DNA of 63,964 nt, the filler included, from Deltaproteobacteria bacterium (lineage in GTDB: Bacteria; JACQOV01), in assembly GCA_016202395.1 (NCBI GenBank). It is 5 parts of 5 records of this genome, joined end to end, with 100 filler letters (N's around TTAATTAATTAA, not from the genome) between each part and the next. Parts side by side here need not be neighbours in the genome. Positions count along the whole stretch, not along the records: positions 50,657 to 63,964 come from JACQOV010000019.1; 4 more parts are not named here. One strand, given 5' to 3'. Of this stretch, positions 1 through 63,964 are shown in pieces. The translations under genes and the position numbers were made by a program. Position 1 is the stretch's first letter, and every line of letters starts with the position of its first letter. The notes beneath the pieces were generated by a model. It saw nothing but the letters and a program-made list of their open reading frames with translations, did no database searches and had not been told where the DNA came from.

Positions 1-11
1 AGCCTACAGTG

Positions 12-133
12 GCCAGCCCGCATTGCTGCGCAAAGCGCTGCTGGCGGGCTAGGCGAGAAATGCTAGCGAGTTCAGAGACCTACCTCCCTTGAGAGAGAGT
101 CAAAATCTCGTGTGTGAGCGAAAAACATTCCAG
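12..133 (-). mobile_element. Nested MITE/REP-like element, family A, copy 1 (truncated by window start)
   Basis: Reverse complement shares ctggaatgtttt...gggaggtaggtctctgaactcgctagcatttctcgcctagc with 10451, 28685 and 40196. Confidence 0.8.
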
Positions 134-176
134 TCCATGAGGGAATACCTTACTTGGTGACAGAGATGGAATCGAT

Positions 177-1541
177 ATGATACGCTTGGTTGATATGAAG
201 ACTTTGCCAAAAATGAGCCCGGAGACCCAGGGGCGGATTGAGGAATTAGCTCGCCTCGCCCAAGAGAGTGACGCCTCCTGTTTCCTTGTGGGAGGAATGC
301 TGCGGGACTGGGTATTGGGAAAGGATCCCAAGGATATCGATATCCTAGTGATGCCTCCAAAGTCTCCCATAGAATTTGCCGAAACCCTCCATCAAAAAGG
401 GGGTTATCGTTTTCCGACTCTGTTTCCCACTTTTGGCACTCTTCGAACGGGCAAGGAAGAGTTTGAGGTAGAGATTGTCCCTCCGAGAGGAACCACTCTC
501 ATCGAAGATCTTAAGCTCAGAGACTTTACGATCAACACCCTTGTTTTTCCTTTGACACTTCCACTCGCTAGTGAGATCTCCGATCCATTGGAGATGGCCT
601 TCAAAGATATCCAGGCAAAGAGAATCCGCACCTCCATCGACCCCGTCCCCATCCTGCGAGACGATCCGCTAAGGGCTTTAAGAGCCATTCGCCTCGCCAC
701 AACATTGGGTTTTGAAATCGAGGAGGCATTGCAGAAAGCGATCCGAGAACATAGAGAATGGACGCGCGAAGTCGCCTCAGAGCGGATCCAAGAGGAACTC
801 GCCAAAATTCTTGTCTCGCAAAATCCGTCCCGAGGATTGCGGCTCATGGGCGAGCTGGGCCTCCTAGAAGTCCTTTTTCCAGAAATCCAGGTGATGGTTG
901 GAAAAGAACAAAAGTCCCCTTATCACCATCAAGATGTTTTTGAACATTCGCTAACCGTCTTAGAAAAAAGCCCTCCCGACTTGTCGGTGCGCCTTGCCGC
1001 CTTGCTTCACGATCAAGGGAAAGTTTACGCGGAGCGGAAAGAGGGGGATCGATGGGTCTACTGGGGGCATGAATTCATCAGCGAAAAAAATGCTCGCGCC
1101 CTCTTAGAGCGTCTTTGCTTCCCTCATAAAATACGGGATGAGGCTCTGTTTTTGATCAAGCATCACATGGTCCCTTACGCCGAGGATTGGGGGGATAGCG
1201 CGGTGCGACGTTTTGCCCATCGCGCCGGCCCTTATTTGCAAAAACTTCTCCAGCTTCTCAAAGCGGATACCGGAGCCCTTCGGCCCGAACATGCGTGTCC
1301 CGAGAAGTACGACCAACTTTTTGAGCGAATCCATGGTCTACACTCCGAAGAGATTCATCGAATCCAACTGCCTCTGGATGGAAAAGAGATTATGGAGCTT
1401 TTGAATTTAAGACCGGGACCCCAGGTCGGAGAGGCCAAGCAACTTTTACTCGACGCGATTCTCGATGGAAAACTCTCTCCAGAGGACAAAGAGGGGGCTC
1501 AGAATTATCTCAAGGGAACCTTAAGAGCTGGGAAAGGTTAA
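177..1541 (+). CDS. cca: CCA tRNA nucleotidyltransferase / poly(A) polymerase family with HD domain
   Basis: VGGMLRD..DIDI, RDFTIN, DDPLRALRAIR, ERIQEEL and ALLHD motifs; start may be 195. Confidence 0.88.
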   Translation: MIRLVDMKTLPKMSPETQGRIEELARLAQESDASCFLVGGMLRDWVLGKDPKDIDILVMPPKSPIEFAETLHQKGGYRFPTLFPTFGTLRTGKEEFEVEIVPPRGTTLIEDLKLRDFTINTLVFPLTLPLASEISDPLEMAFKDIQAKRIRTSIDPVPILRDDPLRALRAIRLATTLGFEIEEALQKAIREHREWTREVASERIQEELAKILVSQNPSRGLRLMGELGLLEVLFPEIQVMVGKEQKSPYHHQDVFEHSLTVLEKSPPDLSVRLAALLHDQGKVYAERKEGDRWVYWGHEFISEKNARALLERLCFPHKIRDEALFLIKHHMVPYAEDWGDSAVRRFAHRAGPYLQKLLQLLKADTGALRPEHACPEKYDQLFERIHGLHSEEIHRIQLPLDGKEIMELLNLRPGPQVGEAKQLLLDAILDGKLSPEDKEGAQNYLKGTLRAGKG

Positions 1542-4103
1542 AATAAACTTTGTCCCCTGATTTTCTTCGCTCTCTATCTCAATCTTTCCTTTGTGTCGCT
1601 CGATGACTTGGTAAGCGATGCTTAACCCTAAACCCAAACCCTTCCCCACCGGTTTTGTTGTGAAAAACGGGTCGAAAATTCTCCTCAAATTTTCCTTAGC
1701 GATACCGGTGCCGGTGTCCTCAATAGAGACCTTCACTTTTCCATCACTCATCCAAGTTTGGACACGAACGGTCCCTCTCTTGGGAATCGCCTGAAAAGCA
1801 TTCATTAAGATATTCATAAAAACCTGATTGAGTTCCGCAAAGGAGCCTAGAATGGATTTCACTTCGCCATAATTTTTCTCAAGGCTTACACGGTCTTTGA
1901 ATTGAGATTGAATCAGTTGGAGCGTGGTTTCTAAACAACGGTGGATATCGACGAGCTCTCCCCCCTCTTTCCCTCGATAGGAAAACTCCCGAAGATTCCG
2001 CACCACCAAATGAATGGCCTCATAACATTGCCGAATTTCCCCTAAAACTTCGTCCATCTCGGATAAAGTCGCTGGATCGAGCCTGTCTTTAGTTTTTTCA
2101 AAACTCTCTCGAACCTCCTTCATCCGATAAAGCCCCAACGAAATGATATTCAAAGGGTTGTTGACCTCATGAGCGATGCCTGCCACCAAGGTCCCAAGGG
2201 AGGCCATCTTCTCGGCCTGGATCAGCATGCGAGTTTGCTCTTCAACCTTTTTTTCAAGGGTGTGGCTATACTCCTCCAGCTTCGCTTGGGCTTGAGCCAG
2301 CTCCACATTCTTATCCACAATTTCTTTGGTTCGTTCTCGAACACGCTGATCGAGAACCTCCGTCATTCTTTTGAGTTGTTCGTAACTCTCCGCATTCTCC
2401 AGAGCCACGGCGACATTATTTGCAAGGGTCCTTAACAACTTGATGTCTTCAGAAGTAAAAGGTTCCCGTCGGATTTTTCCTCCTAAAACAAGAACTCCCA
2501 CAAGGCGTTCATGAAACAGGATGGGGAAAAAGACCTCTCCCCGTAGGAACCGAAGCTCCGCTAAAACAATATCACGGACCTCTTTGAATCGGCTGCTGTG
2601 CTCAATTTCAAAGGCCATGAGCCCCCGTTTTTCTCTTTTCAACAGAGCCACCATCGGATGCTCTGGGCCCATCTTCACCAAAATCGGTTCCTCTTGCGAT
2701 GCCCGAGATTCTACTCCCCATAACATGTAGTTTTCATGAACCTTGCGCCAGAGAAACATCTTAGCCCCTTCCAGTTCCATCGATTCAACGACATTCCGAA
2801 CTAGAAGATCGGCAATCTTATTCTGATCCAAAATGCCGATGAGCGCTTGACTTAAATTTTCGATGGCCTCCTGATAACGAACCGTTCTTCTAAAGATCGA
2901 TCGCTGAAGCATGCCGCGGGTCCACAGATAAACTCGATGGATGATTAACAAGGTGATAAAAAGGACCCAGAATAGAAGATAGGGCCTCTCCGGAGGAGCC
3001 TCCACTCCCAACCACAAAACAGCAACATACCAAACCATTGCGGCCAGCAACGCCACAAACAGCGTTAAAAGTCCGGAGATCAATGCCCGTTTGATATAGA
3101 TATCCATATTGAAGAGATCGTGCCGCAAAATGGCGTAAGCGATGGAGAGAGGAAAAAAAACAACGGGGATGAGTGTAACGTTTCGTGAAATGTTAAGAAT
3201 GCCCAGGATATTCAAAAGCCCCATGGCGGCCGGAACGCCGAACGCAATTAAGGATCCCATCAAAACGACCTTGGCCCGAAGCCGATCAACGGTAGAAAGC
3301 GACTCGCGATAAAATAGAATGGCCGTTAAGACAAAGACCCCTCCCGCCAAAACCATGAGCGCCAGCGTAAACTGTTCCACAAGAATCCAAAAATCTCGGG
3401 CATCGTAAAAGAACGCCTGCAAAATCAAAATGAGGAACAAGGAGAGAACATAAGGATACCATTGAGAGGTTGGAAAACGCTCCAAAAATTTTCGACGCGA
3501 GGGGAAGTGCAGACTTAATTGAATAAGAGCCGCGGGAACCAGAGGGAATAAACAAAGATAAAGGCGCACGAAGCGATGCGTGGAGCTCATGTCAAAGGTA
3601 AGGATGACAACCATTGCGCAAAGCATACAGAACAGGAACAGAGAATCCGAGGCATCGCTTTTGGCCCTTGTGAACCAACAGAGGATTCCACAAGAAAAGA
3701 ATATTAGCGCAATGATTAAAGGGATGGCAAACAAAAGAAAAAATTCATCGATCTCAAAAAGAGAAACCATTGAGGAAGCAGTCACGACAGGACCGGAGTA
3801 TTCGAGGGTATATCGGAGTTCCTCTCCTAGCAAGGCGTCCGTAGTCTGATTCTGAAGATCCTCATAGCTTCGGATGTCGGAATCCTGCACCGCTACCACC
3901 TTGTAGGGATAGCGAAGATCGGCTTGAGCGGCCGTTAAATTATAAGGGGATACGACTAAATTTTTGTAAGTTAGAAAACCGGGGAATTGATGCCCAATCC
4001 ATTGATTGGCATCGTAAAAAGCAATGACCCCCAACACCAAAAATAAGAGAATTAAAAAAAGATTGCCCCACGAGGTTTGAATTTTTATTTTCGGAAGTTG
4101 CAT
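1521..4103 (-). CDS. Membrane sensor histidine kinase (periplasmic region, multi-TM, GAF, HisKA, HATPase)
   Basis: Many TM helices; GAF-like FTSEDIKLLRTLANNVAVALEN; H-box AHEVNNPL; ELNQVFMN, DTGTGI, FDPFFTTK, GLGLGL. Confidence 0.92.
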   Translation of the reverse strand: MQLPKIKIQTSWGNLFLILLFLVLGVIAFYDANQWIGHQFPGFLTYKNLVVSPYNLTAAQADLRYPYKVVAVQDSDIRSYEDLQNQTTDALLGEELRYTLEYSGPVVTASSMVSLFEIDEFFLLFAIPLIIALIFFSCGILCWFTRAKSDASDSLFLFCMLCAMVVILTFDMSSTHRFVRLYLCLFPLVPAALIQLSLHFPSRRKFLERFPTSQWYPYVLSLFLILILQAFFYDARDFWILVEQFTLALMVLAGGVFVLTAILFYRESLSTVDRLRAKVVLMGSLIAFGVPAAMGLLNILGILNISRNVTLIPVVFFPLSIAYAILRHDLFNMDIYIKRALISGLLTLFVALLAAMVWYVAVLWLGVEAPPERPYLLFWVLFITLLIIHRVYLWTRGMLQRSIFRRTVRYQEAIENLSQALIGILDQNKIADLLVRNVVESMELEGAKMFLWRKVHENYMLWGVESRASQEEPILVKMGPEHPMVALLKREKRGLMAFEIEHSSRFKEVRDIVLAELRFLRGEVFFPILFHERLVGVLVLGGKIRREPFTSEDIKLLRTLANNVAVALENAESYEQLKRMTEVLDQRVRERTKEIVDKNVELAQAQAKLEEYSHTLEKKVEEQTRMLIQAEKMASLGTLVAGIAHEVNNPLNIISLGLYRMKEVRESFEKTKDRLDPATLSEMDEVLGEIRQCYEAIHLVVRNLREFSYRGKEGGELVDIHRCLETTLQLIQSQFKDRVSLEKNYGEVKSILGSFAELNQVFMNILMNAFQAIPKRGTVRVQTWMSDGKVKVSIEDTGTGIAKENLRRIFDPFFTTKPVGKGLGLGLSIAYQVIERHKGKIEIESEENQGTKFILTFPSS

Positions 4104-4142
4104 ACGGGGCTTATTGTGCCACGCGAAATCGAAATAATCCAG

Positions 4143-5498
4143 CTACCCCTCAATGCCGAGTTTCCGCATTAAACGGTGGAGGGTCATTCGACTCACCCCT
4201 AACCGTTTTGCGCTAATTCCTTTATCTCCATTGTGTTTCTCGATCGTATTTAAGATGTATTCTTTGGTATGATAATCAACACACTCCACGATCGTTCGAT
4301 AAGGCAAGCGATCCTTATTCTTCTCAGGAGTGGCAGGACGCAGAGCGGAAAGATCCTCAACGCCTAAAATCCCATCTTGGTCGAGAACAACGCTTCGTTC
4401 GATCACATTCTTAAGCTCTCGTATATTTCCAGGCCAAGGGTAACGAATCAAGGAAGCCTCTGCCTCCGGAGTAATCGTATCGATGGACTTCCCCAAAATC
4501 TGGCCGTAACGATGCAGAAAATGCTCCGTCAGGGGAACAATATCGGTGGTCCTATCTCTTAGAGGAGGGATGAGGACCGGCAATACATTGAGACGATAGT
4601 ACAGATCGGACCGGATTTTTCCTTCTTTGACCAATTGATCCAAATTGCGGTGGGTTGCCGCAATCACCCGAACATTGGCCTTAATCGGTTTTACTCCTCC
4701 CACTCGCTCGAATTCCTTTTCTTGGAGAAATCGAAGCAATCGTAATTGGAAGGCCTCGTTCACCTCTCCGATCTCATCTAAAAAGAGGGTGCCTCCCGCC
4801 GCTATCTCGAAGCGCCCCTTTTTCCTTTCATGAGCCCCTGTAAAAGCCCCTCTCTCATGACCGAAGAGCTCGCTTTCAAGAAGGCTCGGAGAAAGGGCCA
4901 CGCAATTGACCACCACAAAAGGGTTGCGGCTGCGAGCGCTCAAGTAGTGAATGGTTCGAGCCATCAACTCTTTCCCGGTCCCCGTCTCTCCCAAGACTAA
5001 CACCGTTCCATCACTTTTAGCGATCTGGGAAGAGAGATTGATGACGTCTTTGAACGGTCGAGAACGTCCCACCAATTCTCCGATTCCACTGATCCGTTCG
5101 ATCTCGCTCTTTAAAAACTCATTTTCCACCACAAGCTGGCGCAGCTGCAACGATCTTTCAACCGATTTCCGAAGCCGGGAAGATTCAATCGGCTTCGAGA
5201 GAAAATCCTCAGCTCCAAGACGCATCGCCTCTACCGCAACATCAATGGAGCCGTAAGCTGTCATCACAAGGATCGGAATATGAGGAGCGCGAGAACGCAG
5301 GTCTCTGACAAGATCCAGTCCAGAAATGTGAGGCATGATCAGATCGGTCAAAACAAGGTCCACTTCGTGTTCCTGAATCGTGCGAAGGGCCTCTTCCCCA
5401 CTGCCTACCCAAAGGCAATCCAGATCGGTCCCTTCGACCGCATGACGAACCGCTTTACCGACTCGTTCTTCATCATCGATGACCAACACACGAGGCAT
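4143..5498 (-). CDS. Sigma54-dependent response regulator (REC-AAA+-Fis HTH, NtrC/AtoC family)
   Basis: REC domain, GETGTGKE, GAFTGA, FLDEIGE, WPGNIREL, C-terminal HTH; ATG at 5498 follows AAGGAGG. Confidence 0.95.
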   Translation of the reverse strand: MPRVLVIDDEERVGKAVRHAVEGTDLDCLWVGSGEEALRTIQEHEVDLVLTDLIMPHISGLDLVRDLRSRAPHIPILVMTAYGSIDVAVEAMRLGAEDFLSKPIESSRLRKSVERSLQLRQLVVENEFLKSEIERISGIGELVGRSRPFKDVINLSSQIAKSDGTVLVLGETGTGKELMARTIHYLSARSRNPFVVVNCVALSPSLLESELFGHERGAFTGAHERKKGRFEIAAGGTLFLDEIGEVNEAFQLRLLRFLQEKEFERVGGVKPIKANVRVIAATHRNLDQLVKEGKIRSDLYYRLNVLPVLIPPLRDRTTDIVPLTEHFLHRYGQILGKSIDTITPEAEASLIRYPWPGNIRELKNVIERSVVLDQDGILGVEDLSALRPATPEKNKDRLPYRTIVECVDYHTKEYILNTIEKHNGDKGISAKRLGVSRMTLHRLMRKLGIEG

Positions 5499-5673
5499 TT
5501 TCACCTCCTTTGGGGTGTATCACCATACCGAATGCAATTCGCCCGGCTCTTTCATCAAAACCGCATCGATAGCAACGATGTTCCTCATTCCAAAAATACG
5601 ACCGAAAACAAAGAGGGCAAACCCATTTCGAAAGGGTTAAGGGGATATCGTACTTGCCGTGATAATTTAGCAT
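5473..5673 (-). CDS. Small putative zinc-ribbon protein (66 aa)
   Basis: CPLC-x11-CYRC; AAGGAG RBS before ATG 5673; directly downstream of the sigma54 promoter. Confidence 0.6.
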   Translation of the reverse strand: MLNYHGKYDIPLTLSKWVCPLCFRSYFWNEEHRCYRCGFDERAGRIAFGMVIHPKGGENASCVGHR

Positions 5674-5702
5674 AGGAGCTCCTTTCTTTAAGAGGATTCC
5701 TA

Positions 5703-5718
5703 TGCAAACATCGTGCCA
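5703..5718 (-). promoter_or_regulatory. Sigma54 (-24/-12) promoter
   Basis: Minus strand reads TGGCACGATGTTTGCA, matching TGGCACG-N4-TTGCW. Confidence 0.85.
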
Positions 5719-5758
5719 AAACACCCCCTAATCCGATAAAAAATAGATTCCTATTTAA

Positions 5759-5771
5759 AATCAATGATTTA
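5759..5771 (+). promoter_or_regulatory. IHF binding site
   Basis: AATCAATGATTTA fits WATCAANNNNTTR; lies between promoter and putative enhancer. Confidence 0.65.
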
Positions 5772-5824
5772 CGATAAAACTTCCCTCTAACACAGGTTGA
5801 GAGGATACCACAACGGATCGGTTT

Positions 5825-5866
5825 TTGTAACAGATCTGTTACAAGTTTGTAACAGATCTGTTACAA
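5825..5866. promoter_or_regulatory. Tandem perfect palindromes, probable enhancer (UAS) for a sigma54 activator
   Basis: TTGTAACAGATCTGTTACAA at 5825-5844 and 5847-5866, 22-nt period, about 110-150 nt upstream of the -24 box. Confidence 0.7.
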
Positions 5867-5906
5867 AAAAAGGATAGACCTGATCCCTTGCCCCCTCAAA
5901 AGGTCC

Positions 5907-6914
5907 TTGACAGGGGGCCCCCTCTCCTTTAGCATCCCTCTCATGATGATTGGGGTTTTGACCAATGTCCACTCTCGCCAAAACAAGAAGGGGCGTTATA
6001 ACCGCTATGTTCTCAAGGAAGCGCTCGGAAAAGGCGGCCTCATTCGAGAAACGGAATCCCTAGAGGAGATCCCCCGGGTTTTAGAGGAGTTCAAGAAAAA
6101 GAAGGTGCAGGTGATCGGCGTGAATGGAGGGGATGGGACCCTCAGCGCCGCTTTAACCTTGCTGTTCCGATACTACCCCAAATCGGAGCCGCTCCCTAAA
6201 ATCCTCCACATGCGCGGGGGAACGATGAATCTCGCCTCCAATAACATCGAGATGTATGGAACTCCCCTGATCGTGGCGCGCCGACTCCGACAAAAGTTGA
6301 ACGAGGTGCATCACGATTTCGCCCAGCTCGAAACCACCTCCTTCTGGACACTCAAGATTATGGCGTCGTTTCTCCAACATCCTTTGTACGGTTTCTGTTT
6401 CGGAAATGGGATTATCTACAAGGTCATCCAGCAGTTCTACCAGATGGGAGGAGGCTCCCCTGCCAAGGGACTTCGACTTCTGTCGACGATCATCGGAGGA
6501 TCGATGCTCCAGCTTCAAGACACTCTAGCTCTGTGGGAGAAAACGCCTGGGGCCGTCATCGTAGAGGGACAAACATTACCGATGAAGGAACACCTTTTTC
6601 TCTTGGCAAGCACTTACTCTCAACTCGTTTTGGGATTCGCCCCCTTTATTCACGGAGATCGCAACACCGATGATTTCAATTTCATCGCCTTTAATGTTGG
6701 GCCGGGAGAAACCATGAGAAATCTCCCCACATGGATGCGAGGGATCGGCGTTGCGGATCAACTCCCTCGAGACGACCTTTTTAACGATCGAGTTCGGGAG
6801 GTCCTTATGGAAACACGCGGGGGATTTACGATCGACGGAGAGACATGGGCTTCTGAGAAACCTTACGAGCTCCGTCTTGCTTTGGGGCGGCAAGTCTCCT
6901 TTATTAAGCTATGA
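5907..6914 (+). CDS. Diacylglycerol/sphingosine/ceramide kinase family protein
   Basis: GGDGT and GGTMN motifs, C-terminal IDGE; true start probably near 5943-5946. Confidence 0.85.
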   Translation: MTGGPLSFSIPLMMIGVLTNVHSRQNKKGRYNRYVLKEALGKGGLIRETESLEEIPRVLEEFKKKKVQVIGVNGGDGTLSAALTLLFRYYPKSEPLPKILHMRGGTMNLASNNIEMYGTPLIVARRLRQKLNEVHHDFAQLETTSFWTLKIMASFLQHPLYGFCFGNGIIYKVIQQFYQMGGGSPAKGLRLLSTIIGGSMLQLQDTLALWEKTPGAVIVEGQTLPMKEHLFLLASTYSQLVLGFAPFIHGDRNTDDFNFIAFNVGPGETMRNLPTWMRGIGVADQLPRDDLFNDRVREVLMETRGGFTIDGETWASEKPYELRLALGRQVSFIKL

Positions 6915-6942
6915 ACTGTTATTGTGTCCCACAAATAAAGGA

Positions 6943-7061
6943 GTGTCCCAGAAATACCCTTCAGGCGCGAAGCCGCGAGGAGAGCGCCGCAGACGTACTG
7001 AAGTAGTACGTCGAGGACGCTCGACGAGCGGCGACAAAGCATGAAGGTATTTATGGGACAC
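6943..7061. mobile_element. MITE-like element (family B hairpin core)
   Basis: Imperfect ~20-nt TIR gtgtcccagaaatacccttca / tgaaggtatttatgggacac around gacgtac-tgaagta-gtacgtcgagga. Confidence 0.7.
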
Positions 7062-7067
7062 GACACG

Positions 7068-7994
7068 ATGGAAGAGATTCTTCGGAAGAGATGGCACCAA
7101 GTCGATCCGCAGTTCCAACCCCTCAAGGAATTTCTGCTCCAACGATTCAAAACGGGGATTGACGCTATCCTTCTCTATGGCTCCTGTTTAAGCCCGACTT
7201 TGCGCACCGAAACCAGTTTTCCCGATTTCTATTTTATCGTGGATGAATACTCCCATTTTCATTCAAAGCTAACGCAAGCTTGTCTAAACCGATGGCTTCC
7301 CCCCAACATTTATGGCCTCCAAATCCCTCCTCCTTTTTTTCGCGCCAAGTACTGTGTGATTCGCTGGAAGGATCTACTTCGTGAAACCTGTGAAGAGGCC
7401 CGAGATACCTACCATATCGGCCGCTTCAGCAAAAGGATGGCTATTTTGTACACCCGATCTTCGGCGCTCGAAAGCTCTTTAATTCAAGCCGCCGCGGGAG
7501 CGGTCCAATCGGTCGTTCACTGGACCGTTCCTCGAATGCCAGAGACTTTTACCTTGGAGGAGTTGATTCTCTCCGCCCTTCGTTTCAGCTACGAGGGGGA
7601 GATCCGTCTTGAAAAACAGGACAAAGCCCGTCATCTCGTCGATGCGCAGCGAGATTATTACTTAAAGATCTATCGAGAGGCGCTCCATCGAGAGCTTTTG
7701 AATCGAGGCTCTTCATTGCCAAAAGACAATCTTTACCAAAATCCTTATCGGGGAGAAGAAAGGAAAAAAGAGATCGTTCGAATTCAACGTTTTCTTCGAA
7801 AAAGTCGAAGGCGGCATGTAGCGCGCTGGCCGAAATATATCTTTAGCCAAAAGAACTATGTCGATATTTTAGTCGAGAAGATCGAGCGAACCCATCACAT
7901 TCACATCGAGCTTAAAGAACGGGAGAGGCGTTACCCTTTTATTTTTGGGTGGAAATACCTTTTTATGCTTTTACGGAAAGGCCTGATTCGCTAA
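7068..7994 (+). CDS. Tam41/Mmp37-like nucleotidyltransferase (putative lipid-phosphate cytidylyltransferase)
   Basis: LLYGSCL...PDFYFIVD motif; AKYCVI..DL...YHIGRFSK resembles the Tam41 KYGVI..DL...YLAGRLQK block; ATGs at 7041/7053 lie inside the MITE TIR. Confidence 0.65.
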   Translation: MEEILRKRWHQVDPQFQPLKEFLLQRFKTGIDAILLYGSCLSPTLRTETSFPDFYFIVDEYSHFHSKLTQACLNRWLPPNIYGLQIPPPFFRAKYCVIRWKDLLRETCEEARDTYHIGRFSKRMAILYTRSSALESSLIQAAAGAVQSVVHWTVPRMPETFTLEELILSALRFSYEGEIRLEKQDKARHLVDAQRDYYLKIYREALHRELLNRGSSLPKDNLYQNPYRGEERKKEIVRIQRFLRKSRRRHVARWPKYIFSQKNYVDILVEKIERTHHIHIELKERERRYPFIFGWKYLFMLLRKGLIR

Positions 7995-10149
7995 AAGGGG
8001 TGTGACGATCTAAGCGGTGGAATTCGCAGGCCCTGTTTCTTCCACTCTGCTTGGCCGCGTAAAGGGCTCGATCCGTCCGTTCTAGGAGCTCCGAGGGATT
8101 GGAAGCGTCTTGAGGAAAAGTGGCGCAACCGAGGCTCACCGTAACCTGGAAAGTAATAATCTCCCCTTGCCCCGGTTGAGAACCCGCATAGTGGAAGATC
8201 TCCTTTTCCACCCTCTTCCTTAATCTCTCAGCCAATTCAAAACAATTTCTTCGATCGGTCTTGGGGAGAAGGAGCACAAATTCCTCCCCTCCATATCGGG
8301 CCACAAAATCGACCTGGCGAAGTTGCTGCCGCAGAAGAGAGGCCATCTGACGAAGGAGCGCGTCCCCGGCGGGATGACCGTATTGGTCGTTCACCTTTTT
8401 GAAGAAATCCACATCCACCAAAATCAAAGAAAGAGGTTCCTGATATCGTTGCACTCGTCGAAACTCCTGTTCCAAGAGCTGTTTGAAATGCCGATGATTG
8501 TATAAACCGGTGAGACCATCGGTGATGGCCATCTCCTCCACCGTTTGATGGATCTTCGCGTTCTCCATCGCCATCGAGACCTGATGCCCCAACAGTTCAA
8601 AGAAATGGAGTTCGAAATCGGTAAAGGCCCCCGGTTTGGAGCTCATAAAAACTAACCCGCCGATCTTCTCTTTCTGCGATATCAAAGGGACAAGGAGCAA
8701 CGAGAAAACACCACCCAAAGGGAACTCTTTGGAAAGAACCAGACGCTGTTTTCGAATTTCTTTTAAATTTGGGACCCCAAACGGTCTATCATGCTCGGAG
8801 AGAATCTTCCAAACAATCCCCTCCTCCCTAGAGGAAAAGATTTTACCTTCTATTCCTTCTATTCCGTAGGCGCCCCTTACGGCATAAGTCTCTCCTTGAC
8901 GGAGGGCTACCAAACCAAAATCGTAATCGATGAGGCTCCGGGCCGCCTCCAGAGAGGCCTTGCAGATCTCCTCCATCTTGAGAGTGGACCCCAGAATTCG
9001 ACTCACCTCATTCAACGCCGCGAGCTGTTCGGAGTCGGTTTTAAACTGATGCCGAATTTTAGAATACTCCAGGGCATCGACAATTCTTTCGGCCTCGATC
9101 TCTAAAAGGATCCGATCCCCCTCTGAAAATTTCCGCGTCTCCCTGGCATCGACGCACAGAACCCCCTCGGGAACGCCATGATTCAAAATCGGCGCCGCCA
9201 AAAAGGAATGGATCCCCACGTCCCGCTTGTAGTGGGGCAATCGCTCCAAAGGACGATCCGATTCCGAAAGACAGATGGGACGTTGATGACGAAAAACCCA
9301 ACCGATGAGATTCCCCTCGATAGGCACCTCCCCTTTCACCCCAATATCTTCGCTATCGGAAAACAACTCTCGCAAATAGAGTTTCCGACTCGAGGGGTCG
9401 ATGGAATAAAAAGCAACGGAATAGACTTGAAGCCGCTGCTTCAAGTTTTCCATAATCCGAGAGATCCTTGCTTCGAGATCGTAGAGGGCCCCCACGAGAT
9501 GTTTTTTCCTCTCCTCCTTGGAAAGCCGTTGCAAAGGAGAGATCAACGAGGTCAGAAAAGGGTTGCGAAGAACTTTGCCTTGCTGATCCAACTCTGCCAT
9601 CTCTCTCGTTGCTTTTCGACTTCCCTCCCGTTCCCAATGGATGGCCCATCCGATCGATAAGATAAACAAGAGCAAACCGACCCCCTCGAAACTGGTGGAG
9701 CGGGGAACATTCCAATCTCCCTGTGCAAACCATCCCGGGAGAAGTTCAGCGCTCCAGATGAGCCCTCCCCAAAATAACCCCCACGGGATCCCATGATAGG
9801 CTGAAAGGAACCCGACAAGCAGATAATTGAGGAGAAAAATCTCGGAATGATAAGCCGCAAAGAGATGCAAAGGGATATTCAAGATAAGGACCAAAATACC
9901 TGCCAATGTCCAAGGGATCTCTCGCTCTCTTTTCGCAACGATCGAATAAATCTTTGAGGCAAGGGCCATCCAAAGGAGCAAAAGGATAAGGAAAACCATC
10001 CAACGATGGGAACGACCCGGCTCGAAAAAACCAAGATCTAAAAAAAGAAATCCCAGAACAAGGAGGATCTTATCCCAAAATCGGGAGAAGAGGGCAGTCC
10101 CTCGGATAACATTTTTAAGGTTCAGGGAAGACAAAAATAAGCTCGCCAT
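7963..10149 (-). CDS. Membrane diguanylate cyclase (TM, two GAF, GGDEF)
   Basis: N-terminal TMs, two GAF-like regions, DGLTGLYN, RQVD I-site, RYGGEEF. Confidence 0.92.
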   Translation of the reverse strand: MASLFLSSLNLKNVIRGTALFSRFWDKILLVLGFLFLDLGFFEPGRSHRWMVFLILLLLWMALASKIYSIVAKREREIPWTLAGILVLILNIPLHLFAAYHSEIFLLNYLLVGFLSAYHGIPWGLFWGGLIWSAELLPGWFAQGDWNVPRSTSFEGVGLLLFILSIGWAIHWEREGSRKATREMAELDQQGKVLRNPFLTSLISPLQRLSKEERKKHLVGALYDLEARISRIMENLKQRLQVYSVAFYSIDPSSRKLYLRELFSDSEDIGVKGEVPIEGNLIGWVFRHQRPICLSESDRPLERLPHYKRDVGIHSFLAAPILNHGVPEGVLCVDARETRKFSEGDRILLEIEAERIVDALEYSKIRHQFKTDSEQLAALNEVSRILGSTLKMEEICKASLEAARSLIDYDFGLVALRQGETYAVRGAYGIEGIEGKIFSSREEGIVWKILSEHDRPFGVPNLKEIRKQRLVLSKEFPLGGVFSLLLVPLISQKEKIGGLVFMSSKPGAFTDFELHFFELLGHQVSMAMENAKIHQTVEEMAITDGLTGLYNHRHFKQLLEQEFRRVQRYQEPLSLILVDVDFFKKVNDQYGHPAGDALLRQMASLLRQQLRQVDFVARYGGEEFVLLLPKTDRRNCFELAERLRKRVEKEIFHYAGSQPGQGEIITFQVTVSLGCATFPQDASNPSELLERTDRALYAAKQSGRNRACEFHRLDRHTPFSESGLSVKA

Positions 10150-10411
10150 CCTTAACCATGCCTAACTCTTCCCGGGCCACTTTTTCGATGAACCGCTCAC
10201 TCTTACGGAGTAGATCGACCTCCGCAGTTAACTCACGATTGGCGACTCGGATCTGTTGATTTCGTTCCTCGATATGGCGCAGATGGCGTTTTAAAATAAA
10301 GAGATCTCGCATCCCACGCTCCCCCCATGTGGCATATCCCAAACCGGCAAGGGTGAAAATAGCGACAAAGATCCAAAAAAGGCGCGAGCTCCAATTTCCT
10401 CTTCTGACCAT
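10115..10411 (-). CDS. ftsB: Septum formation initiator FtsB/DivIC
   Basis: Single TM, coiled coil, IEKVAREELGMVKDGE signature. Confidence 0.88.
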   Translation of the reverse strand: MVRRGNWSSRLFWIFVAIFTLAGLGYATWGERGMRDLFILKRHLRHIEERNQQIRVANRELTAEVDLLRKSERFIEKVAREELGMVKDGELIFVFPEP

Positions 10412-10427
10412 CTTTTATTTGGAGGGT

Positions 10428-10436
10428 ATTATACCA
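10428..10436 (-). promoter_or_regulatory. Putative extended -10 promoter for ftsB
   Basis: TGGTATAAT (TGn-TATAAT) just upstream of the start codon. Confidence 0.4.
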
Positions 10437-10450
10437 CAAATGTAGATTCC

Positions 10451-10621
10451 CTGGAATGTTTTTCTCGTTTCACTCACGAGATTTTTGACCCTCTTAAGGG
10501 AGGTAGGTCTCTGAACTCGCTAGCATTTCTCGCCTAGCCACTGCCACCGCCTTCGGCGGGGTCCCGCTAAGGCGGGATAGGCTTCGCAAAGCAGCTACGT
10601 CCCCCGATTTCATCCTAGGAG
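10451..10621 (+). mobile_element. Nested MITE/REP-like element, family A, copy 2 (truncated at contig end)
   Basis: Same outer and core modules as other copies, plus an extra ccgccttcggcggggtcccgctaaggcggga hairpin insert. Confidence 0.8.
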
Positions 10622-10721
10622 NNNNNNNNNNNNNNNNNNNNNNNNNNNNNNNNNNNNNNNNNNNNTTAATTAATTAANNNNNNNNNNNNNNNNNNNNNNN
10701 NNNNNNNNNNNNNNNNNNNNN
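10622..10721. other. Artificial contig spacer
   Basis: N-run, TTAATTAATTAA (stops in all six frames), N-run; 100 nt. Confidence 0.98.
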
Positions 10722-10759
10722 GGACGAGCGACGCTGTCGCAGCCCAAAAGCGGCCAGCT

Positions 10760-10858
10760 AGGCCCATCTTTGGCTCGCTGCTGTGTTGCTCCTCCTTGAC
10801 GTATCTCTGTCGATACGCCTACGTCGTCGCGCCTTGCAGCGAGCTCAAATCTGGGCCT
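10760..10858. repeat. Inverted-repeat element with family B core
   Basis: aggcccatctttggctcgctgc / gcagcgagctcaaatctgggcct flank minus-strand aggcgtatc-gacaga-gatacgtcaagga. Confidence 0.65.
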
Positions 10859-10909
10859 CCAAAGTGTCATATATTTTCCGTTCCAAGTAGTAAGTACTGA
10901 TAGGGATCC

Positions 10910-10937
10910 TTGACATCCGATTGAGGTTTGTTATGCT
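10910..10937 (+). promoter_or_regulatory. Putative sigma70 promoter of the thiolase-fadN operon
   Basis: TTGACA-N16-TATGCT with TG extension, 34 nt before ATG. Confidence 0.55.
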
Positions 10938-10971
10938 GCGGAGCGTTATAAACTGAGAGGAGGGATTTTTT

Positions 10972-12129
10972 ATGAAAGAAGCGGTGATTGTCAGCGCAGT
11001 CCGTACCCCCGTTGGCCGAGCCGGCAAAGGTTCCTTGGTGAATGCCCGAATCGATGATCTGGGAGCCATTGCGCTTAAAGAGGCCCTAAAGCGGGTTCCC
11101 AAACTCGATCCTAAAGAGATTGAAGATGTAATCTTTGGCTGTGCCTTTCCTGAAGGGGAGCAAGGGATGAACGTGGCACGATTGGTGAGTCTTCTGGCCG
11201 GGGTTCCCAAATCCGCGGCGGGAGCTACCGTTAATCGTTTCTGCGCCTCAGGGGCCGAATCGATCTCCATGGCCACAAAATCGGTATGGACCAACACTGG
11301 CGATGTTTTTATTGCCGGCGGGGTAGAATCGATGAGCCATGTCCCAATGGGAGGCTACAACCCTAGTTTTAATGAAAAGTTTTTTACCGAGGGTTTTCCT
11401 CAAGCCTACATCCCGATGGGGATCACCGCAGAAAACGTTGCCGAAAAATACAAAATCTCCCGCGAAGATCAAGATAAATTTGCGCTGCGAAGCCATCAGA
11501 AAGCGGTTGCGGCCCAAAAAGAAGGGAAATTCAAGAACGAGATCGTTCCTGTCGAAGTTTCTGAAGTCAACGGGGGGAGAAAGATCGTAGATAAAGATGA
11601 CGGCCCTCGCGCGGACACCAATTTAGAGGCTCTCGCCAAACTCAAGCCAGTCTTCAAAGACGGCGGAACTGTTACCGCCGGCAACTCGAGCCCTATTAAT
11701 GATGGAGCCGCAGTCTGTGTGGTGATGTCGGCGGATCGGGCGAAAAGTCTTGGGATTAAACCTCTAGTTAAAATTCGCGCTATGGCCGTGGCAGGGGTAG
11801 AACCCGAATACATGGGGATGGGGCCTGTCCCTGCCGTGAAGAAAGTTTTAGAAAGAGCCAATCTAAAATTGAGCGACATCGATGTCATTGAACTGAACGA
11901 AGCCTTCGCCTCCCAAGCCTTGGCCGTTGTTCGGGAGCTTGGGATCCATGAACAAAAACTCAACCCTCACGGCGGCGCGGTTGCGCTAGGCCATCCTCTG
12001 GGATGCAGTGGATCCCGGATCATGGCGACACTTATCAATGACCTCATCGATCTGGATGCGACTTTAGGGTTGGAAACCATGTGCATTGGCGGTGGTCAAG
12101 GTTTCGCAATGGTGGTTGAACGAATTTAA
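10972..12129 (+). CDS. fadA: Acetyl-CoA C-acyltransferase (thiolase)
   Basis: NRFCASG, ELNEAFA, GHPLG, MCIGGG motifs. Confidence 0.93.
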   Translation: MKEAVIVSAVRTPVGRAGKGSLVNARIDDLGAIALKEALKRVPKLDPKEIEDVIFGCAFPEGEQGMNVARLVSLLAGVPKSAAGATVNRFCASGAESISMATKSVWTNTGDVFIAGGVESMSHVPMGGYNPSFNEKFFTEGFPQAYIPMGITAENVAEKYKISREDQDKFALRSHQKAVAAQKEGKFKNEIVPVEVSEVNGGRKIVDKDDGPRADTNLEALAKLKPVFKDGGTVTAGNSSPINDGAAVCVVMSADRAKSLGIKPLVKIRAMAVAGVEPEYMGMGPVPAVKKVLERANLKLSDIDVIELNEAFASQALAVVRELGIHEQKLNPHGGAVALGHPLGCSGSRIMATLINDLIDLDATLGLETMCIGGGQGFAMVVERI

Positions 12130-12139
12130 GGAGTCCATC

Positions 12140-14526
12140 ATGGAAATTAAAAAAGTAGCGGTTTTGGGCGCAGGGGTCATGGGGAGTCAAATCGCATCTC
12201 ACTTGGCCAATGCGGGTATCCCCTCTTATCTACTCGACATCGTCCCTAAAGAACTCACCGAAGAAGAGAGGGCCGCGGGCCTCTCCCTCCAATCTCCTCA
12301 GGTTCGAAATCGATTGGCCCACAAAGGGCTTGAATTTGCCCTCAAACTCAAACCGGCCTCTCTCTTCGATAACGACGATATCAAGCTCATCACCCCTGGG
12401 AATTTTGAGGATCACAGCGCTTGGCTCAGCGAGGCCGATTGGATCATCGAGGTCGTGATTGAACGGCTCGACATCAAAAAGAAGGTCTTTGATTGGGTTG
12501 AGAAAAATAGGAGGCCGGGATCTATTTTGAGTTCTAATACTTCTGGGATTCCGCTAAAAGCCTTGGTGGAAGGTCGATCCAAAGATTTTCAGGAACATTT
12601 TCTCATTACCCACTTCTTTAATCCGGTCCGTTACATGAAGCTTCTCGAAATCGTCGAAGGGGCCCAAACCGACTCCACGATCTCGAAACAGATGGCTCAC
12701 TTTGCTGAAGAGAGGTTAGGGAAAGGGATCGTTTACGCCAAAGACACGCCAAACTTCATCGCCAATCGGATTGGCGTCTACGGCATGATGGCCACGATCC
12801 GCGCAGCCCTTGAACAGGGATACTCGATCGAGGAGATCGATAAGATTTTTGGCCCTCCTTTAGGAAGAGCCAAAAGCGCCGCTTTCCGAACGGCAGACAT
12901 CGCGGGAATCGACACCGTAGTTCACGTTTCCAAAAATCTCTATGAGGCGGTTCCCGAAGATGAAAGCCGAGAGATGTTTAAGGTCCCTCCGGTTCTTGAA
13001 AAGATGGTGGAGAAAAAATATCTCGGGGATAAAACCGGCCAAGGATTCTACAAAAAGATGAAGATCAACGGCAAAAAAGAGATTTACTCGCTCGATCTCA
13101 AAACGCTGGAGTACAAACCTCAAGAAAAGGTTCGGATCGACTCGCTGGGAGAGGCTAAAAACATTGACGATGTGCGAGAACGCGTCAAGTTTGTAACTTT
13201 TGCGCAGGATAAAGCGGGGAAGGTTGCTTGGAAGGTAACCGCGGATACACTGGCCTACACGGCCCGGCGTATCCCTGAGATTAGCGACGACATCGTGAAT
13301 GTCGATAACGGAATGAAGTGGGGTTACAACTGGGAATTAGGGCCGTTTGAATCCTGGGATGCCATCGGCGTTTCAGAATCGGTTAAACGGATGGAAGAAG
13401 AAGGGACCCCGATCCCGAATTGGGTTAAAGCTATCGCTGCGGAGGGGGAAATTTCTATCGTCGAAAAGAGGGACAAACCAGCTACTTCGATCTTAAAACG
13501 AAATCGTATCAGCCTCTCCCAGAGCGACCCGAGTTTATCATCCTTGCCAATCTCAAAGATCGTAAAAAAATGATTGCAAGCAACACGGGGGCCTCCCTGA
13601 TTGATTTGGGCGATGGTGTTGCCTGTTTGGAATTCCAAACCAAGATGAATGCGATTGATGATGACATCATCTCGATGATGTGGAAAGGGCTCGAAGAGGT
13701 GAAAAAGAATTTCGCGGGGCTTGTGATTGGAAATGAAGCGGGGAATTTTTCCGTGGGGGCCAACCTGATGCTCCTCCTCATGGTTTCACGGCAACAAGAG
13801 TGGAAAGAGATCGAGCGGATCGTCCGAGAGTTTCAAAACGTAAATAGGGCGCTCCGCTATTCTCCAAAACCTGTCGTGTGCGCCCCTTTTGGGATGACGC
13901 TCGGGGGGGGCTGCGAAGTGGCGATGGGGGCGGATCGAATGAGAGTCCATGGGGAGCTCTACATGGGGCTGGTGGAGGTTGGAGCGGGGCTCATTCCAGG
14001 AGGAGGCGGAACTAAAGAACTCCTGATCCGCAATATGAAAAATTACACGCAGAAAGGCCCTTTTCCTTCGGTGCGCCAAACTTTTGAGACGATCGCTTTT
14101 GCCAAAGTATCGATGAGCGCTAAAGAGGCAAAAAAGATTGGCTACATGAATCCGCAAGATCGGATCAGCATGAATCGAGACCAACTCCTCTTTGATGCCA
14201 AACAAGATATTTTAGAGATGGCCAAAGACTATCAGCAACCCAAATCTTTAAACGATATCCAACTTCCAGGTCCGAGCGGCCGTTTAGTGTTGGAATCTGC
14301 CATTAAAGATCTTCAAATGACGGGAAAGATCTCTGAGCATGACGCTCTCATCGGAAAGAAACTTGCGTTTGTCCTCACAGGAGGAAACATCCTGCCGAGC
14401 CAAAAGGTTTCAGAACAGCGACTTCTCGACCTAGAGAGGGAGGCTTTCTTAAGCCTCTGCGGCGAAGAGAAAACACAGGCCCGCATGGAGCATCTCCTCA
14501 CCAAAGGCAAACCCCTGCGGAATTGA
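12140..14526 (+). pseudogene. fadN: 3-hydroxyacyl-CoA dehydrogenase/enoyl-CoA hydratase (FadN type), split by a one-base frameshift near 13444-13448
   Basis: ORF1 has GAGVMG, SNTS, HFFNPVRYM; ORF2 has the crotonase domain; the second frame is open from the G5 run, and one extra G restores a single protein. Could be a sequencing error. Confidence 0.8.
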
Positions 14527-14536
14527 TTTTCGACTC

Positions 14537-17500
14537 CTAAGGATCATAGTCCAGATTCGGGGAGAGCCAACGTTCCATCTCTGGAAGATTCATCCCTTTG
14601 CGGCGGGCGTAGTCTTCGACTTGATCGCGTTGAATTTTACCCACACCAAAGTATCGCGATTCGGGATGAGAAAAGTACCAGCCACTCACGGAGGCGGCAG
14701 GCCACATCGCATAATTTTCAGTCAGCGTAATTCCGGTGTTTTCCTTCACCTGTAGAAGTTTCCAAAGTAATCCCTTTTCTGTGTGATCAGGGCAGGCGGC
14801 ATAGCCAGGAGCTGGCCGAATTCCTTGGTATTTTTCTTCGATGAGATCAGGGTGAGTTAAACTCTCATCCGGCATATAAGCCCAAAACTCTTTTCGAACC
14901 CGTTCATGCATCCTTTCGGCAAGGGCTTCAGCGAGTCGATCAGCCAAGGCTTTGAGCAAAATCGCATTGTAATCATCGTGAGCCTTTTCAAACTCTGCGA
15001 GTCTCGATTCGATTCCGATCCCCGTTGTCACAGCGAACGCCCCGAGGTAATCGGCCAATCCGGTCTCTTTAGGAGCCACAAAATCGGCCAGGCACTCATT
15101 GGGACAACCCGGAGAGTTCTCCGTTTGGGTTCGGAGATGATGCAAAGTGATCCCTACCGATTTTCTATCCTCATCCGTATCAATCTCGATGTCATCCCCC
15201 ACAGAGTTGGCTGGGAAAAGCCCAATAACAGCGCGCGCCGTGAGCCATTTCTCGTTCACAATACGATCAAGCAACTCTTGAGCCTCTTCAAAAAGTTTTC
15301 GAGCGGTCTTCCCCACCTCGAGATCATCAAGAATTCGGGGATAGATCCCTTTGAGCTCCCAGACATGGAAAAACGGAGTCCAGTCGATGTATCTGCGAAT
15401 CTCCCCTAAAGGATAATGGTTGAAAACCTGGATGCCTCCTTGCTTTGGAACGGGAGGGATATACCCTTTCCATCCTATGGGGATTTTATTTCGACGGGCC
15501 TCAGTCAGTGAAACCCAGGGAGTGGCTACTCTTCTCCCTTTGTGGGTTTCGCGCAAGGATTGGTACTCGGCCTTAATCCGCGCCACGTAACCTTCTTGAA
15601 GCTCTGAACTCAAAAGATTTTGGACCACTCCCACCGCTCGCGAGGCATCCTTCACGTGAATCGTGGCATTTTTAGAATAGCCGGGTTCAATCTTGAGGGC
15701 CGTATGAACGCGCGAGGTTGTGGCCCCTCCAATCAGGAGCGGAAGCTGAAATCCTTCCCGTTGCATCTCTCTAGCCACGTGAACCATCTCATCCAGAGAG
15801 GGGGTAATCAAGCCGGAAAGACCGACCACATCGGCTTTCTCGTTACGCGCGACCTCCAAAATTTTTGCCGCGGGAACCATGACCCCAAGATCCACTACAT
15901 CAAAATTGTTGCATTGCAATACCACACCAACGATGTTCTTCCCAATATCATGGACATCCCCTTTGACGGTGGCCATAACAATCTTTCCTTTAGATCGATT
16001 CCGTCCCGCTTTCTCCTTTTCTAAAAAGGGGATGAGATGAGCGACCGATTTTTTCATCACGCGGGCCGATTTCACCACCTGGGGCAAAAACATTTTTCCC
16101 GATCCAAAAAGATCTCCAACGACATTCATCCCATCCATGAGAGGCCCTTCAATCACTTGCAGCGGGCGCTCCAATAACTTCCGAGCCTCCTCCGTGTCCT
16201 GCTCGATATACAGATCGATTCCTTGGACTAAAGCGTGTTTCAATCGTTCGGCCACAGGCCACTCTCTCCAGGCCAGATCGGCCTCTCGCAAAACCTTCAC
16301 CCCTTCCCCTGGGTACTTGTCCGCGATTCCCAGCAAACGCTCGGTCGCGTCCGAATGACGATTCAATACCACGTCCTCAATCTTCTCGCGCAGCTCCACC
16401 GGAATCTCTTCATAAACCGAAAGCGGGCCGGCGTTGACAATCCCCATGTCTAAGCCGGCTTGGATCGCATGATAAAGAAAAACGGTATTGATCCCCTCAC
16501 GAACCTGATTATTGCCACGGAAGGCAAAAGAAACATTGCTCACCCCACCCGAAACCAAAGCATGAGGGAGCGTTTTTTTGATGGCTCGCACGGCCTCGAT
16601 AAAATCGACGGCATAGTTGTTGTGTTCTTCAAGCCCAGTGCCGATCGCAAAGATATTCGGATCGAAAATAATATCCTCTGGCGGAAAACCCACTTTTTCT
16701 GTTAAGATTTTGTAACATCGGGCACAAATTTCAATCTTTCGTTTCAAGCTATCGGCCTGCCCTTTTTCGTCAAAGGCCATCACCACCACAGCAGCGCCAT
16801 ATTTTCGAACCCGCCGGGCTTGCTCGATGAACTTTTGTTCTCCTTCTTTCAAACTAATCGAGTTCACAATCCCTTTCCCTTGAATGCATTGAAGCCCGGC
16901 TTCAATGATGTTCCACTTCGAGGAATCGATCATGATCGGAACACGCGCAATGTCCGGTTCCGCAGCGATGAGATTTAGAAAAGTCGTCATAGCCCGTTCT
17001 CCGTCCAAAAGTCCTTCATCCATGTTTACGTCAATGATCTGCGCTCCACTAGCCACTTGCTGTCGAGCCACCTCCAGAGCCTCTTTATAATTCCCCTCGA
17101 GAATCAATTTTTTAAATCGCGCGGAACCGGTAACATTGGTTCTCTCCCCCACATTGACGAAGAGGGAATCCTCGCCAATGTTGAGAGGCTCCAATCCACT
17201 CAATCGACATCTGTTTTCGAGGGTAGGGATCCCTCGAGGAGGATACTTTGCCACAACCTGTGCAATGGCACGAATATGATCGGGGGTCGTTCCGCAACAA
17301 CCTCCTACCATATTTAGAAAACCATTTTGAGCCCAATCTTCGATCTCTTGAGCCATGGTCTGCGGCGATTCGTCATACTCTCCAAACTCGTTGGGGAGTC
17401 CCGCATTAGGATACACACATACCCAAGTATCGGCGATCTTAGAGATGTCCTCCAGATAGGGTCGAAGTTGCTTGGCTCCTAAAGCACAGTTGAAACCGAT

Positions 17501-18208
17501 TGCCAGAGGTCGAGCATGCCGAACGGAGTTCCAAAAAGCCTCATCTGTCTGACCCGACAAGGTGCGACCACTCGCATCGGTAATCGTCCCCGAAATCATA
17601 ATTGGGAGACGAAGAGAGTGTTTCTCAAAATAAGATTCGATGGCAAAGAGGGCCGCTTTGGCGTTGAGTGTATCGAAGATGGTTTCGACTAAAAGGAAAT
17701 CGACACCCCCATCGATCAACCCGCGAATGGCCTCCGTGTAGGCCCCAACCAGCTGTTCAAAGGTGGCGTTTCGGAAACCAGGATCGTTTACGTCCGGAGA
17801 GAGAGAGGCGGTTCGATTGGTGGGACCGATGGCTCCCGCAACAAATCGCGGCCTCTTCGGAGTTTTAGAGATGAAAGAATCGGCCGCCTCTCGCGCTAAC
17901 TTTGCCGCCGTTAAATTGAGTTCATAAACGAGAGATTCCAGCTTATAATCCGACTGCGACATGGCGTTGGAGTTAAAGGTGTTGGTTTCAATAATATCGG
18001 CTCCCGCCTCAAGGTATTGGCTATGAATCTCCCGAATGATCTGAGGTTGCGTTAAAACTAAGAGGTCATTATTCCCTCTTAAATCAGAAGGATGATCGGC
18101 AAATCGGCTTCCACGATAGTCCTCTTCCTTCAGGCGATAGCGCTGAATCATCGTCCCCATCGCCCCATCCAGGACAAGAATTCTCTGTTTGAGAACTGTT
18201 TCTATCAT
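14537..18208 (-). CDS. metH: Cobalamin-dependent methionine synthase
   Basis: DGAMGT, GGCCGT, GERTN, DVHDIG B12 motif, RPAPGY reactivation domain. Confidence 0.97.
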
Positions 18209-18251
18209 TCGTATTTTAAAGGAGAGTGAGTGTAGCAAAAATCGAGGAAAA

Positions 18252-18779
18252 TTACACCGTCGTTTTCTCGATCATGAGAAGCCTCTTTTTGCGGTGAAGA
18301 CCTGCAGAATAACCTCCAAGAGAACCATCGGAAGCGACCACTCGATGGCAAGGGATCACAATCGGGATGGGGTTTTTTCGCATGGCCTGACCCACGGCGC
18401 GCACAGCTTGGGGTTGACCGACTCTGGAAGCAAGTTCTCCATAGGAAATTTTTTGACCAAAACCTACTTCATGAGTAAGGGTTTGTAGCACTTTCTTTGA
18501 GAAGCCGCTCACCCCATAAAGATCGATAGGAACAGAAAATATTTTCCGTTTCCCTTGAAAATATTGATTGAGCTGTTTTGCGATTCTGAGGTCCTTTTTC
18601 ATCTGGGATCCCCTCACCCCTTCGACTCCGCTCAGGGCAGGCCTTCTCCCTCTCCCCTTTGGGGAGAGGGTTGGGGTGAGGGGGAGAAAATCGATGGCGC
18701 AAACCCCTTTGGAGGTTTTATAGACGAAAAGAGGTCCTAAAGGAGATTCCTGACGCCAATATGAAAACTTGCATGTCAT
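18252..18779 (-). CDS. ogt: Methylated-DNA-protein cysteine methyltransferase with in-frame REP-derived insert
   Basis: SPLG N-terminus, SYGELA, RAVG, IPCHRVV active site. Confidence 0.9.
18610..18684. repeat. Nested REP-like palindrome inside ogt
   Basis: cccctcacccc / ggggtgagggg outer IR; ccctctcccc-ttt-ggggagaggg inner hairpin; cttcgactccgctcagggcagg insert. Confidence 0.8.
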
Positions 18780-18828
18780 CCTGAGCAAAGCGAAGTATCC
18801 CGAGATTCTTCGCTACGCTCAGAATGAC
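18775..18828. repeat. REP-like palindrome overlapping the ogt start
   Basis: gtcatcctgagcaaagcgaag ... cttcgctacgctcagaatgac. Confidence 0.75.
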
Positions 18829-18838
18829 GATTTTTACG

Positions 18839-20665
18839 CTACCACGGTGACAAAGTCCAATCGGCATCGCTAATGAGTCGATCAGCAATCTTCCCTCGAA
18901 GCGCTGTAAGATTGGCCGGCACGAAGGGGAGAAACGTCGCAATCTTTTTGAGCTCCTCTGCAAGCTCATTTTTCGAAAAGATGGCGGCAACAGCGCGGCG
19001 ATTTCGCTCTGCGAGCCGATCGATGGTTTCTGTCGCAAAGGCCTCTGCGATTGCCTTAGGGATTTCGGCGGTAGCCTCCCCTTTTAGGACCGCAAGTTTC
19101 CGAACCCGAGCCACCGTGCTGTCCAGGGCGTAAATATCGGTGATGTTATCGCTAAGAGTCATTAAAAGATCCTGCTCCTTTTCCAGTTCCATGCCATACC
19201 TCTGAGCAATGAGCCCCGTGCTATAAAGGACATAGGCTCGGGCCTGCTCCAACGCTTGAATCTGCTCCGCGAGCATCCCCTCACCCATCGCTCCTTTAGG
19301 CGTTCCACTGGCAACCTCCTCGGTCGCTTGCGCAATGGCATCGAACAACGGGATCGTCCCCTTGAAGGCCTTGCGAAGGAGCATCGCGGGAATCAGCATC
19401 CGGTTGATCTCGTTGGTCCCCTCAAAGATCCGGTTGATCCGAGAATCGCGATAGTAACGTTCCACCTGGTAATCTTGGATAAAACCGTAGCCACCGTACA
19501 TCTGAAGCGCCTCATCCACCACAGCGGAGAGCATCTCAGAGCCAAAAACCTTTAAAGCAGAGGCCTCTGTGGTATATTCTTCCAAAAATTTAGCCGCTTT
19601 CTTGTAATAATCTGGAGAGTTTTTTTCAAGCGTCGCAATGGCCACGTCGATGTACCCCACGGTGCGGAAAGCCATGCTATCTAAAGCATAGATTCGCGTT
19701 GCCATAGCGCCAATCTTCGATTTCATAGCCTGAAATTCAACGATCGGCGTTCCAAACTGTTTTCTTTCGATCCCATATCGAAGGGTCTCTATTAAAACAT
19801 GCTTGGCAGTCCCTCCGGTTGCAATCCCTAATTTCAACCGCCCCGCATTGAGGGTATTGAAAGCGATGTAATGCCCCTTCCCAATCTCCCCTAAAACATT
19901 TTCAACGGGAACCTTACAATCTTGCAATGTCACCGAACAGGTGGAAGATCCCTTGATCCCCATCTTTTTCTCCTCAGCTCCAATATGAACTCCTGGATTT
20001 TTTGTCTCAATGATAAAGGCTGTAAAATGCTCCCCATCCACTTTGGCATAAGTGATCATTAAATCCGCGAATCCGGCGTTGGTGATAAACTGTTTGGCGC
20101 CGTTAAGAATGTAGTATTTGCCATCTTCGCTAAGCTTTGCTGTGGTTTTAATGCTCAAGGCATCGGATCCCGCTCCAGGCTCCGTTAAGCCATAAGAAGA
20201 GATCTTTTCTGCCGTAGCAATCAACGGGAGATACTTTGCTCTTTGTTCCGGAGATCCATAAAAAGTAATAGGGGTCGTGCCGATACCGATATGAGCGCCA
20301 CAGGAGACCGACAGTGAAGGCGAGGTGGAAAGGCGCTGAGCCCCTAATAAACCGACCGTTTTAGGGAGTGATAAACCGCCGTACTCTTCCGGAATCTCAA
20401 AGAGGAAAAGGCCTAACTCCGCTACTTTCTTAATTAATTTTGGCATTAACCCCGGTTCTTTGGCATCAATCTGATCGTGAAGAGGAAAAATCTCTTTTCG
20501 CAGAAAATTCTTAATGGTCTCTATAAAAGCCAAATGCTCCTCCGAGACCTCCGCCTCAATAAAAGGATCGGCCTTCGAGACCGGATCCCACAAAAAACTT
20601 CCCCCTCGAATCATCTCTTGGGTTGTTGTCTCCACGCAAAACCTCCCCGATGGCAAAACCATCAT
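18839..20665 (-). CDS. Long acyl-CoA dehydrogenase (FadE-like)
   Basis: LTEPGAGSDA, KMGIKGSST, GGYGF, RIFEGTNEINR. Confidence 0.93.
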   Translation of the reverse strand: MMVLPSGRFCVETTTQEMIRGGSFLWDPVSKADPFIEAEVSEEHLAFIETIKNFLRKEIFPLHDQIDAKEPGLMPKLIKKVAELGLFLFEIPEEYGGLSLPKTVGLLGAQRLSTSPSLSVSCGAHIGIGTTPITFYGSPEQRAKYLPLIATAEKISSYGLTEPGAGSDALSIKTTAKLSEDGKYYILNGAKQFITNAGFADLMITYAKVDGEHFTAFIIETKNPGVHIGAEEKKMGIKGSSTCSVTLQDCKVPVENVLGEIGKGHYIAFNTLNAGRLKLGIATGGTAKHVLIETLRYGIERKQFGTPIVEFQAMKSKIGAMATRIYALDSMAFRTVGYIDVAIATLEKNSPDYYKKAAKFLEEYTTEASALKVFGSEMLSAVVDEALQMYGGYGFIQDYQVERYYRDSRINRIFEGTNEINRMLIPAMLLRKAFKGTIPLFDAIAQATEEVASGTPKGAMGEGMLAEQIQALEQARAYVLYSTGLIAQRYGMELEKEQDLLMTLSDNITDIYALDSTVARVRKLAVLKGEATAEIPKAIAEAFATETIDRLAERNRRAVAAIFSKNELAEELKKIATFLPFVPANLTALRGKIADRLISDADWTLSPW

Positions 20666-20727
20666 TAATCATGATACAATGAATTGTGATACAATGTGAT
20701 CTTATCACTTCTATCATCTTTTAAGAA

Positions 20728-22302
20728 ATGAATCAATATTCATTTTTACAGTCCCAACCGTCCAAGGGAAGGCTTCATCTGATTCGAATGCAACGTCGGA
20801 TCTTTAGAGATCTTCAACGAGAGGCGCGTGAACGGGTGGGCCCTCCTCCTAAGAATTTAGAGCGAGCCCTCCAATCGTATGAGCGTTCTTTTAAAAGAAT
20901 CCAAAAGATCGCCTCCATGCCTAAGATTCTTGAAGAAATCCTTAAGTCCTGTATCGTTCTGTTAGGAGATTACCACACACTGCGACAATCGCAAAAATCC
21001 TGTTTAAAGATTCTTCAAGGAATCGTGGCTCAAGAGCGGAAAGTCATTCTCGCAATGGAACTCATTTATCGCAAAGATCAACCGATTCTAGATCGATACC
21101 TCCAAGGGGAGATCAACGAGAAGAGTTTTCTGAACGCGATCCGCTATCACACGACGTTTCCTTTTAATTGGGTGAATTACAAACCGATCTTCGAATTTGC
21201 CAAACAGCGCCAAATCCCGGTGTTTGGGATCAATTTCCCTGCGCGCCACTCCAAGGATTCTCTGAAAGAGCGGGATCAAAAAGGGGCCAAGGAGATCGTG
21301 AAACTTGTCGAGAAGAATCCGGGGGCTATCCTCCTGGTTCTTTACGGAGACCTCCACTTAAGAAAGGAAGGAATTCCGTGTTTTGTCCAAGAAGAAGTTC
21401 AAAGAAAAAATTTAACCCAACGCCTTCTCGTCCTCTATCAGAATAACGAGTCCCTGTACTGGAAACTCGCCAACAGAGGGATTGAAGACAAAACAGAGGC
21501 AGTCCAATTGTCCACAAACGCCTATTGCCTTATCAATTCCGCCCCATGGATTAAACTGCAATCGTACCTGCTGTGGTTGGAATATGGCGAAGATCTTTTA
21601 TGTAAATATTACAACGAATGCGATCTCGAAGAACACTCTCACTCGGCATTTGATTACAGCCACGAGATTGCCCAATTCGCGCAACGGATCACAGAGTTTT
21701 TGAAGCTCCCTTCTGTCAGTCTCGAAGGTTTTGAGGTCCACACGATGGACGATCTCCGTTTTCTCAATCGTTATGCCCTGCTTCGCAAATGGGAAATTCG
21801 ACGATGGATCCTGCATAGCAAAAGCTGCTATCTCCCTGAGAAAAAAATCATCTATTTGGCGCGCCTCGATGTGAACCATGCGGCAGAGGAGGCCGCTGAA
21901 TTCATCCACCATGCCACCAGCGACTACCCGATCCAAGATTATCTAGAGCCTCCTTACTTCTTCCATCGCGCCTGGAGAAAAGCCCTTGGGTTTTTCGGAT
22001 CGAAACTGATTAACCCTAAACGGAAAGTCCCCTCCATCGCTAAAGGGAACCCCTGGTATGGGATCGCGCATCCCTATCAACATCTTTTGAACCCCAATCA
22101 AAAAATTCAGGAATGGGGCCAAGAGGATCGACGCTATTACTTTGAGATCTCGAGGCATTGGGGTTATCTCTTGGGAGATAAGTTATTTCAGCGTTTTTCA
22201 GAGGGGAAGATCGGGCTTGAAAAAGTGGCGAGCCTATTTCATGAGCCTTTCCAAGAACCTGAAACCGCCGCTCACCAATTCCGCAACGGGTTGCTTCTTT
22301 GA
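20728..22302 (+). CDS. Hypothetical protein with ChaN-like N-terminal domain
   Basis: LLGDYHT, LAMEL and YGDLHL motifs resemble ChaN/TIKI-superfamily proteins; 524-aa ORF. Confidence 0.6.
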   Translation: MNQYSFLQSQPSKGRLHLIRMQRRIFRDLQREARERVGPPPKNLERALQSYERSFKRIQKIASMPKILEEILKSCIVLLGDYHTLRQSQKSCLKILQGIVAQERKVILAMELIYRKDQPILDRYLQGEINEKSFLNAIRYHTTFPFNWVNYKPIFEFAKQRQIPVFGINFPARHSKDSLKERDQKGAKEIVKLVEKNPGAILLVLYGDLHLRKEGIPCFVQEEVQRKNLTQRLLVLYQNNESLYWKLANRGIEDKTEAVQLSTNAYCLINSAPWIKLQSYLLWLEYGEDLLCKYYNECDLEEHSHSAFDYSHEIAQFAQRITEFLKLPSVSLEGFEVHTMDDLRFLNRYALLRKWEIRRWILHSKSCYLPEKKIIYLARLDVNHAAEEAAEFIHHATSDYPIQDYLEPPYFFHRAWRKALGFFGSKLINPKRKVPSIAKGNPWYGIAHPYQHLLNPNQKIQEWGQEDRRYYFEISRHWGYLLGDKLFQRFSEGKIGLEKVASLFHEPFQEPETAAHQFRNGLLL

Positions 22303-22333
22303 GGTCGAGAGTCAACCACAATGGAGTGGAAAT

Positions 22334-25108
22334 TCATGAGACAGAAAGAGATCGAAGATGCGGTTGGAGAGCCTGGCCGGTGTAGGAATGACGGACTTGG
22401 GCTATTTCTTCAGGAGTTCCAACAGCCACAAGCCTCCCTCCTTCTTCTCCTCCTTCGGGCCCCAGGTCGAGGATGTAATCGGCCACTTTCATGACATCGA
22501 GGTGGTGTTCCACCACAACAACGGTGTTGCCGTTAGAAACCAATTTTTGAAGCATCTGCAAAAGCTTTCGAACATCGTGGGTGTGAAGACCGGTTGTGGG
22601 TTCATCCAATAAGTAGAGAACTCCGCGCTGGCTTTGAGATTGAACCTCCGCACAAATTTTCAAGCGCTGAGATTCTCCTCCAGAAAGGGTTGTGGCAGGT
22701 TGGCCCAATCGGAGATAGCCCAATCCCATCTCGTCCAACAGATGAAGAGGCCTCACAACGGACGAATAATCCCTGAAAAACGGAACGGCGCCCGACACCG
22801 TCATTTCCAAAACCTCCGAGATGTTTTTCCCCTGATAGCGAACTCGCAGGACCTCGGGAAGATAACGTCTCCCCTGGCAACGATCGCAGCTGACATAGAT
22901 ATCCTCAAAAAAATACATCTCCAGACGAATTTTCCCAGCCCCTTGGCAGTGCGGGCATCTCCCCCCCTCGACATTGAAAGAGAAATGGCCTGAGTTCAAG
23001 CCTTGCCATTGAGCCTCGGGGACAGAGGCAAAGATCCTTCGAATCTCATCGAAGGCTTTCACATAAGTAATCGGATTGGAACGAGGGGTTTTCCCAATCG
23101 GCTCTTGATCGATCAGCCGAATCGACTGAAGATATTCCATGCCTGAGATTTTTTTAAAACGCCCCATCGGCGGGAATTCGATTTTGAAAATCCGGGCCAG
23201 CGCGGCATAGAGAACATCATAGAGCAAAGTGCTCTTGCCCGCTCCTGAAACACCGGTGATGCAAGTGAAGGTAGTCAAAGGGATCCGCACATCGATCTCT
23301 TTAAGATTATGTTCACTAGCCCCTTCCACCACAAGCCATTGAGGGCCCAGCGGGCGACGTTTCGCAGGAATCGGGATCTCAAGCTCTCCTCTGAGATATT
23401 GAGCCGTGAGGGTATTTTGCGATCGGCGAAAATCTTCAAACGACCCTGAAAAAAGGACATTCCCCCCTCCCTCCCCTCCTCCAGGCCCTAGTTCCACAAT
23501 GTGATCCGCTTTCTCGATGAGGGTTCGATCGTGCTCCACCACAATGCCGGTATTCCCCTGCCGCGTGAGATCGTAAACCAAAGAGGCCAACCGTTCTGTG
23601 TCTCTGGGGTGCAAACCAATCGTCGGCTCATCGAGAACATAGAGTGTCCCCACAAGCTTGGAGCCGATGTGATTGGCCAAAGCAATCCGTTGAGATTCTC
23701 CGCCGGAAAGGGTCTTCGTCTGCCGATCCAATGTGAGATAATGGAGGCCCACACGACGAAGCAGATCAAGCTTGGCCGAGAGGTGACCTAGGATTTCCTC
23801 AGCAATCTCACGCTCCATGCGAGTCCACTCTCTTTTCTTAAACCATTCGGAGGCCTCGTCCACCGTCTTTCGACAGAAATCTCCAATCGAGAGAGAATGG
23901 ATCCGGACACTCATCGCTTCGCGTCTCAAACGCATCCCTTGACACTCAGAACAGATAAAAGGGGATTTATAGCGACTTAAAAAAACGCGCACATGAAGTT
24001 TGTATCGCTTCTCTTCAAGCTTTTGGAAGAATTCGTCGATTCCATAAAAAGTTCTTCCTCCCTCAAAAACCAATTTCTGGATCTTTTTTGGCAGACGGGC
24101 CCAAGGGGTATCGAGATCCATCTTATAGTGTGGGGCGGCCTGAGCTAACTGCTCAGACCACCCTCGATAAGCGGGTTTCGTCCATGGCTCAACGGCGCCT
24201 TGACGAAGCGAAAGAGAGCGGTTGGGGATCGCTTTGTCCGGATCGTACCGAAGGATATTTCCAAAACCGCGACACACAGAACAGGCCCCCAGCGGAGAGT
24301 TGAACGAGAAAAGGAGGGGGTGAGGAGACTCGCAACGACGACCGCATTGGCGACACCTCCTCTCGGAGGAGAAGCTCTCCAGGGAGCGCCCCACAACCTC
24401 TATCTGCGCCGTCCCTTGGCCTCGCTGGAACGCCGTCTCAAACGCTTCCACTAACCGGGAGCGGCCCTGTTCCGAGATCTCTAAACGATCCACCACCACT
24501 GAAATCGCGTGGACACGACGAAGTTGAAGATGGGGCTCTTCCAAATCCTGCGCAAGAGAGCCGACCTTGATCCGGAGAAATCCCTCCTTCAACAATTCCG
24601 ATTTGAGCTCCTCAAAGGTCTGCTGGGGAGGCCACTGGCGCGGGAAAAGAACGAAAGCTCTATCGCCCGAATACTGAGCAATGGTTTTATCCGCAAGCGA
24701 GGTCGGGGTCTCTTTAGAAACTTCCACTCCGCACTCTACGCAATGGATCTTGCCAATCTTTGCGTAGAGCAAGCGGAGATAATCCGAGAGTTCCGTCGCA
24801 GTCCCCACGGTCGATCGAGAGGTTCGAACAGGATTTTTCTGCTCAATGGCGATGGCAGGTCGGATATTTCCGATCTCATCGACATCGGGCCGATCCAATT
24901 TTTCAATAAACATCCGCGCATAGGTGGAGAGAGATTCGACATAGCGCCACTGCCCCTCGGCAAAGAGGGTATCAAAGGCAAGTGAAGATTTTCCAGAACC
25001 ACTCACCCCGGTAATCACTGTAAGTTTATTGTGGGGAATATCGAGCGAGATGTTTTTTAAATTATTCTGCCTTGCCCCTCGTATCGTTAAATGATTCAGC
25101 GTTCCCAC
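22334..25108 (-). CDS. uvrA: Excinuclease ABC subunit A
   Basis: GARQNNLK, two Walker A motifs, two LSGGE signatures, Zn fingers; GTG start after GGAG. Confidence 0.93.
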
Positions 25109-25127
25109 CTTCCACACTCCTACACTT

Positions 25128-26714
25128 TTAGAAGGATTGGCTCGAGCCAAATGAAAACACAAACCCCTGCTCCCCATCGACATCGTTCAAAGCCCATGCG
25201 AAATCGAGACGAATAACATTAAGGCTTGTCGAACGAGTGAAACCAAAGCGGAATCCAAATCCCACATCGCTTTTCAAATCTTGCAAATTAAAATTTGCCC
25301 CTTCCGGCCACACATATCCTGAATCGAAGAAAACAACCGCCCCTGGAGAAACCACGTGAAAAAAGTCTTCTAAGAAAAAGATCCGATCCTCCACATTGAG
25401 CAACAAATACTTGTTTCCCGTAAACTGCAGATTGGGATAACCCCGCAGTCCGCTATCTCCGCCCAAAACAAATTGTCGCTCTGGATCTAAATGCCATGAG
25501 GCAACCTCTTCCACGTTAACAGCAAGGGTTTGACGCAACAAAGCGGCAAAGTAGTAGTAATATCGAAGTTGAAAAATCTGAACCGTGTTTTCGAAAACTT
25601 CCGCGGTGGGACGCCCACTCACAGAGGCTCCTGCTAAAGCAAAATGTCTCGATCCAAACTCATAGCCTTGAGAATCCGAAACCACAAAAAATTGCCGATC
25701 TTGATCTCCTCCTAAAATTTCTGGAGAATAACCCGCGAAAGCAATAAAGTTGTTCCCCAAGTTAACATCCTCTTCTCTTTCAAAAGCATTAATATAATTC
25801 ACCTTGATAAAGCCATCCTCAATCCGCTGGTAGGCCAATCCAAATCGACTGAATCGACGATCTTCGGGGAATAGGTCGGGATCGGTTGAGACGGTTTGAG
25901 TAAAATCATCGTCCTCATAAAGGTAAGAGAAAGACAAGCGATGATAAGTATTCCCACTCTCCGCAATCTTGCGACTATAGAGGGTTTCAAAGAGTCGGGC
26001 CTGTTCACCGAAAGAGGAAACGGCCTCCGCAGACTCATAGAGTGTATCGGTTTGATCCCAACCCCTCCACAAAAGGCTCATCGCCCAAGGGGTATGCAAG
26101 GCATAGAAGGGGCGGTCAAACCGGCTTGAAAGGAAAAAACCGTCGGATCGGGTTTCATATCTCAGATTCAACCGATAGCGGCTGCTAAAAAGCCGCGGAT
26201 CGAAATAACGGAACTCCATGTTTTCGCGTGTCGTCTCATTGGAATAAAAAATGCTGGCTGTTTTGCCATAACCTAAAAGGTTCCTCTCCAAGAGACCCAA
26301 GGCGGACTCCGTTCCCTCGCTTGTTCCCTTAAAATTGAGCTGAGGCTCTGTGCTCCATGCATCCTGAGCCTGAACAACGATATCGGCAACTCCATTTTTT
26401 TCTGGAAGCGGGAAAATATGAACCGATTGGAAAAGACTCAATTCCCGGAGGTTTCTTTCAGATTCTTCCAATAACTTTGGATCCAAAATGTCCCCCTCTT
26501 TGAAAAGGAGCTCTCGCGCAATCACTGGTTCCCGAGTCACGAGGTGCAAACGGTTCACCGTTTGATAGAAGAGATGTCGCTGATCTGAAAATGTCGGATC
26601 AAAAATGTTGATCCGATCAATAAAAATCCGGCCCACGGTTAAACCTTGGCAGAAGGCTTTGAAGGGAAAAGCCAAAAAGCCAAAACAAACAAAGATTAAA
26701 AATAACGCGCGCAA
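25128..26714 (-). CDS. Omp85 (BamA/TamA) family outer membrane protein
   Basis: Signal peptide, POTRA-like segment, LRGY loop, terminal Phe. Confidence 0.82.
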   Translation of the reverse strand: MRALFLIFVCFGFLAFPFKAFCQGLTVGRIFIDRINIFDPTFSDQRHLFYQTVNRLHLVTREPVIARELLFKEGDILDPKLLEESERNLRELSLFQSVHIFPLPEKNGVADIVVQAQDAWSTEPQLNFKGTSEGTESALGLLERNLLGYGKTASIFYSNETTRENMEFRYFDPRLFSSRYRLNLRYETRSDGFFLSSRFDRPFYALHTPWAMSLLWRGWDQTDTLYESAEAVSSFGEQARLFETLYSRKIAESGNTYHRLSFSYLYEDDDFTQTVSTDPDLFPEDRRFSRFGLAYQRIEDGFIKVNYINAFEREEDVNLGNNFIAFAGYSPEILGGDQDRQFFVVSDSQGYEFGSRHFALAGASVSGRPTAEVFENTVQIFQLRYYYYFAALLRQTLAVNVEEVASWHLDPERQFVLGGDSGLRGYPNLQFTGNKYLLLNVEDRIFFLEDFFHVVSPGAVVFFDSGYVWPEGANFNLQDLKSDVGFGFRFGFTRSTSLNVIRLDFAWALNDVDGEQGFVFSFGSSQSF

Positions 26715-26728
26715 GGAGATGCGATCTC

Positions 26729-27514
26729 TTACTTTCTTTTTCGAGCGACCGTAATAAACCCCGTATGCGCCACCATCCGATGGTCCGGCCGCAAGCTAGG
26801 ACCTTGGATAGTCCAGAAACGCTGTAAAACCTCAAAATTTTCCAGAGAACAAAAACTCTTCGAGCTCTCCAAAGCGAAAACAACTTGCTGAGATTGCTGA
26901 GCATTGGGACTGTACGAAAGCCAGATTCCACCGGTGGCCAAAGCCAGGGCCGCGTGAGGAACCACACTCCAAGGTTCTGGCAGATCGACAATCACGCGAT
27001 CTACCTCTCGCTCTTCAATTCCTAAATAGGCATCTTGTTCTTTAAAAATAAAATTTTCCGGCGCCCCCATAAAATCGGAAATATTGCGAATGGCGGTTCG
27101 AGCAAAATCTCGATTTCTATCATAAGAGATCACTTTCCCTTCTTTGCCAACGGCTCTTAGAAGATGCAAGGTGAGAGACCCCGAACCTAGGCCGCATTCG
27201 ATCACCGTCGCCCCCGGAAAGACATCCGCCCAAAGAAGAATGGAACCGATGTCCTTAGGATAGATAATCTGAGCCCCTCTTTTCATGAGGATCACGTAAT
27301 CGATGAGGCGGGGTCGAAGGACCATAAACTGCGCTCGATCTCCTAGGGTAAATCCGGGCTCCTGTCCTACGATTTCATCATGAGCAATTCGGACACCGCG
27401 AATCTCGGAAACTTTCCCTCGGGTCAAGCGACGCAAATATTGCCGTTCTTTGCGATCGATCAAAAGGATAAAGTCGCCGTCTTTTAGGGCAGAATTGAAG
27501 GTGTTCAATGTCAC
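26729..27514 (-). CDS. trmI: tRNA (adenine58-N1)-methyltransferase
   Basis: AQIIYPKD, ECGLGSG, DLPEPW, HTGF; GTG start overlaps the upstream TGA. Confidence 0.9.
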   Translation of the reverse strand: MTLNTFNSALKDGDFILLIDRKERQYLRRLTRGKVSEIRGVRIAHDEIVGQEPGFTLGDRAQFMVLRPRLIDYVILMKRGAQIIYPKDIGSILLWADVFPGATVIECGLGSGSLTLHLLRAVGKEGKVISYDRNRDFARTAIRNISDFMGAPENFIFKEQDAYLGIEEREVDRVIVDLPEPWSVVPHAALALATGGIWLSYSPNAQQSQQVVFALESSKSFCSLENFEVLQRFWTIQGPSLRPDHRMVAHTGFITVARKRK

Positions 27515-28650
27515 AATGATCGCTCGTAAATACGATAAGTTTGATCGATGGTGGCCCCCCACCGATGAAGGAAACGATGGAGGTGATCCTCCCCTTGAGG
27601 AACCCCTCCCCAAGCCAAAGTCTGATAACCGGACTGGAGGGCCTCTCCCCACACTTTGTAAACCAGGCGCGATCCAACTCCCGCTCGTTGCCTCTCAGGG
27701 AGAACTCCCACAGCGACCACCCGAGCGCAACGCAAATCCCCCAATCGAACCAGACGAGAAACAAGAGCAGGAGAAAGAGAGCGCAAAACCGGTTTTTGAA
27801 GAATAGGATGAAAATCGGGAAGCGCCATAGCAAAGCCGATCATTTCATTTCGAAATTCCGCAACCCAAACCAGATTCGGATCCAGATAAGGGCGAATCCG
27901 ATCGGCGATCCACAGGATCTCTTGAGGAGAAACCGGCACGTACCCCCACTTCTCAATCCACGCTTTTTGATAAACTTGATGGATTTTTAGCACTTCATCC
28001 CGAAAGGAGGCAGTGCTGAGAGGCCGGATTTGAACTCCTCGTGGAATTTCAAGTCGCTCGATTTTAGAGCGAACCTCTGGATCCAACAGCCCTGTCTTCG
28101 ATTGATAAACATAGAGCTCGCGCTGTGATCTAAAACCAAAATGCTCCAGGCGCGCAGAATAGCTCGGGGGGTGATAGGGAAGGCCGATGGAAGGAATGGC
28201 ATCAAAACCCTCCGAGAGGAGACCACAATTGAAGGGGCTGAAAAAGTGGACCGGCCCCCGCATCGATTCTCTCCCCTGCTTTTTAAGCCAACCCGCGGCC
28301 GCATCGAGGAGAAAACCAAAGGCCTCGTCGTCCGGAATCGATTCGAAGAAGGAGAAGAACCCGGTCCTGTCCCGATGAAAACGATTGTATCCTCGGTGAA
28401 TCACCGCGGCAATTCGTCCCGTCGATTTTAACCCTCGATAAGCGAGAAAAGGTTGGAGCTCGACCCGTTCCATGAAGGGATTCTTCCGATTCAAAATGGA
28501 TCGATCTTCCATCCACAAGCAAGGAACCCAATGAGGGTTATTGCGATAAAGATGGTAAGGAAGCGAGAAAAATTTTTGCGTCGCCAAGAATCCTTTGGCC
28601 TGTCGAACTCGAACCACGTGTTCAAAACCTCCCGTTTGAGGTTTTAACAT
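27511..28650 (-). CDS. Bacterial ceramide synthase-like double-GNAT acyltransferase (paralog 2)
   Basis: LYRNNPHWVP, GRIAA, TGFFSFFES, RGP..GLLSEGF, terminal TYRIYE; same pattern as 54782-55906. Confidence 0.7.
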   Translation of the reverse strand: MLKPQTGGFEHVVRVRQAKGFLATQKFFSLPYHLYRNNPHWVPCLWMEDRSILNRKNPFMERVELQPFLAYRGLKSTGRIAAVIHRGYNRFHRDRTGFFSFFESIPDDEAFGFLLDAAAGWLKKQGRESMRGPVHFFSPFNCGLLSEGFDAIPSIGLPYHPPSYSARLEHFGFRSQRELYVYQSKTGLLDPEVRSKIERLEIPRGVQIRPLSTASFRDEVLKIHQVYQKAWIEKWGYVPVSPQEILWIADRIRPYLDPNLVWVAEFRNEMIGFAMALPDFHPILQKPVLRSLSPALVSRLVRLGDLRCARVVAVGVLPERQRAGVGSRLVYKVWGEALQSGYQTLAWGGVPQGEDHLHRFLHRWGATIDQTYRIYERSL

Positions 28651-28684
28651 ACAAGGTTTAGGAGCCCCTGTCTATATTATCTAT

Positions 28685-28845
28685 GGGGAGGTAGGTCTCT
28701 GAACTCGCTAGCATTTCTCGCCTAGCCCGCCAGCAGCGCTTTGCGCAGCAATGCGGGCTGGCGGGCACGGCTCGAAATGAACCGCTCGTTCAGAGAACTA
28801 CCTCCCTTAGAGGGGTTAAAAATTTCTTGCGTGAGCAAAAAGGAT
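28685..28845 (+). mobile_element. Nested MITE/REP-like element, family A, copy 3
   Basis: Core IR gggaggtaggtctctgaa / ttcagagaactacctccc; internal insert as in copy 1; degenerate outer module on the right. Confidence 0.8.
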
Positions 28846-28923
28846 TTCTTGACCTAAAAACTGGGGGTGGGCAAGGGCTACACCCCATGGACAGCGCCAA
28901 AATCGCATGATAGATTCCGACCG

Positions 28924-30288
28924 ATGGTTAAACCCGTTTCCGATAAAGAAAGGCGCCTGGAGAGATCCGATCTCCGCAACTCTTTCGAAAGGGCCATGAA
29001 ACCCTCCTCCTCTTGGCAAGTGGGAGTTGAGATCGAAAAACTCGGGGTCTTTGATCCCACTGGAAAAGCTCTCCCTTACAGCGGCCCTATCAGCGTCGAT
29101 CGAGTCCACCAATCCTTGATCGATCACTTTGGCTGGAAACCGATGCACGAAAAAGACCATGTCCTGGCGCTCTACCGCGAATGCTCTTCAATCACTTTGG
29201 AACCCGGAGCCCAACACGAGCTGAGCACTTGCCCTTACCCCAACCTTCACGGCTGTCTCCAAGAGTTCCGACGACATCTTCAAGAACTTGTCCCGATTTC
29301 GAGCGCCCTTGGGATTCGATGGTTGAGTTTAGGGATGCAGCCGGTGAGTTCGCTGCAAGAGATAGAGTGGATCCCCAAAAGGCGTTACCAAATCATGTCG
29401 GAGCGGTTCAAAAAAACCGGCGCTCTCGGACCTGTGATGATGAAACAGACTGCGGGCATACAAACGAGCCTCGATTATTCGGATGAGAGAGACGCCTGCG
29501 AGAAATTTCGCGTGGGGATGGCCTTGAGCCCCATCGTTACAGCGATCTCCGCTAATTCTCCTGTTGCAGAAGGAAAACCCAATGGTTATTTGAGCTTTCG
29601 AGCTCAAGCCTGGCTCGATACCGATCCGGCTCGCTGCGGCCTTTTGAGGGAAGCGTTTTCAAACTCGTTTAATCTGGACGACTATATTGGATACGCCCTT
29701 AAAATGCCGATGATCTTTATCCAAAGGAAAGGGGATTGGATCCCCATGGATCCGATCCCTTTCGAGCAATTCCTTGAGAAAGGATACCAAGGCCACACCC
29801 CTGTTTACGCCGATTGGGAGCTTCATCTGTCCACACTCTTTTTAGAGGTTCGATTTCATCCTTACCTAGAGCTCCGCTCCAGCGACAGCCCCTCCCCAGA
29901 GCTCCTCTTCTCCATCCCCGCGTTGTGGAAGGGGATTCTTTACAGCGCTTCCGCCATGAAACAGGCCTGGGATCTTGTAAAAGACGGGTCGTGGGAAGAA
30001 CGCATGGCTGCCTATCGCGCTGTTCCGAAAGAGGGGCTTAAAACCAAATTTCGCGGAAAGCCGATTCTGCAGATCGCAAAAGACCTGTTGCAAATCGCCA
30101 AAAGAGGATTAGAAGAGCAGCGAGAAGAGGAGGCTCCGTTTCTGGAACCGTTGATGGAACTCATCACCCAAGAGGAAAGATCCCCCGCGGAGCGGATTTT
30201 AGAAAAGTGGCATGGCCCATGGCAACAACGAATTGAGCCGCTCCTCGATGATGTGGATTTTTTTAAGTTGATTAGAAAGTCATCCTGA
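28924..30288 (+). CDS. gshA: Glutamate--cysteine ligase (GCS2 family)
   Basis: GVEIEK, ITLEPGAQHELS, IPKRRY, HLSTLFLEVR, YLELR. Confidence 0.85.
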   Translation: MVKPVSDKERRLERSDLRNSFERAMKPSSSWQVGVEIEKLGVFDPTGKALPYSGPISVDRVHQSLIDHFGWKPMHEKDHVLALYRECSSITLEPGAQHELSTCPYPNLHGCLQEFRRHLQELVPISSALGIRWLSLGMQPVSSLQEIEWIPKRRYQIMSERFKKTGALGPVMMKQTAGIQTSLDYSDERDACEKFRVGMALSPIVTAISANSPVAEGKPNGYLSFRAQAWLDTDPARCGLLREAFSNSFNLDDYIGYALKMPMIFIQRKGDWIPMDPIPFEQFLEKGYQGHTPVYADWELHLSTLFLEVRFHPYLELRSSDSPSPELLFSIPALWKGILYSASAMKQAWDLVKDGSWEERMAAYRAVPKEGLKTKFRGKPILQIAKDLLQIAKRGLEEQREEEAPFLEPLMELITQEERSPAERILEKWHGPWQQRIEPLLDDVDFFKLIRKSS

Positions 30289-31319
30289 TGAAAGTGCTCA
30301 CAACAGCGAAACTCCCTCCAGAAGCCTTGGATCTCTTGCGATCGAAGGCAGATCTCGTCCTAGAACCGACAGGACTTCCCAAAAAATGGCAGGAGCTCCT
30401 TCCCTTCACCCCCGGAGTTCATGGGATTCTCTCTCTCTTAACTTGGCAGATCGGCGCGGAATTAATCTATGCCATACCAGATCTGAAAGCCATCAGCAAT
30501 GATGCGGCGGGGCTCGATAATATCGATCTCAAAACAGCTACCCAGCGCAAGATCGTTGTCACACACACACCGGATCTGCTCACACACGCGACAGCCGATT
30601 TAACGTGGGCTCTGATTTTGGGGATTGCCCGCCGAATCTCCGAAGGGGAACGATTTGTTCGAAAAGGGCTTTGGAAAGGCTGGGAACCGCAACTTCTGCT
30701 CGGACACGACCTTTGGGGAAAAGCGCTCGGCGTTATCGGATTGGGCCGAATTGGCCTCGAGGTTGCTAAACGGGCCAAAGGTTTTGGGATGAAAATCTTT
30801 TACCATTCGCAAACCCCCAAAATCTCCGAAGAGGAGATTTATGGGTTTGAATACAAAACCCTCCCTGAGCTCTTAACGGAATCGGACTATCTTACGCTCC
30901 ACACCCCTTCGACCCCCCAGACACGGGGTCTGATTGGAGAAAAAGAGCTAAAACAGATGAAATCGACCGCTTTCCTCATCAACACCGCGCGAGGGACGGT
31001 GGTGGATTCGATGGCTCTTACCCTCGCTTTGAAAGAGGGATGGATCGCGGGAGCAGCCCTGGATGTGACCGATCCCGAGCCGATTCCTTCAGACCACCCG
31101 CTTCTCACTCTAGAAAATTGCCTGATCGTCCCCCACATTGGGAGCGCTACCGTGGAGACTCGACGTCGGATGGCTCTTCAGGCCTCGGAGGATCTTTTAA
31201 CCGCTCTGGAAGGAAGTCACCCCAAATTCGTTGCGAACCCTGAAGTTTTCTCGGAGGACTCCTCAGAGCCCCCTTTCATCATGAAGGGGATCTGGAGATG
31301 GGGGTCACAGGCCAAATAG
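30288..31319 (+). CDS. D-2-hydroxyacid dehydrogenase (glyoxylate/hydroxypyruvate reductase)
   Basis: GLGRIG, INTARG, ALDV..PEP, PHIGSAT. Confidence 0.9.
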   Translation: MKVLTTAKLPPEALDLLRSKADLVLEPTGLPKKWQELLPFTPGVHGILSLLTWQIGAELIYAIPDLKAISNDAAGLDNIDLKTATQRKIVVTHTPDLLTHATADLTWALILGIARRISEGERFVRKGLWKGWEPQLLLGHDLWGKALGVIGLGRIGLEVAKRAKGFGMKIFYHSQTPKISEEEIYGFEYKTLPELLTESDYLTLHTPSTPQTRGLIGEKELKQMKSTAFLINTARGTVVDSMALTLALKEGWIAGAALDVTDPEPIPSDHPLLTLENCLIVPHIGSATVETRRRMALQASEDLLTALEGSHPKFVANPEVFSEDSSEPPFIMKGIWRWGSQAK

Positions 31320-32054
31320 ATTTCCGACGACAGCCCCCAGCAGGTAACCCATCCCGGCTGCCAAAGATCCCAAGGCAAGAAAGAGAAGCCCATCTTTCCA
31401 CACACTCCCCTTGGCAACACGAGTTTTTGCAGCCCCAATCCCAAAAAGGGCCGCCATCGAAAGAGGTATCGCCCACTTCAAAGCCGACATCGGATGGGAG
31501 ATGAAAAGATAAGGGAGTAAAGGAGGGATCGAACCCACAACAAAAGAGGCGGCCATGACCATCCCCGCTCGATAAGGATGGACCAGTGATTCGGACACAA
31601 TCCCCAACTCTTCTCGCGCCATGAATTTAAGCCAAAGTTTTTTATCCGAAGTAATCCGTTTTACAATCATCTGGACCTCTTCTGGAGAAAAACCGCGATC
31701 GGTATAGATCTCTCGGATCTCCTCTTTTTCACGCTCAGGAAATTGATCAATCTCACGGCTCTCTCGATCGATCTCGCTCTGGAAAAAATCCCTTTCCGCC
31801 TTGTTTGCTAAGAACGAACCAAACCCCATCGAGATGGCTCCTGCAATGACCTCCGCGATTCCCACTAATAAAACGTAGCCCCCCTCTTTCAAGGCTCCTG
31901 TGGCCCCCGCAAGAAAACCGACCGTCGTGACCAAACCATCGTTCATGCCAAAAACCACTTCACGAATGGATCGTCCCTCAGGGGTATGCCAACTTTCGTC
32001 ATGATACTGAGGGAGCTTATTTTCCGAAGGAGAAATAGAGGAATGAATTGTCAT
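31305..32054 (-). CDS. VIT1/CCC1 family Fe/Mn transporter
   Basis: VFGMNDGLVT, AGAISMG, EREKEEI. Confidence 0.9.
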   Translation of the reverse strand: MTIHSSISPSENKLPQYHDESWHTPEGRSIREVVFGMNDGLVTTVGFLAGATGALKEGGYVLLVGIAEVIAGAISMGFGSFLANKAERDFFQSEIDRESREIDQFPEREKEEIREIYTDRGFSPEEVQMIVKRITSDKKLWLKFMAREELGIVSESLVHPYRAGMVMAASFVVGSIPPLLPYLFISHPMSALKWAIPLSMAALFGIGAAKTRVAKGSVWKDGLLFLALGSLAAGMGYLLGAVVGNLFGL

Positions 32055-32062
32055 CGTTCACC

Positions 32063-32653
32063 CTACTGCGTGGCGCCGAAGAAATAGCCAAAACGAAGAA
32101 ACAGCCCCAGATGCTGTGAGTTTGAATCATCTAAAATAAAGGTGTAGCGGGGCGCGATCCCAATGGAGATGTGGCTGGGCAGAATATAATCGATCCCCAC
32201 AGAGGTCTCTATCCCCACGTCGCTAAAGCTCAGCTCCAGATCCGCGTCCTCAATCTCACCGTCGATCTTTTTAGTGTAATCCCCAATGGAAAAGTTTCCC
32301 CAGAAGTGGAAATTTTCATCCTCGTAAAAAGCCCCTTTGACGCCGAAGATAAAAGCCGTAAAATCGAGTTCATTATCGAGGATGGCAGCGCCCGTTTGAT
32401 TGGCAATCGATCCGAGAAACGGATCGGAATATTCATGAGAGGCGGAGAGATAGCGAAACTCCATCGCAAGCCTCTCCACCGGCCAGTACTCCGCGCCAAT
32501 GCTCCACCCAAACGCGCTCCCATCCACATTCTTCAATTTCGTAAACTGACTTAAGCCTAGCTCGGTCAACACCCCCCATTGCCCCGCCCAGGGTGAAGAG
32601 ATTGACGCCGCAAAGACACTGATTGCGAAAAGGATGGATCGAAGAGCTTTCAT
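32063..32653 (-). CDS. Small outer-membrane beta-barrel protein
   Basis: Signal peptide, amphipathic beta strands, FGYFF near the C-terminus. Confidence 0.7.
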   Translation of the reverse strand: MKALRSILFAISVFAASISSPWAGQWGVLTELGLSQFTKLKNVDGSAFGWSIGAEYWPVERLAMEFRYLSASHEYSDPFLGSIANQTGAAILDNELDFTAFIFGVKGAFYEDENFHFWGNFSIGDYTKKIDGEIEDADLELSFSDVGIETSVGIDYILPSHISIGIAPRYTFILDDSNSQHLGLFLRFGYFFGATQ

Positions 32654-32665
32654 CTCAAATCTTTT

Positions 32666-33640
32666 CTACACTGTTCTTTGCACCCCTGTCAACCTCTTCG
32701 GAAGGGATCGATACCTCTTGTAAAACTCTTCCCCTCGCCCCATCCTCTTAATCCGATCCATGAGCGTGGTACTATCCCGATACCCCAAGATCCGGGCGGT
32801 CTTCGCTAAATTCCCATGAGCCACCTCGGTCGCCACCCGCCAAACCTCCTCATCATTCTCCACGATTCTCTCCTTTGCCTTCCCCTTCCCAATATATTTG
32901 ATCGCCGTTGACACATACACCCCCACCCGCTTCGCCGTCTCCGTGTAATTGCGGGTCTTCTCAAAGATCTTCCGCATCTCCTCCACCTTCTCTAAAGGGA
33001 GGCCCTGATACTTTCTGGGCTTTTGAACCTCCGACCGCATCAGCGGAGGATTCGGAAAATCCTCCCGAAACGCTTGCCGCCGCTCCTCAAAACTATCTCC
33101 CCGAGGATAGGCCCGTTCAATCAATCTCCACACCGTCGTGATCGATATCTTTAATCTCTTGGCTACCCCCGGCACGCTCCCCTGCATCTCCTGAATCCGA
33201 GGCCACAGATCCCTTTGAAAATCAAGCTTCTTCCGAACCCCCACCCCCTTGGGTAAAGGATATCGAATACGCAATAACTGCCTCCGCCCCATTCTTTTCA
33301 GACGATGCCCAATCGCACTGGTCTGCCGATATCCCAGCCGACGGGCCGCCTCCGAGAGGTTCCCCCCCACCTCCAATATCATCTTCCAGATATCTCCATC
33401 GGAGACCCGCCTCTGCTGCAGTTTCCCTTTCCCCTTCCCCACGTACTCTCGCACTGTCTTGGAAGCCACCCCCACGCGACGAGCCGTCTCCGAGTAATTG
33501 CGCGTCTCCTCAAAAACCTCCCGAATCCTCCTCACCTGCGACAAGGGAAGAGCATCCCACCCCACCACCCAACTCACCGATCTTTTCCTGGGATGGATCG
33601 TTCCCCCCTTCTCCACTGCCATGTGCTGATCTTTGATCAT
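32666..33640 (-). CDS. Basic protein with five tandem HTH-like modules
   Basis: TRNYSETARRVGV / TRNYTETAKRVGV, GNLSEAARRLGY / GNLAKTARILGY and GSVPGVAKRLKIS; GAGG RBS. Confidence 0.7.
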   Translation of the reverse strand: MIKDQHMAVEKGGTIHPRKRSVSWVVGWDALPLSQVRRIREVFEETRNYSETARRVGVASKTVREYVGKGKGKLQQRRVSDGDIWKMILEVGGNLSEAARRLGYRQTSAIGHRLKRMGRRQLLRIRYPLPKGVGVRKKLDFQRDLWPRIQEMQGSVPGVAKRLKISITTVWRLIERAYPRGDSFEERRQAFREDFPNPPLMRSEVQKPRKYQGLPLEKVEEMRKIFEKTRNYTETAKRVGVYVSTAIKYIGKGKAKERIVENDEEVWRVATEVAHGNLAKTARILGYRDSTTLMDRIKRMGRGEEFYKRYRSLPKRLTGVQRTV

Positions 33641-33673
33641 AACCTCACTGCCCCAAACCCACCGTATCCCCCG

Positions 33674-34477
33674 TTAGTTTTTCTGGCGCCCTTTCCTTAA
33701 ATTTTTTTCTTCCTGTAAAGGGGTGTTGACATCCCCCACCGGATCTTTCTCATCCCGAATAAACCGATCCAATCGCTGCAAGTGCCGAATCAACCGCTCC
33801 ATATCCGGCTCCATATAATCCTTCCAGATCTTGACCAACCCTTCGACCAATTCCCTCAACTCCCTCTCTCCCACCTTCCCCTTCTTCGCTTGTTCCCCAT
33901 AAGCCCCCAACCGCTGGCCAATCACCTGATAAAAGCCATAGACCGTCGTGGAAGGATTGTTCACATGGTGCCCAATCTCATCCACAATCCGCTGCCGAGA
34001 TTCCAGCCGCGCAATCGCGATGTCCTTCTCCTTAGAGGCCTTCACCTCCACCAATGCCGCTCGCAACTCCTCATGGCCCTGCTTCACCACCTGCCGTAAA
34101 ATGCAGGTCTCCACCGCACTCTGAATCCCCCTCACCACTTCCAAAATCCGTCGGTCAATGGGCTTTTCATAAAAATGGTCCACATGCCCTGCATTAATCG
34201 CCTCTTTCATCAGCGCCTCACTGACGTGCCCCGTCAACATGATCCTCGGCGCCTCCGGAGCCACCTTCTGACACCCCTGTAAGAACTCAATCCCGCTCAT
34301 CGAATCCATCTTCTCATCCGTAATCACCACCCGAATCTCAGGATGCTGCCTCAATAACTCCAACCCCTTGGCTCCCGTCTCCGCCGTGAATACCTTAAAA
34401 TACTCGCTCATGTACGTCGCAAACGTCCTTAACTGATGCGCCTCATCGTCCACGTACAAAATCGTTGACTTTTCCAT
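33674..34477 (-). CDS. Receiver domain plus coiled coil plus HisKA(DHp)-like segment, no HATPase
   Basis: YVDDE, ITDEKM, MLTG, EKP; H-box-like EIGHHVNNP; ORF ends with no N/G boxes. Confidence 0.8.
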   Translation of the reverse strand: MEKSTILYVDDEAHQLRTFATYMSEYFKVFTAETGAKGLELLRQHPEIRVVITDEKMDSMSGIEFLQGCQKVAPEAPRIMLTGHVSEALMKEAINAGHVDHFYEKPIDRRILEVVRGIQSAVETCILRQVVKQGHEELRAALVEVKASKEKDIAIARLESRQRIVDEIGHHVNNPSTTVYGFYQVIGQRLGAYGEQAKKGKVGERELRELVEGLVKIWKDYMEPDMERLIRHLQRLDRFIRDEKDPVGDVNTPLQEEKNLRKGRQKN

Positions 34478-34478
34478 C

Positions 34479-34732
34479 CTAGTCCCCCCTTTCTAGGTCC
34501 AATTCCTTAACTACCATAAACTGCAACGTAAAGGTAGTTCCCACTCCTATCTGACTCGCCACCTCGATCTGTCCTCCCCACTTATCCATCGTCTCCTTGG
34601 ATAAAGCTAAACCCAGGCCGGTTCCTCTGCCCACCTCCTTGGTGGTCTGGAACCTCTTAAACAGATTCCCTAATCCTTCCGGGCTCATCCCACAACCGTT
34701 ATCACAAATCTTCACCCCCACCCACTCCCCAA
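34479..34732 (-). CDS. Histidine kinase C-terminal HATPase fragment (5' end lost at contig break)
   Basis: DNGCGM, FQTTKEVGRGTGLGL, GTTFTL. Confidence 0.88.
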
Positions 34733-34832
34733 NNNNNNNNNNNNNNNNNNNNNNNNNNNNNNNNNNNNNNNNNNNNTTAATTAATTAANNNNNNNNNNNN
34801 NNNNNNNNNNNNNNNNNNNNNNNNNNNNNNNN
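34733..34832. other. Artificial contig spacer
   Basis: N/TTAATTAATTAA/N. Confidence 0.98.
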
Positions 34833-34855
34833 ATTGTACGTTCTAAATTTTATTG

Positions 34856-35035
34856 AGGGCACCTCTAAAAACTATGTTCGTGTCGAAAAATAAATATCTG
34901 AGCCGAGACAAGGAGGATGTGCAAAAAACACGGAGGCGTACCTGGAAGGTACGTTGAGGACTTTTTGTGAAATCCGACGTAGTCGCAGGCCAGAGCATGA
35001 TTTTTCGTCACGAACATAGTTTTTAGAGGTGCCCT
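34856..35035. mobile_element. 180-bp MITE with 27-bp perfect TIR (family B core)
   Basis: agggcacctctaaaaactatgttcgtg / cacgaacatagtttttagaggtgccct; internal aggcgtacc-tggaa-ggtacgttgagga. Confidence 0.85.
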
Positions 35036-35069
35036 GTAGTATGATAATGCTTTCAAAGGAGGTTCAGGA

Positions 35070-35762
35070 ATGGATCGAGCTTTTGTTGTGGGGGCAACCG
35101 GCTACACGGGACGTGAAGTCGTTCGAGTTCTCTGTGAACGAGGGGTTTCCACGATTGCCCACATTCGTCCTGACTCTCCACGCCTCGAAGAATGGCGAGA
35201 ATATTTTGGTAAGCTGGGAGCTCCAGTGAACACCGCCTCCTGGGAAGAAAATGCCATGACCACAGCCTTGGGACGCATTCAACCGACTCTCATTTTTAAT
35301 CTTGTTGGCACGACGAAGGCTCGAATGAAACAGGAGAAAGATGCAAGCTACGAGGATGTCGATTATGGCCTGATCGCCATGCTCCTTCGAGCAACGCGCG
35401 GGGCGGTTTTAACCCCCAAATTAATTCACCTCTCCGCTGCAGGAGTCGGCCCCAATTCCACCCATGCCTACTACCAAGCCAAATGGAAAACTGAAGAAGA
35501 GATCCGTAAAAGCGATCTCCCTTATCTCGTGGCTCGCCCTTCTTTTATCATCGGCGCCGATCGAGACGATTCCCGCTCCTTCGAACTCTGGGGAGCGCGC
35601 CTGATCGATGGGGCCTTCCTCGTAGCCTCTCTTGTTGGAGCTCGAAAACTTTACAACCGATATCGATCGACAACCAACACTCGGCTGGCCCAAGCTTTGG
35701 TGCGTTTAGCTCTAGATCCCAACGCAATCAACAAAGTGATCGAATCTGAAGAGCTTCGATAA
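35070..35762 (+). CDS. Atypical SDR / NAD(P)-binding oxidoreductase
   Basis: GATGYTG, YYQAK, ARPS. Confidence 0.85.
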   Translation: MDRAFVVGATGYTGREVVRVLCERGVSTIAHIRPDSPRLEEWREYFGKLGAPVNTASWEENAMTTALGRIQPTLIFNLVGTTKARMKQEKDASYEDVDYGLIAMLLRATRGAVLTPKLIHLSAAGVGPNSTHAYYQAKWKTEEEIRKSDLPYLVARPSFIIGADRDDSRSFELWGARLIDGAFLVASLVGARKLYNRYRSTTNTRLAQALVRLALDPNAINKVIESEELR

Positions 35763-35770
35763 CCGAGGCG

Positions 35771-37363
35771 CTATTCTGTAGAGGCAGGGACTCGAATCAC
35801 GATGAAGAGCGCCCCCCCCTCCCGTTGAATCCGGAATCGGACCAACGCACTTTCGCGAATGCTAGAGATGGCACTCGTATAATCCTGCATATTGGCAATC
35901 TTGTGATCTTTCCCATCCACGGAGATCTCTCGAATGACATCTCCTCGTTGAATTCCACCGAAATCGGCAACAGAGCCGGCCTCCACATCCGTAACCACAA
36001 TCCCGTTGCGATCCTCTAATCTCAGTTGGCGAGCGATTTCTGGGGTGATGTCCTGAGCGCGAAGTCCTAATTTCTCGCTGGCGTCCTCCTCCTCAATCTG
36101 TTCTCCCGTCACCATCTCATCTTTAAGCTCCCCAATCTCGATCTCTACGGTTTGACGTTTGTTTTCTCGGAAGATCTCCAACTCCACCTTTTTCCCAACA
36201 GAGGTCCCCGCAACAAAAGCGGGAAGCTCGTGCATTTCAGAGATCTTTTTCCCATCAAACTGAACAATCACATCCCCTTGTTTGAGTTTCCCTTCTGCGG
36301 GAGAACCGGGTAGGACACCGGAGACAAGAGCCCCTTCTGTCCCTTTCAGACCAAAGGATTCCGCCAGATCGGGAGTGACCTTCTGGATGGTTACACCGAG
36401 CCACCCTCGAATCACCTTTCCCGCTTCTTTGAGCGGCGGCAACACAGCTTTGGCTATATTAATGGGAATGGCAAATCCGATTCCCTGACCTGTGGCATGG
36501 ATGGCGGTGTTAATTCCGATTACTTCCCCTCTTAAGTTGATCAAAGGCCCACCGCTATTCCCAGGGTTGATTGAGGCATCGGTCTGAACAAAATCATCGT
36601 AAGGGCCAGCGCCAATCACCCTCCCTTTGGCAGAAACAATTCCTATGGTAACGGTATGGCTTAAACCGAAGGGATTGCCAATCGCCACAACCCATTCCCC
36701 AATCTGCAGTTGATCCGAGTCCCCCAAGGCAGCCACAGGAAGCTCCTCCGAGGCATCCACCTTAATCAAAGCGATATCCGTTTTGGGATCCCGTCCGACG
36801 ACCTTTGCGGGATACTCCTTTTCATCGCTCAACCGAACCCGAACTTCATCGGCATTTTCGATCACATGGTTATTGGTGACGATGAAGCCTTCTTTGTTAA
36901 TAATAAAACCAGAACCCAGACTCCGTTGCTTGAAGATTTGCGGTGGAAGATCTCCAAAAAACCGCTGAAAAAAATCCTCAGAAGGATCCCCTTCGCCAAA
37001 GGGGCTAGGGATCATCGGAAATCCCGGCCGACTTCTTTGCACCACCTTGGTGGTGGAGATATTGACCACCGTTTTATCCAATTGTCTGGCAAGATCGACA
37101 AAAGTATTGGGACCTAACCGAGAAAAATCATGCCCTGCCTCTGGAAGAGGGATTTCAGCCACCTCCGTCTCTACCTCTTTGGGAACCACGGGGGTTTCCT
37201 CTGGGGTCCCTTCCGTCCAGAGATCGGCTTTTCCTCCAACAGAGAGATTGAGAGGGGATTTAAAGCCAAATCTTTGGGCAAGTTTTAGGCCCGCCCCCAA
37301 TGAAATAGCGGCAATCAATAGAACAAACAAAACCCCTTTGAAACCTCTTCTCGGCTCACTCAT
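35771..37363 (-). CDS. degP: HtrA/DegP-family serine protease with two PDZ domains
   Basis: GSGFII, TNNHV, DIAL, INPGNSGGPL, two PDZ domains. Confidence 0.93.
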   Translation of the reverse strand: MSEPRRGFKGVLFVLLIAAISLGAGLKLAQRFGFKSPLNLSVGGKADLWTEGTPEETPVVPKEVETEVAEIPLPEAGHDFSRLGPNTFVDLARQLDKTVVNISTTKVVQRSRPGFPMIPSPFGEGDPSEDFFQRFFGDLPPQIFKQRSLGSGFIINKEGFIVTNNHVIENADEVRVRLSDEKEYPAKVVGRDPKTDIALIKVDASEELPVAALGDSDQLQIGEWVVAIGNPFGLSHTVTIGIVSAKGRVIGAGPYDDFVQTDASINPGNSGGPLINLRGEVIGINTAIHATGQGIGFAIPINIAKAVLPPLKEAGKVIRGWLGVTIQKVTPDLAESFGLKGTEGALVSGVLPGSPAEGKLKQGDVIVQFDGKKISEMHELPAFVAGTSVGKKVELEIFRENKRQTVEIEIGELKDEMVTGEQIEEEDASEKLGLRAQDITPEIARQLRLEDRNGIVVTDVEAGSVADFGGIQRGDVIREISVDGKDHKIANMQDYTSAISSIRESALVRFRIQREGGALFIVIRVPASTE

Positions 37364-37779
37364 GATTTTCTCCTTGTTTCTTCAATGAATTTCATGCGTA
37401 GATCGTACAGCACGCTTTCAATCAACTGTTTTTCATCGGACGTCAGATTCCCTTGGGTCTTCTTCCCCAACAAATCGATCAGATCGATGGTCTGTTCTGC
37501 CATAGAGAGATCCCGATGACTCTGCTTCGTTTCGGGATCCTCCAAAATTCCTAACTGAAAAAGGGCCGAGGTGCTGAGCGACAAGATCAGGCTCGAAAAA
37601 CTCACCTCCATCGGAGGCAGACTCGAGCTCGGTTCCTCCTTCTTTTCAGAAGGCTCCGATTCTACCGAACGAGGCTCCCCCTTGGGAGAGGGCTCTTCAG
37701 TCCCTCCGACCTCCCCTCCCGCAAAACGCCTGCGATCCGTGATCTTAAACCCCTTTTCTGAATCTTCTTTATCGGCCAT
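37360..37779 (-). CDS. DUF1844-like protein
   Basis: GFKITDRR, KTQGNL..DE..LYDLRMKF. Confidence 0.8.
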   Translation of the reverse strand: MADKEDSEKGFKITDRRRFAGGEVGGTEEPSPKGEPRSVESEPSEKKEEPSSSLPPMEVSFSSLILSLSTSALFQLGILEDPETKQSHRDLSMAEQTIDLIDLLGKKTQGNLTSDEKQLIESVLYDLRMKFIEETRRKS

Positions 37780-37814
37780 ATTTGCTATGACAACCTATCC
37801 CTTCAACAGTTCCA

Positions 37815-40130
37815 TTAACAGAGAACGGCCTCTTTCTCCCGACTCCTCTCCTCAATACCTGATCGATGGCGCCACTCGCTTACCACCAAAACATTCTCAG
37901 ATCCTTTCTGGATGTGAAAATGATCCTGATCTTTCCACTGAAGGGTGATTGGGAGTTTCACCTGTGCCTCAATGGCTCTCTTCAAATAGCGAGCCCCATA
38001 TTTGAGACTAAAGCCAGCCTCTGCTAATTGATCGATTGCTTCAGGAGAGACGGTAAGGCTCTTCCCCTTGGCCTCAAGTTGTCTTGCAATCTCAGCGATA
38101 TGGCGTCGGGCAATCTCGCAAACCTCCTCTTGAGTGAGCGGAGAGAACACCACCATCTCATCCCATCGGTTAATGAACTCGGGGGAGAACCGCTTTTCGA
38201 CCGCTTTCAAAACCGCCTGCTTCGCATTCTGAACCTCGTTAGGATGAGTCAAAAAGCCCATCGGTTGCGTCAAATTCCGGAACTCCTCGGAGCCGATATT
38301 GGAGGTCATCACAATCACCGCATCACTAAAGTAAACCCTCTTTCCACGACCGTCGGTAAGCCACCCTTCATCAAAAACCTGCAGAAACAGATTCAAAACC
38401 AGAGGGTGGGCTTTCTCGAACTCATCCAACAAGATCACGCTGCAAGGATTCTCTCGAACCTGTTGGGTAAGGATTCCGCCCCGCTCGGAACCCACAATCC
38501 CACGAGGCATCCCGATGAGCTTGTCAACGCCAATGGCTCCATCGGTGTACTCCGACATATCGAACCGAATCATCTTTTCCTCATTCCCAAAAAGGAATTC
38601 GGCCAAAGCTTTGGCCAGCTCCGTCTTCCCAACCCCAGTAGGACCCAGGAACAGAAGAACGCCATCGGGACGATTGAGATTCTCCTTGAGGGGGCCTTTG
38701 TTCAAGCGAACTCTTCGAGCCACCGCTTGGATCGCCCCCTTTTGTCCCACGACCCTTTTCCCCAAAGCCTCTTCCATGGAAGCAAAACGATCTAAAGTAT
38801 CGCGGGAAACCATGTCGATGGGCACTAAAGCCTCTCTGGAGATCACCTCCACTACATCTTGGCTCGTCACTCGAGGGAGATCCGGACGCTCCATCTCCGC
38901 CTTCACGGAGGCGGTATCGAGCCAACTCATCACCTTATCGGGAAGCTTTAACCAGCGCTGGTACCTTGGAGCCATCTCTAGAGCCGTTTCAATGGCCTCA
39001 TCACAGATTTCCACACCATAATTGCGACCGATCCGATGCCGAATCCCATAAACGATCTGACGCGTCTCTTCAATGGAGGACTCCTTGACATGAACAAGAC
39101 GAAACCGTCGCGCCAACGCTTCATCCTCCGCAATGAGCATTCGGTATTCGGTGGAAGTGGTGGCGCCAATGACCTGAATCTCGCCACGAGCCAACGTGGA
39201 TTTCAAAATATTGGCGGCATCGCTGGGCACTCCCATTGCAGAACCAGCTCCAATGATCGAGTGGGCCTCATCAATAAAAAGGATGATGTTCTCTCGATCC
39301 TTAACCTCCTTCACAATCTTTTCAATCCGATCCTCAAACATCCCTCGAAACATCGTTCCAGCAACAAGGGTGTTCATTTGAAGATTCACCACCTGCTTTC
39401 CCCGTAACCGAGCGGGAACAGACTGCGGATCCAATTCAAATCGCCGCGCCAACCCCTCCACAATGGCCGTTTTTCCAACCCCAGGTTCCCCAATAATCAT
39501 CACGGAGTTGCTCCGCTCCTTATGACAAAGGATCTCCATCACCTGCTCCATCTCACGATCCCGCCCAATGAGAAGAGGGAGTTTGTCTTGTCGAGCGAGT
39601 TTATTGAGACTCACTCCGAACTGTCGGAGATAAGGGGAAAGTTCAAATTTTCTTTGAAGCTCATGCTCGGTTTCGTCCTGACGACGGATCTGCCAGGTGA
39701 TCTCCTGAATCACCCGTTCCCGTTCCACCCCCATCTCCTTCAAGATCTGGGCGGGAATCCCTTCGTCTTCCTGAAAGATAGCAAAAAAGATATCGGTCGA
39801 TTTAATGACTTGACGGCCGGCATCCCGCGTTTTCTCCCAGGAGTTCTGAAAGACCGCTTTGGTAATGGGGGGAATCTTCATCGCTGCGCCGAGATATTGT
39901 TTTGGAATCGAAAGGGCTTGACGAATTGCTCGAAGGACCTCTTGAGGATCGAGAAGCAACCGCTCCATCGTCTCTTCAAAAAGCGGACGTTCTATCTCTG
40001 CGAAGGCAAAAAGGATGTGTTCAGGTCCCAGATAGTAATGTTGACGGCGCTGCGATTCTCCAACGGCGTGTGAGATGACCTTTTGCGCCTTTTGAGAAAG
40101 TTTTTCCTTATAGTTGGCGAGTTCGATCAT
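37815..40130 (-). CDS. ClpA/ClpC-family Clp ATPase
   Basis: Clp-N repeats, GEPGVGKT and GPTGVGKT, MGF ClpP-docking loop; short middle region. Confidence 0.92.
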   Translation of the reverse strand: MIELANYKEKLSQKAQKVISHAVGESQRRQHYYLGPEHILFAFAEIERPLFEETMERLLLDPQEVLRAIRQALSIPKQYLGAAMKIPPITKAVFQNSWEKTRDAGRQVIKSTDIFFAIFQEDEGIPAQILKEMGVERERVIQEITWQIRRQDETEHELQRKFELSPYLRQFGVSLNKLARQDKLPLLIGRDREMEQVMEILCHKERSNSVMIIGEPGVGKTAIVEGLARRFELDPQSVPARLRGKQVVNLQMNTLVAGTMFRGMFEDRIEKIVKEVKDRENIILFIDEAHSIIGAGSAMGVPSDAANILKSTLARGEIQVIGATTSTEYRMLIAEDEALARRFRLVHVKESSIEETRQIVYGIRHRIGRNYGVEICDEAIETALEMAPRYQRWLKLPDKVMSWLDTASVKAEMERPDLPRVTSQDVVEVISREALVPIDMVSRDTLDRFASMEEALGKRVVGQKGAIQAVARRVRLNKGPLKENLNRPDGVLLFLGPTGVGKTELAKALAEFLFGNEEKMIRFDMSEYTDGAIGVDKLIGMPRGIVGSERGGILTQQVRENPCSVILLDEFEKAHPLVLNLFLQVFDEGWLTDGRGKRVYFSDAVIVMTSNIGSEEFRNLTQPMGFLTHPNEVQNAKQAVLKAVEKRFSPEFINRWDEMVVFSPLTQEEVCEIARRHIAEIARQLEAKGKSLTVSPEAIDQLAEAGFSLKYGARYLKRAIEAQVKLPITLQWKDQDHFHIQKGSENVLVVSEWRHRSGIEERSREKEAVLC

Positions 40131-40195
40131 CAATTTTTCCCATTGTACCGATTTTATCGCCAAATCTCAACCACTTCTTCACTTAGATTTTTTCG

Positions 40196-40487
40196 CTGGA
40201 ATGTTTTCCTCGCTCACTCACGATATTCTTGACCCCTCTCAGGGAGGTAGGTCTCTGAACTCGCTAGCATTTCTCGCCTAGCACCTGTAGGCTTCGCAAA
40301 GCAGCTACGCCCCCCCATTTCACCCTTGGGAGAACACGCAGGAAAGGATAGACTTTGCGGATCGACACCGATTGTGAGCCACCCGCTCCGCTGCTCTGCT
40401 CAGCAACAGTGGCACGGCTCGAAACGAACCGCTCATTCAGAGACCTACCTCTCCTCACATGGACGTTCGCTCAAAAAAACATTCCAG
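40196..40487 (+). mobile_element. Nested MITE/REP-like element, family A, most complete copy (copy 4)
   Basis: Outer IR ctggaatgtttt / aaaacattccag; inner IR gaggtaggtctctgaa / ttcagagacctacctc; internal module. Confidence 0.85.
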
Positions 40488-40626
40488 TGAATCCATCGAA
40501 CTTGAAAAAGGTGGGAAAAGTTCAGAGCGGCGACTAGCGAGAGGGAGCGGGTACCCACCGAGGGCGAGCCGGGCGAGGAAAGCCGGTTATACCGGAAGGC
40601 TTTTTCCCGCCGGCTCGCCCCGGAAG

Positions 40627-40726
40627 NNNNNNNNNNNNNNNNNNNNNNNNNNNNNNNNNNNNNNNNNNNNTTAATTAATTAANNNNNNNNNNNNNNNNNN
40701 NNNNNNNNNNNNNNNNNNNNNNNNNN
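40627..40726. other. Artificial contig spacer
   Basis: N/TTAATTAATTAA/N. Confidence 0.98.
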
Positions 40727-40820
40727 CGGGTGGCATGGGGCGGGGGACCCCCAGGCGCGCGGACTGTGGAGCACGCCTGGGGGAAGCCCCATGACAGGAC
40801 CCGCGAGGCCAAGCAACGCG

Positions 40821-40860
40821 GGTCAAAAATCTTGCGAGTGAAGCGAGAAAAAAAATCCCG
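40821..40860 (-). repeat. Outer module of family A element
   Basis: ggtcaaaaatcttgcgagtgaagcgagaaaaa closely matches the reverse complement of 10451-10490. Confidence 0.7.
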
Positions 40861-40889
40861 TGAGCTTTTCTCACCGAATCCGTGGCCTG

Positions 40890-41513
40890 CTAAGAAAGTT
40901 TTTTGAGAATCTCCCGAACTGCAATGGAGGGGGTAGGGGAGAGGAGCCCTTGGATCATGGCGATGGCGTGAGGTTGGGCTGCAAGAACGGCCTCCAGATT
41001 TTGAAGATGGATCCCTCCAATGGCCACCACCGGATGGCGGGATCGTTTCACCGCCTCTTTCAGCAGAGACGTTCCCACCACAGGATCAGGGGCCTCTTTG
41101 CTTGAGGTGGAAAAGATGGGACCGAAACCGATGTAGTCGATGGAAAGAGGATTGGCTTGTTCCACTTGATCCAGGTTGTGTGTGGAGAGGCCGATCGTAA
41201 AATTAGGACCTAATCGTTTTCGCGCCGTTTGCGCGTCAAGATCTTGACTGCCAAGATGAACTCCATCAGCTCCACACCGAAGAGCTAAATTCACAGAATC
41301 GTTCATAACGAAAAAAGCCCCATAGCCTGATGTTAACTTCCGTAATTCCTGGCATAGGGGGAGTAAAGATTGAGGCTCTCTTTTTTTGGCTCGAAGTTGG
41401 AGGATCGGAGCTCCTTCTCTTAAGAAGATCTCCGCTGTCTGAAGGATCGAAGATTCTTCAATGGAGTCGAGGTCGAGGATCGCATACAATCCTTTCGGCA
41501 GGTTTTTTTTCAT
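40890..41513 (-). CDS. thiE: Thiamine phosphate synthase
   Basis: QLRAK, ND, GVHLGSQD, GLSTH, GPIFSTSSK, AIGGI. Confidence 0.92.
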   Translation of the reverse strand: MKKNLPKGLYAILDLDSIEESSILQTAEIFLREGAPILQLRAKKREPQSLLPLCQELRKLTSGYGAFFVMNDSVNLALRCGADGVHLGSQDLDAQTARKRLGPNFTIGLSTHNLDQVEQANPLSIDYIGFGPIFSTSSKEAPDPVVGTSLLKEAVKRSRHPVVAIGGIHLQNLEAVLAAQPHAIAMIQGLLSPTPSIAVREILKKLS

Positions 41514-42229
41514 TTAAGTAAGGCGGAAAGTAGCATGATTCCCAGTCCGAAGGAGAGAACCAAGAGGATTTTGATCTGGGAGTAGGCTCTTTTATGAATT
41601 TGGGGCAAGATGTCGCTAATGGCGATATGAAGAAACGTTCCCGCTGAGAAGGCAATCAGGATGCCGATCCATCGGTTTTCAATCAAAGGAAAAACTAGGG
41701 TTGTGAAACCCGCCACCATCGGGACAATCAACGCAAAGATGAGATTGAGCGTTAAGATCTTCCCCTTAGAGGATTGCGTGACCATCAGAAGAGAAGAGAG
41801 AGAGAAGGCATCGGGTCCTTTGTGGATCACGATGGATAAAAAGATAATCGGCGCCAGAGAAGGGATGCTCAAGCTGCTTCCCAAAGCGATCCCCTCTGTC
41901 ACCGCATGGATCGCCAGCCCGATGAAAGCGAAATGTCCTGCGGCTTGATGCACTTCACACTCTTGGGCTTCACAAGCGTGAATCATCCAGAATTTTTCGA
42001 TGAAATAGAGAAGCAGGAAACCGAGCAGAATAAAGGGGCTGGCCGTGGCCCCTGCAAGTTCGATAGCGTCAGGAATCATATGGAAGAAGGCGGCTCCTAA
42101 GAGGATTCCCGCGCTGCAGGTGAGCGCCATGTGGAGCGAGAAAACGCCGATCCTTTTCCAAAAAGGAAGAGATCCTCCTAAAAGGGCGGCCAGTGTGATT
42201 GAGAAAGCGTAAAATGTGAGTTCTCCCAT
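41510..42229 (-). CDS. ZIP family metal transporter
   Basis: HMIPDA, HAVTEG, HKGPD; multiple TMs. Confidence 0.88.
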   Translation of the reverse strand: MGELTFYAFSITLAALLGGSLPFWKRIGVFSLHMALTCSAGILLGAAFFHMIPDAIELAGATASPFILLGFLLLYFIEKFWMIHACEAQECEVHQAAGHFAFIGLAIHAVTEGIALGSSLSIPSLAPIIFLSIVIHKGPDAFSLSSLLMVTQSSKGKILTLNLIFALIVPMVAGFTTLVFPLIENRWIGILIAFSAGTFLHIAISDILPQIHKRAYSQIKILLVLSFGLGIMLLSALLK

Positions 42230-42231
42230 GA

Positions 42232-43644
42232 CTATTCCTCTTTCAATCTCAACTCCTCGATCTTTTTTCTTAGAGTGTTCCGATTAATACCTAAAAGTCG
42301 AGCTGCTTTCAACTGATTTCCATGAGTTTTTTTGAGGACCGCTTCGATCAGGGGTCTCTCGATCTGCTCCACCGCCTCGCGGTAAAGATTCTCCTTGTTG
42401 TTCCATTCGGCGCACAAACGATTCTCAATCTCCTCTCGGATTTGGTTCTCAAAACGGTTTTCACCGGAAGTGGAGGCCTTTTTCAATTGAGGAAAGTCTT
42501 GAACGGTCAGTTGAGAATCGGTAGAAAGGATGAGAGCCCGTTTAATGGCATTCTCCAGCTCTCGGATGTTTCCAGGCCATGGATATTCTAGGAGCGGATC
42601 CATCGCCTCCGATGGGATCTCTTTGGGGGAGGCGCCCAGCTCTTTTTGGTATTTTTCGATAAAGAATCGAACAAGTTCTGGAAGATCTTCTTTTCGTTCC
42701 CTTAACGGCGGGAGTTTCATCGAAATCACGTTGAGTCGGTAAAAGAGGTCGCTTCGGAATCGGTTTTTCTGGATCAACTGTTCGAGATCCGCGTTGGTGG
42801 CGGAGATCACGCGGACATCCACAGGAATGGAGGCCTCTCCTCCCAGAGGCTCCACGCACTTTTGTTCTAGGGCTCGGAGCAGTTTCCCTTGGAGCTCAAA
42901 GGGCATCTCTCCAATCTCATCCAAAAATAGGGTCCCTCCCGATGCTTGCTCGAATCGTCCCTCTTTTCTTTGAATGGCTCCCGTGAAAGCGCCTCTCTCA
43001 TGACCAAAGAGCTCGCTTTCAAGCAGATTGTTGGGGATGGCCGCCATGTTGATCGCCACAAAAGGCCCCTCTTTGCGCGAGCTGTAATAATGGATGGCTC
43101 GCGCAACCAGCTCTTTCCCGGTTCCACTCTCTCCTTCGATAAGAACGGTGATATCGCTCGCTGCGACTTTGCCAATCATCTTAAAGACGGTTTTGATGGC
43201 TGGACTTTTACCGATGAGAATCGGCATCTCCTCTTTCTTCTCGGAAAGTTTCGATCGAAGTTCTTGAACCTCTTCCACCAAACGCCAATTCTCAAAAGCT
43301 TTAGTCGCTAGAACCTCGATTTCATCCAGGTCAAAAGGTTTGGCGATGTAGTCGAAAGCTCCCGCTCGCATCGCTTCAATAGCATTCTGCATGGTGTCTT
43401 GAGCCGTCATCACAATAATCCGCGTGGAAGGAGAGGCCGATCGGAGGTCCTGAATCACCTGAAGACCCGAGTAATCGGGAAGACGAATATCGAGAAAAAT
43501 AAGAGGGTAGGGATGGCGGCGTTGCAGCTCCATCCCCTCTTTCCCATTGGCTGCGGTGTCCACTTCATAGGAGGCGTGTTCCAACGATTTTTGGAAAACC
43601 CAGCGGAGATTCGAATCATCATCGATGACTAGAATTCGCTTCAT
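42232..43644 (-). CDS. ntrC: Sigma54-dependent response regulator, NtrC-like
   Basis: REC, GESGTGKE, GAFTGA, HTH GNQLKAARLLGINRNTLRKK. Confidence 0.85.
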   Translation of the reverse strand: MKRILVIDDDSNLRWVFQKSLEHASYEVDTAANGKEGMELQRRHPYPLIFLDIRLPDYSGLQVIQDLRSASPSTRIIVMTAQDTMQNAIEAMRAGAFDYIAKPFDLDEIEVLATKAFENWRLVEEVQELRSKLSEKKEEMPILIGKSPAIKTVFKMIGKVAASDITVLIEGESGTGKELVARAIHYYSSRKEGPFVAINMAAIPNNLLESELFGHERGAFTGAIQRKEGRFEQASGGTLFLDEIGEMPFELQGKLLRALEQKCVEPLGGEASIPVDVRVISATNADLEQLIQKNRFRSDLFYRLNVISMKLPPLRERKEDLPELVRFFIEKYQKELGASPKEIPSEAMDPLLEYPWPGNIRELENAIKRALILSTDSQLTVQDFPQLKKASTSGENRFENQIREEIENRLCAEWNNKENLYREAVEQIERPLIEAVLKKTHGNQLKAARLLGINRNTLRKKIEELRLKEE

Positions 43645-44741
43645 CGTTTAAATTCCCCTTCCCATTCCGATGTTGCCAAGGCGATTTGGAACAGTGTCCC
43701 TTTTTCCGGTGTGGAGTGCGCTTTGATCGTTCCTTTGTGTTCCTTAATGATTTGAAGGCAAAGGGGGAGTCCGAGACCGGTCCCCTTCGGTTTGGTGGTG
43801 TAAAAAGGGATAAAAATCTTTTCTTGTTCTTCTTCGGGAATGCCAGAACCGTTGTCTTCAATTTCCACCAGGATGTGCGTCTTTTTCTTTTCTCCAGGGT
43901 CGATCGTGACATATTCGGTTGCGAACTTCGATCGGACCCACACCGTTCCTGTCTCTTTTATTGCCTCCACCGCGTTACGGATAAGATTTAGAAAGACCTG
44001 GCGCAATTTTTCTTCATCTCCCGGAACATAGGGGAGGCTGGGATCAAACTCTTTGATGAACTCTATTCCCTTAGCCGTAGGGGATTTGGATTCTAGAAGG
44101 ATCAGTTCATCTAGAATTTGGTTGATGTTGACAGGTCGAACCTCGATCCGGTGAGGACGTCCTAGAGTGAGGAGCTCTTCTAAAAGTCGATTCATTCGAT
44201 CGGTCTCTTCGACAATCACTCTACAGCATTGGATCGATTCCGTCCCTTGGGGGATCTCTTTCGCCAAAAGTTGGGCGGCTCCTCGAATGGCGGTTAAGGG
44301 GTTTTTAATTTCGTGAGCTAGACCGGAAGCCACCAATCCGATGTAACTGAGTCGATCGGATTTTAGAAAATGCTCTTGGACCTTTTTGATGAGGGAGAGA
44401 TCCTGAAAAACGAGAACAGCCCCCACAACCGTTCCACGGACAGCATCTTTTTGTCCCCAGAGAGGAGAGATTGTCAGCGATACCGGAACTCGGTTTGAGA
44501 GACTTTGATCGTGGAGAGTGACACTGTTTCCATGACGCAAGAAACGTTGATAAAGTGGGTGGAGCCATTCTTCCGCAGGAAACACATCGGCAAGGGATTT
44601 TCCTAAGGTGGATTCCCGGGAAAGTCCACACGTTCTTTCAAGCGAGGCGTTAAAGACCTCTATCTTCCCTTGCGCATTAAGCGCCAGGATCCCTTGTTCC
44701 ATCGCGTCAAGAATTTCTATGGGATCTTCTGGTTTTATCAT
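43641..44741 (-). CDS. ntrB: PAS histidine kinase, NtrB-like
   Basis: PAS, AHEIKNPL..IRGAAQLL, NLIRNA, DNGSGI, GTGLGL. Confidence 0.85.
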   Translation of the reverse strand: MIKPEDPIEILDAMEQGILALNAQGKIEVFNASLERTCGLSRESTLGKSLADVFPAEEWLHPLYQRFLRHGNSVTLHDQSLSNRVPVSLTISPLWGQKDAVRGTVVGAVLVFQDLSLIKKVQEHFLKSDRLSYIGLVASGLAHEIKNPLTAIRGAAQLLAKEIPQGTESIQCCRVIVEETDRMNRLLEELLTLGRPHRIEVRPVNINQILDELILLESKSPTAKGIEFIKEFDPSLPYVPGDEEKLRQVFLNLIRNAVEAIKETGTVWVRSKFATEYVTIDPGEKKKTHILVEIEDNGSGIPEEEQEKIFIPFYTTKPKGTGLGLPLCLQIIKEHKGTIKAHSTPEKGTLFQIALATSEWEGEFKR

Positions 44742-44807
44742 GACTGCCTATTTTTTAGGCAAATATAACACATCTAATGAAAATAACAAATAAATCTTTG
44801 ATTTTGC

Positions 44808-44836
44808 TTGACTTGTTGCTGTAACCTCTTTATTCT
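44808..44836 (+). promoter_or_regulatory. Putative sigma70 promoter for the mltD operon
   Basis: TTGACT-N17-TATTCT, 33 nt before ATG. Confidence 0.5.
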
Positions 44837-44869
44837 GCTAGTGATATTTAGGGTAGACCAAGAGGTGTA

Positions 44870-46510
44870 ATGAAGTCGATCAGAGGTTCTCTTATCATTG
44901 TTCTTTTCGTAGGAGGTTGTGCCACAGCCCCTTATCCCTCCGTCCATAGACCCCAAGACCTTCGTTCTCATCTGACAGGGGATCCATCGGATTTGAGTCT
45001 GCTTCAGCGCTACGGCTCCGAGGGGGACCTGATCTGGGTAGAAACCGAAAATAATCAGAGAGGGTATGTTTTTGAAGAGGACCTTTTGCAGATGGCCCGA
45101 GTTCGTGAGGCCATAAAAACTCCTCTCACCATTCGTAAAGAGCCTGTTCAGGAAATTCCAGAGGAGGGGGAAGAGCCCCGTTACGATGTTCCCATTGTTA
45201 TTAATGAGAGGGTGGAACATTTCGTCGAGTTTTTTCTTACCGATCATCGAGAGTATTTCGCCAAGTGGTTAGCGCGATCGACCCGTTACCTTCCCATGAT
45301 GCGCAAAATCTTTCGAGAGCAGGGGCTCCCGGAGGACCTCGTCTATTTGGCGATGGTGGAGAGCGGGTTTAGCCCCAGGGCTTATTCCCGCGCGAAGGCT
45401 ATGGGGATTTGGCAATTTATTGCGCCCACAGGAAGGAGGTACGGGCTTGAAATCAATTCTTGGGTAGATGAACGAAGAGATCCGGTGAAGGCAACCTATG
45501 CCGCGTCTCAATATCTCAAGGATCTTCATGAGATGTTCGGTTCTTGGTATTTAGCGGCGGCCGCCTATAATGCTGGGGAAGGGAAGGTGTCTCGAGCCAT
45601 TGCCCGTCACGATACCGATGATTTTTGGAAGCTTGCGGAGTATCGCTACCTTCGTCGAGAAACAAAAGACTATGTTCCCAAATTTATTGCCGCAACTTTG
45701 ATTGCCAAGAATCCTGAGAAGTACGGTTTTGTGGGAGTCCCTTACGAAGAACCGCTTCAATACGATGAAGTTTCTGTGGAAGGATCTTACGATCTACAGG
45801 TTATTGCGCAGGCTGCGGGAACCACATCGGAGATGGTCACTTTCTTGAATCCGGAGCTTCGTCGCAACGCGACCCCTCCTTACTCGAAGGAGTATCCCAT
45901 TAAACTTCCTCCAGGCACGGGTGAGTTGGCGCTACTCCGTTTGGCGTCGATCCCTCCCCAGGAGAGAAATCTTTACGTCGAGCATCGGGTGCGGCGAGGG
46001 GAGACGTTGGGCGCTATTGCGGCTCGGTATGGGGTTCGGACGAGTGATGTCGTCCATTTGAATCGGCTCTCTTCCGCAAACAAGATTTATGTGGGACAAG
46101 AACTTCGGATCCCAACGGGGTCTCAAACTCCTATCGTGATGGAGGCAAAATATTCCCCGGAGCCAAAAACCAGTGTCATTCGTCATCGGGTGCGACGGGG
46201 AGAGAGTCTTTGGAGCGTTGCTAAACTCTATGGGGTGAGTGTGACGGAGCTCAAGAGGTGGAACGATTTGGGGAGAGGATCGGTCGTGTATGCGGGGCAG
46301 CGTTTGAAGATATACACCTCGGGGAAGTCTCCTCTTGCAGAGAATCAAGATTTTGTTTTTCACGAAGTAAGGAATGGTGAAAATTTGACCCGAATCGCAA
46401 ATCGATATGGAGTCACTATCTCTCAGATCCAGCAATGGAATGGGATGGGACGACGGACAAAAATCTATCCGGGGACACAACTCAAAATCTTCACTTCCGA
46501 CCCAATCTAG
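44870..46510 (+). CDS. mltD: MltD-type lytic transglycosylase lipoprotein with three LysM domains
   Basis: Lipobox VGGC, AMVES, GIWQF, AAYNAGE, ETKDYV, three LysM repeats. Confidence 0.92.
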   Translation: MKSIRGSLIIVLFVGGCATAPYPSVHRPQDLRSHLTGDPSDLSLLQRYGSEGDLIWVETENNQRGYVFEEDLLQMARVREAIKTPLTIRKEPVQEIPEEGEEPRYDVPIVINERVEHFVEFFLTDHREYFAKWLARSTRYLPMMRKIFREQGLPEDLVYLAMVESGFSPRAYSRAKAMGIWQFIAPTGRRYGLEINSWVDERRDPVKATYAASQYLKDLHEMFGSWYLAAAAYNAGEGKVSRAIARHDTDDFWKLAEYRYLRRETKDYVPKFIAATLIAKNPEKYGFVGVPYEEPLQYDEVSVEGSYDLQVIAQAAGTTSEMVTFLNPELRRNATPPYSKEYPIKLPPGTGELALLRLASIPPQERNLYVEHRVRRGETLGAIAARYGVRTSDVVHLNRLSSANKIYVGQELRIPTGSQTPIVMEAKYSPEPKTSVIRHRVRRGESLWSVAKLYGVSVTELKRWNDLGRGSVVYAGQRLKIYTSGKSPLAENQDFVFHEVRNGENLTRIANRYGVTISQIQQWNGMGRRTKIYPGTQLKIFTSDPI

Positions 46511-46521
46511 GGAATAGGGGG

Positions 46522-47076
46522 GTGGTTCCAACAATACCTTATGATATATTAATTAATCTGTTTGTTGGGTTGTGGATCCCTTTTTGCGCTCGGAAGCAGT
46601 TGCGCAACGAGGCCTCTATCTATGGAAATCCCTATTTTGAGTTTGCGCTGCTGTATCAGATTTTTATCTTTCTTCCGGTCAGTTTTTATCTCTATCTAAA
46701 ATATCCGGCCTGGAGTTGGATGTATTTTTTGGACCCTGAGGAAATTCCCGCCTACAGCGCGGCGATCACCTTTCTTTCCTATCCGGTGGCTATGTTGATC
46801 GGGTACGGTTACGCCGCAAAGGCAGCGAGGCGAGATCAGATTCGGCCGATCTATTCGGCGATGGGAGCCACCCTCTTCGGATTGGCGATGTTGGTGATCT
46901 CCACTTTAAGAAGGCTTTGGACGGTGGCCAGTTATGCGGACTATCATCAAGGTTTAGGGGTTCCTCTGTGGGGAGATCCCTTGAGCAGTCAACTGATAGT
47001 CATTATTTCAATCAATTTTATCCCTCTTCTTTTCTTTTCAGTCAAATTCTTGAGAGAGGCAGACCAAATCGCGTAG
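46522..47076 (+). CDS. Hypothetical multi-pass membrane protein
   Basis: Hydrophobic helices, YPAWSWMY motif; GTG start after the mltD stop. Confidence 0.7.
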   Translation: MVPTIPYDILINLFVGLWIPFCARKQLRNEASIYGNPYFEFALLYQIFIFLPVSFYLYLKYPAWSWMYFLDPEEIPAYSAAITFLSYPVAMLIGYGYAAKAARRDQIRPIYSAMGATLFGLAMLVISTLRRLWTVASYADYHQGLGVPLWGDPLSSQLIVIISINFIPLLFFSVKFLREADQIA

Positions 47077-47110
47077 CGTATAGACAAGATAAACTAAACG
47101 CTATACGCTA
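47074..47110. repeat. Short intergenic inverted repeat
   Basis: tagcgtatag ... ctatacgcta, 10-bp perfect stem. Confidence 0.5.
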
Positions 47111-47116
47111 TCCGCT

Positions 47117-48292
47117 ATGAAAGCAAAAGCTGTTATCGAAGCGATAGAGGCGCTGGAGCCGGAGCTGTGGGAGCTGGCCTCTTTTATCCATTCTCATCCT
47201 GAGTTATCGGGAGAGGAACATCGTTCCTCGCAAGCCGCGATCGATTTTCTTCAAAAGCATGGGTTCTCAGTGACAGCTCCGTATCAGGAGATTTCTACTT
47301 CGTTTCACGCAGAGGCCTCCAAACCGTGGGAGGGGCCTCGGATTGCTTTGCTGGCCGAGTACGATGCTTTACCTCAGATCGGACATGCCTGTGGGCACAA
47401 CCTGATTGCTGCCATGAGTGTGGGAGCTGCCGTCGCTTTGAAAAAAGGGGCGCCCGACTTTTCTCCTGGGATTGTGGTTATCGGAACTCCAGAGGAGGAG
47501 CGAGGAGGGGGGAAAATCAAGCTCCTCAAGGCAGGCGCTTTTAAAGATATCTCTGTCGCGATGATGGTCCATCCCTCGAACACCACCGAGGTTGCCAAGA
47601 AAGCGTTATCTTTGATCGAGGTCGAGGTCGCTTTTCACGGCAAAGCTGCCCATGCCGCCGCCGCACCGGAGAAGGGGATCAACGCCCTGGATGCCGTGAT
47701 CCTCCTTTTTAACGGTGTGAGCCTTCTGCGACAGCATCTTCGGCGTGACGCTCGAATCCACGGGATCATCTCCAAGGGGGGGGATGCCCCGAATGTGATC
47801 CCCGATTATGCCGCAGCCCACTTTTACCTGCGCGCTGCCGATATGACCTATTCATATGAACTTTTGAACCGATTTCAAGAGATCGTTGCTGGGGCAGAGA
47901 AAGTAACCGGGGCTCGGGCCGAGATCCAGGTGAATGAGATCCTCTACCAGCCCTTTCAACCGAGCCTTCCTTTGGCTCAGCTTTTTGAGAGGCATCTGCG
48001 AGATCTGGGGGTGGAGGTGGAAGAGAGCTCTGAAGGCTTTGGCTCTTCGGATATCGGGAATCTCAGTCAGGTGATGCCGACGATCCATCCCACACTTGCG
48101 ATCTCTCCTAGAGAGATTGTTTGCCATTCGTCAGCATTCACAGAGGCCTCTGTTTCAGAAAAGGGGCGACAAGGGATGTCCGTGGGGGCTAAAGCATTAG
48201 CGTTAACGGCCTTGGAGTTATTTGAAGATCCAGATCAACTGCGAGCCGTGGTGGATGGTTTTAAAGCTCGCCATTCCGTGGAGCCCTGGTGA
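47117..48292 (+). CDS. M20 family amidohydrolase (ACY1L2/PM20D2-like)
   Basis: HPEL, EYDALP, HACGHN, TPEEE..GGK, MMVHP, GSSDIGN. Confidence 0.9.
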   Translation: MKAKAVIEAIEALEPELWELASFIHSHPELSGEEHRSSQAAIDFLQKHGFSVTAPYQEISTSFHAEASKPWEGPRIALLAEYDALPQIGHACGHNLIAAMSVGAAVALKKGAPDFSPGIVVIGTPEEERGGGKIKLLKAGAFKDISVAMMVHPSNTTEVAKKALSLIEVEVAFHGKAAHAAAAPEKGINALDAVILLFNGVSLLRQHLRRDARIHGIISKGGDAPNVIPDYAAAHFYLRAADMTYSYELLNRFQEIVAGAEKVTGARAEIQVNEILYQPFQPSLPLAQLFERHLRDLGVEVEESSEGFGSSDIGNLSQVMPTIHPTLAISPREIVCHSSAFTEASVSEKGRQGMSVGAKALALTALELFEDPDQLRAVVDGFKARHSVEPW

Positions 48293-49455
48293 AGGTTCTT
48301 GGATTGATGTCGGGGACCTCAGTGGATGGGATCGACGTGGCTCTCGTCGATATTCAGGGAAAGGCTCCAAAAGCTCTCATCCAACCGTTGGCTTTCAAAA
48401 CATTCCCCTATCCCTCTCAAATTCGGCGCGAACTTTTGAGCCTCTCTCGACAAACCGCCCTTTCTTTGGAACGACTGGTAAGACTCGATTTTGCCTTGGG
48501 AGAGCTTTTTGCTCAAGCGGCGCTAAGGCTTTTAAAAGAGGCTCGTGTCTCTCCCAAAAAAGTGGAATTGATTGGGAGTCACGGACAAACCATCTGTCAT
48601 AGCCCCAATCGGCGACGGGGTTTGTTAGGAGGTGGAGGAACCCTTCAGATTGGGGAGCCTTCCGTGATTGCGGAGAGGACCGGCATCCCAACGATTGCCG
48701 ACTTCCGCCGTCGAGATATCGCTGCGGGGGGAAAAGGGGCTCCCTTGGCCTCTTTCCTTCACTGGGCTTTGTGTGCCGATGCTAAGAAAGATACGATCGT
48801 TTTGAATGTGGGCGGGATCGCCAATGTTACTTTTATTCCTAAAGGAGCCCCTTTATCTCGAGTGGTCGCTTTTGACACCGGCCCAGGAAACATGGTGATC
48901 GACTCTCTAGTCCGCCATTTTTCTCGTGGGAGATTTCGTTTTGATCCCCAGGGAACTTGGGCAAAACGGGGGCGCGTTCACGAACCTTTGCTCCGTTCTT
49001 TGATGAGCCATCGTTATTTTTATCGAAGGCCTCCCAAAACCGCCGGTAGAGAGGAGTTTGGTTGGGACCGCGTGAAAGGATTTCTCGAAGATCCTCGTTG
49101 GCGAGCGCTTTCCCGTTACGATTGGGTCGCTACGACAACCGCTTGGACGGTCTATTCCGTCGAAAATCAGATTCGCAGCTACATTCCGAAAGGATTTGAA
49201 GCGGACAGAATGATTGTTGGGGGAGGGGGATCGAGGAATCCCACGCTGATGAAGGGGTTACAGAAAAGATTTCCAAAAATTAAAGTGGCCTCCTTCGAAT
49301 CGATCGGTTGGGATAGCGATGCGATTGAGGCCATTGCCTTTGCTTTGCTTGCCTATGAGGCTTACCACGGACGGTCGAATCATCTCCCCCAAGGGACAGG
49401 GGCTGCGAGATCTTGCATTCTTGGCAAATTTATTCCTGGTTTAGGGCGCCTTTAA
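48289..49455 (+). CDS. anmK: Anhydro-N-acetylmuramic acid kinase
   Basis: GLMSGTSVDG, GSHGQT, GGKGAPL, FDTGPGN, EAIAFA. Confidence 0.95.
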   Translation: MKVLGLMSGTSVDGIDVALVDIQGKAPKALIQPLAFKTFPYPSQIRRELLSLSRQTALSLERLVRLDFALGELFAQAALRLLKEARVSPKKVELIGSHGQTICHSPNRRRGLLGGGGTLQIGEPSVIAERTGIPTIADFRRRDIAAGGKGAPLASFLHWALCADAKKDTIVLNVGGIANVTFIPKGAPLSRVVAFDTGPGNMVIDSLVRHFSRGRFRFDPQGTWAKRGRVHEPLLRSLMSHRYFYRRPPKTAGREEFGWDRVKGFLEDPRWRALSRYDWVATTTAWTVYSVENQIRSYIPKGFEADRMIVGGGGSRNPTLMKGLQKRFPKIKVASFESIGWDSDAIEAIAFALLAYEAYHGRSNHLPQGTGAARSCILGKFIPGLGRL

Positions 49456-49477
49456 AAACTCCCCGTGAGCCTGTCTT

Positions 49478-49616
49478 CGTTCATGGTGAGCCATTCGATA
49501 AACTCAGGACAGGCTTGTCGAACCATGAGCCTGTAGCATCTCGATTTATAACGATTCGTCCTTCGACAATGGCTCCAACCCAATTGGTGCCGCGCGGCAC
49601 CAATTGGGAGGATGAT
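49478..49616. repeat. Nested REP-like cluster containing a perfect 30-bp palindrome
   Basis: ttcatggtgagcc...tgtcgaaccatga with insert; cccaattggtgccgcgcggcaccaattggg at 49579-49608. Confidence 0.7.
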
Positions 49617-49751
49617 GATCTGCGCGTGCGAATCGTAACGCATTGGGTCAAAAGGGTTCGCTAAAGTTTAAAAATTCGTTTGAGTTTTAGTGGGCTCTGT
49701 GGTACAAACAGACAGAATGCAATCCAGTCAAACTATAGGGGCGGCTCTGCT

Positions 49752-50556
49752 ATGAAACCTATCCAAAAAATAGCTCTTATTTCTCCGAGCCCTCGTTTCT
49801 TGGATTATTCCCCCAATTCTCGTTTCCCAAATTTTAATGGCCGTTTTATTATGCCAGATAGTGTTCTTCCCTTAGTAGGGACGATCGTAAAAAATGCAGG
49901 TTATGATGTCGAGGTTTTTATGGAGGGGATTGCTCCGATTCCCTGGGAGCGAGTTTTAGAGGCTGATCTTGTTGGCTTCTCTGCTGTAACTTGTAACATC
50001 AACCGGGCTGTGGAAATGGCAGCTAAAGTTAAGGCTATCAAAGATGTTCCTACGATTCTCGGTGGACCTCATGGGTCTATGGTGCCGGAACACGCCGTCC
50101 AGCATTTTGATTATGTAGTGAGAGAAGAAGGGGAAGAGACAATCATAGAATTGCTTGACGTTCTCAGTAATCGGGGTGATTTGACTCGTATAAAAGGGAT
50201 ATCCTACTTAAAGAATGGGAACGTCTACCACAATCCATCCAGAGAATTAGCTAACCATTTTGATGTGGTTCCAGATTCTTCCCTGATTTATGGATACAAT
50301 CGGTTCAATCCACTCAAAGTTTTTCTACAAGCAAAAGCCCATGTTCACTTTTTAGAGACATCTCGAGGGTGCCCTTATCCTTGTAGCTTTTGCTGGCGAA
50401 TTGGTGGAAAAAAGATGAGGCATCGCTCTGTTGAATCCGTGATAAGGAATATTCAGCAAAATACGAAATTTTTTAAGGGTCTCCCAAATTTAATGATTAT
50501 ATTAGATAGTTATTTTGGAGTGAATCGAGAAAAGACAAAAGAAACAGCGGAACCGC
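49752..50556 (+). CDS. Cobalamin-binding radical SAM protein (3'-truncated)
   Basis: B12-binding domain (VGFS, GGPH, EGEET), then SRGCPYPCSFC. Confidence 0.9.
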
Positions 50557-50656
50557 NNNNNNNNNNNNNNNNNNNNNNNNNNNNNNNNNNNNNNNNNNNN
50601 TTAATTAATTAANNNNNNNNNNNNNNNNNNNNNNNNNNNNNNNNNNNNNNNNNNNN
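50557..50656. other. Artificial contig spacer
   Basis: N/TTAATTAATTAA/N. Confidence 0.98.
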
Positions 50657-50800
50657 AGACCAGATTCCCAGCCTTTGCAGGCATGACATAGGTGAGGCTC
50701 ATCATAGCCCCACTATACCTCCCTCTACCCCATCTTCCCATCAATACTCCCACTGTTACCGATGTATCTCAACCTCTTCATGGTTAAGAAAGCCCCTTTT

Positions 50801-52354
50801 TCACTCCATAAAATCTCCTCGGCGCGTATCGTCATCTTCCCCCTCCTTCGCTGCTGGCAAACTCACAACAAATTCTGTGCCCCGATGGACTTCACTCTTG
50901 ACCTCAATCCTCCCTTGATGCCTTTGAATCACCTGAAACGTAATCGCGAGGCCCAACCCCAAACCTTTCCCCATCGGCTTCGTTGTAAAATACGGGTCAA
51001 AGATCCGAGAGAGGTCCTCTTGCGGAATGCCAGAACCATTATCTTGAATCGACACCTTCACCCACTCCCCATCGACCCAAGTCCGAATCACCACCCTTCC
51101 CCCCTTCCCATCCGGAATCGACTGGCAGGCGTTGGAAAGGAAATTGATGAACGCTTGGTTGAGTTCCGCTAAAATCCCCCAAACCTCCGGCACCTCTCCA
51201 TAATCCTTCACCACCTCCACCTTCCCTTTGTACTGCGGCTGCACCATCCGATACACTGTATCCAAACTCCGATGAAGATCCACGCGCTCTCTCTTCCCGC
51301 TCCCTTTATGGGCAAACTCCTTCAGCCCCTGAATCACCGAGTACATCGCATCAAAACTGCTCTCTAATTCCATCGTGATCTCCTTGATCTCCTCTAACTC
51401 CTGGGGAGTGGAAGACTCCCCTCTTTGACTCAAATCCCTCAACTGATCTTGAACACCCTTTAAACGATACACCAGAAAACTGATTACATTCAGAGGAGAG
51501 CCCATTTCATGACTCACTCCAGCCACCAAATTTCCCACAGAGGCCATCTTCTCACTCTGAATGAGCATCCGCGTTTGCTCCTCGACTTTGTTTTCAAGGT
51601 TCTTGGCGTAGTCTTTGAGCTGGGTTTGAGCCTCTTTCAACCCGAGATGGGCTTGACTCAATTCCTGATTCTTCCGAGTTAATTCATTGAGTTGAGAACT
51701 GATCGTGGAATACATCTCCTGGATTTGCTGTTTCTGACTCTCTAGCTCGGTATTTTTATACTCTAAATTTCTGCTATAAAGATCCAGTTCCGTTAAAGCC
51801 TTTGACAAAGCTTCTGATTTCTCGCGGAGCTTCGCTCCCAAAGTCCCCGAGGCATATCCCACCAGGAGCATCAGTCCACTCGTGGTAAAGAGCTGCATCA
51901 CGCCGTTCTTTTCCAACCCACTGCTAGGATCCCACGAGTTGTAATACCACACTCCCAAATACCCCGCCACCGATACCGCTGCAATCCAGATTCCTCCTCC
52001 CTTTTGAAGAACCAATCCCGCATAGAGGATAATCAAGGCGTATAAAATTAAGAAAGGGGAGTATTCGACAAGCTCCAAGTAGTGGATTAAAGCGCTGGCA
52101 AATAGAGCGTCGAGGGTGAGTGCAAGGTAAAGGGAGAGGGTTGCAAATCTCTCCTTCTGGCCTACAGCGAAATAGAGGCCTGTCAGAAAAAACTGAGATA
52201 GAAAGAGGATCGAGACGGGGCCCAAAGGAAGCTGGATTACTTTAAGCAGGGAGAAATTAAGGATAAGAAGAAAGAGTATAAGGACAACAACAGCCCTAAA
52301 GAAGAGATAAGGGCCTCTTCCCTCCTTCGTTATTGCAACTGGAATAATGTCCAT
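50801..52354 (-). CDS. Membrane sensor histidine kinase (about 6 TM, coiled coil, HisKA, HATPase)
   Basis: TM bundle, [36 protein letters not shown]. Confidence 0.92.
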
Positions 52355-52395
52355 GCCACTTCCCTTTATCTCCTACCTCCCTTGTTGAAGACAGG

Positions 52396-54768
52396 TTACG
52401 AAACAATCTCTTCCTCGGGGGGCAAGGATTTAATTTGCGAGACACTTTCTCTCTTATTCCGTTTAGCGACAATCGGTCTGAAAAGGATCAGCAACGCCGG
52501 CAACAAGAACAGATCTCCGAGCAAAGCCACCAAAATCGCAAAGCTGGACAACAACCCAAATCGGGCCGCTGGTAAATATTCTGAAAGACCAAGCATCGAA
52601 AAACCAATGGCTAATACGATTGCGGTAAAAATAATCGGCTTTCCCACAAGCCTAAAAGTATTTCGTATCGCCTCCTCATAATCTTTCCCTTCTTGTAACT
52701 CTCTTTTAAATCGAAAAAGATAATGCACGGTATCATCCACTACGATCCCGAATAAAATGCTCGCCACCATCGCTGAGCCAACATCTAAGTTCACGTTAAG
52801 CCAACCCATTAGCCCTAGCGTCGCTACAATTGGGAAGAGGTTTGGGAACAGAGCCAATACCCCTAGAGAAAGAGATCTCATCACAAAAATCATCACAATC
52901 GAAATCACAACAAGAGCCACACTAAAACTTTTTATCTGACTGGAAAACAACAAATGCACAAGGTGGTGCTGAAGTGTATAGGTCCCCGTTACTTTCACCT
53001 TCATTAAATCACCCACTTGATTTTGGATATCCGACTCTATCCTTTTAGTAAACGCAGCCGCTTCCCCAGATGGAAGCAACCATAAGGACATCCATACTAC
53101 CCCTTTCGAGAAGTCTTGGTTAGCAACAACATTGAAAAGGTGCTCTGGACCAAAATTCTCCAAAATTGAAAATAGACGACCAAGATGATCGTTTGGAAGC
53201 TCGTATTCTCCAGAATTACCATTGAGGGCTTTATGAAACCCTTTAATCGGGTCTATTATCGAAAAAGTATGGCCAACCTCAGATTGGATATCAAGATAGC
53301 GATGAATCTGATCCATGCTTTTTAAGATCTCCGGATCTTTTAAGCCATCAGATCTTCCCGTATCCAAAACCATCCATGCGGGTACCCATCCACCATAATG
53401 TTTTTCCCCAAATTGCATCATCTGAATAGATTCCGTGTTTTTCCTGTACAATTGATCCCAACGGGTATCTGCCTTCAACCTCGTAATCCCCCAACCAAAC
53501 AATGTAATAAGAACAATCGCTAAATTAAAAATCCAAATGGGATGACGGAGTGTCAGATCCACTACACCAGGAATCACCTTCCTCTCTACCCAACCCTCCA
53601 CTCGACTTTGATCTTGTAAGCTAGAAGACCTCGCAACCTCTCGCAAGCCAAACACCCATATGAGAAACGTAATGAGCAATACCACCACCATCCCAAAAGC
53701 GGATATGATCCCAAATTGCTGAATCACTTCCACATTAGCTGCATTTAAAGAAATAAAACCACAAAAGGCCGTAAGGGTATTAAAAACACACGGGGGCCCC
53801 ACCTCCCGGATCGTTTGCTGGATCGCTTCCTGTTTCGAAAGACTCTGTGACAAAATGCGATAATGAGCCACTAAATGCGTGAGATCTAAAACGGAGTACA
53901 ATAGAAAGATCACAAAAAGCCCTTGAGATATCGCCGTCAACGGATAATCCATTCCACCCGCAAAGCCTAAAGCCCATACCGACCCCAAAAGAACCGTTAG
54001 TGCGCTGATCCCCACCACTCTCCAACTCGAAAATAGCAAATACACCGTTAAAACCATGAGCAAAAGCATTGCCGGAATGGCTCGGGTTGAATCCTCTCTG
54101 AAGATTTCCTCTAAAAGAACCTCGGTATACGCCAATCCACTAATGTAACAGTGAACATCAGCCAAAATACATTCCTCATCCACAATCTTGCGAATTCCTT
54201 TTACGATCTGTTTTCGATCTCCATGCTCCCAAGAGTCACGATCCGCATAAGTCCAAATAGCAGAAGCTTGAAGATCTTTGGAAATCAACCCCACTTTTTC
54301 AAATAAAGGGGTACTTAGGATAGTTTCTCGCACTTGGGATAAATCTTGAGGAACTGAACCTGAGAGCACTTCCCTTAGAGAAAATATCTCAATTTGTTCA
54401 TCTGAGGCAGCCAGGACGTCTTGATTCGTTAAGCTAATCACAAAACTCATCCCCTTTACCTTCTCAAAACGTTCTGTCATTCGATCCATCATGCGCAGAA
54501 CATCTGGAGTGAAAATTTGAGATGCTTCAACACCAATCCCTATTGCTTCGACGATATTGAAATCCTTTAAATATTCATTCTTGTAATACAATAGCTCTGG
54601 ATCGTCGGGATCAAACATGGCCTCTTCACGCATATCCATCCGAACATCCAAAAGGAAATACCCAAAGATTAATGTGGATACAGTTAGAATGGTTACAACT
54701 ACCCAAGGTCGACCCCACAACCACTCTAAAACTTTTTGCCACTTTGGTGCTTTATGATCCACTTTCAC
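52396..54768 (-). CDS. MMPL/RND-superfamily lipid transporter
   Basis: Two repeats of TM, large loop, five TM; GIVVDDTVH motif. Confidence 0.88.
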   Translation of the reverse strand: MKVDHKAPKWQKVLEWLWGRPWVVVTILTVSTLIFGYFLLDVRMDMREEAMFDPDDPELLYYKNEYLKDFNIVEAIGIGVEASQIFTPDVLRMMDRMTERFEKVKGMSFVISLTNQDVLAASDEQIEIFSLREVLSGSVPQDLSQVRETILSTPLFEKVGLISKDLQASAIWTYADRDSWEHGDRKQIVKGIRKIVDEECILADVHCYISGLAYTEVLLEEIFREDSTRAIPAMLLLMVLTVYLLFSSWRVVGISALTVLLGSVWALGFAGGMDYPLTAISQGLFVIFLLYSVLDLTHLVAHYRILSQSLSKQEAIQQTIREVGPPCVFNTLTAFCGFISLNAANVEVIQQFGIISAFGMVVVLLITFLIWVFGLREVARSSSLQDQSRVEGWVERKVIPGVVDLTLRHPIWIFNLAIVLITLFGWGITRLKADTRWDQLYRKNTESIQMMQFGEKHYGGWVPAWMVLDTGRSDGLKDPEILKSMDQIHRYLDIQSEVGHTFSIIDPIKGFHKALNGNSGEYELPNDHLGRLFSILENFGPEHLFNVVANQDFSKGVVWMSLWLLPSGEAAAFTKRIESDIQNQVGDLMKVKVTGTYTLQHHLVHLLFSSQIKSFSVALVVISIVMIFVMRSLSLGVLALFPNLFPIVATLGLMGWLNVNLDVGSAMVASILFGIVVDDTVHYLFRFKRELQEGKDYEEAIRNTFRLVGKPIIFTAIVLAIGFSMLGLSEYLPAARFGLLSSFAILVALLGDLFLLPALLILFRPIVAKRNKRESVSQIKSLPPEEEIVS

Positions 54769-54781
54769 CTCCTAATTTCTT

Positions 54782-55906
54782 TCATAAAGGTTTTTCATAA
54801 AGACGGTAGGTTTTGTATTTTTTGCCACCCATGAGTTCGATTCCTCTATTGATGCTTTCATTATCTTCTAAGGTAAGTGAAGGTTCTGCTTCCTTATACC
54901 CCTGTTTGAGACCTCGAAGATTCGTCTCAACGTACAACAAAACACTTAAATTGGCTAAACTCTTACCTCTAAAAGCACGCTTGATACCCATGGCAAATAC
55001 CCTCGCGCTGTTCCACCGACGTTGAGTGACAGCACGAAATAGCTTCACCCAATGCAAAGGGAAGAGTCTCCCATCGAAATGACGTAACAACTCATTAATG
55101 TTGGGAAGGGTCATCGCAAATCCAGCAGGTTCTGAATGAATAAACACAAAAAATACCATTTCAGGATCAGCAAAAAATCTGAGCTCCCTCGCAAAATGAA
55201 TAGCCTCCTCTTCAGAGAAAGGAATGAATCCCCAATGCTTCTCCCAAATTTCATTAAAAAGATCCACTAGTAATCGAACATCTGCATCATATCTTTTCAT
55301 GTCGAGAGAGCGAATTTCTACCCCCGGGCATCTGCGAGCTTCCTCGGCGATTTGGATTGCTTCATGGCTCAAATCTCCTACACGGTAATGCCAAGCATAC
55401 CAATCTTTGGCCTTTTTAAAATCGCATGCCTCCATTAATCCTGCATAATAATGGGGGTTGTGGCCATTTAAGATGTAAGGAGGTGTACCAAACCCTTCAA
55501 CTAAAATCCCAATCTCATCCTTGAGTGTAAAACTCATGGGCCCTAATATTTTGTCACACCCCTGTTTTCTTAACCAATTGCTAGATGTTTCAAATAGAGC
55601 GTTGGAGACTTCCATATCATCAATCGATTCAAAGAAACCAAAAAAACCTGTCTTATCTTTGTAAATTTTGTTATGACGTGGAATAACCTGGGCCGAAATT
55701 CGACCCACTGGCTCCCCATTCTTAAAAGCCAAAAATAACTCTGCGCTATTGTATTTAAAAAAGGGGTTTTTCTTGGGATTTAAAGACCTCTTCCGTTCCC
55801 AGATGAGAGGAGGAACCCAACAAGGATCATCTTTGTAGATCTTCCAAGGGAGTTTGATAAAAGTGCTCCTGAGAGACCGAGTGGTGACAGGAACAATGTC
55901 CACCAT
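54782..55906 (-). CDS. Bacterial ceramide synthase-like double-GNAT N-acyltransferase
   Basis: FIKLPWKIYKDDPCWVPPL, GRISA, GFFGFFESID, GILVEGF, HNPHYY, KTYRLYEK; adjacent to spt. Confidence 0.78.
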   Translation of the reverse strand: MVDIVPVTTRSLRSTFIKLPWKIYKDDPCWVPPLIWERKRSLNPKKNPFFKYNSAELFLAFKNGEPVGRISAQVIPRHNKIYKDKTGFFGFFESIDDMEVSNALFETSSNWLRKQGCDKILGPMSFTLKDEIGILVEGFGTPPYILNGHNPHYYAGLMEACDFKKAKDWYAWHYRVGDLSHEAIQIAEEARRCPGVEIRSLDMKRYDADVRLLVDLFNEIWEKHWGFIPFSEEEAIHFARELRFFADPEMVFFVFIHSEPAGFAMTLPNINELLRHFDGRLFPLHWVKLFRAVTQRRWNSARVFAMGIKRAFRGKSLANLSVLLYVETNLRGLKQGYKEAEPSLTLEDNESINRGIELMGGKKYKTYRLYEKPL

Positions 55907-55912
55907 GAGTGC

Positions 55913-57181
55913 TTATACCTCCTTAGAATTAAAGAGAGCATCAAAATTCCAGGCGCGGGCTCTGTGAACAAATTTTTTCGGAACTTCGGTCTGGCTCTTC
56001 AGAATCCCAAACTCAGGAGCGACTTCCCCAAATGCTTTCAAAACTTTATCCAAATCCTCGGTAGTATGACTTGCTGTAAAAGAAGTGCGAATAACTGCTT
56101 GACCATAGGGAACCGCAGGATACAATACAGGGGTAGCAAAAACATCTCGCTCAAAGAGAGCCTTCACTAATTGAACCGCTTTACCCTCATCACCTACGAA
56201 AATAGAAATAATAGGCATCTTTGATTCAATATATGAGAGGCCCAATCTTCTAAATCCATCATGAATATAACTTGTATTTTGCCATAGGCGATCAAAGATT
56301 TGAGGCTCCGTTTTCATAATCTCTAAGGCTTTTAACGCGGCAGCGGCAGAAGCAGGAGGTATAGCAGCCGAGAGTATAAACCCCTGAGAATGGTGGCGGA
56401 TGTAATCTATAATCTTGCGAGGGCCCGTGACAATCCCACCGATCGAAGCAAACGATTTTGAAAGAGTCGCCATGATTAAATCAACCCCTTCTGTCAAACC
56501 AAAATAGTTGGCCGTTCCTCTGCCCTGATCTCCAAGCACCCCAATGCCGTGAGCATCATCTAAATAAAGATACGTTCCAGGAAACTGCTTTTTGATAGTA
56601 ATAAGTTCATTCAGATCCACAATATCCCCTGACATTGAAAAAACACCATCAGTTACAATCAGTTTAGCGGAATCCTGAGGCAACTCACCTAAAACCTTCT
56701 TTAAATCACTCATGTCGTTATGATGATACTTCACTGTTGTAGCTCGAGAACCTCTGCAACCTGCAACAATGGAGCCATGATTCTCCGTGTCAGAAATAAT
56801 GAAGCTCCCCTTCTCAGCCAAACAAGATATTACCCCATAGTTGGTTAAAAAGCCGGTGCTAAATACTAATGCATCCTCTTTCCCAAGAAAGTCAGCAAAC
56901 TCCCTCTCTAGTTGATCATGGATAATTGTGTTTCCATTAAGGAGTCTTGATCCTGTACAACCCGTTCCTAATCGATCGGTGGCTTGCTTGGCCGCTTGTT
57001 TAACGCGAGAATCGTTGGTTAAACCTAAATAATCATTCGAACAGATGACGATAACGCGCCTGCCGTTATAGATAGCCTGAGGGCCAAAGCAATGCTCCAT
57101 GGATTTAAAGAAAGGATAAACACCAATGGCTCTACCCATATCGGCAGCTTCAAAATCGTAGCATTTTTGAAAGAGGTCCAT
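55913..57181 (-). CDS. spt: Serine palmitoyltransferase-like alpha-oxoamine synthase (PLP)
   Basis: GVYPFF N-terminus, SNDYLGL, GSRLLNG, NHGSI, DDAHG, TLSKS PLP lysine; resembles bacterial SPT more than BioF/Kbl. Confidence 0.78.
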   Translation of the reverse strand: MDLFQKCYDFEAADMGRAIGVYPFFKSMEHCFGPQAIYNGRRVIVICSNDYLGLTNDSRVKQAAKQATDRLGTGCTGSRLLNGNTIIHDQLEREFADFLGKEDALVFSTGFLTNYGVISCLAEKGSFIISDTENHGSIVAGCRGSRATTVKYHHNDMSDLKKVLGELPQDSAKLIVTDGVFSMSGDIVDLNELITIKKQFPGTYLYLDDAHGIGVLGDQGRGTANYFGLTEGVDLIMATLSKSFASIGGIVTGPRKIIDYIRHHSQGFILSAAIPPASAAAALKALEIMKTEPQIFDRLWQNTSYIHDGFRRLGLSYIESKMPIISIFVGDEGKAVQLVKALFERDVFATPVLYPAVPYGQAVIRTSFTASHTTEDLDKVLKAFGEVAPEFGILKSQTEVPKKFVHRARAWNFDALFNSKEV

Positions 57182-57341
57182 TTGAGCTGAATCCAGTTAA
57201 CCACGAATTCTTGAATTGTTCAACCAAAACACAGTTTGCTATTTGACTCGATGCGTTACTCTTCGGTGCGTTACTCCAAGGGGGGCATGGCGCTAATCTC
57301 GATCTGTGGAGAGATTAAACTAGAAACTGGGGCGGCAACGG

Positions 57342-58235
57342 TTAGAACACGCGGATGAGGCGGACCATGCGACTCTGAACATTCTCAAAATGGAGCGCCT
57401 CGGCCACTGCCACCAACTCCCCCTGGGGGCCCAAGAGTTTAACTTTCCCTGGCTTGAGAGAAAGATCAAAAGCTTTCAGGAGCGGTGTTTTCCCCCGCCG
57501 AACCGCGGAGGTCTGTTCCTGGGAAAGCTGAATGCTGGGGAAGGCAGACAATGCGTCGGCTAAAGGGATCATCTGTTTTTCAACCTCCCCCCGCGATTTT
57601 CTAAGTTCCTCCAACGTCACCGCCTGACCCACTGTAAAAGGGCCAAACTGGGTCCGCTCCAACCGCTCCAGATGAGCGCCGCATTGAAGCGCTCGTCCCA
57701 AATCGCGAGCCAGGGCCCGAATGTAGGTCCCCCGAGAACAATGAATAAATAAAGTGACGTGCGGAAGCTCTACAGAGATAAGATCACATCGGGAGATATG
57801 AACTTTTCGCGGTTTAAGCTCAATCTTTTCCCCCCGACGGGCCCGTTTGTACAACGGAGTCCCATGCAATTTAATGGCAGAATAGAGAGGAGGAACCTGC
57901 TCTATCTCTCCACGAAACTGTTTTAAAGCCTCTTCAATCTTATCGCGATCGATCCCTTCAATAGAGGCCTCTTGGGTGATCTTTCCTTGAGCATCATCGG
58001 TGTCGGTCTCCACACCGAGAATTAAGGTTGTCACATACTCCTTGTCGACATCGGCCAAAAAAGGGGTCAGTTTCGTAGCCTCGTTCACTAAAATCGGCAA
58101 GACCCCTTCAGCCAAAGGGTCCAGGGTTCCGCCATGCCCCACTTTGGAACCGGGGAGAAGTTTCCGAATCTCTTCAACACAATCGTGGGAGGTGAGCCCT
58201 TTGGGTTTGCTCAAAACGATCAAGCCACTCTTCAT
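57342..58235 (-). CDS. truB: tRNA pseudouridine(55) synthase
   Basis: GHGGTLDP, PPLYSAIK, CSRGTYIR. Confidence 0.96.
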   Translation of the reverse strand: MKSGLIVLSKPKGLTSHDCVEEIRKLLPGSKVGHGGTLDPLAEGVLPILVNEATKLTPFLADVDKEYVTTLILGVETDTDDAQGKITQEASIEGIDRDKIEEALKQFRGEIEQVPPLYSAIKLHGTPLYKRARRGEKIELKPRKVHISRCDLISVELPHVTLFIHCSRGTYIRALARDLGRALQCGAHLERLERTQFGPFTVGQAVTLEELRKSRGEVEKQMIPLADALSAFPSIQLSQEQTSAVRRGKTPLLKAFDLSLKPGKVKLLGPQGELVAVAEALHFENVQSRMVRLIRVF

Positions 58236-59212
58236 GATTTTCTCTGTTCTTTGATCTGCCAATCGATAGCGGCGTAAATTTTTTTCTTCACTTCTTCTAA
58301 AATCCCCTGAATATTGCCCCCCGCCGCATTATGATGCCCTCCACCCTCGAACTGAGCCGCTAATCTCGCTACATCGTATTTCCCTTTCGATCGAAAAGAG
58401 ATCCGCCACTTCCCTGTCTCCAATTCCCTTAAAGAAAAAGCAAGTTGAACCCCACGGATCGACCGAGGATATCCCACAAACCCTTCGACATGCTCGCTGG
58501 AGGTCCCTGTTTTTCGAAACATCTCTTGGGTGACAAAAATAGAAGCCACCTCCCCAGCACTGCGGACCTCGAGCGTTTGCAGAACAAGACCGAGAAGATC
58601 CAGTCGCCCTTTAGGGTGAGAATCGTAGAGCTCCTCGGCGATTCGAGCCGGCGAGGCTCCCGCTCGAATCATCTGGGCAGCAATCTCCATTGCCTCCGGG
58701 GAGGCATTGCTGTAATGAAAAGCGCCGGTGTCGGTGTAGATAGCGGTGTAGATACAGGAAGCGACCGCGGAGGTCACCGGGAAGGAGGCCGCTTTCAGAA
58801 GATGGTAAACCACCTCTCCACTCGCGCTGGCTTTAGGATCGATGATGTTGATCTCTCCGTAGCCCGGATTGGTAATGTGATGATCGACATTGATTAAGAG
58901 TTGCCCCGGGCGAAATTTCTCAAACCCTTCTCCGACGAGTTTTAAATCTCCACAATCGACAACAAAGACGGCGTCATACTTTTTAGAACCTGGAATCTGA
59001 TGGACAACCTTGTCTGACATCGGAAGGAACCGAAGCATGTAAGGGACTTCGTCTTCATTGTAAACGACAACCTCTTTCCCCGCTTCTTGGAACGCATTGG
59101 CCAACGCGAGAGCTGATCCCAACGCATCCCCTTCGGGATTGCGATGGGTCGTCACCAGAAACCTTTTTCCTTTTTCAATGAGCCGAGCGGCCCTCTCAAT
59201 CGCCTCTTTCAA
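58232..59212 (-). CDS. nrnA: DHH/DHHA1 phosphoesterase (NrnA)
   Basis: HRNPEGDA, VDHH, TDTG, GGGHHNAAG. Confidence 0.9.
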   Translation of the reverse strand: MKEAIERAARLIEKGKRFLVTTHRNPEGDALGSALALANAFQEAGKEVVVYNEDEVPYMLRFLPMSDKVVHQIPGSKKYDAVFVVDCGDLKLVGEGFEKFRPGQLLINVDHHITNPGYGEINIIDPKASASGEVVYHLLKAASFPVTSAVASCIYTAIYTDTGAFHYSNASPEAMEIAAQMIRAGASPARIAEELYDSHPKGRLDLLGLVLQTLEVRSAGEVASIFVTQEMFRKTGTSSEHVEGFVGYPRSIRGVQLAFSLRELETGKWRISFRSKGKYDVARLAAQFEGGGHHNAAGGNIQGILEEVKKKIYAAIDWQIKEQRKS

Positions 59213-59580
59213 GAATCCTTCTCCTCTATTGAGTTCAATTCCTCTTTTCGAATTTGGTCGAGCAAGGTGTCAATCTTATGCGCCTGCTCCTCCACTTCAT
59301 CGTAGGTGAAGATCACCTCGGGCTGATAGCGCAAACGCAAATTTTTTCCTAAATGACGAGAGATAAAAGGAGCAGCGCTCTCCAGTCCTTGCAGAGATTG
59401 CCGTTGTTCCTCTTCCGCCCCCATGACCGTGAAGAAAACGCGCGCCTGTCGAAGATCCGGGCTCATCTTCACAGCCGTCAGAGTAACCCAACGGATCCTC
59501 GGATCCCTTATCTCCCGCAAAAGGAGCATCGAGACCTCTTCCCGAATAAGGTCTGCGACCCTTTCCGCACGTCTGGACAC
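59209..59580 (-). CDS. rbfA: Ribosome-binding factor A
   Basis: RAERVA, DPR, SPDLRQA, LRYQP. Confidence 0.95.
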   Translation of the reverse strand: MSRRAERVADLIREEVSMLLLREIRDPRIRWVTLTAVKMSPDLRQARVFFTVMGAEEEQRQSLQGLESAAPFISRHLGKNLRLRYQPEVIFTYDEVEEQAHKIDTLLDQIRKEELNSIEEKDS

Positions 59581-62082
59581 CTAAGATCCCTCGTTCCGGG
59601 CTTCAGGCCTCGCATCATTCTCCACCGCCGCCGAGAGTTTGGCGGCAGTCTCTTCAATGGCAAAGGCCTCTAGAAAATCCCCCACTTGGATGTCATCAAA
59701 GTTCTCAACCCCAATGCCGCATTCAAAGCCATTGGCAACCTCTCGAGCATCATCCTTAAATCGTTTGAGAGAGCGGATCTTTCCTTCGAACATCGTCTCT
59801 TTGCCCCGTCGAACACGAATCCGAGCGCTGCGGGCAATCTTTCCGTCCGTGACGAAACATCCCGCGATCGTCCCCATTTTGGAGACTTTAAACAACTCTC
59901 GCACCTCCGCATGCCCCAAAAGCACCTCTTGGGCAATCGGCTCAAGTAACCCTTCCATCGCTTTGCGAACTTCATCCACCAGTTCATAAATGATCTCGTA
60001 GAGCTTAATCTCAACCCCTTCCTGTTTCGCCGTGTCTTTGGCCTTCCCATCGGATCGAACGTTAAAACCGATGACCACCGCATCGGAGGCAGAGGCCAGG
60101 AGAACATCATTCTCGGTCACATTTCCGACCCCCTTATGGATAATATCGATTCGAACCTGCTCCGTCCCCAAACGCTGCAAGACCTGTTCGATGGCCTCCA
60201 CGGATCCCATCACATCCGCTTTCAAAACCACTTGGAGCTCTTTAATTTTCCCCTCTTTCAATCGTTTGTAGAGATCTTCTAAGGTAGTTTTGCTCCCTTT
60301 TTGTTCGATCGCTCCCTTTCTTTGTTGGAGACGATTTTCCATGACTTCTCGGGCGTCCTCCTCATTAGCAACGACGGAGAAGGTCTCCCCTGCGCTCGGA
60401 AGTTCGCTTAACCCCAAAACCTCGGTGGGATAGGAAGGCCCCACCTGTTGAATTCGTTCCCCTCGATCATTCTGAAGGGCTCGCACACGACCCTGCGTCA
60501 CGCCACAAACCGCAATATCCCCCACCTTGAGAGTCCCCTGCTGCACAATCACTGTGACCACAGGCCCACGTCCTTTATCGAGCCTCGCCTCAACGACGGT
60601 TCCGAAAGCCCTCTGCGAAGGATTGGCTTTCAGTTCCAAAACCTCTGCTTGAAGAAGGATCATCTCCAGCAAGGTATCCACCCCTTTTCTCTGCTTGGCA
60701 GAAACAGGGACGAAAATATTCTCTCCCCCCCACTCCTCTGAAACAAGCCCTACCTCTGCAAGACCTCGTTTGACCTTTTCAGGATCAGCGCCAGGTTTAT
60801 CGATTTTATTGATCGCTACGATAATTGGAACATGGGCCGCCTTGGCATGATCGATCGCCTCTCGCGTCTGCGGCATCACTCCGTCGTCGGCAGCGACAAC
60901 GAGAATAACAATGTCGGTGATTTTCGCTCCGCGAGCTCGCATCGCTGTGAAAGCTTCATGCCCCGGGGTGTCGAGAAAAACGACATCCCCTTTTGGAGTT
61001 GCCACAGCGTAGGCCCCAATGTGTTGCGTGATCCCACCCGCCTCTTTATCAGCGACTCGTGTCTCACGAATGGCATCCAATAACGTAGTTTTTCCATGGT
61101 CCACATGCCCCATCACGGTAACCACCGGAGGACGAGGTTTGAGATCCACAGAGTCCACGGTGGGAGTTGTGGGAAGAACTTCTTGCTCTCTAAAGACCTC
61201 TTGCTGCATCTCAAAACCAAACTCGTGAGCCACCAAAGAGGCTGTATCAAAATCGATGGACTGGTTCAGACTGACCAGACTCCCCATCTTCACTAACTTT
61301 TGAATGAGCTCCGTCCCCTTGATTCCCATTCGATGCGCCAGTTCCCCAACAGCCACAGAATTAGCCATCTTGATGATCCGCTTGCTCGCTTTAGGAGTAG
61401 TGATATCAGTCTTCTTGCCGACCCGTTGTAATGGTGTCCTTCTTTTCTTTCGAGAAGTTCCAATCAAACGCTCAGTGGTATCTGTAAGATCTCCAAAGAG
61501 ATCCCCCCCCGTTCGAGCCAAAACTCGTCGTCGAAGTTTCTTTTCATCCTCTTCTACCAAACCGCCTAGCTTCTTTTTGCGAGCCTTCCTCTTCGCCTCC
61601 TCATCCAGATCGAGCTGGATCCGTTGATCCAACACCTTCGCTGTTTTGACTCCGGGGGTCACTGAAACCTCTTTTTTGGGAGATATTCCCTCACTGGAAG
61701 GCTCGGACTTCGCTGGAGACAAGGCTGTTGGAGGGGCCACCGGTTCTAAAGGACTGGACTTTGAAGGAACGGGCTCCAAATGGACAGGGACGGAGGGGGC
61801 AATCTCTTCAGAAGGCTTGGACTGGAGTTCCTCTTTGGGCGTCTCTAGAGGCTCTGGAGGAGGAACGCTGCCCGCTCGACGGCGGATAACAGTGGATTTT
61901 ATCCGTTTCTCGACGACAGGAGCCTTCCCTTCGGCTCCGAAAAAACTCTGAATCTTCTTAATATCTTCTTCGGAAAGATTGCTCGCATGGGTTCGAACCT
62001 CAATGCCCATCTCCTTGAGTTTGTCGATGAGCTCTTTGGCTTCGATTCCCAGTTTTTTGGCCAGTTCGAAAACTTTCATCAT
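59581..62082 (-). CDS. infB: Translation initiation factor IF-2
   Basis: [25 protein letters not shown]. Confidence 0.98.
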
Positions 62083-62102
62083 CTTTTAAAATATCCTTCT
62101 TA

Positions 62103-63413
62103 TCAAACATCGCTGGAACTCTTGGAAGAAGATTCCGAAACGGATGATTCCACGCACACCTCTGGAGTCTGCGTCGTTTGGATAGCCAGAAGCTTCGCAG
62201 CCCCTTCTACAATCCGTTGCGCTTTTTCCAATCCCACACCTGGCAGGATACGAAGATCCTCCACCTTCGCTTTCGAAAGATCTCCTAAAGAATGGTACCC
62301 TTGGCTGAAGAGAAGCCCCGCGAATTTATCGTCCACCTCTTCAATTTGACAAAAATCCGTTTTGGCCTTATCCACTTGCTCCTTGACTTTAGATTCACTT
62401 TGGATGTCAATATTCCATCCTGTGAGTTGAACCGCGAGCCGAACGTTTTGGCCCTTGCGACCTATCGCTAATGAGAGCTGTTCATCGGGGACAATGACCT
62501 CCATCGATTTGCTCGCCTCATCCATAACCACCTCCGCTACCTCGGCAGGGGCCAAAGCGTTACAAACAAGCTTGGCGGGATCGGAAGACCATGGGACGAT
62601 ATCAATCTTCTCCCCACGCAATTCCTGCACAACACTTTGCACGCGAGATCCCTTGACCCCAACACAAGCCCCCACGGGATCCACATCAGAATCACTGGAA
62701 GCCACAGCAATCTTGGCGCGCCCTCCCGGTTCCCTTGCCGCAACTTTAATCTCCACAATCTTCTCGTAGATTTCAGGAACCTCCACTTCGAAGAGTTTCT
62801 TCAAAAAATCCGAGCTCGACCGTGAAAGAATAATCTGAGGTCCCCGAGTGGCCTTCTCGATCTCAAGCACATAGGCCCGGACACGATCTCCCACTCGGAA
62901 TCGCTCACCGGGAATCTGCTCCCGAGGCGGAAGAATGGCCTCGGTCCTGCCCAAGTCCACCACAAGATTGCCCCGCTCGAAGCGTCTCACAATGCCGTTC
63001 ACAATCTCCCCTTGGCGCTGAGTAAATTCATTGTAGATCACTTCACGTTCGGCATCTCGAACCTTTTGGATGATGACCTGTTTGGCCATCTGAGCTGAGA
63101 TTCGGCCAAAGCCTGAGATATCCATTTTGACGCCCAAGCTATCCCCCAACTGGCACTCGGGATCCAGTTTGGACGCCTCTTGAAACGAGATCTGAGAACT
63201 CGGATCTTCAACCTTTTCCGCAACAGTCTTAAACTCAAAAAGCTCCACTTCACCCACCTCTTCATTAAATCGAGCCTCGATCTCCTTCTCGATGCCAAAT
63301 TTCTTCTTGGCAGCGCTCAGCATTGCCGACTCAATGGCATCGATCAGGACCGCTTTGTCGATCCCTTTGTCTTTTCCAACCTGTTCTATCACTCGATTCA
63401 AATCAATAAACAT
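62103..63413 (-). CDS. nusA: Transcription termination factor NusA
   Basis: FGRISAQ, S1 and KH domains, AIGRKGQNVRLA. Confidence 0.97.
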   Translation of the reverse strand: MFIDLNRVIEQVGKDKGIDKAVLIDAIESAMLSAAKKKFGIEKEIEARFNEEVGEVELFEFKTVAEKVEDPSSQISFQEASKLDPECQLGDSLGVKMDISGFGRISAQMAKQVIIQKVRDAEREVIYNEFTQRQGEIVNGIVRRFERGNLVVDLGRTEAILPPREQIPGERFRVGDRVRAYVLEIEKATRGPQIILSRSSSDFLKKLFEVEVPEIYEKIVEIKVAAREPGGRAKIAVASSDSDVDPVGACVGVKGSRVQSVVQELRGEKIDIVPWSSDPAKLVCNALAPAEVAEVVMDEASKSMEVIVPDEQLSLAIGRKGQNVRLAVQLTGWNIDIQSESKVKEQVDKAKTDFCQIEEVDDKFAGLLFSQGYHSLGDLSKAKVEDLRILPGVGLEKAQRIVEGAAKLLAIQTTQTPEVCVESSVSESSSKSSSDV

Positions 63414-63424
63414 GCCTCAAACTC

Positions 63425-63913
63425 CTATGACTCCAATCGATGAGCTTTAACGATCGATTTCCACGGGATCCTCGTATCTCCTCTCCCTTCCACTTGAATC
63501 TTAATCCCAAAATCTTCCACTAAAAGAAGTTCTCCTTTAAAATTGCGCGCCCCCCCAATAGATTCTCTTGTCTTCACGCGCACGAGCGAACCCTTGTGTC
63601 TATCAAAATCCCCCCTCTTTTTCAATGGACGCTCTAAACCGGGTGAAGAAACCTCCAGGTGATACCGATGAGGGAGGACCTCCTCGACATCCAAAAGGGT
63701 GCTCACCTCCTCGCTAAAACGACTGCAATCCCCCACCGTCACCCCACCAAGAGCATCGATATAGAATCGCAGCACCCAACCCACTGGCTCCCGCCGATAC
63801 TCTATAGCGACAAGTTCCAACCCCTGACTCACCGCCACAGGAGTTACCAGTTCCTCGATCTTTTGCTCAATCTGTTGCTCAATCTGTTGGATGACCGGAT
63901 CCTGCAACATCAC
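63425..63913 (-). CDS. rimP: Ribosome maturation factor RimP
   Basis: LEVSSPGLERPL; upstream of nusA. Confidence 0.95.
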   Translation of the reverse strand: MMLQDPVIQQIEQQIEQKIEELVTPVAVSQGLELVAIEYRREPVGWVLRFYIDALGGVTVGDCSRFSEEVSTLLDVEEVLPHRYHLEVSSPGLERPLKKRGDFDRHKGSLVRVKTRESIGGARNFKGELLLVEDFGIKIQVEGRGDTRIPWKSIVKAHRLES

Positions 63914-63964
63914 CCTCCCTCAGGAGCCTGTCGGAGTAATGCTCCGGCTGCAAATTTCACTGGC

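Follow-up and report, generated by a model that had tools for sequence, protein, structure and literature searches.

We propose that an uncultured, deep-branching groundwater bacterium carries a gene cluster in which sphingolipid synthesis, export and sensing may be coupled: an Spt-like alpha-oxoamine synthase (AOS) and a YghO/bCerS-family acyltransferase would make oxo-ceramide, an MMPL transporter would export it, and a six-transmembrane (six-TM) histidine kinase would read the transporter or its lipid load. We regard this mechanism as quite possible, if slightly short of an even call. The sequence data link the kinase to the transporter but do not demonstrate a link to the lipid. The stretch of DNA that we analysed (the window; 63,964 nucleotides) consists of five MAG contigs of this one genome, which is 89% complete, with N spacers between them. 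The features of interest, in window coordinates, are the following.

55913..57181, minus strand: Spt-like alpha-oxoamine synthase P0001, 422 aa, gene 1 of the cluster
54782..55906, minus strand: YghO/bCerS-family GNAT-like N-acyltransferase P0002, 374 aa, gene 2
52396..54768, minus strand: HAE3/MMPL-type RND transporter P0003, 790 aa, GTG start, gene 3
50801..52354, minus strand: histidine kinase P0004, 517 aa, gene 4; its N-terminal part is a PilS-like six-TM domain, followed by a coiled coil and a kinase core of the NtrB/AtoS type
57182..57341, minus strand: intergenic spacer of 160 nt separating truB from the Spt-like gene and probably containing the cluster promoter
50657..50780, no strand assigned: dispersed 124-nt repeat, which starts 20 nt past the kinase stop codon and ends the contig

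The four open reading frames (ORFs) share the minus strand and are separated by gaps of 6, 13 and 41 nt; our ORF listing thus confirmed the arrangement described in a first-pass annotation of this DNA, and its four gene identities were upheld by profile, structure, tree and synteny data. A scan of the cluster for sigma-70 promoters and terminators returned nothing above shuffle expectation. The genes had also been described as mostly more AT-rich than their housekeeping neighbours. This is correct for the AOS gene (GC 0.429), the GNAT-like gene (0.416) and the MMPL gene (0.429), which are unusually AT-rich for a genome with a GC content of 0.493 (1.5-kb windows, sd 0.027, 5th percentile 0.445) and upstream truB to nusA genes at 0.508-0.519, but not for the kinase gene, which is ordinary at 0.486.

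The cluster is located on contig C101 (window 50657-63964), the last contig of the window, and the earlier observation that no ACP or reductase gene accompanies it holds for this whole contig. C101 terminates 144 nt past the kinase stop codon, inside the dispersed repeat. This repeat occurs 10 or more times in the genome, in several cases at contig ends. In Logan contigs the repeat reaches a depth of 83-124x versus 4-12x nearby and shows several different loose ends, and none of the Logan contigs aligned to C101 bridges it. The end of contig C91 may be the continuation of C101, and a REC-kinase fragment and a REC protein at window 33674-34732 are candidates for the genes beyond the repeat. Logan contigs assembled from four groundwater runs, all belonging to one study, span the three gene junctions without indels. 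The source sample may be among those runs, so this does not amount to independent support. The B12/radical-SAM gene at 49680-50612 lies on a contig other than C101 and is therefore not a flank of the cluster.

Gene 1 encodes a predicted Spt-like enzyme and not a BioF, Kbl or CqsA protein. P0001 matches Pfam Aminotran_1_2 at 196 bits, and its best NCBIfam model is the CFB-type Spt model NF047600 (452.7 bits against a cut-off of 640; runner-up 386.7). It is likewise under the cut-offs of the other Spt models (NF047599, 346 versus 500; NF047603, 287 versus 670) and so reaches no curated Spt equivalog cut-off, although an Spt model scores highest. None of 39 bCerS-linked CFB-like AOS reaches the cut-off of 640 either; an Spt model ranked first for 45 of the 47 locus AOS that were scanned (73 in all), and the score of P0001 is within their range. 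In the PDB, P0001 is closest to the Sphingobacterium Spt (350.8 bits), with CqsA structures at 107 bits versus 351 for Spt. A CqsA-type autoinducer synthase was ruled out, as model NF005526 gave 205.3 bits against a cut-off of 428, compared with 453 for the Spt model.

A phylogenetic comparison with BioF and Kbl, which the first-pass annotation had suggested, grouped P0001 with validated Spt and apart from both. In this tree of 100 rows (IQ-TREE 'quick'; row L174, an incorrectly extracted ORF of 778 aa on a branch of length 10, is to be ignored), P0001 falls within a 90-row clade (SH-aLRT 94) together with the Spt of E. coli UTI89 and six Spt above cut-off, and is nested among bCerS-linked AOS and validated Spt with SH-aLRT values of 84-94. 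Outside this clade are E. coli BioF and Kbl, the BioF encoded in this genome and four proteins of TIGR01825; the tree has no reference for CqsA, HemA or cysteate acyltransferase, and no CqsA-type reference was found for it among 201 genomes. The genome carries a genuine bioF-bioA-bioD cluster elsewhere, with bioF on contig C79, and this separate gene, the tree and the model scores together rule out BioF or Kbl as the identity of P0001.

In an alignment to 3a2b, eleven active-site residues of SmSPT are conserved in P0001, most of them common to the whole AOS family. With the SmSPT numbering given in the accessible text of PMC10196870, N52, G80, S81, H138, S185 and D210 correspond to N49, G77, S78, H135, S182 and D208 of P0001, and A212, H213, T241, S243 and the PLP-lysine K244 to A210, H211, T239, S241 and K242. 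M271, a main-chain contact, is replaced by I269. Because swaps of first-shell residues left amino-acid specificity unchanged (PMC13692747), that specificity is not readable from the sequence.

Homology, together with shared gene order in two canonical sphingolipid loci, assigns gene 2 to the YghO/bCerS family; the experimentally defined bCerS is reportedly CCNA_01212 of Caulobacter. P0002 is 36% identical to YghO of E. coli UTI89 (E 1.8e-72, residues 5-373 of 374), the gene of which adjoins a FAAL-SDR-ACP-spt-lptG-lptF locus, and 43% identical to the product of the last gene in a Rhodospirillaceae locus (L021) with the order FAAL-SDR-ACP-Spt-...-LptF-LptG. Conversely, the best match of YghO in this genome is P0002, ahead of a paralogue on contig C91. 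The 6-nt gap to the Spt-like gene fits a wider pattern: in 58 of 160 other loci with P0002 homologues (38/80 from genomes and 20/80 from metagenomes), the next gene upstream is a co-oriented AOS gene, and the Spt-bCerS pair is widespread and conserved across many phyla.

The closest relatives of the Spt and bCerS proteins are 53-66% identical, and the data suggest that the two co-occur in those relatives as well. The nearest locus outside this genome (Spt 57% and bCerS 52% identical) has the order TetR-spt-bcerS-SDR without an MMPL or kinase gene, so that its third position holds a CerR-like reductase where the MMPL gene stands here. SDRs from three loci (L090, UTI89 and L021), used as tblastn queries, recovered no CerR orthologue in our genome; the best SDR matches were 29% identical over 302 aa (on C6) and over 258 aa (on C55), and the L021 SDR gave none. 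As the genome is 89% complete, a CerR gene may lie in its unassembled part.

The partners of the pair are a different matter. Across the 160 other bCerS loci, an MMPL-like gene was present in none, kinase-like matches occurred in 10 with none of them adjacent, and the four-gene layout was found in none; the neighbourhood search envisaged in the first-pass annotation for spt-bCerS-MMPL-HK therefore went against it, and the arrangement is so far seen in one lineage. The same annotation had known of no described system with this layout. This has to be qualified for the spt-MmpL part, since in Myxococcus xanthus, according to the accessible part of a preprint, the gene immediately following spt encodes an MmpL protein that is proposed as a sphingolipid exporter (10.64898/2026.04.12.717747).

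P0003 matches the Pfam family MMPL (PF03176) at 130.1 bits (cut-off 20.5) and Sterol-sensing at 30.7 bits; against the NCBIfam HAE3 model TIGR00921 it scores 203 bits, under the cut-off of 352. Its closest match is encoded in the same genome. P0362, a 1259-aa MMPL::6TM-kinase fusion with 100% identity to an ORF of contig C90, shares 48-49% identity with P0003 over its MMPL part, and the next relative is at 31%. In a search of representative MMPL proteins this paralogue was the only hit above 31% identity, in a library clustered at 50% identity where orthologues of relatives could sit inside the P0362 cluster. Of the eight MMPL paralogues that this genome encodes, three are fused to a kinase or have a kinase gene behind them. 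Since transporter and kinase form a single polypeptide in P0362, we take them to be a functional unit, and the fusion is sequence-level evidence that the kinase and this type of MMPL work together as one.

The fusion also invites an alternative in which the MMPL protein is a receptor and not a pump: its sterol-sensing-type domain would bind lipid and gate the kinase, with little net transport, much as SSD receptors might have a counterpart in bacteria. The Sterol-sensing match, which rises to 49.1 bits in P0362, the covalent link to a kinase, and the cNMP-binding domains fused to other members of the HAE3 family would all suit such a role. Against it, the Asp and His residues in TM4 and TM10 of proton-driven RND pumps are kept in P0003, where a 30-sequence alignment shows no variation at H298, D678 and H682 and almost none at D679 and T680. 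Moreover, Sterol-sensing matches are common in ordinary MMPL/HpnN-type exporters and present in all MMPL paralogues of this genome. We therefore think a receptor without substantial transport quite unlikely.

P0004 qualifies as a two-component sensor histidine kinase by its HATPase_c domain (89.8 bits) and its phospho-acceptor His box, SHEMGSPLN, which is conserved in P0362; the HisKA match (19.9 bits) is under the cut-off of 26.9. Residues 8-512 align with P0362 residues 793-1252 at 35% identity, TM domain included. The six-TM sensor has minimal loops, and an Atlas model covering residues 1-185 is similar to 6TM_PilS (TM-score 0.81-0.84), a likeness to be read as a lead and not as membership; no Pfam TM-domain family, including 6TM_PilS (PF25323), matched at E <= 0.001. 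A kinase search among proteins of 284-905 aa, a size range below that of fused forms, gave no match covering more than 70% of the query. In 400 other genomes, the TM domain had weak matches in 15 (best 31 bits), none in an ORF longer than 971 aa, and none of the five loci inspected had an MMPL gene beside the match. The kinase linkage put forward in the first-pass annotation is thus borne out with respect to the transporter, through the fused paralogue, and not with respect to the lipid, as neither MMPL nor kinase stands beside bCerS in any of the 160 loci.

That annotation had further likened the cluster to CqsA/CqsS and LqsA/LqsS, in which case a diffusible N-acyl aminoketone or ceramide-like signal would be released by the MMPL protein and detected by the kinase from outside. 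P0001 and CqsA do belong to the same superfamily, the genes are tightly linked, and CqsS is likewise built as a six-TM sensor with minimal loops. The synthase is, however, far below CqsA-type scores in both model and structure comparisons, and the second acylation by bCerS would yield a two-tailed membrane lipid, probably a poor diffusible signal. In addition, the kinase-transporter fusion points to sensing at the transporter, and the kinase is unlinked to spt-bcerS in all other loci examined. We consider a quorum signal of this type very unlikely, and the earlier interpretation as a whole is partly supported.

A more serious challenge is that the genes are chance neighbours. According to this explanation, an MMPL-kinase cassette of this lineage, serving in general to sense membrane lipid or envelope stress and to export, came to lie beside spt-bcerS and displaced cerR, with no part in sphingolipid transport or sensing. 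The absence of MMPL from the other bCerS loci is in accordance with it, as is the GC content of the kinase gene, which departs from the 0.416-0.429 of the three genes upstream. Furthermore, the gene for P0362 is located behind a radical-SAM gene and not behind sphingolipid genes, as is another MMPL-kinase pair in the genome, and the module is therefore not specific to sphingolipids. On the other side, the shared strand and the 13-nt and 41-nt gaps suggest co-transcription. An MMPL gene also directly follows a lipid-type biosynthetic gene in four other cassettes, so its position after the enzyme looks meaningful here. The published pathway, as set out in the accessible text of PMC11087976, needs an exporter, because acylation is cytoplasmic and precedes export whereas reduction is periplasmic; the spt-MmpL arrangement in the Myxococcus preprint (10.64898/2026.04.12.717747, accessible part) points the same way. 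Taken together, chance adjacency appears improbable, though it deserves to be taken seriously.

Our preferred reading is transporter-coupled sensing of a membrane lipid, which the data suggest. By family membership, the Spt-like enzyme would form a 3-keto long-chain base by condensation of a long-chain acyl thioester and an amino acid, serine being the likeliest, and the YghO/bCerS-family enzyme would N-acylate this base in the cytoplasm to give oxo-ceramide. The HAE3/MMPL protein would then move oxo-ceramide out of the inner membrane, a role to which its family, its MMPL and sterol-sensing domains, the 13-nt gap to bcerS, the TM4/TM10 Asp/His residues and, in the accessible part of the preprint, the Myxococcus precedent (10.64898/2026.04.12.717747) all point. 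The six-TM kinase, with almost no extramembrane loops, may sit against the transporter and report its activity, or the lipid load of the membrane, to a phosphorelay, which might in turn adjust envelope-lipid genes. As for its origin, a lineage-specific MMPL-kinase cassette was probably duplicated into the spt-bcerS operon at the site of the relatives' ceramide reductase gene.

How sphingolipids leave the inner membrane outside the LptF2G2 system of Caulobacter and Sphingomonas is described as an open question in the accessible part of the preprint (10.64898/2026.04.12.717747), and the locus supplies a concrete candidate exporter. On regulation of bacterial sphingolipid synthesis, a limited literature search found nothing. 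The fused paralogue provides evidence, at the sequence level, that a histidine kinase without loops works as one unit with an RND lipid transporter; if this is confirmed, RND lipid pumps would join the ABC and secondary carriers for which transporter-coupled sensing is known so far. A bolder and rather unlikely extension is that MMPL plus six-TM kinase, in split form here and as a fusion on C90, represents a novel kind of lipid sensor in bacteria, in which an RND protein with a sterol-sensing-type domain informs a histidine kinase directly about a sphingolipid or another lipid. Were this true, bacterial sphingolipid homeostasis would have its first regulatory circuit, and SSD-based lipid sensing would have a prokaryotic counterpart. 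The scope of these proposals is one uncultured groundwater genome, the layout not being conserved in the other loci examined.

Among known systems, Myxococcus xanthus also has an MmpL-family RND gene downstream of sphingolipid genes, with no dedicated LptF2G2 set evident in the accessible part of the preprint (10.64898/2026.04.12.717747); that part mentions no kinase, the alternative export route is a proposal there as well, and the likeness is one of gene position. The Spt-bCerS-CerR pathway of Caulobacter, E. coli UTI89 and others begins with the same Spt-like AOS followed by a YghO/bCerS acyltransferase, whereas our cluster is without a gene for CerR, ACP or acyl-ACP synthetase and its Spt is CFB-like and below the curated cut-off. 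As in CqsA/CqsS and LqsA/LqsS, an enzyme of the AOS superfamily is linked to a multi-TM kinase; here, however, the enzyme is far from CqsA, an acyltransferase and a transporter intervene, and the kinase is tied to the transporter. PilS is a six-TM NtrB-type kinase said to sense pilin within the inner membrane, as Kilmury and Burrows reportedly found in 2016. P0004 shares with it the predicted six-TM minimal-loop bundle and the DHp/HATPase core of the NtrC-family kinase type, but no pilin genes are nearby, and its putative partner is an RND transporter that is covalently fused to the kinase in a paralogue. No RND-kinase fusion was described among the best matches of a full-text literature search. 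Transporter-dependent kinases such as BceS with BceAB and DcuS with DctA or DcuB have no real sensor loops and require the adjacent transporter. In these systems functional pairing appears as gene adjacency, as it does here; their partner is an ABC or secondary carrier, whereas that of P0004 would be an RND/HAE3 lipid transporter, for which a natural fusion exists.

The four co-oriented genes lie on contig C101 (window 50657–63964), where they follow rimP-nusA-infB-rbfA-nrnA-truB in the same orientation. The gaps of 6, 13 and 41 nt reported between them in the first-pass annotation are borne out by the ORF listing:

55913–57181, minus strand: P0001, Spt-like alpha-oxoamine synthase (AOS), 422 aa
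54782–55906, minus strand: P0002, YghO/bCerS-family acyltransferase, 374 aa
52396–54768, minus strand: P0003, HAE3/MMPL transporter, 790 aa
50801–52354, minus strand: P0004, histidine kinase, 517 aa

The cluster had also been described as mostly more AT-rich than its flanking genes. This holds for P0001–P0003 (GC 0.416–0.429, against a 5th percentile of 0.445 in 1.5-kb windows and a genome GC of 0.493) but not for P0004, whose GC of 0.486 is ordinary for the genome; truB to nusA, upstream of the cluster, have a GC of 0.508–0.519. All three gene junctions are bridged without indels by Logan contigs from four runs of one study, possibly including the source sample. The source MAG (1.9 Mb, 108 contigs, 89% complete) contributes five contigs to the window:

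10622–10721, 34733–34832, 40627–40726 and 50557–50656: N runs around a 'ttaattaattaa' spacer, joining contigs C88, C91, C94, C98 and C101

Genes across such a join are not neighbours, and the radical-SAM gene once taken as the left flank of the cluster belongs to another contig.

P0001 is identified by sequence as an alpha-oxoamine synthase. Its top NCBIfam model was the CFB-type serine palmitoyltransferase (452.7 bits, under its 640 cut-off), followed by a BioF/Kbl-related subfamily (386.7), BioF (381), Kbl (357) and the CqsA type (205). The nearest solved structure was Sphingobacterium Spt (350.8 bits), ahead of Thermus AOS (286–288), Kbl (244), cysteate acyltransferases (224–254) and CqsA (107). 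A true bioF (489.9 bits, over cut-off) is found elsewhere in the genome, adjoining bioA and bioD. A 100-row AOS tree was built (IQ-TREE quick mode, SH-aLRT support only, mis-extracted row L174 to be ignored). It has no reference sequence for HemA, cysteate acyltransferase or CqsA, a search of 201 genomes having found no CqsA-type protein. P0001 fell inside a clade of bCerS-linked AOS. This clade also holds the annotated E. coli UTI89 Spt and six proteins over the beta-proteobacterial Spt cut-off, and branches with support of 84–94 separate it from E. coli BioF and Kbl, the genome's own BioF and four TIGR01825 proteins. A model scan took 47 of the 73 AOS ORFs located near bCerS homologues. An Spt model was best in 45 of them, 39 being CFB-type at 384–599 bits, all short of 640, and six BetaP-type over cut-off, and the remaining two had no match at 1e-112; the controls E. 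coli BioF and Kbl matched only their own models. The first-pass annotation had inferred possible signalling of the CqsA/CqsS kind, in which the kinase would sense the enzyme's product. Taken as a quorum-signal system, this reading fits poorly with the family placement of the enzyme and we regard it as very unlikely.

All eleven Spt active-site residues named in the available text of PMC10196870 are kept in the P0001 alignment. At one of these positions P0001 has serine and the cysteate enzyme alanine; because swapping such residues left specificity unchanged, according to the available text of PMC13692747, the amino-acid substrate of P0001 can only be presumed. A C-terminal tail of ~25 residues (P0001 residues ~395–422) is shared by Spt-like proteins of 417–423 aa (P0001, P0124–P0133 and that of locus L090) and is absent from the 393–397-aa forms, which are most other bCerS-linked AOS.

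P0002 gave only a marginal Pfam GNAT match and no match to NCBIfam or PDB sequences, and its family is very large (>6,700 matches). Two syntenic anchors place it, on homology, in the YghO/bCerS family. The first is a Rhodospirillaceae MAG (L021), whose homologue (43% identity) ends a sphingolipid-type locus that comprises fatty-acyl-AMP ligase, SDR, ACP, Spt (626 bits, over cut-off), two more genes, one with a DAGK catalytic-domain match, LptF, LptG and fatty-acid hydroxylase. The second is E. coli UTI89, where the sole homologue is YghO (36% identity over the full length, E 1.8e-72), in divergent orientation to the neighbouring fatty-acyl-AMP ligase, NAD-dependent epimerase, ACP, spt, lptG and lptF. 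Both loci have the same gene content as the Caulobacter sphingolipid locus (spt, acp, cerR, ACP-synthetase and bcerS, with LptF/G/C homologues), as described in sources including the available text of preprint 10.64898/2026.04.12.717747, which also names a UTI89 sphingolipid operon. The top match of YghO in the present genome is P0002 (240 bits), above a paralogue (147 bits):

27511–28650, minus strand: further member of the YghO/bCerS family, with 30% identity to P0002, adjoining trmI (TrmI-type methyltransferase) and an Omp85 gene

No AOS lies near this second gene, and the family may have other roles, since about half of its loci elsewhere are without a nearby AOS. The closest bCerS homologues, P0005 (66%) and P0006 (64%), and the Spt homologue P0125 are all reported from a 72,953-bp contig, a sign that bCerS may be tandem or duplicated in a relative.

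The Spt-bCerS pair is widespread, whereas the four-gene layout is not. Among 80 species-genome loci and 80 metagenome loci, at most 52% identical to P0002 and from many phyla, an AOS lay immediately upstream in the same orientation in 38 genome loci (74 with room) and 20 metagenome loci (55 with room); 49 and 30, respectively, held one at any position. An MMPL-like gene was found in 0 of the 160 loci (tblastn, E <= 1e-5), and kinase-like matches in 10, none adjacent. The closest locus, L090 (Spt 57% and bCerS 52% identical), reads TetR, Spt, bCerS and NAD-dependent epimerase, the last three being the canonical three-gene set; in the window, by contrast, the MMPL and kinase genes occupy the reductase position. 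An SDR resembling that of L090 occurs in 66 of the 160 loci. The best SDR match in our 89%-complete genome is just 29% identical, and thus no CerR orthologue was found there.

P0003 is an HAE3/MMPL RND protein by Pfam and NCBIfam, and its kinship with the solved structures of MmpL3 and HpnN is only distant. When 1.84 billion representatives were searched exhaustively without a profile, one close relative emerged, P0362, with 49% identity over the MMPL part, every other match being at 31% or below. The remainder of P0362 aligns with the whole kinase P0004 (residues 8–512, 35% identity), N-terminal membrane domain included, and its Pfam domains are MMPL, Sterol-sensing, HisKA and HATPase_c. This protein is encoded, at 100% identity, in the same genome:

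C90:31881–35660 (L179:9882–13661), minus strand, outside the window: MMPL::six-TM-kinase fusion, 1259 aa

The genome therefore carries two paralogous MMPL and six-TM-kinase copies, one fused and one split, and P0003 and P0004 are taken as one unit. The split copy was also considered as a broken fusion; this was rejected, as the two genes are in different frames, a purine-rich leader of its own precedes the kinase and the junction is unchanged in Logan contigs. Other HAE3 relatives from the P0003 search (P0457, P0473, P0391, P0428 and P0494) are fused to SDR/epimerase, LolA-like, cNMP-binding or TPR domains, of which the MMPL-SDR fusion stands out, given that ceramide reduction reportedly takes place in the periplasm.

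P0004 has six hydrophobic segments with very short loops in residues 1 to about 175 on sequence inspection, four of them flagged by a crude hydropathy scan, followed by a long coiled coil and the H-box and ATPase domain of an NtrC-family type kinase. No Pfam TM-sensor family matched, and the ESM Atlas model of residues 1–185 superposed on 6TM_PilS domains with TM-scores of 0.81–0.84. Against 400 other genomes the TM domain gave weak matches only, in 15 genomes (best 31 bits), and in a kinase search of 5.8 billion proteins no match among lengths of 284–905 aa covered >70% of the protein.

Contig C101 ends 144 nt past the kinase stop, in a dispersed repeat, listed here with the genes at the C91 end:

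50657–50780: first 124 nt of C101, 124-nt repeat
33674–34732, end of C91: C-terminal part of a kinase, truncated where the contig stops, then a 267-aa REC protein
32666–33640: 324-aa multi-HTH (Fis-type) protein, after the C91 REC protein

The repeat has at least 10 genome copies, 96–100% identical and often at contig ends (also on C11, C39, C51, C43, C37, C82, C107, C79 and C73). In public groundwater assemblies its depth is 83–124x, against 4–12x for neighbouring genes, with several different continuations beyond it. The C90 fusion has a radical-SAM gene upstream, and a REC-HATPase hybrid (434 aa) and then a REC protein (270 aa) downstream. The C91 REC protein, which has an H-box-like segment, is 43% identical to the latter, and the kinase fragment and REC genes at the C91 end may be the missing continuation of C101.

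The 1.9-Mb genome encodes eight HAE3/MMPL paralogues. Four are behind radical-SAM genes, two of these with B12-binding domains, and three, P0003 included, have a kinase after them or fused to them. A B12-binding or radical-SAM gene lies directly 5' of an HAE3/MMPL gene in four cassettes (including those on C74, C36 and C90), and the radical-SAM gene cut short at the end of C98 (window 49680–50612) is probably part of another. The main rival to a functional link is chance placement, with a generic MMPL-kinase module having landed beside spt-bcerS. Its occurrence behind radical-SAM genes elsewhere in the genome, and a four-gene layout seen in none of the other loci examined, argue for this explanation, which we nevertheless consider somewhat unlikely.

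According to the available text of PMC11087976, Spt and bCerS are cytoplasmic and the reductase periplasmic, and the acylated keto-lipid must therefore cross the inner membrane. The available text of the preprint shows LptF2G2C2 serving this export route in Caulobacter, places an MmpL directly downstream of spt in M. xanthus and suggests that export routes differ among taxa. Our best joint reading, held tentatively, is that P0001 and P0002 would make an oxo-ceramide-type lipid, that P0003 would export it, and that the loop-less kinase P0004 would sense transporter activity or the membrane lipid and signal to a phosphorelay. In P0362 the kinase is covalently joined to this type of transporter. 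The identities of the genes, the fusion and the distribution are shown directly; product, transport direction, and the kinase's input and output are inferred. The MMPL protein might instead be a receptor rather than a pump, which we consider quite unlikely. At a contig end (C103:46570–51440, L181:6571–11439), a fatty-acyl-AMP ligase, acyl-CoA dehydrogenase, ACP and aldehyde-dehydrogenase-like gene stand in a row next to a hybrid kinase of 923 aa. The ligase shares 33–34% identity with its counterparts in sphingolipid loci and is a possible source of acyl-ACP for the Spt-like enzyme.

The Spt-bCerS pair adds one more ordinary member to a known pathway, and spt-MmpL adjacency has already been remarked in the available text of the preprint. 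Coupling between an RND lipid transporter and a PilS-like kinase, with fusion of the two elsewhere, appears not to have been described, no such paper being among the leading 15 of 157 full-text matches; the coupling is known from a single groundwater genome, the sole one returned for its phylum. The MMPL-kinase coupling would be a variant of transporter-coupled sensing.
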